Assembly (NCBI GenBank): GCA_002966495.1 | Contig: CP016490.1 | Span: 2,590,454-2,622,453, forward strand | DNA length: 32,000 bases | Source of the DNA: Halomonas sp. GFAJ-1 | GTDB taxonomy: Bacteria; Pseudomonadota; Gammaproteobacteria; Pseudomonadales; Halomonadaceae | Direction of reading: 5' to 3' | Shown here: positions 1 through 32,000 of the stretch, one piece after another | Numbering within the stretch: the stretch's first letter is position 1 | Layout of the letters: each line of letters opens with the position of its first letter | Translations under genes and position numbers: made by a program | The notes under the pieces: generated by a model | Database searches by the model: none | Told to the model about the DNA's origin: nothing | What the model saw: the letters and a program-made list of their open reading frames with translations, nothing else

Positions 1-1422
1 TTTGATACCGCCTATCGCCATTACGCGGTGGCGTCGGATGCCACCGGCGTGGAGCTGCTAAAAAACCTGGACGCCGCCGTAGAGCGCTGTTACGACGAGT
101 GGTTCCTGGGCCAGCTCACCCGTAACTGGAGCGAGCGCGTAGAAGCCGAACAGCGGCTCACCCACTGGAAGCTGCCGAACATTCCCAGCCAGCAACACTT
201 CTACCGCGACTGGGTGCAGCCCCAGCTAGGTGCTAGCCGCCAAAAGCGTGTGGTGGTGGTGATTAGCGATGCCTTCCGCTATGAAGCGGCGGAAGAGCTG
301 CGTGAGCGCATTAATGCCAAGCGCTACAGCGAAGCGACGTTAAAAAGCCAGTTGGGTGTGGTGCCCAGCTACACCACCCTGGGGATGGCCTCGCTGTTAC
401 CGCACCGGGAACTCAGCTATCAGCCGGGCAGCGATACGGTGTTGGTGAACGGCCAATCTACCCAAGGCACGGCGAACCGCAGCAAGCTACTCAAAGCCGC
501 GCTAGGCGGGGAGGCGTTAGCCGTCACCGCCGACGAGGTAAAAGGCTGGAGCCGTGAAGAGGGGCGCGAAAAGATCAAAGGCGTGCAGCTGATGTACGTG
601 TACCACAACGTGGTAGATGCCCGTGGAGATGCCGCCAACACCGAAAGCGAGACGTTCGCATCGGTGGAAGATGCCATTGATGAACTGGATCAGCTGACCC
701 GTAAAATTCTCATGCACCTGAACACCAGCACGGTGCTGGTCACCGCCGACCATGGTTTCCTGTTCCAGCGTAGCGCCTTGGATGCTACCGACCGCACGGC
801 GCTGTCAGAAAAGCCAACATCGGCCTTCAAAAGCAAAAAGCGCTATGTGCTGGGTGAATCGCTGCCCGATAACCCCAGTGTGTGGCACGGCCATACCCGC
901 GATACCGCAGGCACCACCTGTGACACCCAGTTCTGGATACCCAAAGGCGCGCACCGTTTTCATTTTGTGGGCGGGGCGCGTTTTGTACATGGGGGCATTA
1001 TGCCCCAGGAAATTGTGGTGCCGGTGCTTACTGTTCAGCAGCTTCGGGGCGAGAAGGTGGAAAAGCGCACCAGTCGCAAGGTGGAAGTCATTTCACCCAA
1101 GGCATCGCTGAAGATGGTCAATAACATTCAGCGTTTTGAGCTGCTGCAAACCGAAGCGGTCAGCGAGCGCCTCCGCCCAGTCACGCTGTCGGTGGCGATT
1201 TACGCGGGCAGCGAGGTGGTTTCCAGTGAAGAGGTCGTGACCTTCGATAGCGCAAGCGACAATATGACCGAGCGCATGAAGTCGGTGCGCCTCTCGCTAT
1301 CAGGCACGTCATTCGACCGCAAGAATGACTACTTCCTGGTGTTGCGGGATAAAGACCTAGGCACCGAACGGGAGCGCTACCGGGTAGTAATTGATCTCGC
1401 GTTTACAGACGATTTTTTCTAG
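1..1422 (+). CDS. pglZ: BREX protein PglZ (BrxZ, alkaline-phosphatase superfamily), C-terminal part; 5' end lies outside the window
   Basis: Frame 1 is open from base 1 into ORF 28..1422. Motifs VVVVISDAFRYEAAEEL, VPSYTTLGMASLLPH and LVTADHGF are typical of the PglZ core. brxL follows directly, as in type 1 BREX. Confidence 0.85.
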   Translation, partial: FDTAYRHYAVASDATGVELLKNLDAAVERCYDEWFLGQLTRNWSERVEAEQRLTHWKLPNIPSQQHFYRDWVQPQLGASRQKRVVVVISDAFRYEAAEELRERINAKRYSEATLKSQLGVVPSYTTLGMASLLPHRELSYQPGSDTVLVNGQSTQGTANRSKLLKAALGGEALAVTADEVKGWSREEGREKIKGVQLMYVYHNVVDARGDAANTESETFASVEDAIDELDQLTRKILMHLNTSTVLVTADHGFLFQRSALDATDRTALSEKPTSAFKSKKRYVLGESLPDNPSVWHGHTRDTAGTTCDTQFWIPKGAHRFHFVGGARFVHGGIMPQEIVVPVLTVQQLRGEKVEKRTSRKVEVISPKASLKMVNNIQRFELLQTEAVSERLRPVTLSVAIYAGSEVVSSEEVVTFDSASDNMTERMKSVRLSLSGTSFDRKNDYFLVLRDKDLGTERERYRVVIDLAFTDDFF

Positions 1423-1494
1423 GCCAGTCATCAGCGGGAACGCTTTTATGTTTGTGCATTGTGCTTTTAACGTCGTTCAGGAGTGACCGCCCAC

Positions 1495-3567
1495 ATGGAT
1501 TTTGATTCAACTTCCGCCACGCAAGTGACTGACGCCCTCCAGGATGCCGATCTGGATACGCTGCTCAACACGCACTTTGCGGGCCGCGTGGTGCGTAAGG
1601 ATCTCACTCAACGCGTGAAAGAGGGCGCAAACGTGCCTGTTTACGTGCTGGAGTACCTGTTGGGTATGTACTGCGCCTCAGACGATGCGGAGGTGATCGC
1701 TACGGGATTGGAAAACGTTAAAGCGATTCTGACGGATAACTACGTTCGCCCGGATGAAGCGGAGAAAGTGAAATCCATCGTGCGCGAGCGCGGCAGCTTC
1801 AAGGTGATTGATCGTGTCACGGTGCGCCTGAACGAGAAAAAAGACCGCTATGAAGCGGCGTTCAGTAACTTAGGCATCAAAGATGCCGAGATCTCCGCAG
1901 GCATTGTTAAAGAGCACGAGAAACTGCTGGTAGGCGGTATTTGGGTGATTGCCACGCTCAGCTATTTTCATGAAGAGGGTCAGTCATCGTCACCGTTTGG
2001 CGTCAGCCTGCTCAAGCCAATTCAGATGCCCCACATGAATATGGACGAGCTGTTTGAAGGGCGGCGTGGCTTTACCAATACCCAGTGGCGAGAGGTGCTG
2101 ATTCGCTCGATTGGCATGGAGCCTGCCGAGCTAGATGAGAGCGTACAGTGGCACCTGCTGGCCCGGATGATTCCGTTTGTTGAGAACAACTACAACGTCT
2201 GCGAGCTAGGGCCACGGGGCACAGGCAAAAGTCATATCTATAAAGAGTGCTCACCCAACAGCATTTTGGTCTCTGGCGGGCAAACCACGGTGGCCAACCT
2301 GTTCTACAACATGAGCTCGCGTCGCATTGGCCTGGTAGGCATGTGGGATTTGGTGGCCTTCGATGAAGTGGCCGGTATCTCGTTCAAGGATAAGGATGGG
2401 GTGCAGATCATGAAGGATTACATGGCCTCTGGTTCTTTTGCCCGTGGGCGCGAACAGATGGAAGCCTCAGCCTCGATGGTGTTTGTGGGCAACATCAACC
2501 AAAGCGTGGAGTCGCTGGTAAAAACCAGCCACCTATTGACACCATTCCCCGATGCCATGATTGATGCCGCCTTCTTTGATCGCTTCCATGCCTATATTCC
2601 CGGCTGGGAAATCCCCAAGATGCGGCCCTCGTTTTTTACTCAGCGCTATGGGTTTATTGTTGATTACCTCGCTGAATTCTTCCGTGAGATGCGCAAACGC
2701 AACTTCGCCGATGCTATTGATCGCTACTTCTCGTTGGGTGACAACCTCAACCAACGTGACGTGATTGCGGTGCGTAAAACCGTGTCGGGCCTGCTGAAAC
2801 TGATGTTCCCCCATGGGGAATACATGAAAGACGATGTACGCGATTGCCTGGAATACGCCATGCAGGTACGCCGCCGCGTGAAGGAGCAGCTGAAAAAGAT
2901 TGGTGGCATGGAGTTTTACGATGTTCATTTCAGCTACATCGACAAAGAGACCTTGGAAGAGCACTTTGTGTCTGTGAAAGAGCAGGGCGGTGGCGGCCTG
3001 ATTCCAGAAGGCCAGGGCAAGCCAGGCGTGGTGCATACCATTGGCCTCAGCGATAAAGGCATGCCGGGGGTTTACCGCATCGAAATGCAGGTCACGGCGG
3101 GCAGCGGCAAGCTGGCCATGTCAGGGCTCTGGAACTCCACCGCCGCCAAAGAGCAGGTCAAAATGGCCTTTGATTACTTCAAGGCCAACGCCAGCCGCAT
3201 TAGCGGTGCCCGTAAGGTGCTAGAGCACGACTTTCACCTCCATGTGGTCGATCTGCAAAATAGCGGCGTTTTGCGTGACCTTTCGCTCGCCAGCTTGGTC
3301 GCGTTCTCTTCAGGCCTGGTAGGTAAACCTACTCAGAGCCAAATGGTCGTGCTGGGTGATATGAGCCTGGGAGGCAGCCTAAAGCCCGTCGCAAGCCTAG
3401 CGGAATGCCTGCAGGTTGCTTTTGATGCCGGTGGCAAGCGCGTCACCCTGCCCATGAGCAGCGCCATAGATATTCCCACCATCCCCGGAGAGCTGTTCAC
3501 CAAGTTCCAAACTAGCTTCTATGCCGAACCGATTGATGCAGTGGTCAAAGCGCTTGGGGTGGGTTAA
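1495..3567 (+). CDS. brxL: BREX Lon-like protease/ATPase BrxL
   Basis: Contains FAGRVVRKDLT..GANVPVYVLEYLLGMYC at the N-terminus, a P-loop GPRGTGKS, and a Lon-protease-like C-terminal domain. It is the last gene after pglZ. ATG 1495 is preferred over GTG 1483, because AGGAG at 1479-1483 overlaps the GTG. Confidence 0.85.
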   Translation: MDFDSTSATQVTDALQDADLDTLLNTHFAGRVVRKDLTQRVKEGANVPVYVLEYLLGMYCASDDAEVIATGLENVKAILTDNYVRPDEAEKVKSIVRERGSFKVIDRVTVRLNEKKDRYEAAFSNLGIKDAEISAGIVKEHEKLLVGGIWVIATLSYFHEEGQSSSPFGVSLLKPIQMPHMNMDELFEGRRGFTNTQWREVLIRSIGMEPAELDESVQWHLLARMIPFVENNYNVCELGPRGTGKSHIYKECSPNSILVSGGQTTVANLFYNMSSRRIGLVGMWDLVAFDEVAGISFKDKDGVQIMKDYMASGSFARGREQMEASASMVFVGNINQSVESLVKTSHLLTPFPDAMIDAAFFDRFHAYIPGWEIPKMRPSFFTQRYGFIVDYLAEFFREMRKRNFADAIDRYFSLGDNLNQRDVIAVRKTVSGLLKLMFPHGEYMKDDVRDCLEYAMQVRRRVKEQLKKIGGMEFYDVHFSYIDKETLEEHFVSVKEQGGGGLIPEGQGKPGVVHTIGLSDKGMPGVYRIEMQVTAGSGKLAMSGLWNSTAAKEQVKMAFDYFKANASRISGARKVLEHDFHLHVVDLQNSGVLRDLSLASLVAFSSGLVGKPTQSQMVVLGDMSLGGSLKPVASLAECLQVAFDAGGKRVTLPMSSAIDIPTIPGELFTKFQTSFYAEPIDAVVKALGVG

Positions 3568-3629
3568 GGTTAATGAGTCTATTGCGATGATGCATTCATG
3601 CTCTCGCACGCATTACAGGAGGCACTTAG

Positions 3630-3812
3630 ATGGAAAAATCTAATGAGCTCAGTGATGTAAAAGCAAACGGCGACCCTCTGCAGCGGCTTAAGGGCTCGGT
3701 TGGCAAATATGAGAAGCCATTTGAGCCTGTAGGCATTGAGGACTGGGAGGCTATGCAGATGGAAGAGCCTATTCCAGCCACCCGCACAGGTGATGAGCAT
3801 CCGCCGAGATAG
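3630..3812 (+). CDS. small hypothetical protein (60 aa); may not be coding
   Basis: Short ORF only. The acidic C-terminal stretch KPFEPVGIEDWEA is loosely reminiscent of antitoxin tails. No partner gene was seen. Confidence 0.25.
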   Translation: MEKSNELSDVKANGDPLQRLKGSVGKYEKPFEPVGIEDWEAMQMEEPIPATRTGDEHPPR

Positions 3813-3870
3813 ACACGCATTGCACATGCCATGTTAGTGAGCACATGGTCGGTAGGCGAGGAGCATAGCC

Positions 3871-4194
3871 ATGAAAGTGACTGAAAAAGTAGAAGTCGAA
3901 GCCGTCACCGATGTGGTGTGCGATGTATGCCTAACCACGACACGGGTAGCAGACGACAACCTTGAGTACGCCACCCTCAAAGCCCATTGGGGCTATGGCG
4001 CTCAACATGACGGCGAGCGTTATGAAGTTCACCTGTGCGAAAGCTGTTTTTTCAGCACGTTGGCTTACTTCAAACAAGAACGCCGTGTGCAAAATTTGTT
4101 CAGCGAAGATAGCGACAGAGAGCAGGCCTTCAATACAGATGACCGCCTGGGGCTAGTGGCGACGGATGACTATTTTGGTGATCATAAATCTTGA
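3871..4194 (+). CDS. hypothetical Cys-rich (CxxC...CxxC) small protein, possible zinc ribbon
   Basis: 107-aa ORF with GAGGAG 8 nt upstream of the ATG. Carries CDVC and CESC pairs. Confidence 0.5.
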   Translation: MKVTEKVEVEAVTDVVCDVCLTTTRVADDNLEYATLKAHWGYGAQHDGERYEVHLCESCFFSTLAYFKQERRVQNLFSEDSDREQAFNTDDRLGLVATDDYFGDHKS

Positions 4195-4476
4195 TAAGTG
4201 GTTTTGCTTCGCCTTTGGACTGAGTACAGAGGGCTGCTTAAGGCAGATTTCGACCCTGAGCGGACGTTCCCGAAACTATATATTTGCGGAGCCCTAAGCT
4301 CACAATGCGCGTTTTTCAGGTGCCGGCTGTAATATGAGTGCTCATATTTCTGGAGTATAATACTGTAAGTTTAGGTAAAAATGGTTTATGAAAAGGTGTT
4401 CTATGTTTATACGCAATTTTGAGAGAATGGTGATAATATTAACACGCATTCGCATGAATAAAATTGTTAGGCGCAC

Positions 4477-5028
4477 ATGAAATTTAGCGATCTTCTCGGC
4501 CAAGGGTACGACGAAAGAACCGAAATCATATATGCCAATCCAATTCGTGTTTATCTTCCGGAAACTCCGCTCAAGGTAATTGAGCAGGTCTACTGTCACC
4601 ACGGCAGAAAAGACGAGTTTCAGAGACAGTACGGAGAGCTTAATCTATCTGCCATAGCTTGGACCTCTATCACGTTGCCTGCCTCAGAAATAATTAAGGC
4701 TACTATCTACGAAGGTTTTATGCGTTGGTTCCGAAATGTTGAGTCCCGTACCTTGGAGTTTGCAGAGCGTGGCTGGCAGTGCATCGATAAGCGGAAAGAC
4801 GTAATTTCGCATTGGTCAAGGTATCAAACATGGTCGCGTCCACCTGTGTTCATCCAAGGGCTTACGCCGGGAGTTATCGGGGGACTGCACCTGATGGAAG
4901 GCCATACTAGAGTTGGCCTGCTAAGGGGCTTGGTAAAAGACGGAGTGCTTAGTCCGTTATCAAGGCATAAAGTCTTTGTTGGGCGTGTAGATGCGCCTAA
5001 CAAAAAATTGCATCAGACAAGCCGCTGA
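4477..5028 (+). CDS. hypothetical protein (183 aa)
   Basis: Clean ORF in a visibly AT-rich segment. No family recognised. Any ParB/Srx-like reading of LMEGHTRVG is speculative. Confidence 0.5.
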   Translation: MKFSDLLGQGYDERTEIIYANPIRVYLPETPLKVIEQVYCHHGRKDEFQRQYGELNLSAIAWTSITLPASEIIKATIYEGFMRWFRNVESRTLEFAERGWQCIDKRKDVISHWSRYQTWSRPPVFIQGLTPGVIGGLHLMEGHTRVGLLRGLVKDGVLSPLSRHKVFVGRVDAPNKKLHQTSR

Positions 5029-5057
5029 ATGCGGCGTTATACGTTTCTGGAGATACA

Positions 5058-5303
5058 ATGAGAGTTCTGGCTATCATTTCAAATGTTTTCTTGCTTATAG
5101 TGGTAGTACTACTCATCGTGGATAGTGGATGGCCATATGAATTAATTTATCAGTTAATGTTGCTTGTATTCTTTGCGGCCCCAATAATCAGTATTTTTGC
5201 TCTTGTTCAGTCAAATCTTGCTAAATCAGAAAGTTGGCTGGGCCTATTTATGCAACGGAAAAAGTTAGAAGAAAAAGAAAAGTTACGAAATTTACAAAAA
5301 TAG
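5058..5303 (+). CDS. small membrane protein (81 aa, two hydrophobic helices)
   Basis: Hydrophobic N-terminal 55 aa (VLAIISNVFLLIVVVLLIV, LMLLVFFAAPIISIFALV) followed by a Lys/Glu-rich tail. GGAG lies upstream of the ATG. Confidence 0.45.
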   Translation: MRVLAIISNVFLLIVVVLLIVDSGWPYELIYQLMLLVFFAAPIISIFALVQSNLAKSESWLGLFMQRKKLEEKEKLRNLQK

Positions 5304-5423
5304 ATAAATAAAACTGTATAACAATCGTAAGCAGTTCAGCCCTGCAGGCTCTGACGTCGCTTATCTCCGTTGCTGTTGTAAGCATTACCAGAGAGCAAAA
5401 CATCAATCAACGTCCCTCAAAGA

Positions 5424-6197
5424 CCGCTTCTGGCCGAGTAACGACGGCCCGAAATAGGCCGTCGTTCAGCCTCATCAAACTTCAGTCTGTTCTGCCATTT
5501 CTAACGCGTCATCTACCTCTATCCCTAGATACCTGACAGTGCTTTCCAGCTTCGTGTGACCCAGGAGCAGTTGCACTGCCCTTAGGTTTTTCGTGCGACG
5601 GTATATCAACGACGCTTTAGTGCGGCGCATCGTGTGCGTGCCATACACTGACGCATCTAAACCTATTTCGGTGACCCATGCTTTCACGATACGGGCATAT
5701 TGGCGTGTTGAAAGATGCTTTGCGCTATTGATGCGGCTGGGAAACAAGAAGTCTTCGTTTCTAAGTTGAGCAAGCTGTATCCAGTCCATGATAGCAATAC
5801 GCGTTTGCTCGGTTATTTCGAACTGGACAGGTCGATGCGTTTTTTGCTGCATCACGATGGCTCGTGGGGATATGCACGCACCATGGGCTATATCCCGGAC
5901 TCGTAAATTGACAAGGTCGCAGCCCCGTAATTTGCTATCAATGGCTAAATTGAAGAGGGCAAGGTCTCTCGTCTTTTTGGCAAGCTGTAGGCGCACACGT
6001 ATAGCCCAAATATCTCGAAGGCGCAGAGGCGACTTCTGACCAACTAACTTGCCTTTATTCCAAGGTGTAGGTGTACAGGAGATTTCAGTCACAACGTTCA
6101 TGGCATGTTCCTCCATCAGGTGGAGGTCAAAGAATGGCTCAATTCATGCTCGTCATGTGCTAAGGATAATTTACAATCGGTGCTCGACCCAAAGCGG
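5424..6197 (-). mobile_element. recombinase module copy 1 (~770 bp), bounded by imperfect inverted repeats
   Basis: Near-identical to 8195..8962. The ends are CCGCTTCTGGCCGA (5424-5437) and TCGACCCAAAGCGG (6184-6197). The reverse complement of the latter, CCGCTTTGGGTCGA, matches the former at 11/14 positions. Confidence 0.55.
5475..6101 (-). CDS. short tyrosine recombinase/integrase (catalytic domain only, ~208 aa)
   Basis: Catalytic pattern R (KLRGCDL), H-x-x-R (HTMRRT), H (LLGHTK) and Y (TVRYLG). GAGGA lies 8 nt upstream of ATG 6101; the ORF track starts at 6116 with no RBS. Confidence 0.8.
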   Translation of the reverse strand: MNVVTEISCTPTPWNKGKLVGQKSPLRLRDIWAIRVRLQLAKKTRDLALFNLAIDSKLRGCDLVNLRVRDIAHGACISPRAIVMQQKTHRPVQFEITEQTRIAIMDWIQLAQLRNEDFLFPSRINSAKHLSTRQYARIVKAWVTEIGLDASVYGTHTMRRTKASLIYRRTKNLRAVQLLLGHTKLESTVRYLGIEVDDALEMAEQTEV

Positions 6198-6364
6198 TTA
6201 TTCCAGGAAACGCAGCAGACGCGCGATTTTTGGAGATACAACCTAATGGAAATTGATGATTTTGAATATTATAGACTTTTACAGGCTGCATTTGCCGGAT
6301 AAACGTGCCGGAACGTTTTTTCAATCATAAGATGGGAAGTCTAATACACTGTTAGGCGTTTAAA

Positions 6365-7777
6365 ATGGATAGATGCGAGAAACGAATAGAGGCGGCGTTC
6401 CTTGTCCAGTGCTCGTCACAGGCTGCGTACGATTGGTTATTTTCCCGCAGGTACACTGGTGATCAGGGGCCGCCTAGGCTTTTCGAAGCCCCTGAGATTC
6501 TGGAGTACTTGTTGGTTCGCCGTAAGGATCCATTCATTGACTTGGCTATTGCACGCTTCGGCCACTCCCTACCAATGATTCGAAGGGTGTTCAGGCGAGG
6601 TAACGTGGGAACACGGTGTGCTGCTCTAGCGAATCTACATGTTGGGCCACGTACTCGTATGAATCGAATTAATGAGGGTTGGCTCCAGGAAGACGAGCTT
6701 AGGAAGCTTATTCGGAGTGGCTCAGAAGCAGAACTTGAAGCGTTGATTAAAAACAGATTTCTAAACGATGATGCGCTCGAATGTCTGCTTGAACGAAAAG
6801 AGGAATTTGCGGATATATCCGAAGAGCAATATATTAAGATGCTCATTTGGTTAGGGAAAAATCCTCGTATGTCGGCTGAATACGACCACAGGATTCTTGA
6901 CGGCTGGGCGGAGTCTAGTCATGCAAGAGTATTCTCGTTGGCTTGGGAGCTTGCGCGACATTTAGCTACAACAAAGACAAATGCCCGGGTGCTGTATGAA
7001 CTTCTGAAGAACACCGCGTTACCCGTTGGCTATGACAATCCTGAAGAAGTCTTGGAGCGATGGAGAATTGAGCAGGAACCCAAGAACGGACGCAGGTCAC
7101 TGGCATATTCATACTTCCTTAGAACGCGTCTTGCTGATGTTCTAAAGGCCGATGATAAACTTCTTTCCTCCAACGACCCATCGGAAAGAGAGTCGTTCTA
7201 CCGAAGATTCTACCCTTGGCAGTACAAGGACTGGCCCACGTTTATAGAGCGAGATGGCGGGCTTGCTTTCGATGCGATGGCTGAAAATAACGAATTGTGG
7301 CGTAACGCGGAGAGTCGGGAAGTATTACGCGATTTAGCTTGGAAAGTTCCCGATCCTCATTCATCTATGAGGGCTCCGAATACCTACAATGCTGTCGAAG
7401 AGCGTAAACTTAGGGAACATCCAGAATGGTTTGCAGATGAGGATTCGGAGTACAGCAATGCTCCGGATGCGATAGTCCGGCGTGTTGAGAAAAAAATGGA
7501 TAAGCTTGTAGATGCTGTCGAACCATTTTTGGGCAAGGATAATTATATCAATACCGTGGCGCAAGATATTGTAGAAAAAGTGGAGCGCTTGTCGAAACGC
7601 ATAGAGGATGCAGACACTGATAGTCAAAATGAAATTAGGCATGAACTCCATAGCTTGCGAGATGAACTGCATGAAACTAGAGCAATAACTCAACCGGCAC
7701 CATGTAGGTATACACGTGCGCCTGTTTGGCCATGGATCATTATCATTGGCCTTTTAATATTACTATTGCTGAAGTGA
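6365..7777 (+). CDS. hypothetical alpha-helical repeat protein with coiled-coil and C-terminal transmembrane anchor (470 aa)
   Basis: Long ORF. The C-terminus is VWPWIIIIGLLILLLLK. An acidic or coiled segment (VEKVERLSKRIEDADTDSQNEIRHELHSLRDELHE) precedes it. Confidence 0.6.
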   Translation: MDRCEKRIEAAFLVQCSSQAAYDWLFSRRYTGDQGPPRLFEAPEILEYLLVRRKDPFIDLAIARFGHSLPMIRRVFRRGNVGTRCAALANLHVGPRTRMNRINEGWLQEDELRKLIRSGSEAELEALIKNRFLNDDALECLLERKEEFADISEEQYIKMLIWLGKNPRMSAEYDHRILDGWAESSHARVFSLAWELARHLATTKTNARVLYELLKNTALPVGYDNPEEVLERWRIEQEPKNGRRSLAYSYFLRTRLADVLKADDKLLSSNDPSERESFYRRFYPWQYKDWPTFIERDGGLAFDAMAENNELWRNAESREVLRDLAWKVPDPHSSMRAPNTYNAVEERKLREHPEWFADEDSEYSNAPDAIVRRVEKKMDKLVDAVEPFLGKDNYINTVAQDIVEKVERLSKRIEDADTDSQNEIRHELHSLRDELHETRAITQPAPCRYTRAPVWPWIIIIGLLILLLLK

Positions 7778-8194
7778 AATATGCCTAACACCTATGAGCC
7801 TTCTCTCTGTCAATAGGCCGTAGGAGTTTTATTAGCCGCGCAAGCAGCCAATATCAAGCCCCTGAGCCAGTGATCCTACTTCATCTGTCATCATTGGCTG
7901 TAAGTGGCTTACAGCAAACACCTATTGAGGCACACTTATTGCGGTGGTTCACCAAAGGCTTCTGGCATGTAGGTCAATTCCACAGTAGTGGCGATGAGTG
8001 CTAGTGTAAAAGTTCATTGAGTCTTCTCCTGTTAGGTTTGGCCACCTTTTCAGCTTAACCAAACGGGCTGAGCTGGGGGAGAAGGATAAATGAGTATCAA
8101 TCCCATCAACAATGGCAGCAAAAAGCGCCGCTCCTTCGTTACCTGCTTTTTGCTTCTGGTTTTGGGCGGCGTTAAATCAGTGTTACCTAAAATA

Positions 8195-8962
8195 CCGCTT
8201 TTGGCCGGACAACGACGGCTAAGGATAGGCCGTCGTTTATCCATATCAAACCTCTGTCTGTTCTGCCATTTCCAACGCATCATCTACCTCTATCCCTAGA
8301 TATCTAACGGTGCTTTCCAGCTTCGTGTGACCCAAGAGCAGCTGCACTGCCCTTAAGTTTTTAGTGCGACGGTATATCAGCGACGCTTTGGTGCGGCGCA
8401 TCGTATGCGTGCCATAGATTGAAGCATCTAAACCTATTTCGGTGACCCAGGCTTTCACGATACGGGCATATTGGCGCGTGGACAGATGCTTTGCGCTATT
8501 GATTCGGCTGGGAAACAAGAAGTCCTCGCTCCTGAGCTGAGCAAGCTGTATCCAGTCGATAATAGCGATCCGAGTTTGCTCGGTAATTTCGAACTGGACA
8601 GGTCGATGCGTTTTTTGCTGCATCACGATGGCTCGTGGGGATATGCACGCACCATGAGCAATATCTCGTACACGTAAATTGACGAGGTCGCAGCCTCGTA
8701 ATTTGCTATCGATGGCTAGGTTGAAGAGGGCAAGGTCTCTCGTCTTTTTGGCCAGCTGCAGGCGCACACGTATAGCCCAGATATCACGAAGGCGCAGAGG
8801 CGCCTTCTGCCCAACCAACTTGCCTTTATTCCAAGGTGTAAATGAGATTTCAGTCGGAACGTTCATGGCATGATCCTCCATCAGGTGGAGGTCAAAGAAT
8901 GGCTCAATTAACGCTCGTCATGTGCTAAGGTTAATTTACAGTCAGGGTTCGACCCAAAGCGG
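8195..8962 (-). mobile_element. recombinase module copy 2 (~770 bp direct repeat of 5424..6197)
   Basis: Same end motifs as copy 1: CCGCTTTTGGCCGG (8195-8208) and TCGACCCAAAGCGG (8949-8962). The encoded protein differs from copy 1 at only a handful of residues plus a 2-aa indel. Confidence 0.55.
8246..8866 (-). CDS. short tyrosine recombinase/integrase, second copy (~206 aa)
   Basis: Same R/HxxR/H/Y motifs as 5475..6101. Uses the same internal ATG with GAGGA upstream (the ORF track starts at 8881). Confidence 0.8.
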   Translation of the reverse strand: MNVPTEISFTPWNKGKLVGQKAPLRLRDIWAIRVRLQLAKKTRDLALFNLAIDSKLRGCDLVNLRVRDIAHGACISPRAIVMQQKTHRPVQFEITEQTRIAIIDWIQLAQLRSEDFLFPSRINSAKHLSTRQYARIVKAWVTEIGLDASIYGTHTMRRTKASLIYRRTKNLRAVQLLLGHTKLESTVRYLGIEVDDALEMAEQTEV

Positions 8963-9149
8963 CCCTCTCGGCAACTGGTTCAGTTGTGTTATGCAGCCTA
9001 TTCATATCCATTTGCATTTAATTTCAATGGAATAGAACATAAATGATAGGCGGCATAACCTAAATGAACGCTCCCCCGTGTTCATTTAGGTTATGTAGAG
9101 GGTGTATAAACACCGATACGTGGGTACCTGATAATCTCAGAGGGTAATT
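8948..9149 (+). repeat. repeated leader unit A (attI-like): core TCGACCCAAAGCGG, GTTATGCAGCC box, 16-bp perfect hairpin, RBS
   Basis: Aligns by eye with 9900..10130. Shared blocks are tcgacccaaagcggccc, gtgttatgcagcc, aatttcaatgg, ataacctRaatgaac/gttcattYaggttatgtagaggg and ggtaattWtatg. The hairpin spans 9054-9069 / 9080-9095. Confidence 0.6.
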
Positions 9150-9530
9150 ATGGCAAAGGTAGGAATAGTTCTCGTCACGGCCCTTTTTATCGCAGGCTGC
9201 GCTTCGCAGATCATGGAATCTTACGTTGGAAAAGACATTCGTGAAGCTGCCCTAGATTACGGCCCACCTTCAAATGCCATCGATATGGGTGATAACGAAA
9301 GAGCTTTTCAGTGGGTAATGAATTCAAGTTTCACAACCCCCGTTACTACCACCACTACAGGGAGCGTAACATCGTATGGTCCGGGCTCTTGGATTAATAC
9401 AAACACCACAGTAACAGGCGGGGAGACAGTCAATTCATCCTGCATCTACACGCTAATGGCTCGCTGGAATGAGCGCTCAGAAAGCTGGATTGTAACTGGT
9501 TTCAGAAAGCCTCGGTTTACCTGCGAATGA
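9150..9530 (+). CDS. putative lipoprotein (126 aa)
   Basis: Signal peptide with lipobox LFIAGC. Thr-rich mature part. GAGGG RBS present. Confidence 0.6.
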   Translation: MAKVGIVLVTALFIAGCASQIMESYVGKDIREAALDYGPPSNAIDMGDNERAFQWVMNSSFTTPVTTTTTGSVTSYGPGSWINTNTTVTGGETVNSSCIYTLMARWNERSESWIVTGFRKPRFTCE

Positions 9531-9899
9531 CCACTTAACAAGGCAATCAAATTCGTTCTGGCCTTTGGCTTCTACCGAGTGCCTTTATCAGAGCGCAGCT
9601 TATTGTTGCCGTATGTGCTACTAGAAACCGCAAAAGCAAAGATGAAAGAAAGCCACGCACAGTGGCTAGGCGCGCTAGGAGGCAAAGCAAGGTGTAAAGA
9701 AGAAACACAAAAAAATCTGCCAAATAACATGCAGTCTCAATGGTGTGTAGCGACTTGTGCGCATTGCACGCACGACCTAGCTTCACGATGCATGAATAAA
9801 CAATTCGCCTAGATCTCACCCTTTCGTTGAAAGCAGTGACAAATTTCAATTTCTTAATATGCCGAATGAAAGCTACGTTGAGGTGAATAGGGAGCTGTA

Positions 9900-10130
9900 A
9901 TCGACCCAAAGCGGCCCTTCCGGCGAAAGCTGCATGCTGATTCAGCCGTGTTATGCAGCCGGCACGATAATCTATGTTATGCTGCCTATTTATAATTAAT
10001 TTATTTTAATTTCAATGGGGTAGATCGTGAATGATGGGCTGTATAACCTGAATGAACTCGGCGGTGCGTTCATTCAGGTTATGTAGAGGGATGTATAATA
10101 ACTGTTGCGTGTCGGTAACGAGGTAATTTT
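9900..10130 (+). repeat. repeated leader unit B (second copy of the attI-like unit, no recombinase gene next to it)
   Basis: Core TCGACCCAAAGCGG at 9901-9914. Two direct boxes: GTTATGCAGCC (9950-9960) and GTTATGCTGCC (9976-9986). Hairpin at 10043-10057 / 10068-10082. Confidence 0.6.
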
Positions 10131-10694
10131 ATGGCCCTTTTGGCCGAAGAAATTGTTGAGGAATGGCTGAATAGGCAGGGTTACTTCACTATCCGTGGAA
10201 TCCGTCTTGGCGTCAACGAGATTGATTTGGTCGCCGTAAAGTTCAGATCAGGGGAAAGCCCAGTTTGTCGCCATGTTGAGGTACAGGCGTCAATGAGACC
10301 GGTAAGCTACATCTCCAAGGTGCCCAAAGCTGCACGAAAAACAGGCCGAGCTGCGAATAGCGCAGCACGTTCACAGGAAGAACTTGTTGAAGGTGTTGCC
10401 GAATGGGTGGAGGGAAAGTTCCATGCCACCAAGAAGCGCTCACTTATGGCAACTCTGTGGAGCGGGGAGTGGTCGTCGGAGCTGGTTATAAATAACGTCA
10501 AATCTGAGCAGGAAGTAGCGCTTATCGCAGAGCATGGAGTAATTATACACCGGCTTCCTAAGATTGTTCGGGAGCTTCAAGTCAATGATTTCCCAATCAA
10601 AAGTGCTGCTGGAACAGATTTTATAGACCTCTTGCAAATGGGGGCCAACACAAAACAAGATGCTCTACCGTACGCTCCTTCGTCACGCCGGTAA
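10131..10694 (+). CDS. hypothetical protein with PD-(D/E)xK-like (YraN/endonuclease-like) N-terminal region
   Basis: The pattern EEIVEEWLNRQGY...NEIDLVAV...RHVEVQAS resembles the E..GY..EIDL..VEVK signature, with Q in place of K. The stop lies inside the attC-like site. Confidence 0.55.
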   Translation: MALLAEEIVEEWLNRQGYFTIRGIRLGVNEIDLVAVKFRSGESPVCRHVEVQASMRPVSYISKVPKAARKTGRAANSAARSQEELVEGVAEWVEGKFHATKKRSLMATLWSGEWSSELVINNVKSEQEVALIAEHGVIIHRLPKIVRELQVNDFPIKSAAGTDFIDLLQMGANTKQDALPYAPSSRR

Positions 10695-10708
10695 GCTCTG
10701 CGTTATAA
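10650..10708 (+). repeat. attC-like recombination site (59 nt)
   Basis: Imperfect palindrome ACAAAAC-AA-GA[T]GCT[C]TACCG ... CGGTA-AGC-TC-TGC-GTTATAA. Paired AAC/GTT ends, with unpaired T and C on one arm. Confidence 0.6.
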
Positions 10709-10724
10709 GTCATTGAGGTTCTGA

Positions 10725-11393
10725 GTGAGTAATGAAATTCGGGCGATAATTCAGAAGGCTGAAGAAACGCTCCAAACTGCTAGGTTTGGCTACGAGGATC
10801 TCACGTCGAGAAATCGCTACCGGAGGTATTCGGGCATCCGAAACTTGGTCGTTTTTGGCCGTTCAGTGACTTTCGTAATTCAGAACCTTAAAACGCCTGT
10901 TGGTTCTGATCGGTTTGATGCTTGGTATCAACCGATACAGGAAAAAATGAAGTCTGATGTTCTGATGAAGTATTTCGTCACGCTGAGAAACGAAATACTC
11001 AAACAGGGAAAACTGCCGGTCAGCACATCTGCCTCAGTCAACTTCTCATCTTCTGACATGGTAAAGTTGGGAACACCTCCCCCAGGAGCCAGTGGATTTT
11101 TCATTGGAGATCAAACTGGCGGTAGTGGGTGGGAAATCGAATTGCCGGATGGGACAAAGGAAAAGTATTACGATGAACTCCCCGAAAGCATGGCTAAGGT
11201 TCAGCAGCACTTCAGCGAATTGCCGGTTCCAGATGATGACGATTTGAAGAAAAAGTCTATCGAGGAGCTTTGCGAATACTATCTTAAAGAACTTGAAGGG
11301 GTCCTAGACGAGGCTCGGAAAGTCTTCTTGGGTGAGGATACTCAAAGGGCCGGAGGGAAGAGGCTTCCTCCTTATTTGAGAGTAGTGAAATGA
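10725..11393 (+). CDS. hypothetical protein (222 aa), cassette-borne
   Basis: GTG start with GAGG 6 nt upstream. Flanked by the inverted pair GTTATAAGTCA (10702-10712) and TGACTTATAAC (11391-11401). Confidence 0.55.
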   Translation: MSNEIRAIIQKAEETLQTARFGYEDLTSRNRYRRYSGIRNLVVFGRSVTFVIQNLKTPVGSDRFDAWYQPIQEKMKSDVLMKYFVTLRNEILKQGKLPVSTSASVNFSSSDMVKLGTPPPGASGFFIGDQTGGSGWEIELPDGTKEKYYDELPESMAKVQQHFSELPVPDDDDLKKKSIEELCEYYLKELEGVLDEARKVFLGEDTQRAGGKRLPPYLRVVK

Positions 11394-11394
11394 C

Positions 11395-11478
11395 TTATAA
11401 CCAGTGCAGGCACGGCGACGCCCACTACATTGCGCCTTCGGCTCCATTCCGTGGGCGCGCATGCTGCAAGCGTTAGCC
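11395..11478 (+). repeat. attC-like recombination site (84 nt)
   Basis: TTATAAC...TGCAG...GCG[A]CGCCCAC - loop - GTGGGCGCGC...CTGCA...GTTAGCC. Arms pair with one extrahelical A. Ends with a GTTRRRY-like box. Confidence 0.7.
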
Positions 11479-11491
11479 TTTATGGAGAGTT

Positions 11492-12460
11492 ATGAGTAAG
11501 CCTTTAATTTACCTAGATCAAAATATCATCGGCTTGCAGTTGCAGGGCATTATCAACCTGAGTAAGCGAGATGATGTAACTTGGGTTTACTCAAAAGAGC
11601 ACTTTGCAGAGATTCTACGCTCTAATAAATCTGAGAAATATTTAGGTGTTCTCGATGCTATAGATGCAAAATTATTAGACCTTGTTCTTGACGATAACTG
11701 GAAAATTACTGGTGAAGCTAGGTTAATTGAGAACGGAACCCCATATGAACATTATGATAGCTACATTGAAGCAACCGGTGATGTAGATTTCGATGACTCC
11801 ATTTTCGACCCATTCCAGGTATGGGTTAACGGTGGTGGAGACGAAGGTCCATTAAAGGACCTCTCTGAAAAATTCGCACAGCAAATCTTAAGGCTCACTT
11901 CTGACTTGCCTTTTGATACTACAGAAATGACTGACCAAGTTAAGCAGATAAAGCCCGAATTTGATTCCATGATCGATGAGATGATATCAAATGGAAATGA
12001 TATCCATAAGACTAGGGCGGCTTTCGGAGATCAGAAAGGCTCCATCGGTAGTATATCAGGCGAGAAACAGATTGAGAAAATTTGGGAAATAATATCCCCA
12101 ACGATGCACGGGGCAGATATTAGTTGTGATCAATTTTTTGGCTTTGATCCCATCGATAAACAAGGTTGCGGCATTTGGCCAATTTATCTCGGAATAATTG
12201 GATGCAATTCGGTGCTTGATATATTAGGTTTTCAAGCAGAGAAAAAATGCAGAAAACTAAACAAAATTCATAACGTAAGAAGTGATGCTGGTCATATAGC
12301 GATGGGCGCATATTGCTCAGCAATCATGTCTGAGGATAAGCGTTTAGTTAAAAGAGCAAAAGCCATCTATGAATATAAGGAAATAGGAACTTCTCCTATT
12401 CTGGTCATACGAGAGGCTAACAAACCAATCCAGCCGACCGCTGACGCGTCGGCTGATTGA
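11492..12460 (+). CDS. hypothetical protein (322 aa), cassette-borne
   Basis: Clean ORF with GGAGAG upstream. The N-terminal IYLDQNII is loosely PIN-like (speculative). The stop lies inside the next attC-like site. Confidence 0.55.
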   Translation: MSKPLIYLDQNIIGLQLQGIINLSKRDDVTWVYSKEHFAEILRSNKSEKYLGVLDAIDAKLLDLVLDDNWKITGEARLIENGTPYEHYDSYIEATGDVDFDDSIFDPFQVWVNGGGDEGPLKDLSEKFAQQILRLTSDLPFDTTEMTDQVKQIKPEFDSMIDEMISNGNDIHKTRAAFGDQKGSIGSISGEKQIEKIWEIISPTMHGADISCDQFFGFDPIDKQGCGIWPIYLGIIGCNSVLDILGFQAEKKCRKLNKIHNVRSDAGHIAMGAYCSAIMSEDKRLVKRAKAIYEYKEIGTSPILVIREANKPIQPTADASAD

Positions 12461-12470
12461 AGCGTTCGTC
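12415..12470 (+). repeat. attC-like recombination site (56 nt)
   Basis: GGCTAAC-AAAC-CAATC[C]AGCCGAC - CGCTGACGC - GTCGGCT-GATTG-AAGC-GTTCGTC. Near-perfect arms with one extrahelical C. Confidence 0.7.
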
Positions 12471-12482
12471 AGCTTTGAGAGC

Positions 12483-13274
12483 GTGGTGTCAACGATGAGT
12501 GAAATTCCTGGATTTAGGGACGTGGGGCCACATGAGCCATTGTCCGTCGAGGCCACTTGGGACGAGTTCGTATCGATCTCAGGCGGGAAACGAATCTCGG
12601 ATGATCTCCCGAAATCTCCCGATTTTGATAACGCCGATTATCTGTTCGAGCAAGATGCTGTAGTACTTGAGTTGAAGGAAATCGAGACCGAGTTCCTACG
12701 TTCTAAATCTGCCAAGCGCGGGTTCGAGGATCTCTTAACGCGGCTTACTGCAGAAGATCCTTCATGGCGGCCGCTTTTGTTAGGAGGTGATGGACAATAT
12801 CCAGCGTGGTTTCATCAAGGGTTCGTTCGCCTTGCAAGGCCCGCCATTCTACGGGTACTCAAAAAGGCCAATAGGCAAATTCGGGAAACGAAAGAGAAGT
12901 TTCGGATCAACAGTCCCAACGGAGTGCTCATATTCGTCAATGATGGGTTCACTGGTTTGGCGCCAGGCCTCGTTCACGCTCTCGCCTGTGACGCATTGGT
13001 GCACTCCTATTCCTCAATTGATTGTTTCCTTTATGTCACCGTCAATCGCTATGTTGAGGTCACGCAGTCGAATGAGCCAAAGATAATTTGGAATCCGTCC
13101 TACAGTGATCGGGCGCCTAATGAACTCGTAACCTTTATCGACACCCTTGGGCGGCGCTGGTTCGATTTCTTAGAGAACAAAATCGGGCCGTACACGTCCC
13201 GCTATGAAGGCGGCGATCGGTCGATACTTCATGGCTCCAAGGCTATCGTCATCCCGGGTGAGGAAGACAGGTGA
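12483..13274 (+). CDS. hypothetical protein (263 aa), possible PD-(D/E)xK nuclease fold
   Basis: ORF with an alternative ATG at 12495. The stretch NADYLFEQDAVVLELKE fits D-x10-E-x-K; this reading is speculative. Confidence 0.5.
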   Translation: MVSTMSEIPGFRDVGPHEPLSVEATWDEFVSISGGKRISDDLPKSPDFDNADYLFEQDAVVLELKEIETEFLRSKSAKRGFEDLLTRLTAEDPSWRPLLLGGDGQYPAWFHQGFVRLARPAILRVLKKANRQIRETKEKFRINSPNGVLIFVNDGFTGLAPGLVHALACDALVHSYSSIDCFLYVTVNRYVEVTQSNEPKIIWNPSYSDRAPNELVTFIDTLGRRWFDFLENKIGPYTSRYEGGDRSILHGSKAIVIPGEEDR

Positions 13275-13294
13275 GCGGTCCTGCGCCGCCGAAC

Positions 13295-13365
13295 AACAAA
13301 CTGTACCTGACGTCTCCGCCTCCGCTGTGCTATGGCGGAGCCGCAGGTGAGCTTGAGCGTTAAAT
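13295..13365 (+). repeat. attC-like recombination site (71 nt)
   Basis: AACAAAC..ACCTG-ACGT-CTCCGCC - loop - GGCGGAG-CCGC-AGGT..GCGTTAAAT. The terminal GTTAAAT fits GTTRRRY exactly. Confidence 0.7.
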
Positions 13366-13403
13366 TCTATAAACCCACAGATCAGAAAGAGTTGGATATC
13401 CGT

Positions 13404-14429
13404 ATGAGCAAGGAGATACTGGAGGAGCAGCGAAGATTTTTCGAGTTTGTTAAGAGCTATGAACATATCAATGAAGAGGGCCGTCTTGACTTAGAAGCTT
13501 TCTGTGTAAACCTCTCAACGTGTTTCAATTGCGATGGGGTTCTCGATCAATCGCCTCAGCCCAGAGAAATCTTTGATTTGCTCATTGACATACTGGAAAC
13601 CAAAGCTACCGGGAAGGAGATGTCCTTATGGTTGCAGAGGCAAAACCTGATCGATTGGTCCCCCGAAGTTGCTCAGGTATATCCGGATGGCTATAGAACC
13701 TATATTCATGTAGCTGGCTTAATTCACGCAGCATACACGTGGATATATCACATTGGGCACTCCTTGATGGGGATCTCTGAGCCCGAATCGCCAAAAAAAT
13801 ATTTTGAATGGATCCCACGTGAATGGGTTTTCGTTCATGCGTTTATAAATGGATTTCACATCAAGTTTTCTGAGTTTCAAAAAGAAATCGATAGGAGCTC
13901 AGTCGGTGAAAGAGGGTATTCATTATTCGAGTCACTACACAAGTCGATATCTAACGACCTTTCCTTTGAAGAAGCGTCTCAGGAGATAAAGGAAAGAGAC
14001 GTAGCGCATCGCGAAACGATAAAAAGAATCGAGATAGCTATTGATTCAGGCTTTAATCTTGAGGCGATTACCTTGCAAGAGTGCTTGATTAGTAATTGCC
14101 TTTTCAATTACTTGGAAAGTCTTGGTATTAAGGCTAAAGGTTTTTCATTTCAAAAGCTCTTAAAAAAGAGTAAGGACTGCTTCAACGATAGTTCGGACCT
14201 GTTTAATGAGGTTGATTCTTGGAGAATTAAAAGGAATAACGCAATACATGGGTTCGTTGAGTCAACCTTAGGGTCATTTTCTGAATCTCAAGAAAAATTT
14301 GACCTCTTTGCCAGAGGGACCGCCTTGGAAGGTGATGCTCTCTCCAAAAGAGTTTGTGAGTGGTATCTTGAAGAGTCTGTAAACTTCATACCAGCCGAGT
14401 TTCCTAAAAGTGGAAGAAATCTCAATTAA
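13404..14429 (+). CDS. hypothetical protein with C-terminal HEPN-like R-x4-H motif (putative RNase)
   Basis: RNNAIH at 14232-14249 (WRIKRNNAIHGF). The ORF-track start at 13332 lies inside the attC-like site, so ATG 13404 (MSKEILEE) is preferred. Confidence 0.55.
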   Translation: MSKEILEEQRRFFEFVKSYEHINEEGRLDLEAFCVNLSTCFNCDGVLDQSPQPREIFDLLIDILETKATGKEMSLWLQRQNLIDWSPEVAQVYPDGYRTYIHVAGLIHAAYTWIYHIGHSLMGISEPESPKKYFEWIPREWVFVHAFINGFHIKFSEFQKEIDRSSVGERGYSLFESLHKSISNDLSFEEASQEIKERDVAHRETIKRIEIAIDSGFNLEAITLQECLISNCLFNYLESLGIKAKGFSFQKLLKKSKDCFNDSSDLFNEVDSWRIKRNNAIHGFVESTLGSFSESQEKFDLFARGTALEGDALSKRVCEWYLEESVNFIPAEFPKSGRNLN

Positions 14430-14435
14430 GGTGAT

Positions 14436-14494
14436 ATTTAACAAGTTACGGAAGGCGGACGCGTAAGATGTGCCCCTTCGTTTTGGCGTTATAT
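14436..14494 (+). repeat. attC-like recombination site (59 nt), last of the array
   Basis: ATTTAAC (exact RYYYAAC) -AAGTT-ACG-GAAGG-CGGAC ... GTGCCCCTTC-GT-TTTGGC-GTTATAT. Imperfect palindrome. Confidence 0.6.
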
Positions 14495-14767
14495 CAGGCA
14501 AAGCTGAAAGGCCGCTCCTGGCCGATAGTTGACGTTGAAAAGCTGTTTGTTGGTGCCAAAATCTAAAATTTGCTTGTTTTGAAAGAAGTAAGCACGTGTA
14601 GCGACCTATGAGCAGGTTAGAGAGAGTTTCGGCACACAGTTTGTATATTTCCTAGTAGTGTTCAAAAGCTGTAGGAACGAACAAGGAACGCTAGCGAGCT
14701 AAGCGGTAGATCAGAGAAATGTTTTCGCTGAGATGTGTAGTGAATTGTCCATGAGTAACGTCCATCA

Positions 14768-15289
14768 ATGAGAGCGCCGTTATCGCTACCCCAGCTATGG
14801 GAAAGCACCAAATACGTATCTTGGCCACAAAGCCACAGTAACCCCATTGTGCGTGTGCCGCGCCCATCGGGGAAACCCGAAACCAAGTCGATTTCCCGCT
14901 TAGCCAATGAGTACGACACCTTTGAGCGGTGCATTGCTTATCGAGACCAGCGGGGCAGAGAGGTTTGGGGCGCACGTCGTTGGAAAGAGCTGTTGTTAGT
15001 AGATGCACGCTCCGTCGCGCGTCATCGTGAAGAGCCGGCAGGCCCGATCACGGGCGTTTACCACTACGAACGCCCCACTGGAACAACACTCTGGGTTGCC
15101 GCCTGGTATGAGCTGATGCCCGACGGCTCACGCAAAAAACGCAGTGCGCAGTTCAGTTACGGTACGTCACGCACTCGCTATGCGACCTCAGAAGAGGCGA
15201 TGCAGGCGGCGATTAAACGGCGGCAAGAGGAAGAAGCACGCTGGTACTGTGTAGTGGGTCAACGTGATCAACGGCGCGTGAATCAATGA
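14768..15289 (+). CDS. AP2-like DNA-binding domain protein
   Basis: [14 protein letters not shown] followed by [29 protein letters not shown]...[12 protein letters not shown] resembles bacterial AP2/integrase-type DNA-binding proteins. The true start may be GTG 14849 or 14855. Confidence 0.55.
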
Positions 15290-15317
15290 TGTAAAATCCC
15301 ATCTTCAAGGAGTTCCA

Positions 15318-16541
15318 ATGGCTTTTCGCTTCCAGCGCCGCATTTCCCTTGCGCCCGGCGTGCGATTGAATATCAGCAAGCGTGGCGTGGGGCTCTCTGT
15401 CGGCCCACGCGGTGCGAGTGTGAGCATGGGGCCACGAGGTGCGCATGCACATGCCGGACTTCCTGGGACAGGGCTGGCCTATCGAACGAAGATTTCCCGT
15501 TCTTCCCAGGCCTCACGACAAAGGCAGTTGGGAACATCCTCGACCCATGCAACGCTGGAAGAGCGCATCAGGCAAGGCGAGTCGCTGGGGCTACGGCTAT
15601 CGGTTAATCAAGACGGCAACGTCCGCTACCTATTTGAAGATGGCTCCCCCCTCAACGACAAGGACGTGCGCTGGCTACGTCGCCATGCAAACGACGATAT
15701 CCGTGCACAGCTCAAAACACTCTGCGATGAATTAAACGCGGATATTATTCGCCTAGGCCGGCTGCACCTCGATACACTTTCCCCTCAATCCCGTGGCTAC
15801 GCACCACGCCATTTTGCTGAGCGTCCACCTAAACCGCCTAAGTCTGTGTCTCTTCCATGGTGGAAAGCGCTGTGGCCATCGGTACGCCGTCAACATGAGG
15901 CCGATAACGCACGTCATCAGGCCCAGTTTAATGATGACTACCGTGCCTGGGAGCATCGCAAAGCCGATTTTGAGGCTGCTGAGTTTGCTCGGCAGCAGCG
16001 CGAAGAGCAGGGCGTGTTCAGACAACGTGATGATATGACACTCACGCTTCAGGAACGCCTGGAGGAGATCGACTGGCCCCGGGAGACGGTGATTGACTTT
16101 GATCTAGGCAGCGACGACACCACGATAGCACTGGATATTGACCTGCCATCTGACGATGAGATGCCGGATCGAGAATGGACGATGCCTGCTAAGGCACTCA
16201 AGCTTACCCCAAAATCGCTCAGTGCCACACGACAACGGACGCTATACCGCGACCATGTGGATGGCATTACCTTTCGTGTTCTGGGGGCCGTATTTGTGCG
16301 GTTGCCGCACGTTCAAGAAGCGCGAGTGTCTGGGTATCGACAGGTCGTTGATCCCGCCACCGGCGGTACGCGGGATCAGTACCTTTACAGCATCAAGGTC
16401 ACCCGAGAACAGTGGAACCGTATTCACTTCGATCAGTTGGAACAGGTCGACCCGGTGGCGGCAGTAGAAGCGTTTACGCTGCGTCGTGACATGACCAAAA
16501 CAGGCATTTTTCGAGATATTGAGCCGTTTAAGCTCATCTAA
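15318..16541 (+). CDS. DUF4236-like protein (407 aa)
   Basis: The N-terminus [41 protein letters not shown] is the DUF4236 signature. GGAG lies upstream of the ATG. Confidence 0.65.
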
Positions 16542-16762
16542 TTTCTAGCTTAGGCATAAGCCCAAGGCTTTTGTGTTGTTTGACCAGGTGTGCTCATTCG
16601 ATGGTAGTGACAACGGTTAGGCGTGAGCGGCGCTGACATTACAGCCTTTGATCATTGAGAAGGCGCGATGAGCTTTATAGGCCAATATTTTTTAGAAAAA
16701 TTTATGCTTTATGGTGGATAGCTGCTATACGTTTGATAAGGATATCTTAGCAGGTGGTTGCC

Positions 16763-18001
16763 ATGAAATTGCTTGTCCGCCCAAGACCGTTCATTAACGA
16801 GTCACTTGAGAGCTACATGCTCCGTCTATCGCAAGAAAATTTCTTCGAATACTATCAGCAGCTTAGTCGAGCGATAAAAGACTGGCTGCAACTGCATGAT
16901 CATGAAGCGGCAGGGGCGTTCCCAGAAGAGTTGAGCCGTTTGAATGTTTATCACGCGGCTCAGAGTAGTAGTCGACGCATCAGGGCGCTCAAGCTAGTGG
17001 AGTCGCTAACAGATAATGAAAAACTTCCGCTACTGCACTTGGCAGTCATGCATTCCAGCGAGAAATTTTGTTCACGCTACAGTAGCGTGTTTTATGCAGG
17101 TAGCCATGTACCCCGAGCGTTAGTTCGCCAAAAGGGGATACCTGTCTGCCCTGATTGCCTCACTGAAGCCAACTACATTCGGCAAGAATGGCACTGGATG
17201 CCCTACGAAGCTTGTATTAATCATGGCAAACAGATGTTACATGAGTGTCCAAAATGCGAAGAGAAATTAAATTACACCCATTCTGAATGTTTGCATACTT
17301 GCCGCTGCGGATTTGATCTTCGAAATGCTGACACGGAGCCAGCAGACGAATGGCAGCTTATCGCTAGCCGCCTCGTAGTAGGTGAGCCTTCGCCTTCAAA
17401 CCACCCTCTACTCGACATCCGTTCAGTCAGTTTGCGCCTAGCATGTCTGTTGTGGTACCAGCTGTATGCATATAAAACGTTAGATGCTAGTAATCAGGTT
17501 CCCACTCTTACGATTGAGCGGGCTATCGAGTATTTCACGCATTGGCCTGAAGTGTTTACACAGGAACTAGAGCAGCAAGCGGCGCTTTCAGGCGAGAAAT
17601 TAGTATGTGATTATAATAAAACCTCATTTCGTGATGTTTTTGGCAACATTGTCGGCATTTCGCGTCTGCTGTTGAAGGCTTATCCAGAAAGCGATTTCGT
17701 CTTGACGCCATTGGAGAATTTTTTAGCACGATTGGTTGATCAGAATCCGCAATCACGTGTGCCAAACGTCGCAGATCTGCTCATCAGTATGCCGGAAGCC
17801 GCGATTTTGCTTGGCACGTCGTATGAGCAAGCATACCGTCTATATGAAGAAGGGTATCTCAAATGCGCGGTCAAATTTAAATCACATGAAAAGCTAGTGA
17901 ACGGTATAGGAGTATTTTACTTAAGAGAAATCATGGAGTTGCGTCAGTCACGAATACCGGTTGAGGCAAGCAGCTATAATAATTATTTACCAGCGTGGTA
18001 A
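16763..18001 (+). CDS. tniQ: TniQ family transposition/targeting protein
   Basis: N-terminal PRPFINESLESYMLRLSQEN. Cys clusters CPDC and CPKC..C.C form a likely zinc ribbon. AGGTGG lies 5 nt upstream of ATG 16763. The stop is 4 nt before the next gene. Confidence 0.8.
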   Translation: MKLLVRPRPFINESLESYMLRLSQENFFEYYQQLSRAIKDWLQLHDHEAAGAFPEELSRLNVYHAAQSSSRRIRALKLVESLTDNEKLPLLHLAVMHSSEKFCSRYSSVFYAGSHVPRALVRQKGIPVCPDCLTEANYIRQEWHWMPYEACINHGKQMLHECPKCEEKLNYTHSECLHTCRCGFDLRNADTEPADEWQLIASRLVVGEPSPSNHPLLDIRSVSLRLACLLWYQLYAYKTLDASNQVPTLTIERAIEYFTHWPEVFTQELEQQAALSGEKLVCDYNKTSFRDVFGNIVGISRLLLKAYPESDFVLTPLENFLARLVDQNPQSRVPNVADLLISMPEAAILLGTSYEQAYRLYEEGYLKCAVKFKSHEKLVNGIGVFYLREIMELRQSRIPVEASSYNNYLPAW

Positions 18002-18005
18002 CGTC

Positions 18006-20066
18006 ATGTCGTTAAGTACGTTGTTGGAATTGGATGAGCCAAACCGCTCAGAAGCAATTCGTAAAGCTTTCGCTCCCTACACGCAGCCGCTAGAGGTTTC
18101 TGAAGATGTTAACGCTGCTATTCTGGTGTTGCTTAACTTATCGCATAAGCGTCAAGACGCTCCCGATTTGTTGAATAAAAAAAGAGCAATTGAAACACTC
18201 AAAGATTGGCAGTATATCGAAAGTTGTGCTCAAGAAGTACAGTGGCTGCACTCACATAATCTAAAGCATCCTGATACACGTGTCGCACATCAGAGATTGT
18301 TAGTAAAAGCTGAGAAGCCCTCGGACAGTATTGTTTCTTCATATAATAGCGTGAGTCGTTTGGGCTGGTCACACAACTCAGCAGCTGTGAATAAAGCAAA
18401 GCTTTTTGGAGCTAATTTTATATTTAAGGGTGTAGTTTACTGTTTGGCCGCTATTTTTTTAGATAATAACAAGCAATGGCGGAAAGAATTCATGAATCTT
18501 GGTATGTCTGATGGTCAATGGACTTACCTTCAGTCGCTTTTTGATAATTATTTCACTAAAAATTTATCACCCTCTTATGTGGAAAGGCATTCGGTGCAAG
18601 TTACCTTTCTTTATCAAGGAAAGGATGTCAGTATTACACCTGTCACATCACATTCATTACTGGCCGACATTCAAATTGCTCGGCGTAATAAATGTGGAGA
18701 TTTTGCAACAATAAAACATTGGCACTCTTCAAGTGTTGGAGATTTAGCATCCTCGCTTGGAGGTAATATCTCTGCTCTTAGTTATCCCCCTCGACTATTA
18801 GCCTGTAGCCAAAATAAAGAAAATGAAAATTCTTCTGGAGTCTTTTTTGTAGACTTCCATCACAGTTCTTTAAGAAGCAAATCGTTTATCCTGGCATGTA
18901 CTGAAATTGTTGAAAGTAAAAGCTTGTTGACCGGAAAGAAGAGGCGAGATCATAGGCGTTCTGCTATTAAGTTGCTGAGGCAGTCTTTATCTGAATGGCT
19001 ATCCCCAGTTAGCTATTGGCGAAATGTAGGAGGAGAAGCGCTTTCAGAACGGCAGAACAATTCAGCATGCCTTTTGATTTCTGCTCCTGACGAGGATTTA
19101 CTTGAAATCCTACCTGAGATTAATAAAGAATTACACAGTATTTTGGTGAGGTATCCCCAAACGCAAAGCTTTGCTTATCATCCAGAGCTATTAATTCCTT
19201 TCAAGGCTCAGCTTAAGTCCTTATTGATTGGGATGAAAATAAAAGAAGACGAAGCTATGGCTGAAGAGCCATATTATTACCTTCACTTAAAAAACCTACA
19301 TGTATTCGATGCACAGGCGTTATCTTGTCCCTATCTAGTGGGTTTGCCTTCACTGCTGGCAGTATGGGGAACCGTCTATAACTACCAGCTACGTTTACGA
19401 AGCATCCTTAAACGGAACATTGCCTTTGAAGGAGTTGCTTGGTTTTTGCGGCAGTATGAGTCCTCCTCGGGTGCCAAGATACCTGCCCCGTATCTGGCAC
19501 CAACGAAGCCAGGTGAGGCTCCCAAGCGGCCAGGTCTTATTGATATGCGCTTTTGCGATTTACGCATGGATTTAGTTATTCGCTATCGACTAGAGGATGG
19601 GCACGATACCCCGCTTGGAAATGACGAATTGCCTATGCTGCAGTCTGCACTCCCCGGGAGGTTCGCTGGGGGGACTATGCAGCCTCCGCCACTTTATGAA
19701 GCCTTACAGTGGTGCCAACTACATGGAGATGCGAACAGTTTATTGGCAGCCATATCGCTTCTGCCGGACGAGGGTCGTTGGGTTGTCGACTCAGAAAAAC
19801 AGGTGCAAAGCATCGACAGCTTGGTGGCATGGTTGTCCAAGCATCCCCATCATTTACCTGCTATGAGTGGCTATCAGTTGTTTGAAGAACCTTGCTATCG
19901 GTCTGGTTCACACAGGGAGCTCCATGCTTATGCTGAGCCTTTGGTAGGTCTAACAGAGACGTTGTCACCGGCAAGCGTCAGGCTCAATGGTAAAGCTGAC
20001 TTTCTTAAAAACGCTTTTTGGAGGTTGAAAAGCCAGAACCTTACTATGCTGATGAAAAAAGCATAG
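18006..20066 (+). CDS. cas8: Cas8f/Cas5f-fusion-like large Cascade subunit (type I-F3 'Cas8')
   Basis: Its 686-aa size and its position between tniQ and cas7 match I-F3 CAST operons. I could not verify an independent motif by eye. Confidence 0.7.
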   Translation: MSLSTLLELDEPNRSEAIRKAFAPYTQPLEVSEDVNAAILVLLNLSHKRQDAPDLLNKKRAIETLKDWQYIESCAQEVQWLHSHNLKHPDTRVAHQRLLVKAEKPSDSIVSSYNSVSRLGWSHNSAAVNKAKLFGANFIFKGVVYCLAAIFLDNNKQWRKEFMNLGMSDGQWTYLQSLFDNYFTKNLSPSYVERHSVQVTFLYQGKDVSITPVTSHSLLADIQIARRNKCGDFATIKHWHSSSVGDLASSLGGNISALSYPPRLLACSQNKENENSSGVFFVDFHHSSLRSKSFILACTEIVESKSLLTGKKRRDHRRSAIKLLRQSLSEWLSPVSYWRNVGGEALSERQNNSACLLISAPDEDLLEILPEINKELHSILVRYPQTQSFAYHPELLIPFKAQLKSLLIGMKIKEDEAMAEEPYYYLHLKNLHVFDAQALSCPYLVGLPSLLAVWGTVYNYQLRLRSILKRNIAFEGVAWFLRQYESSSGAKIPAPYLAPTKPGEAPKRPGLIDMRFCDLRMDLVIRYRLEDGHDTPLGNDELPMLQSALPGRFAGGTMQPPPLYEALQWCQLHGDANSLLAAISLLPDEGRWVVDSEKQVQSIDSLVAWLSKHPHHLPAMSGYQLFEEPCYRSGSHRELHAYAEPLVGLTETLSPASVRLNGKADFLKNAFWRLKSQNLTMLMKKA

Positions 20067-20076
20067 GCAGGTCGGC

Positions 20077-21126
20077 ATGATGAACTCTTTCAGGCATCTT
20101 AGCTATGAGCGCTCTCTCAATCCGGGTAAGGCGGTTTTTTATTACCGGACAGATTCGAGCGAATTTGAGCCGTTGCAAGCGGAAGTGACGCGGTTTCGTG
20201 GCCCCAAGGCAACGTTTAGCGATGGCTATATGGCATCCGGGACTGCGCGTGCTAAAGAAACGAGCGATTTGGGCTTTTCTAATCCTATAATGCTCGAAAC
20301 GTGTTATGTACCACCGCTAGTCGATACGTTGTATTGTCGTTTTTCTTTACGCATCATTGCAAACAGCTTAGAGCCAAATATCTGTGATAATGCAGAAGCG
20401 ACAAAAGCATTAAAAGAATTCTCTGATACTTATAGAAACTTGGGCGGATACCAAGAGCTAGCAACTCGATATGCTAAAAATATTCTTTCAGCTGAATGGC
20501 TTTGGAAAAATAAAGTTGCAAGAGGGATAGCTGTGGAGGTTTCTACGTCTAATTTAAAAAACTATTGTATTAAAGATGCACAGTATAAAGAGTGGGGATC
20601 CTCTTGGGAAGGAGATGAGCTTAAATCATTAGAAGGGCTTGCAGTTGAGTTTGAAGAGGCACTTTCTTGCCCACAAAAATTTCTTTTTGCTGATGTAGCT
20701 GCCAAAATAAAAACAGAATTTTGCCAAGAAATTTTCCCCAGTCAATTATTTGTTGAGAAAGATGATAGAGGCAACGGAAGTGCGTCTAGGCAGTTTATGA
20801 AAAGCACGATGAACGATGGTCGTCAAGCAGTTAGCTTTGGTGCTTATAAAGTCGGAGCAGCAATTCAAAAAATTGATGACTGGTGGCTAGATGAAGGGGC
20901 TGAATACCCTTTGAGAGTGAGTGAATACGGTGCAGATCGTAGTCGGGTTTTAGCTATGCGTGAACCAGTTACGAAGAAAGATTTTTACTCGCTGTTAAAC
21001 GAAATTACAAATATCACGGAGGAAATGATTAAAACCAGGCAGGCCAGCCCTAATGCACACTACGTGATGTCAGTGCTAGTGAAGGGGGGGATGTTCCAAA
21101 AAGGAATAAAGAAGGGTGAAAAATGA
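20077..21126 (+). CDS. cas7: Cas7f-like Cascade backbone subunit
   Basis: Blocks LSYERSL, ELATRYAKNILSAEWLWKNK, GAYKVGAAIQKIDDWW, KDFYSLL and VKGGMFQKG match what I recall of I-F/I-F3 Cas7. Confidence 0.8.
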   Translation: MMNSFRHLSYERSLNPGKAVFYYRTDSSEFEPLQAEVTRFRGPKATFSDGYMASGTARAKETSDLGFSNPIMLETCYVPPLVDTLYCRFSLRIIANSLEPNICDNAEATKALKEFSDTYRNLGGYQELATRYAKNILSAEWLWKNKVARGIAVEVSTSNLKNYCIKDAQYKEWGSSWEGDELKSLEGLAVEFEEALSCPQKFLFADVAAKIKTEFCQEIFPSQLFVEKDDRGNGSASRQFMKSTMNDGRQAVSFGAYKVGAAIQKIDDWWLDEGAEYPLRVSEYGADRSRVLAMREPVTKKDFYSLLNEITNITEEMIKTRQASPNAHYVMSVLVKGGMFQKGIKKGEK

Positions 21127-21731
21127 GATACTTTTTTTGCATAAAATATCTAATGCCTTCAGGCAATCACGCATTTTTAGCAGGGAGGTGTATTGCTTGC
21201 TTACATGGGTTTATAAGCGGCCCTAAAATAACGAATTCCGGCATTGGTGTTTCGTTTCCATCATGGGCTACGGGCACAGTTGGTGATTCAATCGCTTTCG
21301 TGAGTAAAGATATTAATGCTTTGTCTTATTTATCATCAGCGCGCTGTTTTAAGAATATGGCGGACGAAGGGTTTATTGACGTTAGTGATATTAAAATGGT
21401 TCCAGAGAAATTAGAAGAAGTTAGGTTTATTAGAAATCAGCATATTGCTAAATCTTTTCCGGGAGAAATTAAGAGACGGCTCATCCGCAGCAAAAACCGG
21501 GCTGAAAAACGTGGCGAGACGTTCATGCCTAGCAGTGCCGTATCAGATCGCTTCGTTGATCAATGCCACGTAATTCCAATTGATAGCCGATCGTCAGGCC
21601 AGCGCTTCCCACTGTATGTGCAGCTTGAAGCACTTGGCGAAGAAAGCAAGTATAATAACTACAATAGTTACGGGCTTGCTACACAGTATACATACTCGGG
21701 TTCGGTGCCAAACCTTAAGCAGATTACCTAA
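21123..21731 (+). CDS. cas6: Cas6f-like crRNA endoribonuclease
   Basis: ATGA overlap with the cas7 stop. Blocks GIGVSFPSW, basic RRLIRSKNRAEKRGE and C-terminal SYGL. The leader and array follow. Confidence 0.75.
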   Translation: MRYFFCIKYLMPSGNHAFLAGRCIACLHGFISGPKITNSGIGVSFPSWATGTVGDSIAFVSKDINALSYLSSARCFKNMADEGFIDVSDIKMVPEKLEEVRFIRNQHIAKSFPGEIKRRLIRSKNRAEKRGETFMPSSAVSDRFVDQCHVIPIDSRSSGQRFPLYVQLEALGEESKYNNYNSYGLATQYTYSGSVPNLKQIT

Positions 21732-21854
21732 ATATTTTCAGAATATATATTATTATACTTATCAATTACTTGCCTGAATTACGCTAAAAAGTGTGTTTTT
21801 ATCATTTTGTACTTATCTCGTTGATGTCTATATTTAAACTGCTAGCTAGGTCTA

Positions 21855-22002
21855 GTGAACCGCCGAATAGGCAGCTGAAAAAAGCACGTAGAGGAAGCAA
21901 GGGCAGAGGTGCCCGTGAACCGCCGAATAGGCAGCTGAAAAATGATTGAACGGTGCGCATATGCATCTGAGTGCGTGAACCGCCGAATAGGCAGCTGATA
22001 TT
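21855..22002 (+). CRISPR. CRISPR array: three 28-nt I-F-like repeats, two 32-nt spacers
   Basis: Repeats GTGAACCGCCGAATAGGCAGCTGAAAAA at 21855 and 21915, and a variant ...GCTGATATT at 21975. This matches the canonical I-F repeat GTTCACTGCCGTATAGGCAGCTAAGAAA at 22/28 positions. Spacers are at 21883-21914 and 21943-21974. An AT-rich leader spans 21732-21854. A possible degenerate fourth repeat lies at 22031-22057. Confidence 0.9.
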
Positions 22003-22060
22003 AGGACTGGAAGCCAGCAACGGTAATGATACACACCGCCGCAAGGCAGCAATGGTTCTA

Positions 22061-22092
22061 AACCCTCCAAGATTTCTTGGAGGGTTTTTTTT
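22061..22092 (+). terminator. rho-independent terminator after the array
   Basis: AACCCTCCAAG-attt-CTTGGAGGGTT followed by T8. Confidence 0.7.
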
Positions 22093-22230
22093 ATAGGGTC
22101 GGATAGTACCCAGTGCACATGAGGACGAGCGTATTGCCTGACATGCCATTGATTTAATGAACTCTTATAAATCAAGCGCTGCATTTCGTTAGCAGTCAAA
22201 TATTGGTCAGTCGTTGCGGGCGCACTTTCG

Positions 22231-22264
22231 TACACCTAAACTACAAATATATAGTTTAGGTGTA
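22231..22264. promoter_or_regulatory. 12-bp perfect inverted repeat, candidate operator of the AbiEi-like gene
   Basis: TACACCTAAACT-acaaatatat-AGTTTAGGTGTA, ending 5 nt before ATG 22270. Confidence 0.5.
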
Positions 22265-22269
22265 TACTT

Positions 22270-22809
22270 ATGAATCAGATGACAGCTCGGCAGCGACTGG
22301 ATGATTGGGATAAAATCGGGAGAAATATATTTACACTGAGTGACTTAGCAAAGATCTTTCATGAAGATAAACCAAAAACCCTTCAGGAAGGAATCAACCG
22401 ATTGCGTAAGCACGGGATACTCGAAGGCGTTACCCGAGGTATCTATTGCTATGCTCATTCGCGCACTCCCGACACCTATCGGCTGGAGAAAATCGCTCGT
22501 GCTATGCGCCGTGGCGAGTACAGCTACGTGTCACTGGAGTCCGCCCTTTCAGAGTATGGGGCCATCTCACAAATCCCGGTCGATCGTCTAACAATTATGA
22601 CAACGGGACGCAAAGGAACGCACCGCACCCCTTATGGAACTATTGAGTTCACTCATACGAGTAGACGCATCATTGAGCTGCTGCCGCGCATGCTTGATAT
22701 TGGGCGGCCGCTCAAGATGGCGACCCTTGATGCTGCCTGGGCAGATCTCAAACGTGTGGGGCGAAATACGTATTTAGTAGATGTAGAGGTGATTCATGGT
22801 CAGGGGTGA
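22270..22809 (+). CDS. AbiEi-like antitoxin/transcriptional regulator (wHTH N-terminal domain)
   Basis: TLSDLAKIF...LQEGINRLRKHGILEGVTRGIYCY followed by YVSLESALSEYG resembles AbiEi family antitoxins. Confidence 0.6.
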   Translation: MNQMTARQRLDDWDKIGRNIFTLSDLAKIFHEDKPKTLQEGINRLRKHGILEGVTRGIYCYAHSRTPDTYRLEKIARAMRRGEYSYVSLESALSEYGAISQIPVDRLTIMTTGRKGTHRTPYGTIEFTHTSRRIIELLPRMLDIGRPLKMATLDAAWADLKRVGRNTYLVDVEVIHGQG

Positions 22810-22967
22810 GCCTGAGGATTTTGCCAAGCTAGTTGATAATGAGCATGAACCTTACATTTGAATCGGTACGAGGCCAAACCGAGCCATTTGCAGCGTCGGT
22901 TGGCGAAAAAGCAGAAAGGCTTACCTTATCGGGAAAAGGGGGCCTATGTTTATTGCGTAAACATTGA
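22796..22967 (+). pseudogene. possible decayed AbiEii-type toxin remnant
   Basis: An ATG overlaps the AbiEi stop and gives ..EPEDFAKLVDN.. then a stop. A shifted frame gives ..LSGKGGLCLL.., similar to the FKGGT motif. The match is weak and fragmentary. Confidence 0.25.
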
Positions 22968-23160
22968 CCCCCAAAAACACATCCCTATGCCAAATTTGAA
23001 GAGAATATGAACATGGCGTGGGGCCTGATCAGCCATATAACCAGTGACCCTTTTGAGACATTCAAAGCCTGAATTCAACGAAAGGCATTGGGTATCCCAT
23101 CTTAGCGGAATGCTCAGCAGTTTTGATCCTGTGCTGCGGCCAAGAGCTGTTTATCATGAT

Positions 23161-23311
23161 GTTTTTTTATAACGTCATTTTGCTACCGAAGCAAACGATC
23201 GTTTTACTTTATGTCATTTAAAAGTGGAAAACTTATGTCATTTTGCGGTGGAATTCTTGGTGTAAGTGACTGTTTTTTCGTATTGGTTATGTCAAGTTGA
23301 AGTGGAAACGA
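23161..23311 (+). mobile_element. Tn7-like transposon end (tnsA-proximal) with terminal TGT and four direct TnsB-type repeats
   Basis: TGTTTTTTTAT terminus at 23161. Repeats are ACGTCATTTTGCTACCGAAG (23173), ATGTCATTTAAAAGTGGAAAAC (23212), ATGTCATTTTGCGGTGGAATTC (23236) and ATGTCAAGTTGAAGTGGAAACG (23290). tnsA begins 97 bp further in. Confidence 0.7.
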
Positions 23312-23407
23312 CAATTTCTTGTCGTTTTCAATACTAGTTGGCATAATTCTCAAATAACTGGCATGAGCTACCTTTTATATAATTAAACTACATAAAAGGG
23401 TGGAGCC

Positions 23408-24027
23408 ATGTACCGCCGCAAGCTCCGTCACTCCCGCGTCAAAAATCTCTATGAGTTCGCTAGTGCCAAGAACGGCAATGTCCTAACCGTCGAATCGACT
23501 TTGGAATTCGATGCCTGCTTTCACTTTGAATATTCGAATGATATTCAGTCTTTTGAAGCCCAGCCTATAGGGTTTCACTACAACTACGAAGCCAAAACCC
23601 TCCCCTATACCCCAGATTTTCGTTTAATTAATGTGTCAGGCGTTGCTACTTTCGTCGAAATCAAGCCTGCTAGCTTTTTTTAAAACCTGAAATTATGCAA
23701 CGTTTTGCCGCTAAAAGAGATGCTGCTAAAAGTCAAGGTTTCAACTTGATACTAGTGTCTGACCGCCAAATACATGTAAACCCACTTTTGTATAACCTAA
23801 AGTTACTGCATAGATATTCAGGCTTATCGCTAATCAATGATTTCCATCACTCTATTTTGAAGATAATAGAGAAATTTCGAAAAGTAAAAGTGGGTTATTT
23901 GTTAGAAAGAATATCAGCTGAAGAGGGCTCGATAATGCGTGCGATTATAAGCCTCCTTCAGTTACGCTTGGTTAAAGCAAATTTTACCATTGAAAAAATT
24001 GGCAGAAATACAACTATATGGTGCTGA
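23408..24027 (+). pseudogene. tnsA: tnsA (Tn7-type endonuclease) split by a frameshift in a T7 run
   Basis: The N-terminal fragment carries TnsA catalytic-type motifs (STLEFD, YTPDF, VEIKP). The C-terminal fragment is in another frame. Adding one T at 23675-23681 fuses them (..ASFFLKPEIMQRF..). No tnsB follows. Confidence 0.7.
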
Positions 24028-24030
24028 TGA

Positions 24031-24951
24031 CTTCGTAAAGTGTCATGGTTGCAGTCACCTCGCCAAGATGAGCTCATTGTTCGCATAGAAACTAGCCGTC
24101 TATTGAGTGAAATAGATATTCGACTAATCGAGCTTTTTTGTTGAATATTGCGGTAGGCTTCGATAATGCTCAGTTGTTTGAGAAAACAGAGTTCCTTGCT
24201 TACCATGATCCTTTAACATGTTTACCTAATCGGCGATCTCTGCTTGAAACAATGGAGCGTTTGATTAAACGTGACACGGCTTTTTCAGTCTTAATAATAG
24301 ATATTGATAATTTTCAGTCTATCAACGATGGCTTAGGTTATCGGATAGGTGATGCGTTACTTAAAAAGGTAGCCGCCTTGTTTCGACATCACTTTGACTC
24401 AGCGGTGCTACTGTCGAGAGCAGCAAAAATGGCTGAAGGCGACGGGCAATGCGTTGACCGTTGCTGTGAATGTGTCGGTTCGCCAGCTTTCTGGGTCGCA
24501 CTTTCTTACCACGGTAGATAATGTGCTGCGAACAACAGGTATCAGTCCCCAGCATTTAGAGTTAGAAATCACAGAAAGCATGATGATAGAAGATGCCCAG
24601 CATATCCATCAGCTGATTGCACAGATCCGCACCCGAGGTATTAAAGTAGCGTTGGATGACTTTGGGACAGGCTACTCATCATTAAGCTCTTTGCAGCAGC
24701 TACCCATAGATAAATTGAAAATTGATCGCTCGTTTGTCTTCGGTGTGGATAGTAAAGAAGAAGATCGCTTGCTCGTCGAAATGATTATTAACCTAGGCAA
24801 ACTGTTGGGCTATACCGTTATTGCGGAAGGTGTTGAAACAATTGAACAACAGCATGTTTTACAGTCTCTAGGGTGCGATATGGTGCAAGGCTATTACTAC
24901 TCTCGGCCTTTAGGAGGCGATGCGTGGCAGGCGTATTTGCTTGCGCATTAG
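24031..24951 (+). pseudogene. decayed GAF?-GGDEF-EAL signalling gene (N-terminally truncated, frameshifted, internal deletion)
   Basis: The GGDEF start is present (AYHDPLTCLPNRR..IIDIDNFQSINDGLGYRIGD) but the GGDEF motif itself is missing. The sequence jumps into mid-EAL (VAVNVSVRQL, ELEITES, DDFGTGYSS, KIDRSF, EGVE). There is a frameshift at the T6 run 24134-24139. Confidence 0.7.
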
Positions 24952-25066
24952 CACTATGGCCGTGTGAACCTGTTGTCGCAATGTGACAGTAGCTGCCACA
25001 GAGGCTTGCCACTTCGCGCTTGCGCGCTGCAACATCAGCAGAGGTGGCGCGGCGTTGGGCTAGCCG

Positions 25067-25537
25067 CTAGCGTTGCTTTTTTATGAGCGCTTGCATAATG
25101 GCAAGTGTTTCATCGCTGACATGGTGTTCCATGCCCTCTGCGTCAATGCGTGCCGTGCTGTCGGTGACGCCTAACGCGCGTAAAAAATGTAGCACAATAT
25201 CATGCCGTGTCCGTGATGTTTTCGCCATCTGTTCGCCTGTTTCAGTAAGAAACAGAGAGCGATAGGGTTTGTTGGTCACTAGGCCCAGGTCATTCAAACG
25301 CCGAATCATCTTAGACACCGTGGCTTGGCTAACCGCCATGCGCGTAGCGATATCTGCTGCTCTTGCCTCTCCCCGATGCTTTATTAGGTCACCAATAAGT
25401 TCAACATAGTCCTCGATCAGTTCTGTCTCATGTGCATTGCGCACTGCTTCATATTGCCGGGCGTGCTGCTCCACTGGAGGGAGTGCATCGCCGCTAAGAT
25501 CTGCGGAAGGGGGGTGTCGTTGTGTGTGATCACTCAT
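25067..25537 (-). CDS. DtxR/MntR-family metal-dependent transcriptional regulator
   Basis: LIEDYVELIGDLI..GEARAADIATRMAVSQATVSKMIRRL..GLV...YRSLFLTETG. Divergent from a metal ABC operon. Confidence 0.8.
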   Translation of the reverse strand: MSDHTQRHPPSADLSGDALPPVEQHARQYEAVRNAHETELIEDYVELIGDLIKHRGEARAADIATRMAVSQATVSKMIRRLNDLGLVTNKPYRSLFLTETGEQMAKTSRTRHDIVLHFLRALGVTDSTARIDAEGMEHHVSDETLAIMQALIKKQR

Positions 25538-25604
25538 TGAAAAATACTATTAAGGTTAATGGAAACGTTAATTGGTGATGGTAGCGTATTTTTGAGGATA
25601 ATTG

Positions 25605-25618
25605 TTAGCCAAGGCTAA
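25605..25618. promoter_or_regulatory. palindrome TTAGCC-aa-GGCTAA, candidate DtxR/MntR operator
   Basis: Perfect 6-2-6 inverted repeat in the divergent intergenic region between the regulator and the ABC operon. Confidence 0.4.
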
Positions 25619-25689
25619 ACTGTTTGCATAAAGCTTTTTTAATGCGCTACAGTAATTAACATCGAATACTATCACAATGGAGAAAGCCG

Positions 25690-26604
25690 ATGAGCAAGTT
25701 ACATGTAGGGGTGTTGCTTGGGGCATCATTAGCCTGGGGAACCGCGAATGCTGAGGTAGCTGATCTGTATGAGGCGCCCATCAATGTGGCTGTGACGTTC
25801 TCTGTACTAGGTGACCTCGTTAAGCAAGTGGCAGGGGATGACGCTCATGTCTCCGTGCTGACCCCGGTGAATGCTGAAGTTCATGAGTGGGAGTTAACGC
25901 CGGATAATTTTGCCGCGCTTGAAGAGGCGGACTTGGTTTTTTATAACGGTTATCAGCTTGAGCAGTGGATGCGACAAGTCGAAGCGACGGTTAGCGATAA
26001 TGTGCCCATTATCGCCGTGGCAGAAGCTTCCGACTACCCAACGCAGTCAATCATCACTGGTGAAATGGAAGGTGACGTTGATCCCCATCTTTGGATGGAT
26101 CCCCGTGCTGCTGCGGCTTATGTAAATGTTATCGCAAGCTCAATGGGAGAATTACTTCCCCACCAGGCTGAGGCCATTCTAGAGCGTGCACTCTCTTTAG
26201 AAGAGCAGCTACACGATTTGCATGTTGAGCTGCAAGAGACGCTTGAGGCTATTCCTGATGAGCATCGGCTGCTGCTGTCCAGCGAAGCGGCGTTTCTCTA
26301 CTTTGCAGACGCCTACAACTTTGACCACGATGGCATTTGGGGCACTAACGCTGAAACCGAAGGGTCTCCCAGGCAGTTAATGCGCATAATTGATATTATA
26401 GAAGAGCGCCAGCCACCCGCTCTATTCTGGGAGAGCACCATTTCAGATCGTCACGTCACCAGCATTGCACGCGATACCGGGGTGCAAGTTGCTGGCCCCC
26501 TTTATGTCGACTCCCTGAGTGAGCCAACGGGTGAAGCTGCTGATTACTTCGCGATGCTACGCCATAATGCTGCGCTGCTACGCCACTATTTAGCTGCCGA
26601 GTAA
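25690..26604 (+). CDS. metal (Mn/Zn/Fe) ABC transporter substrate-binding protein, TroA/ZnuA-like
   Basis: Signal peptide. Motifs HEWELTP, DLVFYNG and DPHLWMDP are typical of cluster A-I metal-binding proteins. Confidence 0.8.
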   Translation: MSKLHVGVLLGASLAWGTANAEVADLYEAPINVAVTFSVLGDLVKQVAGDDAHVSVLTPVNAEVHEWELTPDNFAALEEADLVFYNGYQLEQWMRQVEATVSDNVPIIAVAEASDYPTQSIITGEMEGDVDPHLWMDPRAAAAYVNVIASSMGELLPHQAEAILERALSLEEQLHDLHVELQETLEAIPDEHRLLLSSEAAFLYFADAYNFDHDGIWGTNAETEGSPRQLMRIIDIIEERQPPALFWESTISDRHVTSIARDTGVQVAGPLYVDSLSEPTGEAADYFAMLRHNAALLRHYLAAE

Positions 26605-27435
26605 ATGTTTATGACGCCCCCGCTTGATCCTGCTGCAGCGGCGATTGATATTACGGCCCTGTATGCCGCCTACCATCGCCAGCCAGTGCTGGAAAACATT
26701 AACCTTTCGTTTCCAGCTGGGAAATGGACGGCGATTGTGGGGCCGAATGGGGCAGGAAAATCGACGCTGTTCCACGTGCTTACGGGCAGTATGAAACCGC
26801 TGCGTGGCCGCGTGGATGCATTTGGTGAGCCCATTGCCATTCAACGAAAGGCGGGGAATATCGCTTACATGGCCCAGCGAGAAGCGATTGAGTGGGATTT
26901 TCCTATTTCGGTATGGGAAACCGTGATGGGCGGCCGTTACGGGCATATGCGTCGCGATGCTCTTTGGCGGCGGCTGCTTCCTGCACGTTGGTATGCGCCT
27001 AGCCATCAGCAAGTAGTTCGCAAGGCATTAGAAGATGTTGATATGTTGGCATTGGCTGATCAGCCTATCGGAGCGCTTTCAGGTGGGCAAAAAAAGCGGG
27101 TGCTGTTAGCCCGCACCTTGGCTCAGCAGGCAAAAATCCTGCTACTAGATGAGCCGCTGGCAGGCGTAGATCCCCCTAGCGAGCAGCTTATTTTGAATGT
27201 TTTAAAGCGTGAGCGGGAAGCAGGCCGTACGGTTGTGATGGTGACCCATGATATGCCCGGTGCGCGCCGCTATGTCGATCATGTTGTGTTGATTAACCGG
27301 ATTGTGCGCGGTGTGGGTTCACCCGAAGAGATGCTGAGTGATGCTAGATTAGCTGAGTTGGCGGTTAGTTCAATTGAGCAATCGAGTAACGATCAAGCGC
27401 TTCGTCCCACTGCTTGCTCAGCCGCGCAGGAATAA
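26605..27435 (+). CDS. metal ABC transporter ATP-binding protein
   Basis: Walker A GPNGAGKST, signature LSGGQKKR, Walker B LLLDEP. Confidence 0.85.
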   Translation: MFMTPPLDPAAAAIDITALYAAYHRQPVLENINLSFPAGKWTAIVGPNGAGKSTLFHVLTGSMKPLRGRVDAFGEPIAIQRKAGNIAYMAQREAIEWDFPISVWETVMGGRYGHMRRDALWRRLLPARWYAPSHQQVVRKALEDVDMLALADQPIGALSGGQKKRVLLARTLAQQAKILLLDEPLAGVDPPSEQLILNVLKREREAGRTVVMVTHDMPGARRYVDHVVLINRIVRGVGSPEEMLSDARLAELAVSSIEQSSNDQALRPTACSAAQE

Positions 27436-27438
27436 GGC

Positions 27439-28377
27439 ATGATCGAGATATTACTAACCTTAGAGACCTTTAGCGATGCGTTGGTAAGTGGTCTAATTGC
27501 TGCACTGATGCTCTTGGTCAATCTACTTCCCGAGAGTATATCGAAAGCGTTTCAATACGCGTTCATGCAGCGGGCGCTGCTGACCTCTATTATGGTGGGT
27601 GCCATTTGCGGGATGCTCTCTTGCTATGTGGTGCTCAAACGCTGGTCGTTGCTAGGCGATGCAATTTCCCACGCCGTTTTACCTGGTGTTGCTATAGCGT
27701 ACCTATTGGGGCTGCCTTTTTTTATTGGTGCCTTTGTCACAGGGGCTTTAACATCGCTAGGTATCGGTGCGATTGAGCGCCACACGCGAATAAAATCTGA
27801 TGCGGCGATGGGCATTATGTTTACGGGTGCATTTGCCCTGGGCATTGTGCTGATTAGTAAGATCGCATCGAGCACCCACTTAATGCATATCCTGTTCGGG
27901 AATGTGCTCGGCGTGCAGCAGTCTGCGCTGTTATTAACACTAGCCGCCAGCGTAGTGGCGTTAATCGTTGTGTGGCTCGCCTTTAGGCCGTTAATGCTGT
28001 ACGCATTTGACCCTACTCAAGCCCAGGCCCTTGGCTTTAATACCGGCATCATTCATTACGGTTTGATACTGTTGCTGACGTTGACCATTGTAGCGAGTCT
28101 GGAAACCGTTGGGATTATCCTTGTTGTTGCGATGCTGATTACGCCGGGTGCCACCGCCCATCTTCTAACAGACCGCTTTAAAACCATGCTGCTACTTTCG
28201 ATGGGCGTAGGGGTGGGGTCGGCAGTGCTGGGCTTATACCTCTCGTTCGCGTTTGATGTAGCGTCTGGCGGCACTATCGTACTGGTGGCAACCAGCTGTT
28301 TCTTTATGGCGCTACTCTTTTCACCCAAGCACGGTGTGCTCATGCGGAAGTGGCGCCATCGCCAAGTGGATGTTTAG
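27439..28377 (+). CDS. metal ABC transporter permease (ABC-3 family)
   Basis: Polytopic membrane protein with a DAISHAVLPG motif. Third gene of the operon. Confidence 0.8.
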   Translation: MIEILLTLETFSDALVSGLIAALMLLVNLLPESISKAFQYAFMQRALLTSIMVGAICGMLSCYVVLKRWSLLGDAISHAVLPGVAIAYLLGLPFFIGAFVTGALTSLGIGAIERHTRIKSDAAMGIMFTGAFALGIVLISKIASSTHLMHILFGNVLGVQQSALLLTLAASVVALIVVWLAFRPLMLYAFDPTQAQALGFNTGIIHYGLILLLTLTIVASLETVGIILVVAMLITPGATAHLLTDRFKTMLLLSMGVGVGSAVLGLYLSFAFDVASGGTIVLVATSCFFMALLFSPKHGVLMRKWRHRQVDV

Positions 28378-28407
28378 TACTTAGCCTGAGCTGCTTTACG
28401 CCTGGGC

Positions 28408-28854
28408 TTAAGGGTGAGTGGTTTGACTCGCTGATAACCAATCGAGTATCAGGTGGTGATAATCAACGATGCCAATGACGTGATGATTGGTATCTACCAC
28501 TGGGGCTAGCGATAATCCAAACTGTTCAAATAAGCGCGCGCAGTAGCGTATGTTCATCTCTGGACGCACGCTAACCACAGGCTTTGTCATTATTTCATAT
28601 AAATTGACACGCTCGGGTGGACGGCTTGGGGAAAGTACTTTTTTAGCGATGTCCGACGGTAAAACAATGCCGAGTTCGTCTTGTTCGTTGCGCCGATTGA
28701 TAATAATCACCGAGGCTTGGCGCTGGCGTAGCAGTGCCAAACCCTCGGCAACGGTTACGAAGCCATCAACCGCAATAAATCGACTATGCATCGCATCGCG
28801 CGCAGTGCGCTCAGTTAGGGAGGGCATGGCTAGGGAAGACGTTTCAGTTGCCAT
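28408..28854 (-). CDS. CBS-domain pair protein
   Basis: 148 aa with two CBS-like repeats (VTVAEGL...GIV; VVSVRPEM...IGIVD). Confidence 0.65.
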   Translation of the reverse strand: MATETSSLAMPSLTERTARDAMHSRFIAVDGFVTVAEGLALLRQRQASVIIINRRNEQDELGIVLPSDIAKKVLSPSRPPERVNLYEIMTKPVVSVRPEMNIRYCARLFEQFGLSLAPVVDTNHHVIGIVDYHHLILDWLSASQTTHP

Positions 28855-28871
28855 TGTAAATTCCTTACGCG

Positions 28872-29222
28872 TTATAAAGGCTGAGTTAACGACTTTGACA
28901 GTGATTTGATTTGATGCTTAACGCCAACGGCATCTTCAACATCGATTTGAAACGCAATGCCGGTGCCCGGCGTTTCATCAAATTCGCCAACCCGTTGAAT
29001 AGCTTCCAATATATGTCGACTGATATGCTCTTCGGCTAAAAAAAGCAGCACATCTCGCTGGGCAGTTATCTCCATACCAAAAATGCCCCGCGCTTTTTTC
29101 AGCCCTTCGCCTCGGGCATTGTTGATCACGGTAGCACCTGTAGCGCCAGCGTCACGGGCGGCCTGCAGAATATTGTCGCTTAATTCATCTTCAACCATCG
29201 CTACAATCAATTTAAAGCGCAT
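28872..29222 (-). CDS. P-II-like signalling protein
   Basis: The N-terminus [32 protein letters not shown] and its ~116-aa size fit the P-II fold. It overlaps the upstream DUF1538 gene. Confidence 0.65.
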   Translation of the reverse strand: MRFKLIVAMVEDELSDNILQAARDAGATGATVINNARGEGLKKARGIFGMEITAQRDVLLFLAEEHISRHILEAIQRVGEFDETPGTGIAFQIDVEDAVGVKHQIKSLSKSLTQPL

Positions 29223-30024
29223 TGCTGTCTCCTTTACTTTCTTGAGTGCTATTCCCTGGCGTATTTGCGGCAGGCCGTTTTCTGTTGTCTTGCCATTGGG
29301 CTATCTGGGCATAGCCCATTACCGTAATGATAGGGAATAAGCAGGCAAGAGCGATCATCCCAAAGCCGTCCATTAACGCGCTACGGCCCGGGATTGATGA
29401 GGCTAACCCCAGCCCAAGCGCCGCGATAATAGGCACAGTAATGGTCGATGTGGTAACACCGCCTGAGTCAAATGCAAGCGGTATAATAGAGCGTGGTGAG
29501 CGAAGTGTTTGCAGGATCACCAAGCAGTAAGCCACCAGCACGAACCATTGTAGCGGCCAGCCCATGACAATTCGCCAGGCACCCAAGGTAATACCAAACG
29601 CCATGCCTAGAGCCACAGCAATGCGTAACATTAATGGATTGATAGTTCCGCCTGATATTTCACCTGCTTTAATGGAAACAGCAATGAGCGATGGTTCTGC
29701 AATCGTTGTGCTGGCACCGATCGCAAACGCGAATAGATAGACCCAGTAGTAATCGCTCCAGTGGCGCTGGGCGCCCTCTGCAACAGCAGGTAGGAAGCTA
29801 GCCTCGGTTAACTGACTTGCCATTAACTCACCCATGGGGAAAAGCGCTTGTTCTAACCCCACCAAAAAAAGCGATAGCCCTACCCAGACCATTAGAAAGC
29901 CTGCTAGTACCTGGGGAAGGCGCTTAACGGGTTTACGAATAACAAGATACTGAAAGCCAAAGATAATGGCAGCTATCGGCAAAATATCGCGCAGTGTTTC
30001 CCAAAACGTAAGGAGTAAACTCAT
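29212..30024 (-). CDS. DUF1538-like integral membrane protein
   Basis: Polytopic. Paralogous to the next gene, sharing [15 protein letters not shown] and DGFG motifs. Confidence 0.7.
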
Positions 30025-30785
30025 GAGGCGCCTTCCATAAAGCTCAAGCCAAAAATGCCAAATAGCAGTACAAAAATAATTGGCATCACCGAAGCAAAGG
30101 CGATAAGACCAAAGCCGTCAAGCATTGGGTTTCGCCCCTTAATTGAGGATGCCAAACCTACGCCTAGCGCGGTCACTAACGGTACGGTAATAGTAGACGT
30201 CGTAACGCCACCGGAGTCATAGGCGATACCTACTAGTTCGCTGGGTGCCACTAGCGTTAGCAGCATCACAATGACATAGCCCGCTATAATCATCAGGTGC
30301 AGTGGCCAGCCTTTAAAAATTCTTAACACCCCCACAACAACGGCTGTTCCCACGGAGGCCGCGACCACCATGCGAAGCGTAAAGGCAAAAGAGGTTTGCG
30401 CGCTGGGTGTATCAGCAATTAAGCCGCTTTGTGACACGACTTCCCCAGCCCGCGCGGCGACTGCAATAAGCGCAGGCTCTGCCACGGTTGAGCCAAAGCC
30501 CAAAGCAAAAGCAAACACCAATAGCCACGCTACGGAGCCTTTTTGCACAAATGCGCGTGCTAAATTTTCACCTAGTGGAAAGAGGCCAAGCTCAAGCCCT
30601 TTGATGAAAAGGGCTAGCCCTACGACAACAAAAACAAGCCCTAAAAAGAGATCAAGTAGCGCTAGCGTGTCGGGCAAGGGCTGCCGAATCACTATCAGCT
30701 GAAAAAAGCCCATGACTAATACGACAGGCGCCAGATCGCGTAGGCTATCTCTCAGTTGGTGTGAGAAAGAGAGTAAGAAATTCAT
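30021..30785 (-). CDS. DUF1538-like integral membrane protein (paralogue)
   Basis: Shares [15 protein letters not shown] and LDGFGLIA. There is a 4-nt overlap with the downstream paralogue. Confidence 0.7.
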
Positions 30786-31005
30786 CAGGGATCCATGAGG
30801 TTTTTGTCTTAAGTAGCGTTATTTAGGTAGTTTACTCAGAGCGTTATGTCGTTGTCTTGATCCTGCTCATGATTAAATCGTGTTGATTGGGTTATTGATA
30901 ACTACAATCTAGTGGGGCAGCAATCGCACAGGGGGGTAACGCGCCGCTTGCCTGGCTCTTTTACGTGCGTCCTCGATACTACATTCCAATGCAGGGAGCC
31001 GGTTA

Positions 31006-32000
31006 ATGTCCGCACATTCCAGCGATGTGATTGAAAATCGTACGTTTGACGAAATAAAAGTGGGTGACAGGGCGTTCTTGGAAAAGCGCTTGACCATGGA
31101 TGATATCAAACTGTTTGCCATTATGTCGGGAGATATCAACCCGTCGCATGTGGACGATGACTACGCGAAAAGAAGCCGTTTTCAAGAAGTGGTCGCCCAC
31201 GGGATGTGGGGCGGTGCGCTTATCTCCACCGTGCTGGGCACTGAGTTGCCTGGGCCAGGCACTATATATTTAGGCCAAACGCTGCGCTTTAGAGCGCCTG
31301 TTCGCTTGGGTGATGTGCTTCATGTGGCGGTTAGGGTAACAAACAAGCAGTCACGTAACCATCACGTAATATTTGCCTGTGAATGTCGAAATCAGCATGG
31401 CGACATTGTGATTGAGGGTGAAGCGGAGGTGCTTGCGCCTACTCAAAAAATCCGTCGCCCCCGGGCAGAGCTTCCGGCCATCCGACTTTCTGAACGTGGG
31501 CGGCTTCATGAAATACTTACCGCCGCCGATCACCCTGACCCATTGCGTATGGCCGTGGTTCATCCTGTGGATGAAAGCTCTATAAGAGGGGCGGTGGAGT
31601 CTGCCGCGCAGCGGTTAATCGTGCCTGTGCTGGTTGGCCCTAGAGCTAAAATTGAGGCAGCGGCAAACGCGGCCGAGGTTGATATTAGCGCGTTCGAGCT
31701 AATCGATACCCCTCATAGCCATGCCGCCGCAGCCAAAGCGGTGGCGTTGGCACAGGATGGCCAAGTAGATGCGCTAATGAAAGGGTCTCTGCCTACTAGC
31801 GAACTCCTTCACGAGGTAGTTAAGCGTGAAGGAGGACTGCGCACCGAGCGCTGCCTGAGCCATGTCATGGCATTTGATGTACCCACTTACCCGCGGCCCT
31901 TATTCATTACCGATGCTGCCATTACTATTTACCCTACCTTGGAACAAAAACGCGACATTATCCAAAATGCGGTAGAGCTCGCCCACACGCTGGGTAACGA
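31006..32000 (+). CDS. bifunctional MaoC-like dehydratase / phosphate acetyl-butyryl transferase, 3' end outside the window
   Basis: My own translation from ATG 31006 stays open to base 32000. The N-terminal hot-dog motif is DINPSHVD..AHGM. It is followed by PTA/PTB-like VVHPVDESS...DALMKGSL. The gene is absent from the ORF track because no stop falls in the window. Confidence 0.75.
   Translation, partial: MSAHSSDVIENRTFDEIKVGDRAFLEKRLTMDDIKLFAIMSGDINPSHVDDDYAKRSRFQEVVAHGMWGGALISTVLGTELPGPGTIYLGQTLRFRAPVRLGDVLHVAVRVTNKQSRNHHVIFACECRNQHGDIVIEGEAEVLAPTQKIRRPRAELPAIRLSERGRLHEILTAADHPDPLRMAVVHPVDESSIRGAVESAAQRLIVPVLVGPRAKIEAAANAAEVDISAFELIDTPHSHAAAAKAVALAQDGQVDALMKGSLPTSELLHEVVKREGGLRTERCLSHVMAFDVPTYPRPLFITDAAITIYPTLEQKRDIIQNAVELAHTLGN

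Follow-up and report, generated by a model that had tools for sequence, protein, structure and literature searches.

Background

The described systems closest to the array reported here are integrons, the pdif (Xer-dif) modules of Acinetobacter plasmids, the FimB/FimE invertases and RMCE. Integron recombination involves the IntI integrase and the attI and attC cores. pdif modules depend on the XerC/XerD of the host, which act at 28-bp XerC-6-XerD sites. FimB and FimE are invertases whose short inverted repeats flank a small promoter element. RMCE is a laboratory design (Cre/lox, Flp/FRT) and not a natural family; integration at one of two non-identical sites and excision at the other swaps the cassette that they flank.

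Here we describe a ~10-kb stretch of the Halomonas sp. GFAJ-1 genome that is divided into gene blocks by seven sites of two types, a and b. The DNA analyzed spans 32,000 nt and is referred to as the window. The host of the array is a CRISPR-guided transposon (CAST), and the array is flanked by BREX on one side and by tniQ-cas on the other. We estimate a probability of roughly 0.6 that recombination pairs like sites (a with a, b with b), a reaction that would insert, remove or swap units consisting of a small recombinase gene (int) and its cargo. No paper describing the a/b system was found in the literature.

The array resembles an integron in that a leftward recombinase gene adjoins a site at the head of promoterless-looking genes that share one orientation, each block ends in a recombination site, and the cargo comprises attI-like leaders and attC cassettes in a genome with an IntI of its own. 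An attI-like site heads the array, and its cassettes end in attC-like palindromes and are mobile singly (the cassette at 12462-13362 recurs in another array, in genome G300). In contrast to an integron, the adjoining gene is not IntI: on TIGR02249 the small recombinase reaches 24.3 bits, far from the cut-off of 265, and only 36 aa of it align with the genome's IntI. Crossover would take place at 14-bp double-strand a/b motifs rather than at attI/attC cores, the units moved are apparently whole arrays or multi-gene blocks, and the recombinase gene sits between two sites and recurs within arrays. As in pdif modules, short sites in alternating inverted orientation bound the blocks, and a given module can recur in different surroundings, the breaks falling at the sites; however, the sites here are 14-mers without dif-like arms (~60 sites, by inspection) and a dedicated recombinase gene lies between them. 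Like FimB/FimE, the recombinase has ~200 aa and little beyond a catalytic domain, and its probable substrates are short inverted repeats, but the scores on PRK09871 and PRK09870 are 26.2 and 18.1 bits (cut-offs 222 and 221), the repeats flank the recombinase gene and cargo modules, and the evidence favors exchange between loci over inversion. The comparison of the window with G300 and genome G271 resembles an RMCE swap, although the like-with-like pairing is here a rule that we infer from the array grammar.

Results

Seven sites divide the array

The sites occur in the order b a b a b b a (Table 1). As the sequence-only reading had claimed, b (TCGACCCWRAGCGG) is exact at four positions, all on the + strand, and its inverted relative a (CCGCTYYTGGCCGR) is exact at three. 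The four copies of b are the only exact ones in the 3.65-Mb genome and lie inside 5.7 kb; a single 1-mismatch copy occurs elsewhere, and 0.62 matches at ≤2 mismatches are expected by chance. A REP-like dispersed repeat was considered for b and is ruled out, the exact copies being confined to this locus in the genome search. The a motif is an imperfect inverted form of b, since the three AA-type b sites match a on the opposite strand at 2 mismatches. In all, the search for a gave 9 matches where 1.3 were expected, a count attained by none of 100 shuffles. Extra 2-mismatch matches at 10134 and 12708 lie within ORFs and are chance-like, and another at 23136 is conserved in one relative, yet lies outside the array.

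Full a and b sites exceed 14 bp: a carries a GCGTTAYATCAG box ~20 nt inward, and a 160-220-nt leader comes after b. Across the ~60 catalogued sites of both types an asymmetric 14-mer, YCGRCCMRRAGCKG, is conserved; the 14-mers have no obvious dyad in which a spacer separates two binding arms. In Halomonadaceae, an attI-like leader nearly always follows b, and an attC-like GTTATAT box often precedes a (about half of the catalogued sites). The sites are composite, with an outer half (TGGCCGR in a, YCGACCC in b) that is part of the 0.78-kb recombinase unit or of the resident flank, and an inner half (..CCGCTYY in a, WRAGCGG.. in b) that goes with the cargo.

All cargo genes are oriented away from b. 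For the 470-aa protein of cargo 2, a search of genome_contigs found no relatives. The 107-aa CxxC protein preceding the array has no Pfam match; its homologues lie immediately upstream of b sites in genomes G134 and G306, and a second copy in its own genome follows a brxL-like gene. We regard it as genomic context of the recombination system, of which it is only a putative member.

Table 1 Features of the array and its left border (window coordinates)
Feature	Position	Strand	Remarks
107-aa CxxC...CxxC protein	3871..4194	+	ORF; last conserved gene before the array, downstream of brxL
b site 1, TCGACCCTGAGCGG	4250..4263	+	Resident site, left edge of variable region
Degenerate attI-like leader	4264..4476	+	Ends GTTAGGC (4465-4471); weak alignment with other leaders and true attI region
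Cargo 1	4477..5303	+	183-aa protein (phrog_8867, no known function) and 81-aa membrane protein
a site 1, CCGCTTCTGGCCGA	5424..5437	+	Left edge of block common to all other int modules
Hairpin, AACGACGGCC N7 GGCCGTCGTT	5440..5466		Between a and int stop codon; 10-bp stem
int1	5475..6116	-	Catalytic-domain-only tyrosine recombinase; likely start 6101, giving 206 aa
b site 2, TCGACCCAAAGCGG	6184..6197	+	Right edge of int module 1
Leader 1, attI-like	6198..6355	+	Ends CTGTTAGGC; homologous to region upstream of true intI
Cargo 2	6365..7777	+	470-aa protein, C-terminal membrane anchor, no known function
a site 2, CCGCTTTTGGCCGG	8195..8208	+	Hairpin next, 8211-8237
int2	8246..8881	-	Likely start 8866
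b site 3, TCGACCCAAAGCGG	8949..8962	+	
Leader 2 copy A, attI-like	8963..9530	+	With 126-aa lipoprotein
b site 4, TCGACCCAAAGCGG	9901..9914	+	Solitary, no adjoining int
Leader 2 copy B, attI-like	9915..10130	+	
Integron-type cassette array	10131..14501	+	ORFs of 187, 222, 322, 263 and 365 aa
attC-like elements	11398-11475, 12418-12466, 13275-13368, ~14430-14501		
a site 3, CCGCTCCTGGCCGA	14512..14525	+	Right edge of variable region

The recombinase unit

The recombinase unit consists of a, a covarying hairpin, int and b, and is present in two copies in the window, both with an intact int gene. The small recombinase matches Pfam Phage_integrase (PF00589; E 9e-20 to 2e-19), has XerD as its nearest solved structure (E 1.6e-5) and is without an N-terminal or core-binding domain. 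The tyrosine recombinase catalytic set R-K-HxxR-H/W-Y is present, with R62, K90, H159, R162, H185 and Y194 invariant in the alignment, and this protein is probably the enzyme acting on a and b. The GGAGG ribosome-binding site of int1 is located inside a hairpin (6105-6125), and the a-side hairpin shows compensatory changes at 5 pairs across 15 modules. int2 has 97% amino acid identity to int1 by genome search and 95.8% by tblastn. With a dS of 0.41 and a dN of 0.018 (dN/dS 0.04), the two copies point to separate arrivals and are both under purifying selection.

Two pairs of segments, 5415-5714 with 8186-8485 (88% identity) and 6069-6197 with 8834-8962 (91%), indicate that a homologous block spans a to b around each int. 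The second pair is the homology of the left flanks at 6184 and 8949 that had been noticed in the window, and the proposed layout, with each int gene inside an inverted a/b pair, agrees with a shared block that runs exactly from a to b. The DNA common to arrays of other genomes (21 loci) is the int unit only, from 5413/5426 to 6146/6216. Homology stops at the motifs, in the window itself as well as against these loci, and the motif is not dispersed; dispersal, or homology ending off the motif, had been named beforehand as counting against the sequence-only reading.

Orthologous loci carry different cargo

In G300 and G271, which belong to two other species of the genus, window positions 1-4265 and 14481-22090 are matched at 92-96%. 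The interval from b(4250) to a(14512) is occupied in these genomes by other genes (2.3 kb or 3.0 kb), and no recombinase gene was found in it at either locus. At the left junction, identity runs to the end of TCGACCCTGAGCGG and ceases 0-2 nt after b site 1 in comparison with G300, G271, G320 and G284. At the right junction, the match with G300, G271 and G274 begins again within a site 3, at TGGCCGATAGTTGACG; G274, from a third species, shows this junction only, and it is the same as in G271. G332 has AA for TG in b site 1 with the same left flank, and the central dinucleotide of b tracks the outer context, not the leader type, which together place the crossover inside the 14-mer. Given orthologous loci that differ by swapped cargo, with identity breaking inside the a and b 14-mers, these positions are probably the site-specific recombination junctions that were first proposed from the window.

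Leaders and cassettes

Leaders 1 and 2 terminate in CTGTTAGGC-type cores and can be aligned with the DNA upstream of the true intI of this genome, a gene that lies 0.9 Mb away and encodes a bona fide IntI (395 bits). Leader 1 is conserved after b at loci L039 (two copies), L046, L072, L076 and L124. Full or near-full-length versions of leader 2 copy B, at 82-93% identity, occur in ~27 of 100 genomes of the genus, mostly directly after b, and partial copies occur in further genus genomes. Together, b and leader 2 have 94% identity with L047 of another genus, where the int modules are only 72-75% identical. Leader 2 copy A contains a palindrome with 16-bp arms (9054-9095; fold z -5.7), and its 126-aa lipoprotein has, as read from the sequence, a signal peptide and an IAGC lipobox. 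The right flanks at 8949 and 9901 are homologous as proposed (8987-9102 and 9975-10090, 78% identity). The remaining flanks had been called unrelated; the junction pattern holds, but the right flanks are not wholly unrelated, all four being distantly related and attI-like in alignment. Likewise, the block described earlier by its lipoprotein is present, and is amended to b plus an attI duplicate.

The block of five genes is a genuine array of integron cassettes. The attC type of 11398-11475 occurs in ~55 of the 100 genomes of the genus, frequently as arrays with 0.35-1.4 kb spacing, and the cassette at 12462-13362 has a counterpart of 98% identity in another array, in G300, with exact attC-type boundaries. 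Bottom-strand folds of two attC-like elements have z of -3.8 and -3.5, and those of the remaining two (z -1.0 and +0.4) were indistinguishable from shuffles. In an amendment to the earlier reading, we regard the cargo blocks as attI and attC arrays served in trans by the real IntI. Since leaders nearly always follow b in Halomonadaceae and attC-like boxes often precede a, IntI might conceivably also have a role at the a/b sites.

Distribution of the unit

The a-hairpin-int-b layout occurs in 6 Halomonadaceae genera, P. aeruginosa and Stutzerimonas. Among 12 distant gammaproteobacterial loci inspected, it is clear in 2 (L128, L132), and 3 more have only a recognizable b-like site. The small recombinase was found on 420 plasmids, with ~80% amino acid identity between Halomonas and Pseudomonas, and its hosts include P. 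aeruginosa lineages, megaplasmids and metal-resistance plasmids. The distribution of int is patchy and decayed copies are frequent, the pattern expected of a mobile unit: int was found in 17 of 151 genomes of the family and in 14 of 400 of the class. The b-cargo-a-int-b grammar also appears in arrays of other genera, and array grammar like that of the window is seen at L046, L047, L099 and L124. Many b...a modules belong to genomes that lack an intact int (G147, G084, the G300 locus), and for these action in trans or past action must be assumed.

Discussion

We propose that a two-site, site-specific recombination system, which would be run by a minimal 206-aa tyrosine recombinase, has assembled and reshaped this array. 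A unit of int-b-cargo-a, possibly as a circular intermediate or else as a copy on another replicon, would enter a resident b...a module via either site, and the product would be the b-cargo-a-int-b-cargo-a tandem that is observed. A later event at the other site type would delete int and the old cargo, for a net result of cassette exchange that leaves one int-less b-cargo-a module, as in G300 and G271. Inversion between a and b would be restricted by the 2-3 differences in their outer halves. Two tiers are suggested by this arrangement, in which the genome's distant IntI can shuffle single cassettes and the small recombinase would move whole arrays.

An unlikely alternative is that the 0.78-kb a-int-b unit is an IS-sized mobile element with terminal inverted repeats that inserts into cassette arrays, solitary a and b sites being ends of decayed copies and the cargo differences arising from other processes. 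The unit is indeed the only DNA common to arrays, near-identical units lie in unrelated contexts (including plasmids and ICE-like regions), int pseudogenes and fragments are common, and int-less linkers of the form a-27..32 nt-b exist. However, the variable DNA at the orthologous CAST loci has b on its left and a on its right, the opposite of how the unit itself is bounded, and neither site has an int remnant next to it, so two flanking units would be needed, each cut down to exactly one half-site. Nor do paired element ends resemble the consecutive blocks that are separated by a sites only (L046) or by b sites only (8949/9901 in the window, L099, L047); beside b site 4, no int remnant was found in 9531-9900.

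Inversion of the FimB/FimE kind, with the recombinase flipping an a/b-bounded segment (its own gene with an outward promoter, or a cargo block) and thereby toggling cargo expression, appears very unlikely to us. Size and domain layout are those of ~200-aa tyrosine invertases (PRK09871, E 4.9e-6, aligned 23-172 of 198), yet the score of 26 against the 222-bit NCBIfam cut-off is far from membership. The sites are inverted repeats, complementary at 13 of 14 positions in P. aeruginosa, and a promoter-like element just inside b faces outward and may function as a promoter. In P. aeruginosa, the b-side cargo is oriented oppositely, toward int, unlike in the window. In contrast, the orientation of int relative to cargo is constant in ~10 mapped Halomonadaceae arrays (~30 loci inspected for sites), none of the mapped arrays has a site with the swapped halves expected after inversion, and different cargo at orthologous loci is left unexplained. 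Ordinary integron dynamics have, in our judgement, a very slight probability as the whole explanation: IntI acting in trans on attI/attC would account for the cargo, and a and b would be conserved expression signals of the recombinase gene and leader. The bona fide IntI, the attI-like leaders, the cassette moved with exact attC-type boundaries and the attC-like box often found before a all fit such dynamics. Nevertheless, three orthologous loci break inside the a/b 14-mers and not at the GTTRRRY cores of attI/attC 20-200 nt further in, the true intI platform has no b site, and int has a and b on its two sides in P. aeruginosa and Stutzerimonas as well, where integron features are absent nearby.

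Conclusions

We see an even chance that like-with-like recombination at a and b constitutes a natural, widespread and undescribed platform for array-level exchange, in which a recombinase-only unit with two heterotypic sites swaps blocks between chromosomes, plasmids, ICE-like elements and CRISPR-guided transposons. The blocks are integron arrays here and defence systems (Thoeris, GmrSD-HEPN) elsewhere, and the platform would form a second tier above the integron. The locus is suited to testing, with two intact enzymes, seven sites and sister genomes in exchanged states. If the model is true, the small size of the enzyme (206 aa) and its two heterotypic 14-bp sites would make it attractive as a compact cassette-exchange tool. 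The model would also explain the origin and relocation of integron cassette arrays without an integrase, and would provide a mechanism for the block-by-block differences, so far recorded but not accounted for, of defence islands and transposon cargo regions between close relatives. Given the conservation and spread of the recombinase, the system may shape accessory genomes widely.

Results

Probable exchange at orthologous loci

When both outer flanks of the array were used as queries across the family, they were found close together in two other genomes of the genus (G300 and G271), and the right flank only in a third (G274), whose right junction is that of G271. G300 matches the window over 1-4265 at 95% and over 14483-21938 at 96% identity, with 2.26 kb in between that holds three small ORFs. 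In G271 the matches cover 1-4263 and 14481-22090 and stand 3.04 kb apart; the DNA between them encodes an AAA_21/AAA_15 ATPase of 597 aa and a 284-aa protein, a pair that looks like a two-gene defence system. The small tyrosine recombinase gene (int), present in the window as int1 and int2, is absent from both inserts. The sequence-only reading had proposed that mutually inverted 14-bp sites, a and b, divide this region into exchangeable modules, and the matching flanks of G300 and G271, with unlike DNA between the sites, support this.

In the junction alignment, identity stops immediately past TCGACCCTGAGCGG on the left and restarts within a on the right, where a common TGGCCGA is preceded by CCGCTCC in the window, CCGATTT in G300 and CAGCTTT in G271. 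Another genome (G332) has AA in place of TG, with the left flank otherwise the same, and the central dinucleotide of b, compared over 39 distinct sites, tracks the outer context and not the type of leader, the attI-like region behind b. The junction breaks, the AA of G332 and this tracking together argue that the sites are composite, with the crossover inside the 14-mer.

Sites and recombinase unit

The b motif, TCGACCCWRAGCGG, proved exact at all four of its reported positions and its inverted relative a, CCGCTYYTGGCCGR, at all three; the AA-type b sites match a on the opposite strand at two mismatches. The genome holds four exact copies of b, every one at the window's locus, and 100 genomes of the genus hold 0-5 each, with AA and TG variants predominating, which rules out a REP-like dispersed repeat. 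A tRNA- or dif-derived att site was ruled out by inspection, which found no likeness. A repeat search within the window upheld both the homology of the right flanks of the last two b sites and the bounding of each recombinase gene by a and b. Past the cas genes, outside the array, GCGGCCAAGAGCTG forms an a-like site that is accompanied by a TATAACG box and is kept in G300.

BLAST of window positions 1-23000 against 21 loci bearing recombinase relatives showed that the a-int-b unit (0.78 kb) is the only shared DNA, with edges at 5413-5426 on the left and 6146-6216 on the right, or 6355 when leader 1, which follows the second b site, is also common. In an alignment of 18 units the order is a, a hairpin, the int stop codon and gene, a ribosome-binding-site hairpin, about 60 nt, and b. 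The first hairpin begins 2 bases past a and has a 10-bp stem with five covarying pairs. Of 12 more distant loci, two (L128, L132) clearly have the complete layout, and three others show a b-like site alone. A promoter and terminator scan gave one outward promoter-like site and was otherwise uninformative. Linkers that lack int recur, with a and b 27-32 nt apart; the DNA between them is similar to the portion of the recombinase unit nearest b, and these mini linkers have the look of non-autonomous versions of that unit. They have a spacer in common (AACAAGAATGCTCGTGCAT...).

The int1 and int2 products have about 206 residues each, and a GGAGG ribosome-binding site, paired within the small hairpin, precedes the second ATG. 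Both match the catalytic domain only of the Phage_integrase family, and alignment shows the full set of catalytic residues. NCBIfam scores excluded IntI, XerC and XerD as their identity; the nearest solved structure is XerD (E 1.6e-5). Structure prediction from an 8-sequence alignment was unusable (mean pLDDT 48.8). Since dS between int1 and int2 is 0.41 and dN only 0.018, the two genes appear to have arrived separately and both to have been kept by selection.

The recombinase family is strongly conserved and widespread, with more than 8000 database matches, under generic names only. The best 120, from Pseudomonas, Halomonas, Azotobacter and Stutzerimonas, show at least 80% identity, with one exception at 57%. 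Relatives occur in 17 of 151 Halomonadaceae genomes, in 14 of 400 gammaproteobacterial genomes from an even sample (13 families), and on 420 plasmids, whose hosts are alpha-, beta- and gammaproteobacteria. Generically named relatives at 72-81% amino acid identity are carried by metal-resistance and multidrug plasmids that have been well studied. One 6.8-kb virome contig with a relative lacks terminal overlap and is therefore no evidence for a circle.

Arrays at other loci follow the same site grammar. Between two genera, b plus leader 2, the type behind the last two b sites, is 94% identical, and the int units just 72-75%.

Locations of features, and site orders of arrays in other genomes (window coordinates unless a locus, L, or the single contig of the window's genome, G000:C1, is named; numbers in brackets are gene counts)
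Feature	Location	Remark
PglZ and BrxL	28-3567	BREX system end
107-aa CxxC...CxxC protein	3871-4194	downstream of brxL
Second copy of 107-aa protein	G000:C1:375873-376543	after brxL-like 3' end
b sites	4250, 6184, 8949, 9901	exact
a sites	5424, 8195, 14512	exact
Common int blocks	5415-6197, 8186-8962	a to b
Promoter-like site	6150-6177	outward
Leader palindromes	9054-9095, 10043-10082; L119 ~9585-9635	GTTATG ends
Five-gene block	10131-14501	cassette array
attC-type element	11398-11475	~80-nt palindrome
Further attC-type copy	G000:C1:2499820-2499897
Single cassette	12462-13362
TniQ, Csy2-like protein, more cas genes	16754-21731
a-like site	23136-23149; L072 (G300) 17236
ATPase of G271 insert	L073 9023-10816	597 aa
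Second protein of G271 insert	L073 8011-8865	284 aa
Integron integrase gene	G000:C1:1702498-1703430 (L119 8496-9449)	complete
Mini linkers	L101 4304-4358; L124 ~8170-8230; L074 after 14892	lack int
Recombinase relative L146	198530-199156	pMOL30, C. metallidurans CH34
Recombinase relative L147		P. aeruginosa megaplasmid pPUV-1
Array L046		b[2 genes]a[2]a[4]a-int-b[1]a
Array L047		b[3]a-int-b[1]b[3]a
Array L099		b[5]b[3]a
Array L124		Thoeris genes ... a-int-b-DUF4238-a-mini-b

Cargo and integron features

Genus-wide searches used 9915-14480 as the query. Leader 2 is common: about 27 of 100 genomes have it complete or nearly so, more have partial copies, and it usually stands directly behind b. 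The attC-type element occurs in about 55 of the 100, up to 99% identical and often arrayed, and a single cassette shares 98% identity with one from a different array of G300, beside panE. The window's own genome has a true, complete integron integrase gene (395 bits), upstream of which are a LexA box, GGATATGTAGCC-type boxes, the same long palindrome and an end CACTGTTAGGC; leaders 1 and 2 can be aligned with this attI region, which lacks a b site. From the genus-wide matches and this alignment we conclude that the leaders are attI-like and that the five-gene block is a real integron-type array, with its attC-type element and a cassette that has moved.

Arrays of attC-type elements often stand without a nearby integrase, as by menE in G327 (L098) and by panE in the window's own genome (L102). 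The true intI is followed by two small ORFs and then a stretch that, judged from its sequence, is probably IS-disrupted. Every leader 2 and the true attI region carry a palindrome with 16-17-bp arms, which still pairs despite base changes; it may be a binding element for IntI or a regulator.

The cargo, the genes between b and a, gave nothing above threshold in Pfam, NCBIfam or PADLOC and matched function-unknown families only in PHROGs, and relatives of the 470-aa cargo protein were not found in the genome contigs searched. Rfam gave no real match, only a chance miRNA match in leader 2.

Setting of the array

The genome is a single contig of 3.65 Mb whose closest protein relatives bear the names Vreelandella/Halomonas, and G+C falls from about 0.55 to 0.45-0.47 across 4000-15000. 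With the end of a BREX system on one side and TniQ and cas genes on the other, the array belongs to the cargo of a type I-F3 CRISPR-associated transposon. The 107-aa CxxC...CxxC gene also stands immediately before b sites in other genomes and may be a BREX accessory or a favoured array neighbour.

Discussion

The best-supported model is that like sites recombine with like (b with b, a with a), to which we assign a probability of roughly 0.6. Such recombination would add or remove int-plus-cargo units, and one event at each site type, in succession, would leave the cargo swapped and int gone. The model would explain the tandem order in the window, the int-less single modules of the sister genomes, and the b...b and a...a runs. 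Recognition of asymmetric 14-mers by an enzyme that has no core-binding domain may depend in part on the covarying hairpin next to a.

Three other explanations are weaker. An insertion element consisting of the recombinase alone, whose relic ends would be the solitary sites, agrees with the unit being all that the 21 loci share, and is unlikely; tblastn and sensitive blastn found no int remnants beside solitary sites (9531-9900, 14526-15300). An inversion switch, for which the inverted a and b would serve, is highly improbable; what the sister genomes have between the sites is unlike DNA. The dynamics of IntI alone, which the attI-like leaders and attC-type elements might suggest, is the least probable of all: in Pseudomonas, a and b flank int with no integron features near, so they belong to the small recombinase. 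The P. aeruginosa sites, CAGCTTCTGGCCGG and CCGGCCAAAAGCTG, are complementary at 13 of 14 positions.

There appear to be two tiers of modularity: IntI and attC act on cassettes, and the small recombinase probably acts through a and b on whole arrays. Full-text literature searches returned no description of the recombinase family or its sites, an absence that is no proof of undescribed status. The window contributes three things: an orthologous site seen in its exchanged states, the finding that the sites are composite, and the tie to integron arrays.

Follow-up and report, generated by a model that had tools for sequence, protein, structure and literature searches.

A short tyrosine recombinase between inverted arms in a Halomonas cassette array, and its possible role in moving promoter-led cassette blocks

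The window analysed here is a stretch of 32,000 nucleotides from Halomonas sp. GFAJ-1 (GCA_002966495.1, CP016490.1:2590454-2622453). Its first genes, for PglZ (28-1422) and BrxL (1483-3567), are the final part of a BREX system. Positions 16754-23310 are taken up by the right end of a CRISPR-associated Tn7-like transposon of type I-F3, with tniQ, a cas8/5 fusion, cas7 and cas6 on the plus strand (16754-21731), a CRISPR array of three 28-nt repeats (starting at 21855, 21915 and 21975; span 21855-22002) and three Tn7-type end repeats TTATGTCA...GTGGAA (23209-23310). TRF missed the CRISPR array in the window, and a separate repeat search found it. With BREX genes at the start and tniQ/cas and Tn7 ends at the right, everything between them is cargo of the I-F3 transposon, and the whole cassette array described below is part of this cargo. 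The genes for PglZ and BrxL (28-3567) are cargo as well, and the cassette blocks follow immediately downstream of them. Between the CRISPR array and the transposon end there is an AbiEi-like gene (22270-22809), and just beyond that end a TnsA-like fragment (23408-23683). Among the matches listed, the best protein matches (94-98% identity) are from V. aquamarina, V. titanicae, V. alkaliphila and unclassified Halomonas. Rfam yielded no match within the window, and PADLOC none for the recombinase or for nine cargo genes.

The recombinase gene at the centre of this study was called as an ORF at 8246-8881 on the minus strand, which confirms the leftward transcription stated in the original prediction. 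Its real start is probably the ATG at 8866, because the homologues are 206 aa long and a GGAGG sequence lies 9 nt upstream of that codon. The gene so defined (recombinase copy 2, 8246-8866, minus strand) would encode a 206-aa, Xer-like protein consisting of the catalytic domain only. Its sole Pfam family is PF00589 (residues 45-195), and candidate catalytic residues, placed from motif positions, are Arg57, Lys85, His154/Arg157 and Tyr189. As Arg I already stands at residue 57 and PF00589 occurs alone, the N-terminal core-binding (SAM-like) domain is missing. The spacing from Lys to His II (Lys85-His154) is 69 aa, against 103 aa in IntI1, so that the IntI-specific insertion (~35 aa) is missing too. 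The integron-integrase models TIGR02249 and NF011946 score 24.3 and 19.2 bits, far under their cut-offs of 265 and 435. For want of the core-binding domain, the insertion and adequate scores we rejected the assignment to IntI. Judged by its sequence, the protein is a tyrosine recombinase that is not IntI, and the original description of a non-IntI protein of ~206 aa devoid of the IntI-specific segment stands. It shares one trait with IntI, being divergent from, and adjoining, an attI-type unit. Xer models rank first in NCBIfam, yet they are also far below cut-off (XerC 62.5 bits, cut-off 335; XerD 47.2 bits, cut-off 330). Membership of XerC/XerD was rejected on account of these scores and of the lack of a full-length two-domain protein. 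Among PDB matches, XerD (1.6e-5), XerC, XerH and XerA are all better than VchIntIA (2a3v, E = 0.46).

A second recombinase gene (copy 1, rec1; 5475-6101, minus strand) encodes 208 aa with 96% amino acid identity to copy 2. The two genes differ by 46 synonymous and 6 non-synonymous codons, which indicates purifying selection on both. In both, the Shine-Dalgarno sequence lies within an inverted repeat, CCTCCA...TGGAGG (8870-8890 and 6105-6125). An inverted repeat is also found at this place upstream of the recombinase in the loci L001 and L016, its sequence being different across genera. This conserved arrangement suggests translational occlusion of the recombinase.

Copy 2 lies within a module of 768 bp (8195-8962), the boundary of which was set by blastn against rec1 and the loci L009, L010 and L089. 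The module consists of a left arm, a hairpin, the recombinase gene and a right arm, and its edges coincide with the outer ends of the arms. The left arm CCGCTTTTGGCCG (8195-8207) forms the left end of the module, 3' of the recombinase stop codon, and the hairpin AACGACGGC-N9-GCCGTCGTT (8211-8237) stands just 3' of that codon. The 5' region of the gene (8867-8962), which includes the inverted repeat at 8870-8890, ends with the right arm TCGACCCAAAGCGG (8949-8962). Copy 1 is carried by a twin module on the minus strand (5424-6197), with left arm (5424-5436), hairpin (5440-5466) and right arm (6184-6197) in the same arrangement.

Next to the right arm of copy 2 lies an attI/promoter-like unit, unit A (8963-9115, plus strand). 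It contains a box GTTATGCAGCC (8988-8998), an inverted box (9049-9059) and a perfect 16-bp hairpin (9054-9095, z = -7.9) with GTTATGT (9090-9096) at its 3' foot. TGTATAAA follows at 9103-9110, and the crossover box is degenerate (G|AT at about 9115). The first gene 3' of unit A (9150-9530, plus strand) encodes 126 aa with a lipoprotein-like N-terminus and no family match. A solo right arm (9901-9914), with no recombinase beside it, introduces unit B (9901-10106 including the arm, plus strand). Unit B has boxes GTTATGCAGCC (9950-9960) and GTTATGCTGCC (9976-9986, 1 mismatch), an inverted box (10037-10047) and a hairpin (10043-10082, z = -7.2) that is one compensatory pair apart from that of unit A. 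It ends with an extended -10 element TGTATAAT (10092-10099) and a crossover G|TT (10104-10106). The promoter of unit B is predicted from its motifs, since a simple promoter scan did not call this extended -10. In the window, five GTTATGCAGCC-type boxes were counted at up to one mismatch, two of them inverted, where 0.66 would be expected; none of 100 shuffles reached five. The box coordinates originally reported (8988-8998, 9950-9960 and 9976-9986) hold. GTTATGT, taken at the time for the end of the region, is present at the place given, but the conserved end, as seen in unit B, lies 20 bp beyond it.

Two further units precede these, so that attI/promoter units recur four times in 10 kb of the array. 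The type-1 unit after rec1 (6198-6357, plus strand) ends in TAATACACTG|TTAGGC (6342-6357), with CACTG|TTAGGC at 6347-6357 and the ATG of the next gene at 6365. At the left edge of the block array we found a weak but complete hairpin site joined to a third leader (4225-4369, plus strand; 20.3 bits, E 0.07), with a right arm TCGACCCTGAGCGG (4250-4263) and a leader end GTATAATACTGTAAG (4355-4369). This third leader type, which follows the right arm at 4264-4470, has GTATAATACTGTAAG as its end and contains motifs like CACAATGCGCGTTTTTC in several repeats; it is also seen at about 16200-16600 of L089, a locus with a truncated recombinase remnant.

The region right of copy 2 had been called attI-like, and this view is borne out by homology: the units of the window are homologous to attI/promoter regions adjoining degraded intI in three loci of Halomonadaceae (L097, L107 and L111). 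Units A and B are 66-78% identical to each other. Each shows 62% identity to the L107 unit (shuffles, at most 53%), the similarity being nearly complete over the last 100 nt. The type-1 unit is homologous to the native L111 platform instead, with the homology beginning directly after the arm. In both unit types the homology to the native platform breaks within about 2 nt of the outer end of the right arm. The chromosomal platforms have a LexA-like box and an arm-less unit leading into attC-type cassettes; L107 and L111 contain no arms. From the position of this break, the module stands in the place of intI, its promoter and the LexA-like box, which confirms the claim that the recombinase sits where intI would.

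The intI genes of these platforms are themselves decayed. The L097 unit adjoins a gene fragment that matches integron-integrase models only (86 bits over 95 aa). A search with this fragment recovered 54 protein clusters of 62-164 aa, none of full length, and the named ones are nearly all from Halomonadaceae. In L111 intI is present as a split gene. These observations come from L097 and L106-L115, which represent Halomonadaceae chromosomes and metagenomes. N-terminal fragments of intI are found at fixed chromosomal places, beside thiC in L106-L109 and beside a class-I tRNA-synthetase gene in L110-L114, and this piece may have been retained for a reason. The window holds no IntI-like ORF, and thus no functional intI of the sort that an integron platform possesses. 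A 304-aa IntI-like match in L042 was rejected as such: this tyrosine recombinase stands next to an IS91-family transposase (11046-13350) and scores just under the IntI cut-off. About 150 nt upstream of it we observed TGTATAAT and a right-arm-like CGACCCAAAGCAG.

Scanning metagenomes for the unit hairpin revealed 14 further copies of the attI/promoter unit. They start at the right arm CGACCCAAAGCGG; the boxes come next, then a stretch rich in A and T, the hairpin and a hexamer resembling TATAAT (in several of them TGTATAAT), just past which they end at a G|TTRRRY box, mostly CACTG|TTAGG. The sequences left of the right arm and right of the GTT are unrelated among them, which is the behaviour that would be expected of an attI site. 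Recombinase sequence is missing from the contig in 13 of the 14, and these 13 lie in mid-array between co-directional genes. The recombinase may be linked to integron-type sites beyond Halomonadaceae as well, since TAAT-nACTG|TTAGG motifs occur near homologues in L016 (10855, Pseudomonas), L043 (16440, Methylophilus) and L060 (5939, Sideroxydans).

The genes of the array are accompanied by attC-like sites. The best candidate (12415-12470, plus strand, z = -3.6) has the order R''-spacer-L''...L'-spacer-R', with one extra base in L'', and a second strong one is at 13288-13365 (z = -4.0). Five weaker candidates (5316-5375, 7783-7832, 8104-8177, 11395-11478 and 14436-14494) have the right position and R boxes, with weak folding (z = +0.6 to -1.5). 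Three home-made attC scanners were discarded, as they missed the sites recognized by eye or did not beat shuffles, so the attC assignments are based on folding z-scores and layout. A 24-nt leader (8171-8194, plus strand) extends from the G of an attC-like R' box GTTAAATCAG to the left arm and provides a cassette-type left boundary. The same spacing recurs at the right edge of the block array (14488-14545, plus strand; nhmmer E 0.012), where GTTATATCAG is followed 24 nt on by a left arm (14512-14524) and a degenerate right arm. Thus the window has two instances (8171 to 8195 and 14488 to 14512), and the GTT of an attC R' box (GTTATATCAG) stands exactly 24 nt before the left arm in 11 of 26 arm-like pattern matches (raw count). 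The composite runs in the order of 24-nt leader, left arm, recombinase or filler, right arm and attI/promoter unit. As far as its motifs indicate, a G|TT crossover point marks each of its two ends, as in a cassette that carries an attI.

In comparisons among composites, the breakpoints fall on the inner edge of each arm. The left arm and its 24-nt leader remain together while the inner side of the arm varies, and the space between the arms is taken by the recombinase, by a filler of 85 nt or by just a few bases. Likewise, the left side of the right arm may be ORF ends, the 85-nt filler or the recombinase, and the conservation of the unit begins at the arm. The window as a whole alternates blocks running from right arm to left arm with segments of left arm, recombinase and right arm. 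It can be read as four promoter-led blocks (4250-5436, 6184-8207, 8949-9900, in which the left arm is missing, and 9901-14524). On this reading, each opens with an attI/promoter unit and holds ordinary attC-type cassettes; the separators would be hairpin sites, two of them with recombinase. The array was probably built by a canonical IntI-type system, the signature of which is carried by the attC-like sites and the G|TT boundaries.

The original prediction would have the recombinase serve the array in place of IntI, by binding the GTTATGCAGCC-type boxes and recombining the attI-like unit with attC sites. The recombinase does occupy the intI position beside a real attI/promoter unit, at places that correspond to within about 2 nt between the two divergent types of unit, in a lineage whose own intI was recovered as fragments or a split gene. 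The G|TT points on both sides of the composite and the purifying selection on both copies would fit as well. On the other hand, nothing supports the boxes as binding sites of the recombinase: none of the 91 loci examined (81 distinct homologue loci plus duplicates) contains the boxes or the hairpin, and in PLSDB only the recombinase part of the query found matches. The proposed service to the array is at odds with unit B and the 13 metagenome units that have no recombinase. A survey of homologues for adjoining attC-like arrays, as had been suggested, showed that most are not beside any, and gene orientation around the homologue loci displayed no general integron-like polarity. With the core-binding domain and the IntI insertion both missing and model scores so low, we regard a functional replacement of IntI as quite unlikely.

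Homologues of the recombinase are widespread in Gamma- and Betaproteobacteria, with at least 8000 candidates at E ≤ 1e-5 and proteins 70-98% identical. Their hosts include Halomonas, Pseudomonas aeruginosa and Cupriavidus, and they are located on chromosomes, on plasmids (420 plasmid records) and in Tn7-like cargo. The P. aeruginosa orthologue (81% identity) is a single protein present on 467 contigs. In the P. aeruginosa loci L001-L008 the gene lies in a defence island, with an STM3845/reverse-transcriptase pair, a HATPase-GmrSD pair and a PIN-domain gene as neighbours. We found no description in the literature of this family, its arms, its hairpin sites or its integron link. Across this range the only constant companions of the recombinase are the two imperfect inverted arms, GTCCGCTTYTGGCCGGTTAGCGACC upstream of the gene and GGTCGCTAACCGGCCAGAAGCGGAC downstream. 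They bracket the gene in 80 homologue loci and in P. aeruginosa, with the hairpin on the 3' side, and, with up to three mismatches allowed, 47 of 92 copies have kept the left arm downstream of the gene. Beyond the arms the sequence varies on both sides. In L018 two direct copies of the recombinase surround cargo, and their facing arms are complementary at 20 of 20 positions.

A protein of about 200 aa with a minimal N-terminal region, coded between inverted repeats (I1; 34 nt, 85% complementary), recalls the FimB/FimE invertases, and matches to invertase models were obtained, albeit weak ones. The enzyme might then flip the segment between its arms as a phase switch. However, the model scores (26.2 and 18 bits) are far under the cut-offs of 222 and 221. 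Two orientations were not found: in every Halomonadaceae composite examined, the module points the same way with respect to leader and unit. Moreover, the cassette-facing TATAAT-like hexamer is outside the segment that would invert. A phase switch of this kind is very improbable.

The family's sites also exist without a recombinase. These copies of 60-70 nt have the two arms juxtaposed and fold as asymmetric hairpins; they have the arms alone in common, and their interiors differ. Aligning 29 of them gave 71.6% paired cells, compared with 23-47% in slid controls. The covariation score over this alignment (0.182) was reached by 1 of 500 shuffles, and a T.G wobble is retained in 20 of the 29 sites. 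In a covariance model, one strand of the sites scores 20-35 bits above the other; such a strand asymmetry is of the kind that would be expected of a folded single-strand site, like attC. Arrays of recombinase-less sites are present in L011, L049, L056 and L062. The clearest example of a cassette-like array made solely of the family's hairpin sites is the last of these (3700-18000, Massilia sp.), in which 13 such sites and small ORFs follow one another in alternation to the left and right of the recombinase. Its sites have mirrored polarity and lie inside the cargo of a Tn7-like element (TnsD, 19141-20301).

A gene bracketed by inverted repeats together with short gene-less copies is what an autonomous element and its miniature derivatives would present. 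The recombinase might accordingly be a purely selfish mini-element, with the hairpin sites as non-autonomous derivatives and attI as its preferred target, and have no role in the array. The arms would then act as terminal inverted repeats, which recombinase-less versions sharing arms and not interiors would fit. So would the presence of several copies per source (two in the window, two in L018, at least two in V. boliviensis), the many loci that stop at contig edges, the flanks varying on both sides, and the high identity across classes in so many candidates and plasmid records. Yet a comparison of listed flanks by eye revealed no target-site duplications next to the arms, and tyrosine recombinases require partner sites rather than ends. 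In addition, promoter-led blocks are regularly enclosed by the arms, and both of the divergent unit types are joined to the module at equivalent positions. We consider a purely selfish element unlikely, though less so than a substitute for IntI. REPIN-RAYT systems have a gene between inverted hairpin-forming repeats and short gene-less doublets nearby, and RAYTs are HUH single-strand nucleases. The recombinase gene is similarly flanked by inverted hairpin arms, with gene-less hairpin sites nearby; in contrast, its product is a tyrosine recombinase and the sites cluster beside cargo genes. A MITE-like or REPIN-RAYT-like enzyme was rejected, as the protein belongs to the tyrosine recombinases and the arms are not flanked by direct repeats.

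The explanation that we favour, with a confidence somewhat short of even, is that recombination at the arms and hairpin sites moves promoter-led cassette blocks and the module itself. The cognate sites of the recombinase would be the arms and not the GTTATGCAGCC boxes, and recombination between arms or hairpin sites would excise, insert and reorder the segments from a right arm to the next left arm. The recombinase would thereby form a second, coarser cassette system laid over a canonical, now intI-less, integron array, and would be no stand-in for the chemistry of IntI at attI x attC. In Halomonadaceae, the module is fused to copies of the attI/promoter unit of the family's chromosomal integron, at the point where intI and the LexA-like box would begin.

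Several lines of evidence argue for such an arm-based exchange of blocks. The module edges coincide with the arms, which are found beside the gene in diverse genera, and the hairpin sites combine pairing, covariation, wobble and strand asymmetry. Sites alternate with small ORFs in L062 and form arrays in L011, L049 and L056. Breakpoints fall at the arms, the window has an alternating layout and the arms in L018 face each other. Finally, both recombinase copies are under purifying selection, and the native platforms L107 and L111 are arm-less. Other observations weigh against the exchange of blocks at arms. Within the window the hairpin model gives only weak matches (20-22 bits), and strong recombinase-less sites near the gene are present in just about 16 of 84 loci. 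Many homologues are alone in defence islands without block structure, and the third block of the window has no left arm. We saw neither a recombination product nor a circle junction, nor any single locus in both an empty and a filled state. To our knowledge, the half-site spacer of 30-50 nt is unlike any double-stranded tyrosine-recombinase core, which also counts against this reading.

The locus resembles class 1 and Vibrio chromosomal integron platforms in having a divergent recombinase gene beside a unit with direct and inverted GTTA-type boxes, an outward TATAAT element, then a G|TTRRRY box followed by variable sequence, and attC-like hairpins after genes; the unit is homologous to one that adjoins a real, degraded intI. 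It differs from them in that the recombinase is not IntI, that the conserved partner sites are its own arms, and that attI/promoter units are repeated inside the array. In mobile integrons, Delta-attI-type cassettes have been described, in which attI-derived sites with bounds at the IntI crossover lie inside arrays (Gonzales Machuca et al. 2026, PMC12901181). Such architectures are reported to be recombination-proficient with IntI1 (PMC12901181). They share with our window the internal attI-type sites in cassette arrays, whereas the window copies are complete promoter-bearing units coupled to arms or to the recombinase module, with no intI. The Tn7-like Tn6022 carries an XerC-like recombinase and a hybrid dif-like site as cargo, proposed to diversify the island (PMC11014353). 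There, too, a Tn7-like transposon carries a recombinase related to Xer together with the site of that enzyme; however, the Tn6022 protein is homologous to XerC over its full length and acts at the dif-like site along with host XerD (PMC11014353), while the recombinase studied here is limited to the catalytic domain and tied to hairpin arms.

Gene cassettes are known to be assembled chiefly by IntI, a recombinase that works on folded single-stranded DNA. In the boldest form of our proposal, the short recombinase family and its asymmetric hairpin sites would constitute a second, IntI-independent cassette system, one that recognises DNA in its folded form. This system would, in Halomonadaceae, have captured an integron with a dead integrase, the recombinase inside its own site replacing intI and shuffling promoter-led super-cassettes, perhaps also at the G|TT of attI and attC sites. 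We think this extended version improbable, much more so than the movement of blocks at arms as such. If true, a second and much smaller family with strand-asymmetric hairpin sites would widen the picture of cassette recombinases. It would offer a possible explanation for the turnover of cassette arrays in lineages with degraded intI, and the dispersed attI/promoter units could explain how distal cassettes are transcribed. As the sites of the family are short and defined, their recombination is directly assayable.

Follow-up and report, generated by a model that had tools for sequence, protein, structure and literature searches.

A run of same-strand ORFs, each closed by an imperfect palindrome, is flanked by BREX genes on one side and a type I-F3 tniQ-cas-CRISPR module on the other in the stretch of Halomonas sp. 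GFAJ-1 DNA analysed here (32,000 nucleotides, hereafter the window). Are these ORFs integron gene cassettes, and if so, which integrase serves them? The initial annotation had marked five ORF-palindrome pairs as a cassette array inside the cargo of a putative CAST. The array extends beyond that region, from about 4250 to 14525, and the following cassettes can be delimited in it, with the tniQ-cas module downstream (the slash in sequence motifs below marks a junction or crossover point):

4467 to 5036, + strand: cassette 0, ORF 4477-5028 (183 aa), whose stop lies inside the attC at 4995-5042
10105 to 10702, + strand: cassette 1, ORF 10131-10694 (187 aa) and attC site 1 (10650-10708)
10703 to 11472, + strand: cassette 2, ORF 10725-11393 (222 aa) and attC site 2 (11395-11478)
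11473 to 12464, + strand: cassette 3, ORF 11492-12460 (322 aa) and attC site 3 (12415-12470)
12465 to 13359, + strand: cassette 4, ORF 12483-13274 (263 aa) and attC site 4 (13291-13365)
13360 to 14488, + strand: cassette 5, ORF 13332-14429 as listed (365 aa) and attC site 5 (14436-14494)
16754 to 22023, + strand: type I-F3 module with tniQ, cas8, cas7 and cas6 (Pfam) and three CRISPR repeats that begin at 21855, 21915 and 21975

The listed start of the cassette 5 ORF falls inside attC site 4, and for this reason the in-frame ATG at 13407 is, from the sequence, probably the true start. For the cassette ORFs, Pfam gave no match above threshold, and NCBIfam and PADLOC gave none; cassettes usually encode proteins without family matches. 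The stretch from 5037 to 10104 does not resolve into canonical ORF-plus-attC cassettes. As to the transposon, one half of the annotated CAST can be seen, namely tniQ, cas8, cas7, cas6 and the CRISPR array downstream, and the other half (tnsABC and the far end) falls outside the window. It is plausible that the array is cargo of a type I-F3 CAST whose tnsABC and one transposon end lie beyond the window.

Palindromes at the cassette ends as attC sites

In an attC site the bottom strand forms a hairpin that contains extrahelical bases, and IntI cuts the R' box between G and TT, the cassette being excised or inserted as a circle. All five annotated palindromes are present with both of their boxes, and a sixth site was found with the covariance models:

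4995 to 5042, + strand: attC site 0, absent from the initial annotation
10650 to 10708, + strand: attC site 1, R'' 10650-10656 ACAAAAC, R' 10702-10708 GTTATAA
11395 to 11478, + strand: attC site 2, R'' 11395-11401 TTATAAC, R' 11472-11478 GTTAGCC
12415 to 12470, + strand: attC site 3, R'' 12415-12421 GGCTAAC, R' 12464-12470 GTTCGTC
13291 to 13365, + strand: attC site 4, R'' 13291-13297 GAACAAC, R' 13359-13365 GTTAAAT
14436 to 14494, + strand: attC site 5, R'' 14436-14442 ATTTAAC, R' 14488-14494 GTTATAT

AAC and GTT are invariant across the six sites. The outer four pairs show no more than partial complementarity, as they do in real attCs, and every site is on the + strand, at the 3' end of an ORF. 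Four of the five annotated sites share one layout, in which the 7-nt R'' box is followed by a 5-nt unpaired spacer, 3 bp, an extra C or G on the 5' arm and the stem; the same layout was measured on 17 real attCs that served as the reference geometry. Site 4 fits it only with a 3-nt spacer deletion. Two details of the initial annotation had to be corrected. The extra base of site 2, given as A, is G in the alignment, and the end of the ORF falls within the site in two of the five cases (10131-10694 and 11492-12460), not three; the remaining ORFs stop 1-16 nt ahead of it.

The primary sequences differ while the fold is kept, as the annotation had claimed. In the six sites of the window taken together, standard pairs make up 81.9% of the cells. 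The figure is 64.9% in shuffles, none of the 500 attaining the observed one, and 27-37% in shifted registers. Both-sided changes occur in 9 of the 16 pairs, and pairing in the L helix amounts to 88.9%. Folding of the individual palindromes was borne out in part: MFE alone reaches significance at sites 3 and 4 (z near -4; DNA fold of site 4, z -4.3) and not at sites 1, 2 and 5. Our own pattern scanner for attC geometry returned 7 matches against a shuffled mean of 8 and was dropped, and Rfam at gathering thresholds gave no matches.

Two covariance models were run with filters off. The first, R1, missed the long sites, which exceeded the length it allowed for a match; the second, R2, was therefore built from full-length attCs and run on both strands of the window. 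R2 is a self-built proxy from 14 attCs, all of class 1 integrons, and not the model of IntegronFinder, so its E-values are rough. Its six best matches over the window are the five annotated sites and 4995-5042. Site 3 scores 32.0 bits (E 5e-6), site 2 26.6 bits (E 1e-4) and site 5 23.4 bits (E 7e-4; 28.1 bits with R1), all within the range of held-out true attCs, which is 22.8-57 bits. Site 4 is marginal at 16.8 bits (E 0.03). With the best non-attC match at 13.7 bits and a noise ceiling of 11-13.7 bits, two sites taken alone are within noise under R2: site 0 at 12.6 bits (22.6 bits and E 6e-4 with R1), and site 1 at 11.0 bits (E 0.9), which is also the score of the top match outside the array region. 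With this proxy model, the covariance-model check proposed with the annotation came out in favour of sites 2, 3 and 5, marginal for site 4 and weak for site 1.

Comparison with other genomes bears on the weak sites. G/TT is the integron crossover point, and cassettes 1 and 3 are discrete mobile units bounded by it that recur in unrelated genomes and in differing contexts. The 322-aa ORF of cassette 3 occurs with its own attC in Pseudoalteromonas, a gammaproteobacterial MAG, Aeromonas and Cellvibrio, a Vibrio copy having lost the attC; the attC itself was detected in loci L097, L095, L102 and L101. Homology begins at G/TTAGCC in L097, L095 and L094 and ends at GCG/TT in L097 and L095, all flanks being unrelated, and the cassette boundaries are conserved in four other genomes. 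The 187-aa ORF of cassette 1, also with its own attC and with G/TT boundaries, is a member of canonical arrays both in Halorhodospira and on a metagenomic contig. The attCs orthologous to site 1 score 27.3 bits (L105) and 23.0 bits (L103), and substitutions in site 1 weaken its pairing relative to these orthologues. The attC type of site 2 is found at 84-90% identity in TARA contigs; a related array is present in the chromosome of Vreelandella boliviensis, and others are present in TARA contigs. The ORFs of the cassettes are intact, and they share 80-93% identity with their copies elsewhere, which suggests recent exchange. Since cassettes 1 and 3 recur with their own attC and with G/TT boundaries, we consider the weakly scoring sites settled as attC. 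The covariance model and the comparison with other genomes both support the annotated integron attC sites and gene cassettes.

Recombinase elements and attI-like modules within the array

Two repeated elements that the initial annotation had missed interrupt the array. One encodes a small tyrosine recombinase, identified by Pfam and NCBIfam (213 aa and 211 aa in the two complete units), whose gene is flanked by 14-bp inverted repeats. The other is a module of about 170-215 bp that ends in an attI-like site and occurs four times:

4250 to 4466, + strand: module D, heading the array, starting at the core TCGACCCTGAGCGG and ending in AATTG/TTAGGC
5424 to 6197, - strand: recombinase element A, with inverted 14-mers at 5424-5437 and 6184-6197 and a 213-aa tyrosine recombinase gene at 5475-6116 (-), not IntI
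6184 to 6351, + strand: module A, ending in GTCTAATACACTG/TTAGGC and followed by ORF 6365-7777 (470 aa)
8172 to 8962, - strand: recombinase unit B, with an R'-like box GCG/TTAAAT at 8171-8177, a 17-nt leader, IR-L 8195-8208, a 211-aa gene at 8246-8881 (-) and IR-R 8949-8962
8949 to 9107, + strand: module B, with a perfect 16-bp hairpin at 9054-9095 (z -5.5) and a degenerate end, followed by ORF 9150-9530 (126 aa)
9901 to 10104, + strand: module C, without a recombinase, with a hairpin at 10043-10082 (z -8.2), ending in AACTG/TTGCGT
14489 to 14525, + strand: start of a truncated third recombinase unit, with TTATATCAG, a leader and IR-L CCGCTCCTGGCCGA, at the right edge of the array

Inside arrays, the small recombinase element is repeatedly found 12-17 nt past an attC R' box. 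Most of its copies are outside integrons, attC arrays being present at 6 of 80 recombinase loci. Two candidate relatives were rejected: the ORF at 9547-9909 (-) shows no similarity that would make it a recombinase remnant, and the integrase at the end of L103 is unrelated to the recombinase of the window. A literature search for a small tyrosine recombinase element yielded nothing relevant; a widespread IR-bounded element of about 760 bp that encodes only such a recombinase had no match in the literature searched.

The end sequence of the modules is GTCTAATACCTG/TTAGGC. The hairpins of modules C and B differ by one compensated base pair, and the end of module B has GAT where GTT is expected. 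Loci homologous to module A diverge right after GTTAG, and the junction between module C and cassette 1 falls exactly on G/TT. The attI-like site acts in this way as a cassette junction; a promoter scan of the modules was uninformative. Modules occur without a recombinase in five cases (C, D, L099, L100 and one in L098). That they are giant or atypical attCs was considered and rejected: a conserved R''/L'' partner was not found, the pairings considered show no covariation, and the model fails to detect them. A tentative suggestion, which we rate as unlikely, is that the modules are mobile attI-type sites: ORF-less units bounded by G/TT that would insert at attC and provide extra capture points in mid-array, possibly also promoters, with some carrying a catalytic-domain-only tyrosine recombinase between inverted repeats. 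If this were true, they would represent either a mini integron platform borne on cassettes or a small tyrosine-recombinase element, not described before, together with its miniature derivatives. AttI-like modules as cassette junctions within arrays had no match in the literature searched.

Integrase supply to the array

The annotated absence of IntI holds across the 32-kb window, where the integron-integrase model and tblastn with IntI1 find none; in the NCBIfam integron-integrase model the two tyrosine recombinases reach 24 bits where 265 is required. A complete integron has an IntI with its IntI-specific domain adjoining the array, and the window holds none. It would also have an attI site and a Pc promoter heading the array, of which the attI-like ends of the modules are the putative counterpart seen here. 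A CALIN is defined by at least two clustered attC sites without a nearby integron integrase, and here five sites lie within 3.9 kb. Because the window is without an IntI gene, we read the array, with high confidence, as a cassette cluster without a nearby integron integrase (CALIN), beside the tniQ-cas module. Each canonical cassette is one promoterless ORF, with no assigned function, closed by an attC. An IntI would have assembled the cassettes, their present-day movement would take place only with IntI provided in trans from the chromosome or another element, and the whole array, as transposon cargo, may move along with the element. The array most likely either depends on IntI supplied in trans or is a relic.

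The second of these alternatives can be put more strictly: the cassettes were captured long ago, no compatible IntI is present in the genome and movement is by transposition of the whole element only. We regard this as possible, if somewhat doubtful. The absence of IntI from the window, the substitutions that weaken site 1, the degenerate end of module B and the truncation of the third recombinase unit at 14525 would all fit an inert array, as would the homologous cassettes of several genomes, within 10 kb of which no IntI was found. However, three of the attCs score as high as functional class 1 sites, and the cassette ORFs are intact and similar to their copies elsewhere.

The 211/213-aa recombinases might instead be the integrases of the array, a catalytic-domain-only enzyme and an attI-like module replacing IntI. 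The recombinase gene lies divergently beside a module in at least five instances (A and B of the window, L001, L002 and L032), with a blast overlap in L098; cassette content changes at the attI-like end of the modules that adjoin a recombinase, the junction of module C and cassette 1 is exact, six recombinase loci hold attC arrays, and IntI was found in none of these recombinase-bearing arrays. By eye, the catalytic residues appear intact. We nevertheless find this reading very improbable, given that neither the N-terminal domain of IntI nor the IntI-specific insert is present in the protein, that the units are in mid-array and not at its head, and that modules occur without them. In addition, relatives in Pseudomonas (~80% identical) are IR-bounded units of about 760 bp with unrelated flanks and no attCs nearby, and the family is present on 447 plasmids, both inspected contexts being integron-free. 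A further proposal, that the palindromes are ordinary intrinsic terminators or genome-wide REP-like intergenic repeats unrelated to integrons, has next to no chance of being right. The hairpins do sit after ORFs, and three of the five fold no better than shuffled sequences. Yet a check of the terminator alternative raised in the initial annotation found no T-tracts and no intrinsic terminator call on the + strand at any of the five sites, and the sequences, different from one another, fit the attC model; the homology breaks at G/TT in other genomes complete its refutation.

Kinship with known systems

A cassette array without an integrase is a known kind of structure; the two repeated elements in it are unusual. 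CALINs are common (Cury et al. 2016, PMC4889954), and like them the window array has several same-strand attCs with one ORF each and no integron integrase nearby, whereas its interruption by recombinase units and attI-like modules is outside the CALIN definition. An intact or partial integron is present in 10% of Tn7-like transposons (Benler et al. 2021, PMC8649781). As in these and in the class 2 integron of Tn7, the cassette array would be cargo of a Tn7-family element; unlike them, no IntI gene or remnant was found in the window, its cassettes encode proteins without assigned function and not resistance genes, and the carrier would be of the CRISPR-guided type I-F3. With the sedentary chromosomal integrons of marine Gammaproteobacteria the array shares recurring attC types and ORFan cassettes, which are common to Pseudoalteromonas, Halorhodospira and TARA arrays, but its five attCs vary in length and sequence and it is a short array on a mobile element.

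The two repeated elements have partial counterparts as well. The attI1 simple site of class 1 integrons is CCCTAA-N7-TTAGGC, and the modules likewise end in GTCTAA-N6/7-TTAGGC, with inverted arms around a 6-7 bp spacer and a change of content after G. In contrast to attI1, the modules number four per array, lie in mid-array with none beside an IntI and form a G/TT-bounded unit like a cassette, and binding by IntI is putative. IS1111-attC elements and group IIC-attC introns are mobile elements living inside cassette arrays, and the small recombinase element resembles them in its recurrence just after the R' box. It differs in its enzyme, a tyrosine recombinase where those elements encode a DEDD transposase or a reverse transcriptase, and in having most copies outside integrons.

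These results indicate that integron cassette pools can ride CRISPR-guided transposons, linking two gene-capture systems, and that an RNA-guided element can take along cassettes to which no function is assigned and which may be accessory or defence genes. Integrons had been described in the cargo of Tn7-like elements, and the present array extends the Tn7 picture and does not change it; the attI-like modules at cassette junctions and the small tyrosine recombinase element are the more interesting leads.

The attC-like sites and their scores

We built attC covariance models from 11 class 1 integrons taken from plasmids with the 5'-conserved segment as query, from which 17 real attCs were delineated. 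Their common geometry runs from the outer box R'' (7) through a 5-nt unpaired spacer, 3 bp with an extra C/G on the 5' arm and the stem to a further 3 bp, a 5-6 nt spacer and the outer box R' (7). Model R1 was made from trimmed attC ends and R2 from an R1-made alignment of 14 full-length attCs, both trained without any window sequence. On 97 kb of plasmid DNA, true attCs outside R2 training scored 22.8-57 bits, and the top non-attC match scored 13.7 bits.

The five palindromes flagged in the initial annotation were all found in place. By minimum free energy, only sites 3 and 4 beat shuffled sequence (z about -4). Because folding energy by itself is weak evidence for attC identity, the proposed covariance test was run, applying R2 without filters to the whole window in both orientations. 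Each of the top six matches is a + strand match at the 3' end of an ORF, and one of them, site 0, is additional to the five.

4995-5042, +, site 0, R2 12.6 bits (R1 22.6 bits)
10650-10706 (R2 match), +, site 1, R2 11.0 bits
11395-11478, +, site 2, R2 26.6 bits
12415-12470, +, site 3, R2 32.0 bits
13291-13365, +, site 4, R2 16.8 bits
14436-14494, +, site 5, R2 23.4 bits

Against the held-out range and the non-attC ceiling, sites 3, 2 and 5 are solid by score alone, site 4 is marginal, and sites 0 and 1 are within noise; the seventh-ranked match, outside the array, also reached 11.0 bits. Placed on the model structure, in an alignment fitted to the model and hence biased toward it, the six sites have standard pairs in 81.9% of cells, compared with 64.9% in shuffles (0 of 500 reached 81.9%) and 27-37% in shifted registers. 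Both sides changed at 9 of the 16 pairs, in keeping with the earlier statement that the fold is kept while the primary sequences differ. No + strand terminator was called at any of sites 1-5, which speaks against reading the palindromes as ordinary terminators.

Cassettes shared with other genomes

The crossover point of integrons is G|TT. Homologues of the 322-aa ORF of cassette 3 (the ORF with its attC, site 3), 70-91% identical, occur in Pseudoalteromonas, Vibrio, Aeromonas, Cellvibrio and marine MAGs, and the attC ending the homologue scores 30.4 bits with R2 in locus L097, where further attCs flank it, 24.8 in L095, 20.0 in L102 and 13.5 in L101. Similarity starts exactly at G|TTAGCC (window 11472/11473) and stops at GCG|TT (12464/12465) in L097 and L095; in the Vibrio copy (L094) it stops earlier, right after R''. 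The flanking DNA of the copies is unrelated. The 187-aa ORF of cassette 1 lies within canonical arrays in L105 and L103 with its own attC (27.3 and 23.0 bits), and similarity to both spans G|TTG(C/T)GTGTC to CTGCG|TT. Since cassette 1 recurs there with its own attC and G|TT edges, site 1 is a real attC that has slightly decayed here. The claim that attC sites close gene cassettes here is thus borne out by the recurrence of cassettes 1 and 3 as units with G|TT edges. Of the six same-strand ORFs in the flagged region, none has a Pfam match above threshold or any match in NCBIfam or PADLOC.

The recombinase element and the attI-like modules

The window was said to hold no IntI, and indeed tblastn with IntI1 gave no match. 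Two tyrosine recombinase genes had been overlooked, with a mutual DNA identity of about 90%, each framed by inverted 14-mers CCGCTTYTGGCCGR and TCGACCCAAAGCGG.

5424-6197, recombinase unit, gene at 5475-6116 (-)
8195-8962, recombinase unit, gene at 8246-8881 (-)

Both recombinases consist of the catalytic domain only, their nearest solved relatives are XerD and XerC, and with the integron-integrase model they reach 24 bits, far below its cutoff of 265. The small recombinase is probably not the integrase of this array. Such units (also in loci L003-L016) are ~760 bp long, with a 211-213-aa tyrosine recombinase as sole gene and 14-22-bp inverted repeats. The recombinase has >575 relatives at >=70% identity across Pseudomonadota and its family is found on 447 plasmids; no integron lay near it in the two plasmid contexts inspected, and R2 found attCs in just 6 of 80 recombinase loci. 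In Pseudomonas it forms a discrete ~760-bp unit whose inverted repeats are 22 bp long and whose flanks are unrelated, which suggests a small element that is mobile or invertible. IntI-like gene fragments were seen in two other recombinase-bearing arrays (L044 8059-8202 and L028 5582-6473), and in L028 an ORF with a match to an IS3-family transposase comes next.

The units stand in mid-array positions, not at the array head. On the left, the units in L002 and L032 are bounded by the preceding attC's R' box, after which come a conserved 17-nt leader and the left inverted repeat, IR-L; at 8171 in the window an R'-like box precedes the same leader and IR-L. On the 3' side of site 5, from 14488, the leader and IR-L of a third unit (14489-14525) are followed by truncation, and this truncated unit is the right edge of the array. 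Geneless pairs of such inverted repeats, 26-39 nt apart, occur in L099 (about 2177-2260, 27 nt apart), L098 and L008 (11352-11405 and 15329-15382) and are candidates for miniature derivatives or for empty sites. The edges at R' boxes and the geneless pair in L099 suggest that the unit acts like a cassette whose content is the recombinase element or a miniature form derived from it.

A ~170-215-bp module is present in four diverged copies, each of which precedes an ORF.

4250-4466, module D
6184-6351, module A
8949-~9107, module B
9901-10104, module C

Each starts with a core TCGACCC..AGCGG and ends with GTCTAATAC(A)CTG|TTAGGC or a variant. Modules occur also in L001, L002 and L032 (Vreelandella, Halomonas), where divergence sets in right after GTTAG, and in TARA and other metagenomic arrays of 2-10 attCs each; in the Halomonas-group genomes and the TARA contigs they lie mid-array. 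At the module end, GTCTAA and TTAGGC form inverted arms separated by a 6-7 bp spacer, an arrangement similar to the attI1 simple site. As cassette 1 joins module C exactly at the module's G|TT, this site has served as a cassette junction. An attC structure could not be fitted to the modules. Modules B and C contain perfect 15-16-bp hairpins (at 9054-9095 and 10043-10082, respectively) with ATAAC and GTTAT ends, differing by one compensated pair (A-T to G-C) and with unrelated loops. R''-like half sites lie 3' of the ORFs 6365-7777 and 9150-9530, with R'-like boxes 350-390 nt on (7786-8177, 9533-9884); they may be attCs broken by insertions, and the attC model did not detect them.

Setting and nature of the array

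The cassette region sits between a BREX block and a type I-F3 tniQ-cas block.

28-1422, PglZ (BREX), at the window start
1483-3567, BrxL (BREX)
16754-18001, tniQ
17961-20066, cas8
20077-21126, cas7
21123-21731, cas6
21855, 21915 and 21975 (starts), three CRISPR repeats 3' of cas6
22270-22809, AbiEi-like antitoxin gene, past the CRISPR array

The I-F3 tniQ-cas-CRISPR part of the proposed CAST is present; because tnsABC and the far transposon end fall beyond the window, the array's cargo status is plausible yet only half verified. At 23209-23683, a 91-aa TnsA-like N-terminal fragment comes after three repeats of TGTCATTT..GTGGAA, suggesting that a further, decayed Tn7-like element sits in tandem with the CAST and has its right end here. 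Halomonas MAG L018 has BREX genes ~81% identical to those of the window and carries the recombinase; no attCs were detected in it.

The array, at about 4250-14525, is a genuine array of integron cassettes and belongs to the CALIN type (an attC cluster without integron integrase), most likely in the cargo of the I-F3 CRISPR-associated transposon. It most likely relies on IntI in trans or is a relic. A related array in the Vreelandella boliviensis chromosome has ordinary genes on either side, so the array type is not transposon-specific. It is also of a kind already known, since CALINs are well known (PMC4889954), integrons, intact or partial, are present in 10% of Tn7-like transposons (PMC8649781), and IntI can put cassettes outside att sites (10.1101/2022.09.11.507474). 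The parts that deserve follow-up are the modules and the recombinase element.

Follow-up and report, generated by a model that had tools for sequence, protein, structure and literature searches.

The CRISPR-associated Tn7-like transposons (CASTs) of Halomonas that home to ffs are an already published clade, functionally tested through Tn7474 of H. titanicae BH1, a 38.8-kb element of type I-F3 whose attachment site is ffs (Roberts et al., NAR 2022, PMC9723613). Tn7474 was one of ten systems selected because their essential elements, tnsA, tnsB and tnsC among them, could all be predicted with confidence, and its integration was shown in E. coli, with CN PAMs (PMC9723613). The attachment site of V. 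cholerae Tn6677 is guaC, and its homing spacer is found in a separate, non-contiguous array; in I-F3b elements the attachment-site-specific spacer is always the last one, between diverged repeats, and the functional ffs guide of A. salmonicida has 10 mismatches to its target (bioRxiv 10.1101/2020.07.02.184150). The published I-F3 insertion distance is about 48-49 bp (bioRxiv 10.1101/2020.07.02.184150 for the value of ~48). The element described here is a close relative of Tn7474, and an ordinary one.

We analysed a 32-kb stretch of the Halomonas sp. GFAJ-1 genome (the window). It is best explained as the targeting module and left-end part of a type I-F3b CAST at ffs, lying between that gene and the decayed remains of an older element and carrying the upstream genes as cargo, a reading to which we assign a probability of roughly 0.87. 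The original prediction, which was made from the letters alone, had proposed an I-F3 CAST targeting module, and this identification is upheld by features that it did not list, namely a homing spacer, a Tn7-type left end and relatives that include the tested Tn7474. The operon at the centre of the module consists of the following parts:

16670-16762, plus strand: promoter and 5' stretch ahead of tniQ and the cas genes, including the palindrome ATAGCTGCTAT and an AGGTGG ribosome-binding site
16763-18001, plus strand: tniQ, 412 aa from its ATG (Pfam TniQ, 2.8e-10)
18006-20066, plus strand: cas8/cas5 fusion, 686 aa, with a Csy2 (Cas5f) domain in its C-terminal part (residues 441-590, 2e-6)
20077-21126, plus strand: cas7f, 349 aa (348 aa if the second ATG is the start; Pfam Csy3, 5.9e-57)
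21123-21731, plus strand: cas6f, 202 aa (Pfam Csy4, 2e-22)

All four genes are intact and co-oriented, and their presence at the places predicted is confirmed by Pfam, NCBIfam and structure-chain matches; the profile searches matched TniQ, Csy2, Csy3 and Csy4, and cas7f and cas6f also belong to the equivalogs TIGR02566 (204 bits, cut-off 157.55) and TIGR02563 (78.6 bits, cut-off 36.25), respectively. The genes had been described as joined by 4-nt gaps or ATGA overlaps, which is true of tniQ and cas8 (4 nt) and of cas7 and cas6 (ATGA) but not of cas8 and cas7, which are separated by 10 nt. The tniQ ATG follows the ribosome-binding site, and its product, expected to have a TniQ domain, does have one and aligns from end to end with the TniQ of the A. 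salmonicida TniQ-Cascade structure 7U5D (E 1.2e-108); it is 93% identical to the TniQ of V. titanicae. Similarly, residues 2-685 of the single Cas8/5 protein align to the Cas8/Cas8-5 chains of 9GS9 and 7U5D, with E-values of 7.8e-134 against Cas8 of PseCAST (9GS9) and 6e-127 against Cas8/5 of 7U5D. Since the E-values of TniQ and Cas8/5 are ~75-100 orders of magnitude better against 7U5D than against Tn6677 (~1e-28 to 1e-33), we assign the element to the I-F3b branch. A separate observation on this gene is that the tniQ of Halomonas sp. CH40 is interrupted by an ISL3 element. As predicted for the interval between tniQ and the array, there is no Cas1 or Cas2-3 domain, nor was one, or any other domain of a CRISPR nuclease or adaptation gene, found in the window ORFs scanned against Pfam, NCBIfam or PADLOC.

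The ~90 nt 5' of tniQ are almost invariant among the window and two other loci (L001 and L007), and the sequences beyond them are unrelated. A trait of the I-F3b branch is an Xre regulator of ~100 aa, similar to C.Csp231I, that has a binding motif upstream of tniQ. By analogy with I-F3b, the conserved region with its palindrome is a candidate regulator-binding site (bioRxiv 10.1101/2020.07.02.184150). The xre gene is expected beside tnsC, and none is present in the 32-kb window.

Immediately after cas6f comes the array, with these features:

21732-21854, plus strand: AT-rich CRISPR leader, 26% G+C against 48% in the whole window
21855-22002, plus strand: typical part of the array, in which repeats R1 and R2 are GTGAACCGCCGAATAGGCAGCTGAAAAA and R3 has a changed 3' handle
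21883-21914 and 21943-21974, plus strand: spacers S1 (between R1 and R2) and S2 (between R2 and R3)
22003-22034, plus strand: self-targeting homing spacer AGGACTGGAAGCCAGCAACGGTAATGATACAC, whose target is ffs
about 22031-22062, plus strand: atypical terminal repeat with the hairpin CCGCC-GCAA-GGCAG (4-nt loop), displaced 4 nt toward the spacer
22060-22087, plus strand: terminator-like hairpin closing the array transcript, a 12-bp stem followed by a T-run

The AT-rich leader and the 28-nt I-F-like repeats with 32-nt spacers are thus as predicted, there being three repeats (starting at 21855, 21915 and 21975, with a period of 60 nt) and three spacers, each of 32 nt. The third repeat ends in GATATT rather than GAAAAA, and the stem of the repeat contains a C-A mismatch, its fold being weak (-4.8 kcal/mol, z -1.2). 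The leader, the degenerate terminal repeat and the terminator-like hairpin are all kept in the loci of V. titanicae (L001), Halomonas sp. CH40 (L002) and BH1 (L003). Searches of plasmid and phage collections gave no significant match for S1 or S2, and neither spacer has a match within the window, where they fall in no repeat family. The homing spacer, last in the array and flanked by atypical repeats, is common to four Halomonas/Vreelandella elements: it is identical in the window, L001 and L003, and differs once in L002. Its match to the Halomonas-type ffs protospacer covers 22 of 32 positions, with a CC PAM alongside, and four of the ten mismatches fall at every-sixth positions; the ffs gene itself is recognized in contig L011 by Rfam RF00169, with a score of 70 bits. 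The homing spacer is conserved together with the same atypical repeats, and the pattern in the window, a single array downstream of cas6 whose last spacer is attachment-site-specific, fits the published I-F3b rule, and its number of mismatches is also that of the functional A. salmonicida guide.

One may also consider an ordinary type I-F immune locus, with cas1 and cas2-3 elsewhere and an unrelated TniQ-family gene adjacent by chance, because the Cas7f and Cas6f matches are to general I-F families and the repeats are I-F-like. Such a locus, however, would hardly have tniQ inside the operon at 4 nt from cas8, a fused Cas8/5 that matches CAST Cascade structures from end to end, or an array of just three spacers followed by a Tn7-type end, and its last spacer, which targets a host gene, would be lethal under interference. 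We therefore give ordinary type I-F immunity practically no credence; the structure matches of TniQ and Cas8/5, the ffs-directed spacer and the Tn7-type end refute it in practice.

The Tn7-type left end of the CAST lies 1.25 kb past the array and is followed by a junction and the remains of another element:

23161-23313, plus strand: transposon left end, comprising the terminus and three TnsB-type sites
23314-23319: junction ATTTC+T, a presumed 5-bp target-site duplication and one base of an older duplication
23320-24027, plus strand: relic of an older related Tn7-like element, made up of a right end (TGTCGTTTTCAATACTAGTTGGCATAA...) plus a tnsA that has a frameshift

The TnsB-type sites (23209-23232, 23233-23256 and 23287-23310) form a repeat family with the motif TTATGTCA-N8-GTGGAA, and the terminus at 23313 reads ...GGAAACGACA, the reverse complement of which is TGTCGTTTCC. 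The combination that marks a Tn7-type end (TGT terminus, 8-bp terminal inverted repeat and several TnsB repeats) was observed at the left end, the one end of this CAST that the window covers. Matching left ends are present in L002, L003 and L007, with homology to the window ending at 23317-23327, and the terminal 8-10 nt recur unchanged at the right-end terminus of elements that are linked to ffs and intact, with genes for TnsA and TnsB. In these, the ffs-adjacent right end leads into an unbroken tnsA (207 aa, Pfam 8.8e-12) and a tnsB whose product has an rve domain. The cognate right-end type has been identified in metagenome contigs. ATTTC also occurs between ffs and Tn7-type right ends in three of the contigs (L011, L019 and L021); the presumed target-site duplication of the window's element is represented by the left-end flank, which equals the right-end flank at ffs in those other contigs.

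In the relic, tnsA continues from one frame (23408-23683) into another (23695-24027), with matches to the TnsA N-terminal domain; the second frame corresponds to residues 92-207 in an alignment with a TnsA of 207 aa (E 2e-19), and no tnsB follows. The relic is 93.7% identical to contig L013, where it directly adjoins ffs sequence. This tnsA (23408-24027) is a pseudogene of an older, different element that lies outside the CAST, and not the cognate gene. Right-end-only relics occur in L007, L017 and L020 as well.

There is no ffs gene in the window, and we infer that ffs is the attachment site from the spacer, the left-end flank and the relatives. A different history, in which the element arrived at some other site via a typical guide and the ffs spacer is only an inherited homing guide, would agree with the absence of ffs from the window and with the different genes that follow the left end in the window, L001 and L003. 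It is, however, very improbable, since the ATTTC(T) flank and the relic adjoining it correspond to what lies immediately 3' of ffs in L011 and L013, and neither S1 nor S2 has a match in the window.

Taken as a CAST at ffs, the locus would work as follows. The four genes observed would give a nuclease-free TniQ-Cascade, and Cas6 would cleave the short array into three guide RNAs, the last of which, between atypical repeats, would form an imperfect duplex with the SRP RNA gene ffs, in its 3' half and beside the observed CC PAM. TniQ-Cascade would then recruit TnsC and the TnsA/TnsB transposase, and the element would insert right-end-first just past ffs, while the two leader-proximal guides, with typical repeats, may serve for hops into other mobile DNA. 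The window's copy would have inserted between ffs and the older decayed element, and its left end now adjoins the right end and broken tnsA of that relic.

Right ends lie 40-42 bp from the ffs protospacer in eight contigs, the window copy's own right-end junction not being among them. It is an oddity of the Halomonas clade that these native insertions are at 40-42 bp and not at ~49 bp. A tentative explanation, which we consider possible but rather doubtful, is that the clade uses a naturally shortened homing guide RNA: the homing guide unit measures 55 nt as opposed to 60 nt, because its terminal hairpin is displaced toward the spacer and the first 28 nt of the spacer alone match ffs, which might pull TniQ and the insertion point ~8-9 bp closer. 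Tandem relics with different TnsB sites would accumulate at ffs under this scheme because they confer no target immunity. If it were true, the integration ruler of I-F CASTs would depend on the 3' handle geometry of the guide RNA and not on the proteins alone.

The remaining annotated genes of the element lie mostly to the left of the operon:

1-16762, plus strand: transposon cargo, from Pfam, PADLOC and NCBIfam scans, repeats and recombinase comparison
up to 1422: 3' part of pglZ, cargo (BREX)
1495-3567: brxL, cargo (BREX)
5475-6116 and 8246-8881, minus strand: two small tyrosine recombinase modules, 96% identical, with repeated boundary sequences
15318-16541: DUF4236 protein, cargo
22270-22809, plus strand: AbiEi-family antitoxin gene (NCBIfam NF047376, 228.8 bits, cut-off 150)

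Many of the cargo ORFs in 1-16762 have no family match. Given the left end at 23313, everything to its left in the window, BREX included, would be cargo, as had been proposed, and this is consistent with the finding that no Tn7-type right-end terminus occurs in 1-16762. The antitoxin gene is a small piece of cargo that lies past the array but short of the left end; no toxin ORF follows it, and there is no ORF of at least 80 aa from there to the left end. Contigs that extend leftward from the window by ~17 kb (L005 and L009) continue with defence genes, and in these ~17 kb no cognate tnsA, tnsB, tnsC, xre or right end was found. If the element is complete, as seems probable, its own tnsABC and right end would lie more than 17 kb past the left edge of the window.

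Another reading is that of an immobile element, with an intact targeting module and left end but with tnsABC or the right end lost or broken, as they were in the neighbouring relic; the operon would then be either a stranded remnant or reliant on a transposase in trans. That tnsABC was not met in the ~17 kb would suit this view, as would the frequency of decay at this site, seen in the frameshifted tnsA of the window, in the right-end-only relics of the three contigs and in the interrupted tniQ of Halomonas sp. CH40. We nevertheless regard it as unlikely, for all four genes are full length against solved homologs, and conservation with a clade that includes the active Tn7474 extends over promoter, array, homing unit and left-end sites.

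As for known systems, the window's proteins are 80-93% identical in amino-acid sequence to those of Halomonas/Vreelandella CAST loci (V. titanicae, including BH1). The BH1 locus (L003), presumably Tn7474 itself, judging by the strain name, resembles the window in gene order, in leader, terminator and left-end architecture, in its atypical repeat pair and in its identical ffs homing spacer, with protein identities of 80% (Cas8/5), 90% (Cas7f) and 82% (Cas6). In contrast, the typical repeats of the two loci differ at position 12 (A instead of C) and in the last base, and the BH1 array has at least five spacers before the homing spacer in the stretch read, none of them common to the window, which has three spacers in all. 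The cargo differs too, BREX and the recombinase modules being in the window's element, which at >40 kb exceeds the 38.8 kb of Tn7474 and whose copy in the window adjoins a relic element. The CAST of A. salmonicida S44 (Tn6900; Petassi et al. 2020; 7U5D) comes from another genus and another host order, yet it is also I-F3b with ffs as its attachment site, it also has a terminal atypical homing guide with ~10 mismatches, and its TniQ and Cas8/5 align full length with those of the window (E 1e-108 and 6e-127); the insertions of the Halomonas clade, at 40-42 bp from the protospacer end, depart from the ~48 bp of I-F3 elements generally. V. cholerae Tn6677, the I-F3a prototype, is much more distant in sequence (TniQ 2.5e-33, Cas8/5 5.5e-28), although it shares with the window tniQ, cas8/5, cas7, cas6, a short array, the absence of cas1 and cas2-3, and the position of the module near a Tn7-type left end.

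The element in the window is a member of the I-F3b CASTs (CRISPR-associated Tn7-like transposons) that home to ffs, and all of the defining features that can be tested within the window are present. Its targeting module comprises four intact genes and an array that ends in a homing spacer:

16763-18001, tniQ, 412 aa when read from the ATG, Pfam TniQ domain (2.8e-10)
18006-20066, cas8/5, 686 aa, Csy2/Cas5f domain in the C-terminal part
20077-21126, cas7f, Csy3 and TIGR02566 above curated cut-offs
21123-21731, cas6f, Csy4 and TIGR02563 above curated cut-offs
22003-22034, homing spacer, last in the array, AGGACTGGAAGCCAGCAACGGTAATGATACAC

The original prediction had named these genes as tniQ, cas8/5, cas7 and cas6, which the TniQ, Csy2/Cas5f, Csy3 and Csy4 profile matches bear out, and had described them as co-oriented with 4-nt gaps or ATGA overlaps. 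In operon order the genes are separated by 4 nt and then by 10 nt, and the last two overlap in ATGA, so that this description holds except between cas8 and cas7. An AGGTGG ribosome-binding site and a 90-nt stretch 5' of tniQ are near-invariant in two related loci. Domain scans found neither Cas1 nor Cas2-3 in any scanned ORF of the window, in agreement with the earlier statement that nothing like cas1 or cas2-3 is present. Exact-protein look-ups with a 415-aa TniQ and a 349-aa Cas7 gave no match, as the recorded gene calls start elsewhere.

TniQ aligned end to end with a chain of 7U5D, the Aeromonas salmonicida TniQ-Cascade (PMC12774636), at an E-value of 1.2e-108, and Cas8/5 aligned end to end with the solved TniQ-Cascade chains of both 7U5D (6e-127) and 9GS9 (7.8e-134), the latter being the PseCAST complex (PMC12375015). 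Matches of the same two proteins to those of V. cholerae Tn6677 were far weaker, about 1e-28 to 1e-33, and the system therefore belongs to the I-F3b branch. The nearest TniQ proteins in a large protein database came from Vreelandella (Halomonas) titanicae (93%), H. alkaliantarctica (84%) and Halomonas sp. CH40 (80%), and the tniQ-cas8/5-cas7-cas6 context is common to all three loci. Wherever encoded proteins were compared, the window agrees fully with a Logan contig (run SRR4046668), and one protein of the window has 100% identity to a protein that carries the name of Halomonas sp. GFAJ-1 at NCBI, so that the DNA comes from this strain or from a near-identical one. In CH40 (L002, 8711-9967) an ISL3-family insertion sequence has severed the first ~38 codons of tniQ, which remain upstream of it; this CAST is inactivated by the insertion.

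Directly 5' of the array lies a leader of 26% G+C, compared with a window average of 48%, followed by three 28-nt repeats (at 21855, 21915 and 21975, with a period of 60 nt), three 32-nt spacers, a fourth, degenerate repeat at about 22031-22062, and then a terminator with a 12-bp stem. The AT-rich leader, 28-nt I-F-like repeats and 32-nt spacers that had been proposed are thus all found. The typical repeats (21855-21882, and also those of CH40 and V. titanicae BH1) have the stem CCGCC/GGCAG, with a C-A mismatch, where I-F repeats usually have CUGCC/GGCAG, and the hairpin is predicted to contain just 3 bp (-4.8 kcal/mol); this mismatch is kept throughout the Halomonas clade, and the BH1 locus, taken as the active Tn7474, has it too.

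The homing spacer is preceded by a repeat with an altered 3' handle (GATATT rather than GAAAAA) and followed by a strongly diverged one. An identical homing spacer with the same atypical repeats ends the arrays of two V. titanicae loci (L001 and that of BH1, L003), and the homing spacer of CH40 differs from that of the window at one position, whereas the non-homing spacers all differ among these four arrays. An att-specific spacer that always comes last, between "atypical" repeats, is the published signature of I-F3b systems (Petassi et al., bioRxiv 10.1101/2020.07.02.184150), and the window array shows it.

The target was found in H. citrativorans (L011), whose SRP RNA gene ffs was recognized with Rfam RF00169 at 70 bits. 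The homing spacer aligns to the 3' half of this gene, AGGCCCGGAAGGGAGCAACGGTAGTGGTGGCT, directly after a CC dinucleotide, the protospacer beginning with AGGCCCGGAAGG. The two match at 22 of 32 positions, all 22 lying inside the first 28 nt, and four of the ten mismatches are every-sixth positions. The ffs guide of A. salmonicida, which is functional, likewise has 10 mismatches (bioRxiv 10.1101/2020.07.02.184150). When scanned against one genome per species, the homing spacer matched only the BH1 array and had no perfect target, as is expected for a mismatched guide. The other two spacers (21883-21914 and 21943-21974) gave a single chance-level match (E 0.7) and otherwise none against plasmids and phages, and Rfam detected no ffs in the window and no CRISPR-repeat family at gathering score.

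About 1.1 kb beyond the array, past an AbiEi antitoxin gene, the motif TTATGTCA-N8-GTGGAA occurs three times (at 23209, 23233 and 23287), and its last copy continues into ...GGAAACGACA, whose final base is 23313. CH40, BH1 and H. alkaliantarctica (L007) share this end structure, and their DNA homology to the window stops at 23317-23327; 23313 is therefore the left end of the transposon, with the terminus TGTCGTTTCC as read from outside. With a Tn7-type end, a homing guide and full-length matches to TniQ-Cascade structures, the proposal of an I-F3 CAST targeting module holds, and the structural reasoning behind it was correct. The AbiEi-family antitoxin gene (22270-22809) is complete (NCBIfam equivalog, 229 bits); 3' of it there is no AbiEii toxin gene, only a very short ORF overlapping its stop codon. 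The stretch between array and left end also carries antitoxin-like genes in CH40 and in a Shewanella CAST (L012).

Six bases (ATTTCT) past the left end, a second terminus faces the opposite way (TGTCGTTTTCAATACTAGTTGGCATAA...). The tnsA after it spans the full length of the gene but is frameshifted near 23680: its first 91 codons match the TnsA N-terminal domain, and the reading continues in the next frame, which gives an alignment (E 2e-19) with residues 92-207 of a TnsA homolog 207 aa long. We also considered that such fragments form a conserved "mini-TnsA" family, since a word-index search with the tnsA fragment returned only proteins of at most 144 aa. This was rejected as a search artefact combined with the frameshift, because exhaustive HMMER gave ordinary TnsA homologs, 204-217 aa long, and the other frame supplied the rest of the gene. 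No tnsB lies 3' of this tnsA in the window; what follows is a GGDEF-EAL gene (24138-24951) that has lost its 5' sensor region and is broken into two frames that overlap, and then come ordinary chromosomal genes, a Mn/Zn ABC transporter and its regulator. The stretch 23320-24027 is thus the relic of an older Tn7-like element, and the truncated GGDEF-EAL gene probably marks the deletion that took away the rest of it.

A counterpart of the relic in a metagenome contig (L013) is 93.7% identical over 415 bp and adjoins ffs sequence directly, and in H. citrativorans, too, ffs has a related relic next to it. The order of left end, five or six bases and relic right end recurs in H. alkaliantarctica (L007, 15651-15664) and in the Shewanella CAST (L012, about 9826-9845). 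The simplest reading of this layout is that one attachment site has been used serially, in which case each new insertion would land at a constant spacing from the protospacer, with ffs on one side and the previous occupant on the other. The repeats of the relic (…TGGCATAA) are unlike those of the CAST (…TGACATAA), and this may explain why the relic gave no target immunity.

In three metagenome contigs (L013, L014 and L018) a complete ffs and a Tn7-type right end are separated by an island, and the right end directly adjoins a 3' ffs repeat beginning at CGGTAGTGG, a point within the CAST protospacer. In L014 (2641-10236) the island spans ~7.5 kb and closes with a tyrosine integrase of 425 aa (DUF6538 and Phage_integrase). 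The 3' end of ffs therefore seems to serve a second kind of integrative element as well, one that parts the CAST from the PAM-proximal half of its target. The ffs site is a clear natural record of serial occupation, by an intact CAST, older relics with different ends and a tyrosine-integrase island.

The original prediction placed tnsABC and the other transposon end to the left. No tnsABC was met in about 17 kb to the left of the window, which we followed via BrxL into one contig (L005) and then via a 96%-identical helicase into a metagenome contig (L009); given this run of cargo, the element is at least about 40 kb long. The ten kb 5' of brxL (L005) hold full pglZ, kinase, PDDEXK, GmrSD, DUF7017 and NERD/UvrD-helicase genes, and the 96%-related L009 then encodes two dynamin-like GTPases and has one large ORF. 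BREX is broken between its upstream genes and pglZ (L005 1-9928 and L009 1-7491) by the NERD/UvrD helicase, DUF7017/S1CSD-TOTE, GmrSD, a PDDEXK_4 nuclease, the kinase and the two dynamin-like GTPases, which makes the locus a composite defence island within the cargo. Elsewhere in the cargo there are two small tyrosine recombinases of 213 and 211 aa, 96% identical to each other (5415-6217 and 8186-8982, minus strand), each followed by a conserved boundary, TCGACCCAAAGCGG (boundaries at 6184, 8949 and 9901). A ~116-nt repeat holding a palindrome with 15-bp arms (ATAACCTAAATGAAC...GTTCATTTAGGTTAT) occurs in two places, closely preceding unrelated ORFs without family match (hairpins at 9054-9094 and 10043-10083). 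This looks like a cassette-type arrangement, and one recombinase module is 88-90% identical to cargo DNA of the V. titanicae CAST (L001, 791-1601).

Scanning metagenome contigs for the 3' end of ffs followed by a terminus yielded nine contigs, in seven of which the right end starts with TGTCGTTTCC, exactly inverse to the left-end terminus of the window element, and has repeats of the TGACATAA type. Four of these reach far enough to show what comes next (L014, L018, L019 and L021): an intact tnsA encoding 207 aa, and then the beginning of a tnsB whose product has an rve domain. The family sharing this left-end type is thus a complete ffs-linked Tn7-like transposon; the window copy itself is presumably complete too.

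These junctions (L013-L021, together with L011 9863-9935) also give the insertion distance. In eight contigs with a Halomonas-type ffs, the right-end TGT lies 40, 41 or 42 bp past the end of the 32-bp protospacer, shorter than the roughly 48-49 bp published for I-F3 elements (sources including bioRxiv 10.1101/2020.07.02.184150); in L016, with a different ffs and a similar terminus, the distance is 50 bp. The five bases flanking the left ends of the spacer-bearing CASTs (ATTTC in the window, TTTCT in BH1, ATTTA in CH40) equal the right-end flanks, and therefore these CASTs themselves sit at 40-42 bp. The homing unit measures 55 nt from Cas6 cut to Cas6 cut, rather than 60, and its terminal hairpin, CCGCC-GCAA-GGCAG, begins 1 nt past spacer position 32, rather than 5 nt, with a loop one base shorter. 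For Tn7475, a comparable "shifted stem loop with a shorter 4-nt loop" has been reported (PMC9723613). We hypothesize that the shorter homing guide moves TniQ, and hence the insertion point. This well-replicated native distance of 40-42 bp, linked with an atypical homing guide of 55 nt, and the record of serial occupation at ffs are the more useful results of the comparison.

The clade was already known and experimentally characterised, and the window element adds a further natural member to it. We found no paper naming GFAJ-1 together with Tn7. Tn7474, defined in BH1, is an I-F3 element of 38,808 bp with ffs as its att site, and it integrated in E. coli at CN PAMs (Roberts et al., PMC9723613); we take the BH1 locus to be this element from the strain name. 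Since the clade has a working representative, the value of the new member is modest, for comparison or as a source of spare parts in genome engineering. It is a natural I-F3b CAST with a large defence cargo (BREX and more), differing from Tn7474 by 10-20% in protein sequence, in its non-homing spacers and in its cargo.

Follow-up and report, generated by a model that had tools for sequence, protein, structure and literature searches.

The terminal repeat-spacer unit of a minimal CRISPR array probably encodes the ffs homing guide of a type I-F3b Tn7-like transposon in Halomonas sp. GFAJ-1

A stretch of 32,000 nucleotides from the chromosome of Halomonas sp. GFAJ-1 (here referred to as the window) carries a minimal CRISPR array, the end of which (21975-22057) very probably specifies the crRNA used for homing by a CRISPR-associated Tn7-like transposon (CAST) of type I-F3b. 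This reading, which the first-pass annotation of the window had put forward as a candidate, is supported by a protospacer with a CC PAM in the ffs gene of the host genome and by a terminal unit that is kept in every relative found, while the canonical spacers vary. Homing arrangements of this sort have been described before (Petassi et al. 2020; Roberts et al. 2022) and are textbook knowledge for I-F3b elements. The result is therefore largely a confirmation; what is new is another element, close to Tn7474.

The array forms the last part of a tniQ-cas8/5-cas7-cas6 operon inside a Tn7-like element (Table 1). It contains three direct copies of the 28-nt repeat unit GTGAACCGCCGAATAGGCAGCTGAAAAA, spaced with a period of 60 nt, which leaves two spacers of 32 nt each. 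In the third copy, the 3' end is changed from CTGAAAAA to CTGATATT by three substitutions, all of which fall within the last four bases. Behind it follows a fourth, atypical repeat that reads ACACACCGCCGCAAGGCAGCAATGGTT, in which the two hairpin arms (CCGCC, 22036-22040, and GGCAG, 22045-22049) are identical to those of the canonical repeat, whereas the loop is the 4-nt GCAA instead of GAATA and the flanks are unlike the canonical repeat. All of these elements, i.e., the three repeats, the two canonical spacers, the variant end of the third repeat, and the fourth repeat with its retained stem, GCAA loop, and unrelated flanks, had been described in the first-pass annotation and were recovered at the same positions. 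The exact arms CCGCC..GGCAG occur at just two other places in ~64 kb, both strands (~1.6e-5 per position), and since the fourth hairpin is not only rare in this sense but also lies in register after the third repeat, it is not a chance structure. In silico, the repeat stem, which is interrupted by a C.A mismatch, gives a weak fold (-4.9 kcal/mol, z ~0); in relatives this mismatch is repaired to U-A (metagenome contig L040) or to C-G (first repeat of V. sedimenti). A strong intrinsic terminator begins 10 nt past the fourth hairpin. Two reverse-strand reading frames that run across the array (21802-22149 and 21852-22235) were discarded as artefacts of the repeats. Likewise, a repeat-like 28-mer, GCGAACTGCTGAGCAGGCAGCTGATAGA, at genome positions 2547824-2547851 (L003 2824-2851), which has seven mismatches to the repeat and is not part of the element but falls inside a stretch spanned by a long reading frame on the reverse strand, was taken as a chance occurrence.

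Table 1. Features of the CAST operon, the array and the left element end, in window coordinates
Feature	Position	Strand	Remarks
tniQ	16754-18001	+	415 aa; Pfam TniQ PF06527, E 2.8e-10
cas8/cas5 fusion	17961-20066	+	Pfam Cas_Csy2 in C-terminal part, E 2e-6; start codon uncertain
cas7 (Csy3)	20077-21126	+	Pfam Cas_Csy3, E 5.9e-57
cas6 (Csy4), repeat-hairpin endoribonuclease	21123-21731	+	Pfam Cas_Csy4, E 2e-22
AT-rich leader	21732-21854	+	between cas6 stop and first repeat
Two canonical repeat-spacer units	21855-21974	+	repeats 21855-21882 and 21915-21942; spacers 21883-21914 and 21943-21974
Third repeat	21975-22002	+	variant last 8 nt CTGATATT at 21995-22002, putative 5' handle of the homing crRNA
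Predicted homing guide against ffs	22003-22030	+	complementarity 22003-22028 (positions 1-26); 22029-22035 behaves like a linker
Final atypical repeat	22031-22057	+	ACACA linker, hairpin CCGCC-GCAA-GGCAG (22036-22049), unconserved tail
Intrinsic terminator closing the array transcript	22060-22097	+	12-bp stem 22060-22087 and T-run; stem kept in relatives
Left end of the element	23161-23314		finishes ...GTGGAAACGACA; TGACATAA-type repeats present
Target-site duplication	23315-23319		ATTTC, 5 bp; other copy directly before the right end

Within the operon, the cas8/cas5 fusion sits between tniQ and cas7 in the same orientation, and no cas1, cas2-3, or nuclease genes were found nearby. The whole host genome contains a single TniQ match, which is the Cascade-linked one, and a single Csy3 match, the cas7 of the element. 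With no second Csy3, the host has no canonical I-F1 system that could supply spacers or misuse the guide. The sole Cas1 match of the genome (2202789-2203606; L051, L052), at a distance of 0.4 Mb, is spread across two frames that overlap and hence probably represents a broken gene. The Tn7-like core (TnsA, TnsB, and TnsC) is present in the element, with the transposase genes located ~29 kb upstream of the window: a TnsA-TnsB fusion of 835 aa in one reading frame (L003 16240-18747; genome 2561240-2563747), composed of a TnsA-like N-domain (44-119), an rve domain (445-545), and a Mu-transposase C domain (647-711), together with a TniB-type TnsC. Directly before these genes are ffs (SRP RNA; Rfam RF00169, 72 bits) and a tRNA-Met gene, and the 3' end of ffs stops 13 nt short of the element's right end. 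This right end starts with TGTCGTTTCTCC at genome position 2561130, outside the window, and shares a 9-bp terminal inverted repeat, TGTCGTTTC, with the left end. The ends fit those expected of a Tn7-like element (TGT termini, repeated TnsB sites, and a 5-bp duplication); with the right end at 2561130, the left end at window position 23314, and ATTTC on both sides, the element measures 52,638 bp (genome 2561130-2613767). Empty sites in two related genomes that do not contain the element read ...CCTCCATTTCT/G... or, in the longer reading, ...GCCGCCTCCATTTCT/G.... As for cargo, positions 1-3567 of the window hold BREX defence genes, namely, a PglZ-domain protein (with its 5' end beyond the window) and a BrxL Lon-like protease. 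The interval from the array to the left end contains a gene for an AbiEi-type antitoxin/regulator (22270-22809), with a perfect 13-bp palindrome just upstream of it (22231-22243 / 22252-22264) and no evident AbiEii partner.

The sequence between the third and the fourth repeat matches ffs. When read as a spacer of canonical length (22003-22034), it aligns ungapped with genome positions 2561058-2561089, with 21 of 32 positions matching and CC directly in front; this protospacer lies ~29.4 kb upstream of the window start and adjoins the element's right end. Genome-wide, 13 other sites among 7.3 million positions reach 21/32 with this spacer, and the probability that such a match falls by chance in the ~100 nt adjoining the right end, in the correct orientation and preceded by CC, is of the order of 1e-5. 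In positions 1-26, mismatches to the host ffs are found at 4, 6, 12, 13, 24, and 25, of which 6, 12, and 24 are flipped-out sixth positions, an established feature of type I guides. Sixth-position mismatches are treated likewise by Petassi et al. (bioRxiv 10.1101/2020.07.02.184150). Position 4 (inside the seed) and position 13 are mismatches of another kind, and position 25 is an additional one in the host ffs; the other seven hosts that carry a related element have T at position 25 of their ffs and consequently a 22/32 match. The first-pass annotation had reported no match to any spacer within the window, and this was found to be correct, as the protospacer falls outside it. It had further expected that a protospacer would lie about 50 bp from one end of an element and have a CC PAM; the PAM was found as anticipated and the distance was not, the measured value being 40 nt. 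The lack of a genomic match, which it had named alongside a lack of crRNA as a sign that the similarity reflects random decay, does not apply in view of the ffs match. A search of the attachment region against the whole element with blastn-short for a second homing guide returned just the 22016-22025 seed in spacer 3, and no repeat-like hairpins were present beside any match to the attachment region elsewhere in the element. For the two canonical spacers, no match was obtained in the host genome (up to 8 mismatches), in plasmids (best E 5), or in phages (best E 6).

To collect relatives of the element, species-representative genomes were searched with Cas7, and 342 genomes from the same family with Cas6. 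Seven further elements with the same terminal unit were identified, i.e., in V. glaciei, V. lionensis, V. titanicae BH1, V. sedimenti, and three other genomes of the genus. A pattern scan added seven metagenome contigs, mostly marine, a set that is biased by the pattern itself. All eight genomic elements are located after ffs with the right end proximal and share the same protospacer with a CC PAM; they are kin, so the agreement among them overstates their independence. The element of strain BH1 can be recognised as a described one, since its ends as mapped here enclose 38,808 bp, which is exactly the length given for Tn7474 of Halomonas titanicae BH1 in Table 1 of Roberts et al. (PMC9723613), where this ffs-associated element is among ten CASTs validated in E. 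coli; in the same article, its activity is reported at a lacZ target (Roberts et al. 2022). Tn7474 and the window element have in common the ffs attachment site, the protospacer, the CC PAM, the CTGATATT handle, an identical 32-nt terminal spacer, the hairpin stem, and the terminator position, with 90% identity in Cas7 and 82% in Cas6. They differ in size (52,638 bp for the window element vs 38,808 bp), in cargo (the window element carries BREX genes and integron cassettes), in the right-end sequence (TGTCGTTTCTCC... vs TGTCGTTTCTGG... in Tn7474), in the number of canonical spacers (two vs nine), and in the final loop (GCAA vs GCAAT), and the window element is inserted 1 bp closer, with ATTTC rather than TTTCT as the duplication.

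The layout also corresponds to what has been described for I-F3b elements, which reside downstream of ffs and whose terminal spacer, placed between atypical repeats, is the attachment-site guide; in the final repeat, GTG (positions 1-3) and the conservation at positions 21-28 tend to be lost, and I-F1 systems are kept from using the guide by the atypical repeats (Petassi et al., bioRxiv 10.1101/2020.07.02.184150). According to the same work, the guide of Tn6900 against ffs is functional with 10 mismatches. Experiments with Tn6900 have also shown that variant flanking repeats mark the attachment-site guide. In the window, the final repeat is without GTG and without the conserved last 8 nt, and the terminal spacer is contiguous with the main array. 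Tn6900 (Aeromonas salmonicida S44), which was compared by its description, is thus similar to the window element in being an I-F3b element downstream of ffs with a terminal spacer between atypical repeats, in the degenerate ffs match (10 mismatches vs 10-11 in the window clade), and in a final repeat that has lost GTG and the last 8 nt; however, its insertion distance is ~48 nt vs 40-41 nt in the window clade, and the stretch before the hairpin is 4-6 nt short in the window clade relative to Tn6900, both again as judged from the description. The window clade also uses a CC PAM, unlike most ffs-homing elements, 96.6% of which have TC (PMC12774636). Taken on its attachment site, array layout, and identity to Tn7474, the window element would belong to I-F3b.

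The dimensions of the terminal unit deviate from those of other I-F3 elements in three ways, as seen by comparison with five other I-F3 CASTs from the same bacterial family that served as controls (L024-L028 with L034-L038). I) The stretch from handle to hairpin is 33 nt in the window and 31 nt in one relative (G318), vs 37 nt in the element's own canonical units; the terminal units of the controls have 36-37 nt. II) The guide pairs well with ffs as far as position 26, and beyond this the agreement is random, with just position 28 among positions 27-32 matching in seven of the eight elements, whereas complementarity in the controls reaches position 32. III) The right end follows the equivalent of a 32-nt protospacer after 40-41 nt in all eight elements (40 nt in the host), vs 48-49 nt in the controls when measured alike. 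The eight elements thereby lie 8-9 bp closer than the ~48-49 bp taken as characteristic of I-F3b elements; for comparison, Roberts et al. mention an integration distance of ~49 nt (PMC9723613). When counted from position 26, the distance in the eight elements becomes 46-47 nt. At least three different right-end sequences occur among them, and these, together with a remnant in the window, share one site that is 1 bp wide.

In the controls, 22-27 of the 32 positions of the terminal spacers match a sequence that directly precedes tnsA, with mismatches that tend to sixth positions and a CC or CA PAM, and two of the five have a 4-nt GTAA loop in the final repeat. Two further CAST-like loci of the Halomonadaceae (L029 2850-2936 and L030 3076-3166) have a separate two-repeat mini-array 330-341 bp past the main array, which resembles the non-contiguous homing array described for I-F3a elements. 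No further ffs-homing comparators were found in an order-level sample of 400 genomes, which yielded two CASTs of another family with non-ffs terminal spacers, one unclassified locus (L057), and two canonical I-F1 systems.

Two explanations of this geometry come into consideration, and neither touches the homing function itself. The one with an almost even likelihood is that a normal six-Cas7 Cascade with a 32-nt footprint is used and that the 40-41 nt are intrinsic to the TniQ, TnsC, and TnsAB fusion of the clade. Consistent with this, the clade carries a TnsAB fusion, integration-distance patterns vary between systems as noted by Roberts et al. (PMC9723613), and the plasmid and phage searches revealed no natural insertion for which one of the clade's canonical 32-nt spacers had been the guide. 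An intrinsic offset is harder to reconcile with a control (G189) that has an 867-aa TnsAB-type reading frame and is still inserted at 49 nt, with the shortened stretch before the hairpin (33/31 nt), and with complementarity that ends at position 26 here and at 32 in the controls. The other explanation, which is our preferred reading but is put forward tentatively and as somewhat less than evenly likely, is that the homing guide has been shortened by one 6-nt Cas7 step and would consist of 26 complementary nt, followed by a linker of 5-7 nt and a hairpin with a GNRA cap; it would then be loaded into a five-Cas7 Cascade that directs insertion 8-9 bp closer to the PAM. Reportedly, Klompe et al. 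observed in 2019 that a longer spacer moves the insertion site. The principle of a short guide has a precedent, because Petassi et al. mention an I-F3b sub-branch in which the final spacer is 10-12 bp shorter and insertion is commensurately closer (bioRxiv 10.1101/2020.07.02.184150). As far as it is described there, this sub-branch is like the window clade in combining a shortened terminal guide with a closer natural insertion site, and differs in the extent of the shortening, which is 4-6 nt in the window clade, with a shift of 8-9 bp, vs 10-12 bp in the sub-branch.

Among 23 canonical spacers from the relatives that were compared with plasmids, one plausible match was obtained, namely, spacer 4 of G318 with a Halomonas qaidamensis plasmid (L022; L054 309-340, NZ_CP080628.1), with 28/32 positions matching, a GC PAM, and a blastn E of 0.2. 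Two of its mismatches are at sixth positions, and the match weakly fits plasmid targeting by canonical guides; as a calibration of the insertion distance, it was not usable.

Across the eight genomes and seven metagenome contigs, the canonical spacers differ (one to nine per array; 25 distinct ones, all exactly 32 nt), while handle, guide, hairpin, and terminator are kept. The handle is CTGATATT in seven of the eight genomes and CTGATATA in the remaining one. The consensus of the guide among the relatives is AGGACTGGAAG[C/A][C/A]AGCA[A/T]CGGTAATGATA.., with positions 1-11, 14-17, and 19-29 invariant and two of the three variable positions (12 and 18) being sixth positions. The hairpin CCGCC-GCAA-GGCAG is nearly invariant, the exceptions being the GCAAT loop of BH1 (Tn7474) and CTGCC-GAAA-GGCAG in metagenome contig L040, and each of the 15 copies observed has intact stem arms; the 8 nt past the hairpin vary freely. 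When the eight relatives are aligned, ~66 columns among the first 76 in the terminal unit show no variation, vs 52 of 151 in the leader. Segment 22026-22031 (ATGATA) pairs with ffs only at positions 26 and 28, yet is conserved like the pairing part, which suggests that it may be read by a protein rather than by the target.

These patterns leave it very unlikely that the unit is a decayed array end, i.e., an ordinary degenerate terminal repeat with a fossil spacer that gives no functional crRNA. Degenerate terminal repeats are common in CRISPR arrays and the ffs match is just 21/32, as decay would have it, but the terminal unit is more conserved than both the leader and the tail behind the hairpin across elements whose Cas7 proteins are only 66% identical, every copy has retained its stem arms, and variation in the guide favours sixth positions. 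Moreover, the various right ends and the remnant all share a single 1-bp-wide site, and the guide of Tn6900 is functional with as many as 10 mismatches. That TniQ recognises ffs DNA directly, like TnsD of Tn7, with the spacer match as a relic or coincidence, is highly improbable: some I-F3 elements (parE branch) do have a second TniQ/TnsD for protein-based recognition of the attachment site (PMC11406308), but the one TniQ of this genome is Cascade-linked, PAM, strand, and side of the protospacer are all right, and a guide explains the position of essentially all I-F3 elements (Petassi et al., bioRxiv 10.1101/2020.07.02.184150).

For a homing guide, the following route can be proposed. The array transcript would start from the leader and stop at the terminator, and Cas6 would cut 3' of each hairpin, with the cut in the final repeat expected after G22049. 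The predicted homing crRNA of ~55 nt (21995-22049) would begin with the handle CUGAUAUU and continue with the guide AGGACUGGAAGCCAGCAACGGUAAUG... and a short linker, up to the hairpin with its GCAA cap, which may keep Cas6 bound. TniQ-Cascade loaded with this crRNA would bind ffs at the CC PAM, after which TnsC and TnsAB would integrate the element with its right end leading, shortly behind the 3' end of ffs, and 5 bp would be duplicated. The variant flanking repeats would mark the terminal guide as the element's own attachment-site guide, and the two canonical spacers would serve other targets, presumably mobile elements. We infer processing by Cas6, loading into Cascade, and a present-day activity of the element from this arrangement.

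The ffs site bears traces of older insertions. From position 23321 of the window, six bases beyond the left end of the CAST, a second Tn7-like right end starts with TGTCGTTTTCAATAC... (region 23320-24027) and is followed by a broken tnsA in the form of a 91-aa frame and then a 110-aa frame, the first of which shows a weak match to the TnsA-like N-domain, under the Pfam cut-off. This older, decayed Tn7-like element keeps just a tnsA fragment and had inserted 1 bp further from ffs. Decayed right-end remnants were also observed at the same site downstream of ffs in two related genomes without cas6 (L047 from G250 and L048 from G245); one of them reads TGTCGTTTCCGGTCTG... and continues into a degraded tnsA start, and the other is a mutated end.

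With these results, the annotation of the locus is fixed as a complete 52.6-kb CAST with both ends, attachment site, and homing guide, and ffs is shown as a landing pad that has been used repeatedly and eroded in Vreelandella/Halomonas. The part that stands out is the geometry, with a guide unit that is 4-6 nt short, pairing to position 26, and 40-41 nt to the right end in eight elements vs 48-49 nt in the controls. If the guide is indeed shortened by one Cas7 step, it would stand for a separate -6-nt class among private guides, next to the -10 to -12-nt class of Petassi et al., would bring the insertion immediately up to the 3' end of ffs, and would give natural access to the molecular ruler of I-F CASTs. 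Should a Cascade with five Cas7 subunits be the cause, repeats alone would shift insertion predictably, which would be relevant to the engineering of CAST insertion positions and to an understanding of guide privacy.

Follow-up and report, generated by a model that had tools for sequence, protein, structure and literature searches.

Two Tn7-like elements probably stacked at ffs in a Halomonadaceae chromosome: a CAST left end beside the remnant of an older element

The interval at 23161-24027 of the window (the whole 32,000-nt stretch of contig CP016490.1 from Halomonas sp. GFAJ-1 analysed here) very probably marks where two stacked Tn7-like elements meet, ffs (SRP RNA) of a Halomonadaceae chromosome being their shared attachment site. 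The repeats at 23161-23313 are identified as the left end of the neighbouring tniQ-cas type I-F3b CAST, oriented toward its cas operon, and the left boundary of this CAST is now fixed at 23313. A few base pairs away begins what is left of an older element, namely its right end and a tnsA pseudogene. A preliminary description of this DNA had recognized a second Tn7-like trace with tnsA and without tnsB and tnsC, and had suggested a tandem insertion at a hotspot; both suggestions hold, the trace having a right end of its own and the hotspot being ffs.

The terminus pattern TGT[CT]G...N13-17...CAT[AG] was scanned across the 32-kb window, and 23313 (minus strand) and 23320 (plus strand) were the only convincing ends. 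A third match at 30847 ends in CATG, has no accompanying sites, and is weak enough to be ascribed to chance. An independent repeat finder also paired 23287-23314 with 23319-23346 as an inverted repeat of 79% complementarity.

The left end occupies 23161..23313 on the minus strand (153 bp). It opens with the 8-bp terminal repeat TGTCGTTT at 23313..23306, followed inward by BS1 CCACTTCAACTTGACATAA at 23305..23287, a 35-bp gap, BS2 CCACCGCAAAATGACATAA at 23251..23233, a 5-bp gap and BS3 CCACTTTTAAATGACATAA at 23227..23209, so that its TnsB-type sites are three 19-bp repeats in the minus-strand reading. Read on the plus strand, the end closes with the terminal repeat as ...AAACGACA (23306-23313), ending in ACA, and the ...GGAAACGACA that ends at 23313 is the reverse complement of TGTCGTTT. 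A window scan with the consensus ATGTCATTTnnnnGTGGAAA returned three plus-strand matches at no more than 3 mismatches (23211, 23235 and 23289), against 0.44 expected by chance, and at least three were reached in 1 of 100 shuffles. Four direct repeats had been described, of which these three stand and the fourth does not: at 23188..23170 on the minus strand it agrees with the best true copy at 13 of 19 positions, is at most a possible, degenerate site, and the weak copy near 23170-23192 is not retained as a site in the relative L044. The conserved block common to the window and L044 begins near 23161.

The right end of the older element lies on the plus strand at 23320..23366. It consists of the terminal repeat TGTCGTTT (23320-23327), an intact BS1 TCAATACTAGTTGGCATAA (23328-23346) and, after a 1-bp spacing, a degenerate BS2 TCTCAAATAACTGGCATGA (..GGCATGA) at 23348-23366, which ends in CATGA. 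For comparison, 44 loci encoding TnsA relatives were fetched and the sequence upstream of each tnsA was compared. In 34 of them the distance from TGT(C/T)G(T/C)TT to the tnsA ATG downstream of it is 90-143 bp, mostly 108-134 bp. These right ends lie mostly directly downstream of ffs (the SRP RNA was confirmed by Rfam in L038 and L073) and usually carry three, sometimes four, close sites, typically ending (T/G)(G/A)CATA(A/G). The terminus at 23320 is located 88 bp before the tnsA ATG, which is one 22-bp site shorter than the closest end, that of L038. Two of the usual three sites are left and BS3 is absent, so three intact sites are not found here. The end that does belong to tnsA, overlooked in the preliminary description, is this shorter one at 23320-23366; with one site missing and one degenerate, it does not look intact.

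Between the last TnsB site and the tnsA ATG, many relatives carry a palindrome, ..TTTTTGTAGTAAnnCTACA.., from which the counterpart at window positions 23371-23399, CCTTTTATATAATTAAACTACATAAAAGG, has diverged. The palindrome may serve as an operator through which tnsA is regulated.

The two ends are separated by ATTTCT at 23314..23319, which we read as a 5-bp duplication, ATTTC, plus one T, the junction being CGACA-ATTTC-T-TGTCG. In relatives the same ATTTCT is the ffs flank. Right ends there are preceded by ffs..CCATTTCT directly before TGTCG in L038, L056, L063 and L068, and by ffs..CCATTTC before TGTCG in L064 and L069, while left ends are flanked by ATTTCT.. in L061, L071 and L072, with TTTCT.. 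and similar flanks also occurring. ATTTC or TTTCT is thereby found at both flank kinds in relatives, and in the window the left-end flank ATTTC alone is visible. An ffs flank would stand between the two ends only if the old right end had at one time adjoined ffs directly.

The same junction could in principle have arisen by recombination or duplication of related elements, or by a tnsA element inserting after the CAST, and junctions between ends of the same site type do exist in L052, L054 and L044, which target immunity should disfavour. We hold such an origin to be improbable, since the two ends in the window are of different site types (..GACATAA versus ..GGCATAA, with 9-13 of 19 positions in common) and the 6 bp between them are the ffs flank; a late insertion of the tnsA element would moreover have found no ffs protospacer within reach once the CAST was in place.

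The element to which the left end is assigned is a resident type I-F3 CAST. Its tniQ-cas8/5-cas7-cas6 operon occupies 16754..21731 on the plus strand (Pfam TniQ, Cas_Csy2, Cas_Csy3 and Cas_Csy4) and is followed on the same strand by a CRISPR array at 21855..22062. The array comprises two typical 28-nt repeats and a third that is altered at its 3' end (..CTGATATT); beyond the last spacer stand a diverged terminal repeat and a terminator hairpin. The last spacer, AGGACTGGAAGCCAGCAACGGTAATGATACAC at 22003-22034, is hence preceded by the repeat with the altered 3' end and followed by the diverged one. No cas1, cas2 or cas3 is present near the operon. The CAST module containing this operon is 78-93% identical in nucleotide sequence to four metagenome contigs (L072, L066, L055 and L060), in all of which tniQ-cas-CRISPR is followed, within about 1 kb of the array, by a left end of the window type. 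Homology of the window to these contigs breaks at 23316-23319 and the flanks beyond differ; because homology stops at the terminus and the flanks are different, the repeats travel with the CAST and not with tnsA. In a further contig, L061, mntR-znuABC and the remaining right-hand synteny of the window begin within about 280 bp of the CAST left end, with neither tnsA nor GGDEF-EAL between the left end and mntR.

Polarity and spacing lead to the same assignment. Inward from the terminus, the sites of relatives read TR-N14-CATAA (34 of 44 relatives, with the polarity fixed by ffs and tnsA), and the window repeats show this polarity on the minus strand only. Their layout of one site, a gap and two sites recurs in the bounded element of L034, a small element delimited by both ends with TCTTC on both sides, and in the junctions of L031, L025 and L029.

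A third element might have supplied the left end at 23161-23313, with the real left end of the CAST lying elsewhere or lost; the right end of the CAST is not in the window, and L044 and L052 have a window-type left end with no tniQ-cas within 10-12 kb. This origin appears quite improbable, as the terminus-pattern scan found no other end-like structure between the CRISPR array (22062) and 23161, and in four relatives no more than about 1 kb lies between array and left end. The contrary assignment, made in the preliminary description, of 23161-23310 to tnsA as an intact-looking, rightward-pointing end starting from TGT at 23161 is hardly credible: the repeats are real, tnsA does follow them on the same strand, the TGT is present and the block conserved in L044 starts near it, but the termini are at 23313 and 23320, the sites run the other way from those of all right ends examined, a full terminal repeat with a site stands at 23320 where relatives have their right end, the one-gap-two layout is a left-end layout, and the block accompanies tniQ-cas in L072, L066, L055 and L060 and occurs in L061 without any tnsA. 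The argument that the end points away from tniQ-cas and cannot belong to the same element was consequently inverted; as the left end of the CAST, it is oriented toward the cas operon. This case shows that a tnsA may lie beside a cas operon and still be part of another element, one that is dead.

The tnsA, tnsB and tnsC genes of the CAST are absent from the 32-kb window, so they and its right end are to be sought beyond the left edge, and no ffs or tRNA was found within the window. Exact look-ups of BrxL, ZnuA and MntR aimed at that right end led to short Logan contigs, 100% identical to the window or belonging to a sister strain, and the upstream one closes with further defence cargo. The nature of the missing end can be gathered from relatives. 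A metagenome scan with the pattern TGTCGTTTCC-N9-TGACATAA returned both end kinds, and cognate-type right ends in it read TGTCGTTTCCGGTCTGTTTTGACATAA ATTCCGG(A/T)TAAAATGACATAA TTTGCGGTTTCTCGTGACATAA. Cognate right ends (TGTCGTTTCCGG..GACATAA, with three sites) stand directly after ffs and ahead of a 207-aa tnsA in L056, L057, L062-L064, L068 and L069. The left-end repeats of the window are of the same site family as these CAST-type right ends (...AAATGACATAA), and the sites of the remnant differ (...TTGGCATAA). The 207-aa TnsA cluster next to cognate right ends is annotated from Vreelandella and Halomonas genomes, its members having been traced to other Halomonadaceae genomes and to metagenomes, and complete genomes with this cluster read opuAC - tRNA - ffs - tnsA - tnsB - tnsC - xre - brxA... 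In L052 and L071 a cognate right end and a window-type left end together bound a single 4.5-kb element, which sits behind another left end across ATTTCT. By this comparison, the window left end would pair with a right end of the ..AAATGACATAA type, the pairing and the ATTTC duplication beside ffs being seen in relatives only. Minimal ends and cargo lists for this CAST family have to be drawn up from the left end of 153 bp and its cognate right end.

The tnsA pseudogene of the older element spans 23408..24027 on the plus strand. Its 91-aa and 110-aa open reading frames are two parts of a single tnsA, divided where one nucleotide has been lost from the T7 run at 23675-23681; the resulting frameshift leads to a stop at 23681-23683. 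The 91-aa frame alone scores 20.4 bits against Pfam TnsA_N (PF08722), below the threshold of 26.5; with one T restored, the 206-aa product passes it at 31.6 bits. The restored protein aligns to the TnsA of PseCAST over residues 1-206 (E 1.6e-43), through the N-terminal nuclease and C-terminal domains, and the catalytic-type E, YTPD and ExK positions are aligned, D71 of PseCAST being the D of YTPD. With the TnsA of L038, which is intact and also 206 aa long, it shares 68% identity. The TnsA homology proposed for the 91-aa and 110-aa products was thereby confirmed, and the gene is, judged by sequence, a true TnsA of the PseCAST family inactivated by a frameshift. The T7 run and stop also occur in the 100%-identical assembly L045. 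In the sister strain L049, tnsA is 91.7% identical, has the same T7 run and premature stop and is cut after the equivalent of 23735. Sequencing error and programmed frameshifting at the T7 run were both considered and rejected on account of this independently assembled and further-truncated copy: the shared run and stop indicate that the frameshift predates the split of the two strains, and hence is neither an assembly error nor a programmed shift.

Loss of the remainder of the element, already proposed in the preliminary description together with the truncated GGDEF-EAL gene directly after tnsA, is borne out by Pfam and by alignment with L049, which was recovered by an exact MntR look-up and whose flanks are 97-98.6% identical to the window. 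From the tnsA stop to the deletion joint there are 26 nt (24028..24053), possibly the tnsA-tnsB junction. Past them, 24054..24951 on the plus strand preserve the 3' part of a DUF3369-GGDEF-EAL gene, which matches Pfam GGDEF over positions 1-78 and EAL over positions 74-236 and whose homology to the intact gene of L049 begins at 24054, about codon 273 of 740, at 97-98.6% identity. The remnant has a frameshift near 24130 and a second, internal deletion of 502 bp at about 24412-24419, between TG(G/T)CGAGA short matches. In L049 the cut in tnsA is followed by 345 bp, an SBP gene, a histidine kinase gene and the intact 740-aa DUF3369-GGDEF-EAL gene adjoining mntR. After the shared frameshift, the window and L049 strains would then have undergone different deletions. 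Neither tnsB nor tnsC was found downstream of the tnsA pseudogene in the window, and a search for end-like patterns in 24028-32000, in the 345 bp upstream of the L049 SBP gene and in the 115 bp between EAL and mntR gave nothing convincing as the left end of the older element. The SBP-kinase-GGDEF-EAL genes are absent from L061 and may be either cargo of the older element or chromosomal.

The first intact chromosomal gene right of the island is mntR (25067..25537, minus strand; Pfam). The right-hand region thus runs from the broken GGDEF-EAL gene through mntR to znuABC-like, CBS, P-II and DUF1538 genes, and pta-ackA lies further right in the 100%-identical contig L045. An empty site was not recovered: Vreelandella venusta and Halomonas sp. 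7T have a glycosyltransferase cluster by mntR, with no ffs nearby.

The most probable history of the site is as follows. First to insert next to ffs would have been an older element akin to the tnsABC-xre element that Vreelandella sedimenti carries at ffs, bringing ...CCATTTCT up against its terminus TGTCGTTT... The type I-F3b CAST would have inserted later between ffs and the older element, one base upstream of the old end and duplicating ATTTC, probably guided by its fixed last spacer. The CAST left end thus came to abut the old right end at 23320-23366 across ATTTC+T. The older element decayed by loss of one TnsB site, by the tnsA frameshift and by a deletion running from just past tnsA into the GGDEF-EAL gene, which took out tnsB, tnsC and everything up to and beyond the old left end; the remnant is presumably inert at present. 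Relatives free of the CAST would be expected to show the state before its arrival, ffs..CCATTTCT followed immediately by TGTCGTTTTCAATAC.., with the remnant directly beside ffs.

The part assigned to the guide is suggested by the array. The last spacer does not vary between the window, L072, L066 and L055 and is almost unchanged in L060, and all other spacers differ. Against the ffs of L038 it agrees at 22 of 32 positions, directly after CC, an agreement that an equally good chance match reaches once in about 1 Mb of loci. The implied protospacer in L038 ends 41 bp from the right-end terminus; for VchCAST this distance is reportedly about 48-50 bp, i.e. longer. A role of the last spacer as an ffs homing guide is consistent with these observations, which do not prove it.

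Several features are shared with characterized systems. I-F3b elements use atypical crRNAs and have ffs and rsmJ listed among their attachment sites (review, PMC11406308). As in type I-F3b ffs-homing CASTs such as Tn6900/AsCAST (PMC11406308), tniQ-cas is located away from tnsABC and near the left end, the array has an atypical repeat and a final spacer that is fixed, and the right ends of relatives lie directly downstream of ffs; unlike in those, the spacer match of the window to ffs is the 22 of 32 positions counted against the ffs of relatives. PseCAST, a type I-F3 element of Pseudoalteromonas with TnsAB structures 30jv/9t7l, has three 19-bp sites in each of its ends, spaced by 2 and 3 bp in the right end and by 36 and 4 bp in the left (PMC13598128). 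The 8-bp terminal repeat and 19-bp TnsB sites are common to PseCAST and the window, the left-end gaps of 35 and 5 bp in the window CAST match those of PseCAST closely, and the right-end sites of PseCAST and the remnant alike are closely spaced. The site sequences differ from those of PseCAST (..GACATAA and ..GGCATAA types), and the remnant has two sites and a frameshifted tnsA.

The closest relative of the remnant is the tnsA-tnsB-tnsC-xre element of Vreelandella sedimenti QX-2 (L038), with a TnsA that is 68% identical and likewise 206 aa long. Like the remnant, it has right-end sites of the ..TTGGCATAA type and the ffs..CCATTTCT flank. It lies directly after ffs and is intact, with three sites, a TnsB of 650 aa (Mu-transposase C and rve), a TnsC of 338 aa (TniB/AAA_22) and an Xre-type regulator, in contrast to the two sites and broken tnsA of the remnant. 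This layout is I-F3b-like, and the older element, with or without cas genes, was probably of that kind.

Tandem Tn7-like elements at attachment sites were reportedly described by Parks and Peters in 2007. Successive occupancy of one site and decay of the older occupant are shared between such tandems and the window; here, in distinction, the site would be chosen by a crRNA and not by TnsD/TniQ alone, and the ends are of different TnsB-site types. Remnants and multiple insertions of Tn7-like elements at attachment sites are also documented for Tn6022/AbaR (PMC11014353). Tn7-like elements are already known to occur in tandem and as remnants at their attachment sites; the window adds one more instance and reveals no new mechanism. 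A description of this exact arrangement, tandem CASTs at ffs, was not found in the literature searched.

Other junctions were noticed among the relatives. At 12594-12653 of L052, 792-851 of L054 and 9595-9656 of L044, a left end is separated by 6-8 bp from a right end that faces it, both being of the ..GACATAA type, and the right end in these junctions keeps all three sites, which is unexpected under strict target immunity. At about 690-780 of L055, a mutated sequence resembling a right end, TGGCTTTTCTAGTCTGTTGTGATATGAATTCCAGCCAAAATGCCATAT, begins 2-3 bp beyond the CAST left end and may be another decayed predecessor.

A broader idea, which we regard as speculative and on balance unlikely, is that ffs of Halomonadaceae holds stacks in which successive I-F3b CASTs insert ahead of their predecessors, immunity either failing against different or site-depleted ends or being intrinsically weak at the homing site. 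The first variant draws on differing TnsB-site types or on the loss of sites, the remnant in the window having kept two of three, and the second on the same-type junctions of L052, L054 and L044. Were the idea true, natural junctions could be read to learn how far orthogonality and immunity extend among CASTs. The junctions of the window, L044, L052/L054, L055, L031, L025 and L029 form a small natural data set on the re-use of ffs and the decay of remnants.

The cargo of the CAST, as far as it extends into the window, is a mosaic of defence genes. BREX genes pglZ and brxL (Pfam) lie at 28-3567; upstream of them, positions 1-9928 of L046 encode a NERD/UvrD helicase, DUF7017, GmrSD, PDDEXK_4 and a kinase, not the usual brxC-pglX. 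Two tyrosine recombinase genes on the minus strand (213 and 211 aa; Phage_integrase) at 5475-6116 and 8246-8881 bracket a 470-aa open reading frame with no Pfam match, and the bracketed region might be an invertible or repeated segment. Coordinate arithmetic, without alignment, would put the start of the Logan contig that covers the right part of the window near 8880. Six consecutive same-strand open reading frames at 10131-16541 (187, 222, 322, 263, 365 and 173 aa), also CAST cargo, have no Pfam match, and the last two are conserved in L072 (87-92% amino acid identity). A 407-aa DUF4236 protein is encoded after this run, just upstream of tniQ.

Between the array and the left end, an intact AbiEi antitoxin-like gene lies at 22270-22809, and no intact partner frame was found downstream of it (22270-23160). 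A perfect 13-bp palindrome is located in its promoter, at 22231-22264. L072, L066 and L055 have other sequence in place of window positions 22091-22984. DNA identical to the window is present in the Logan assemblies of SRR4046668 and SRR385952.
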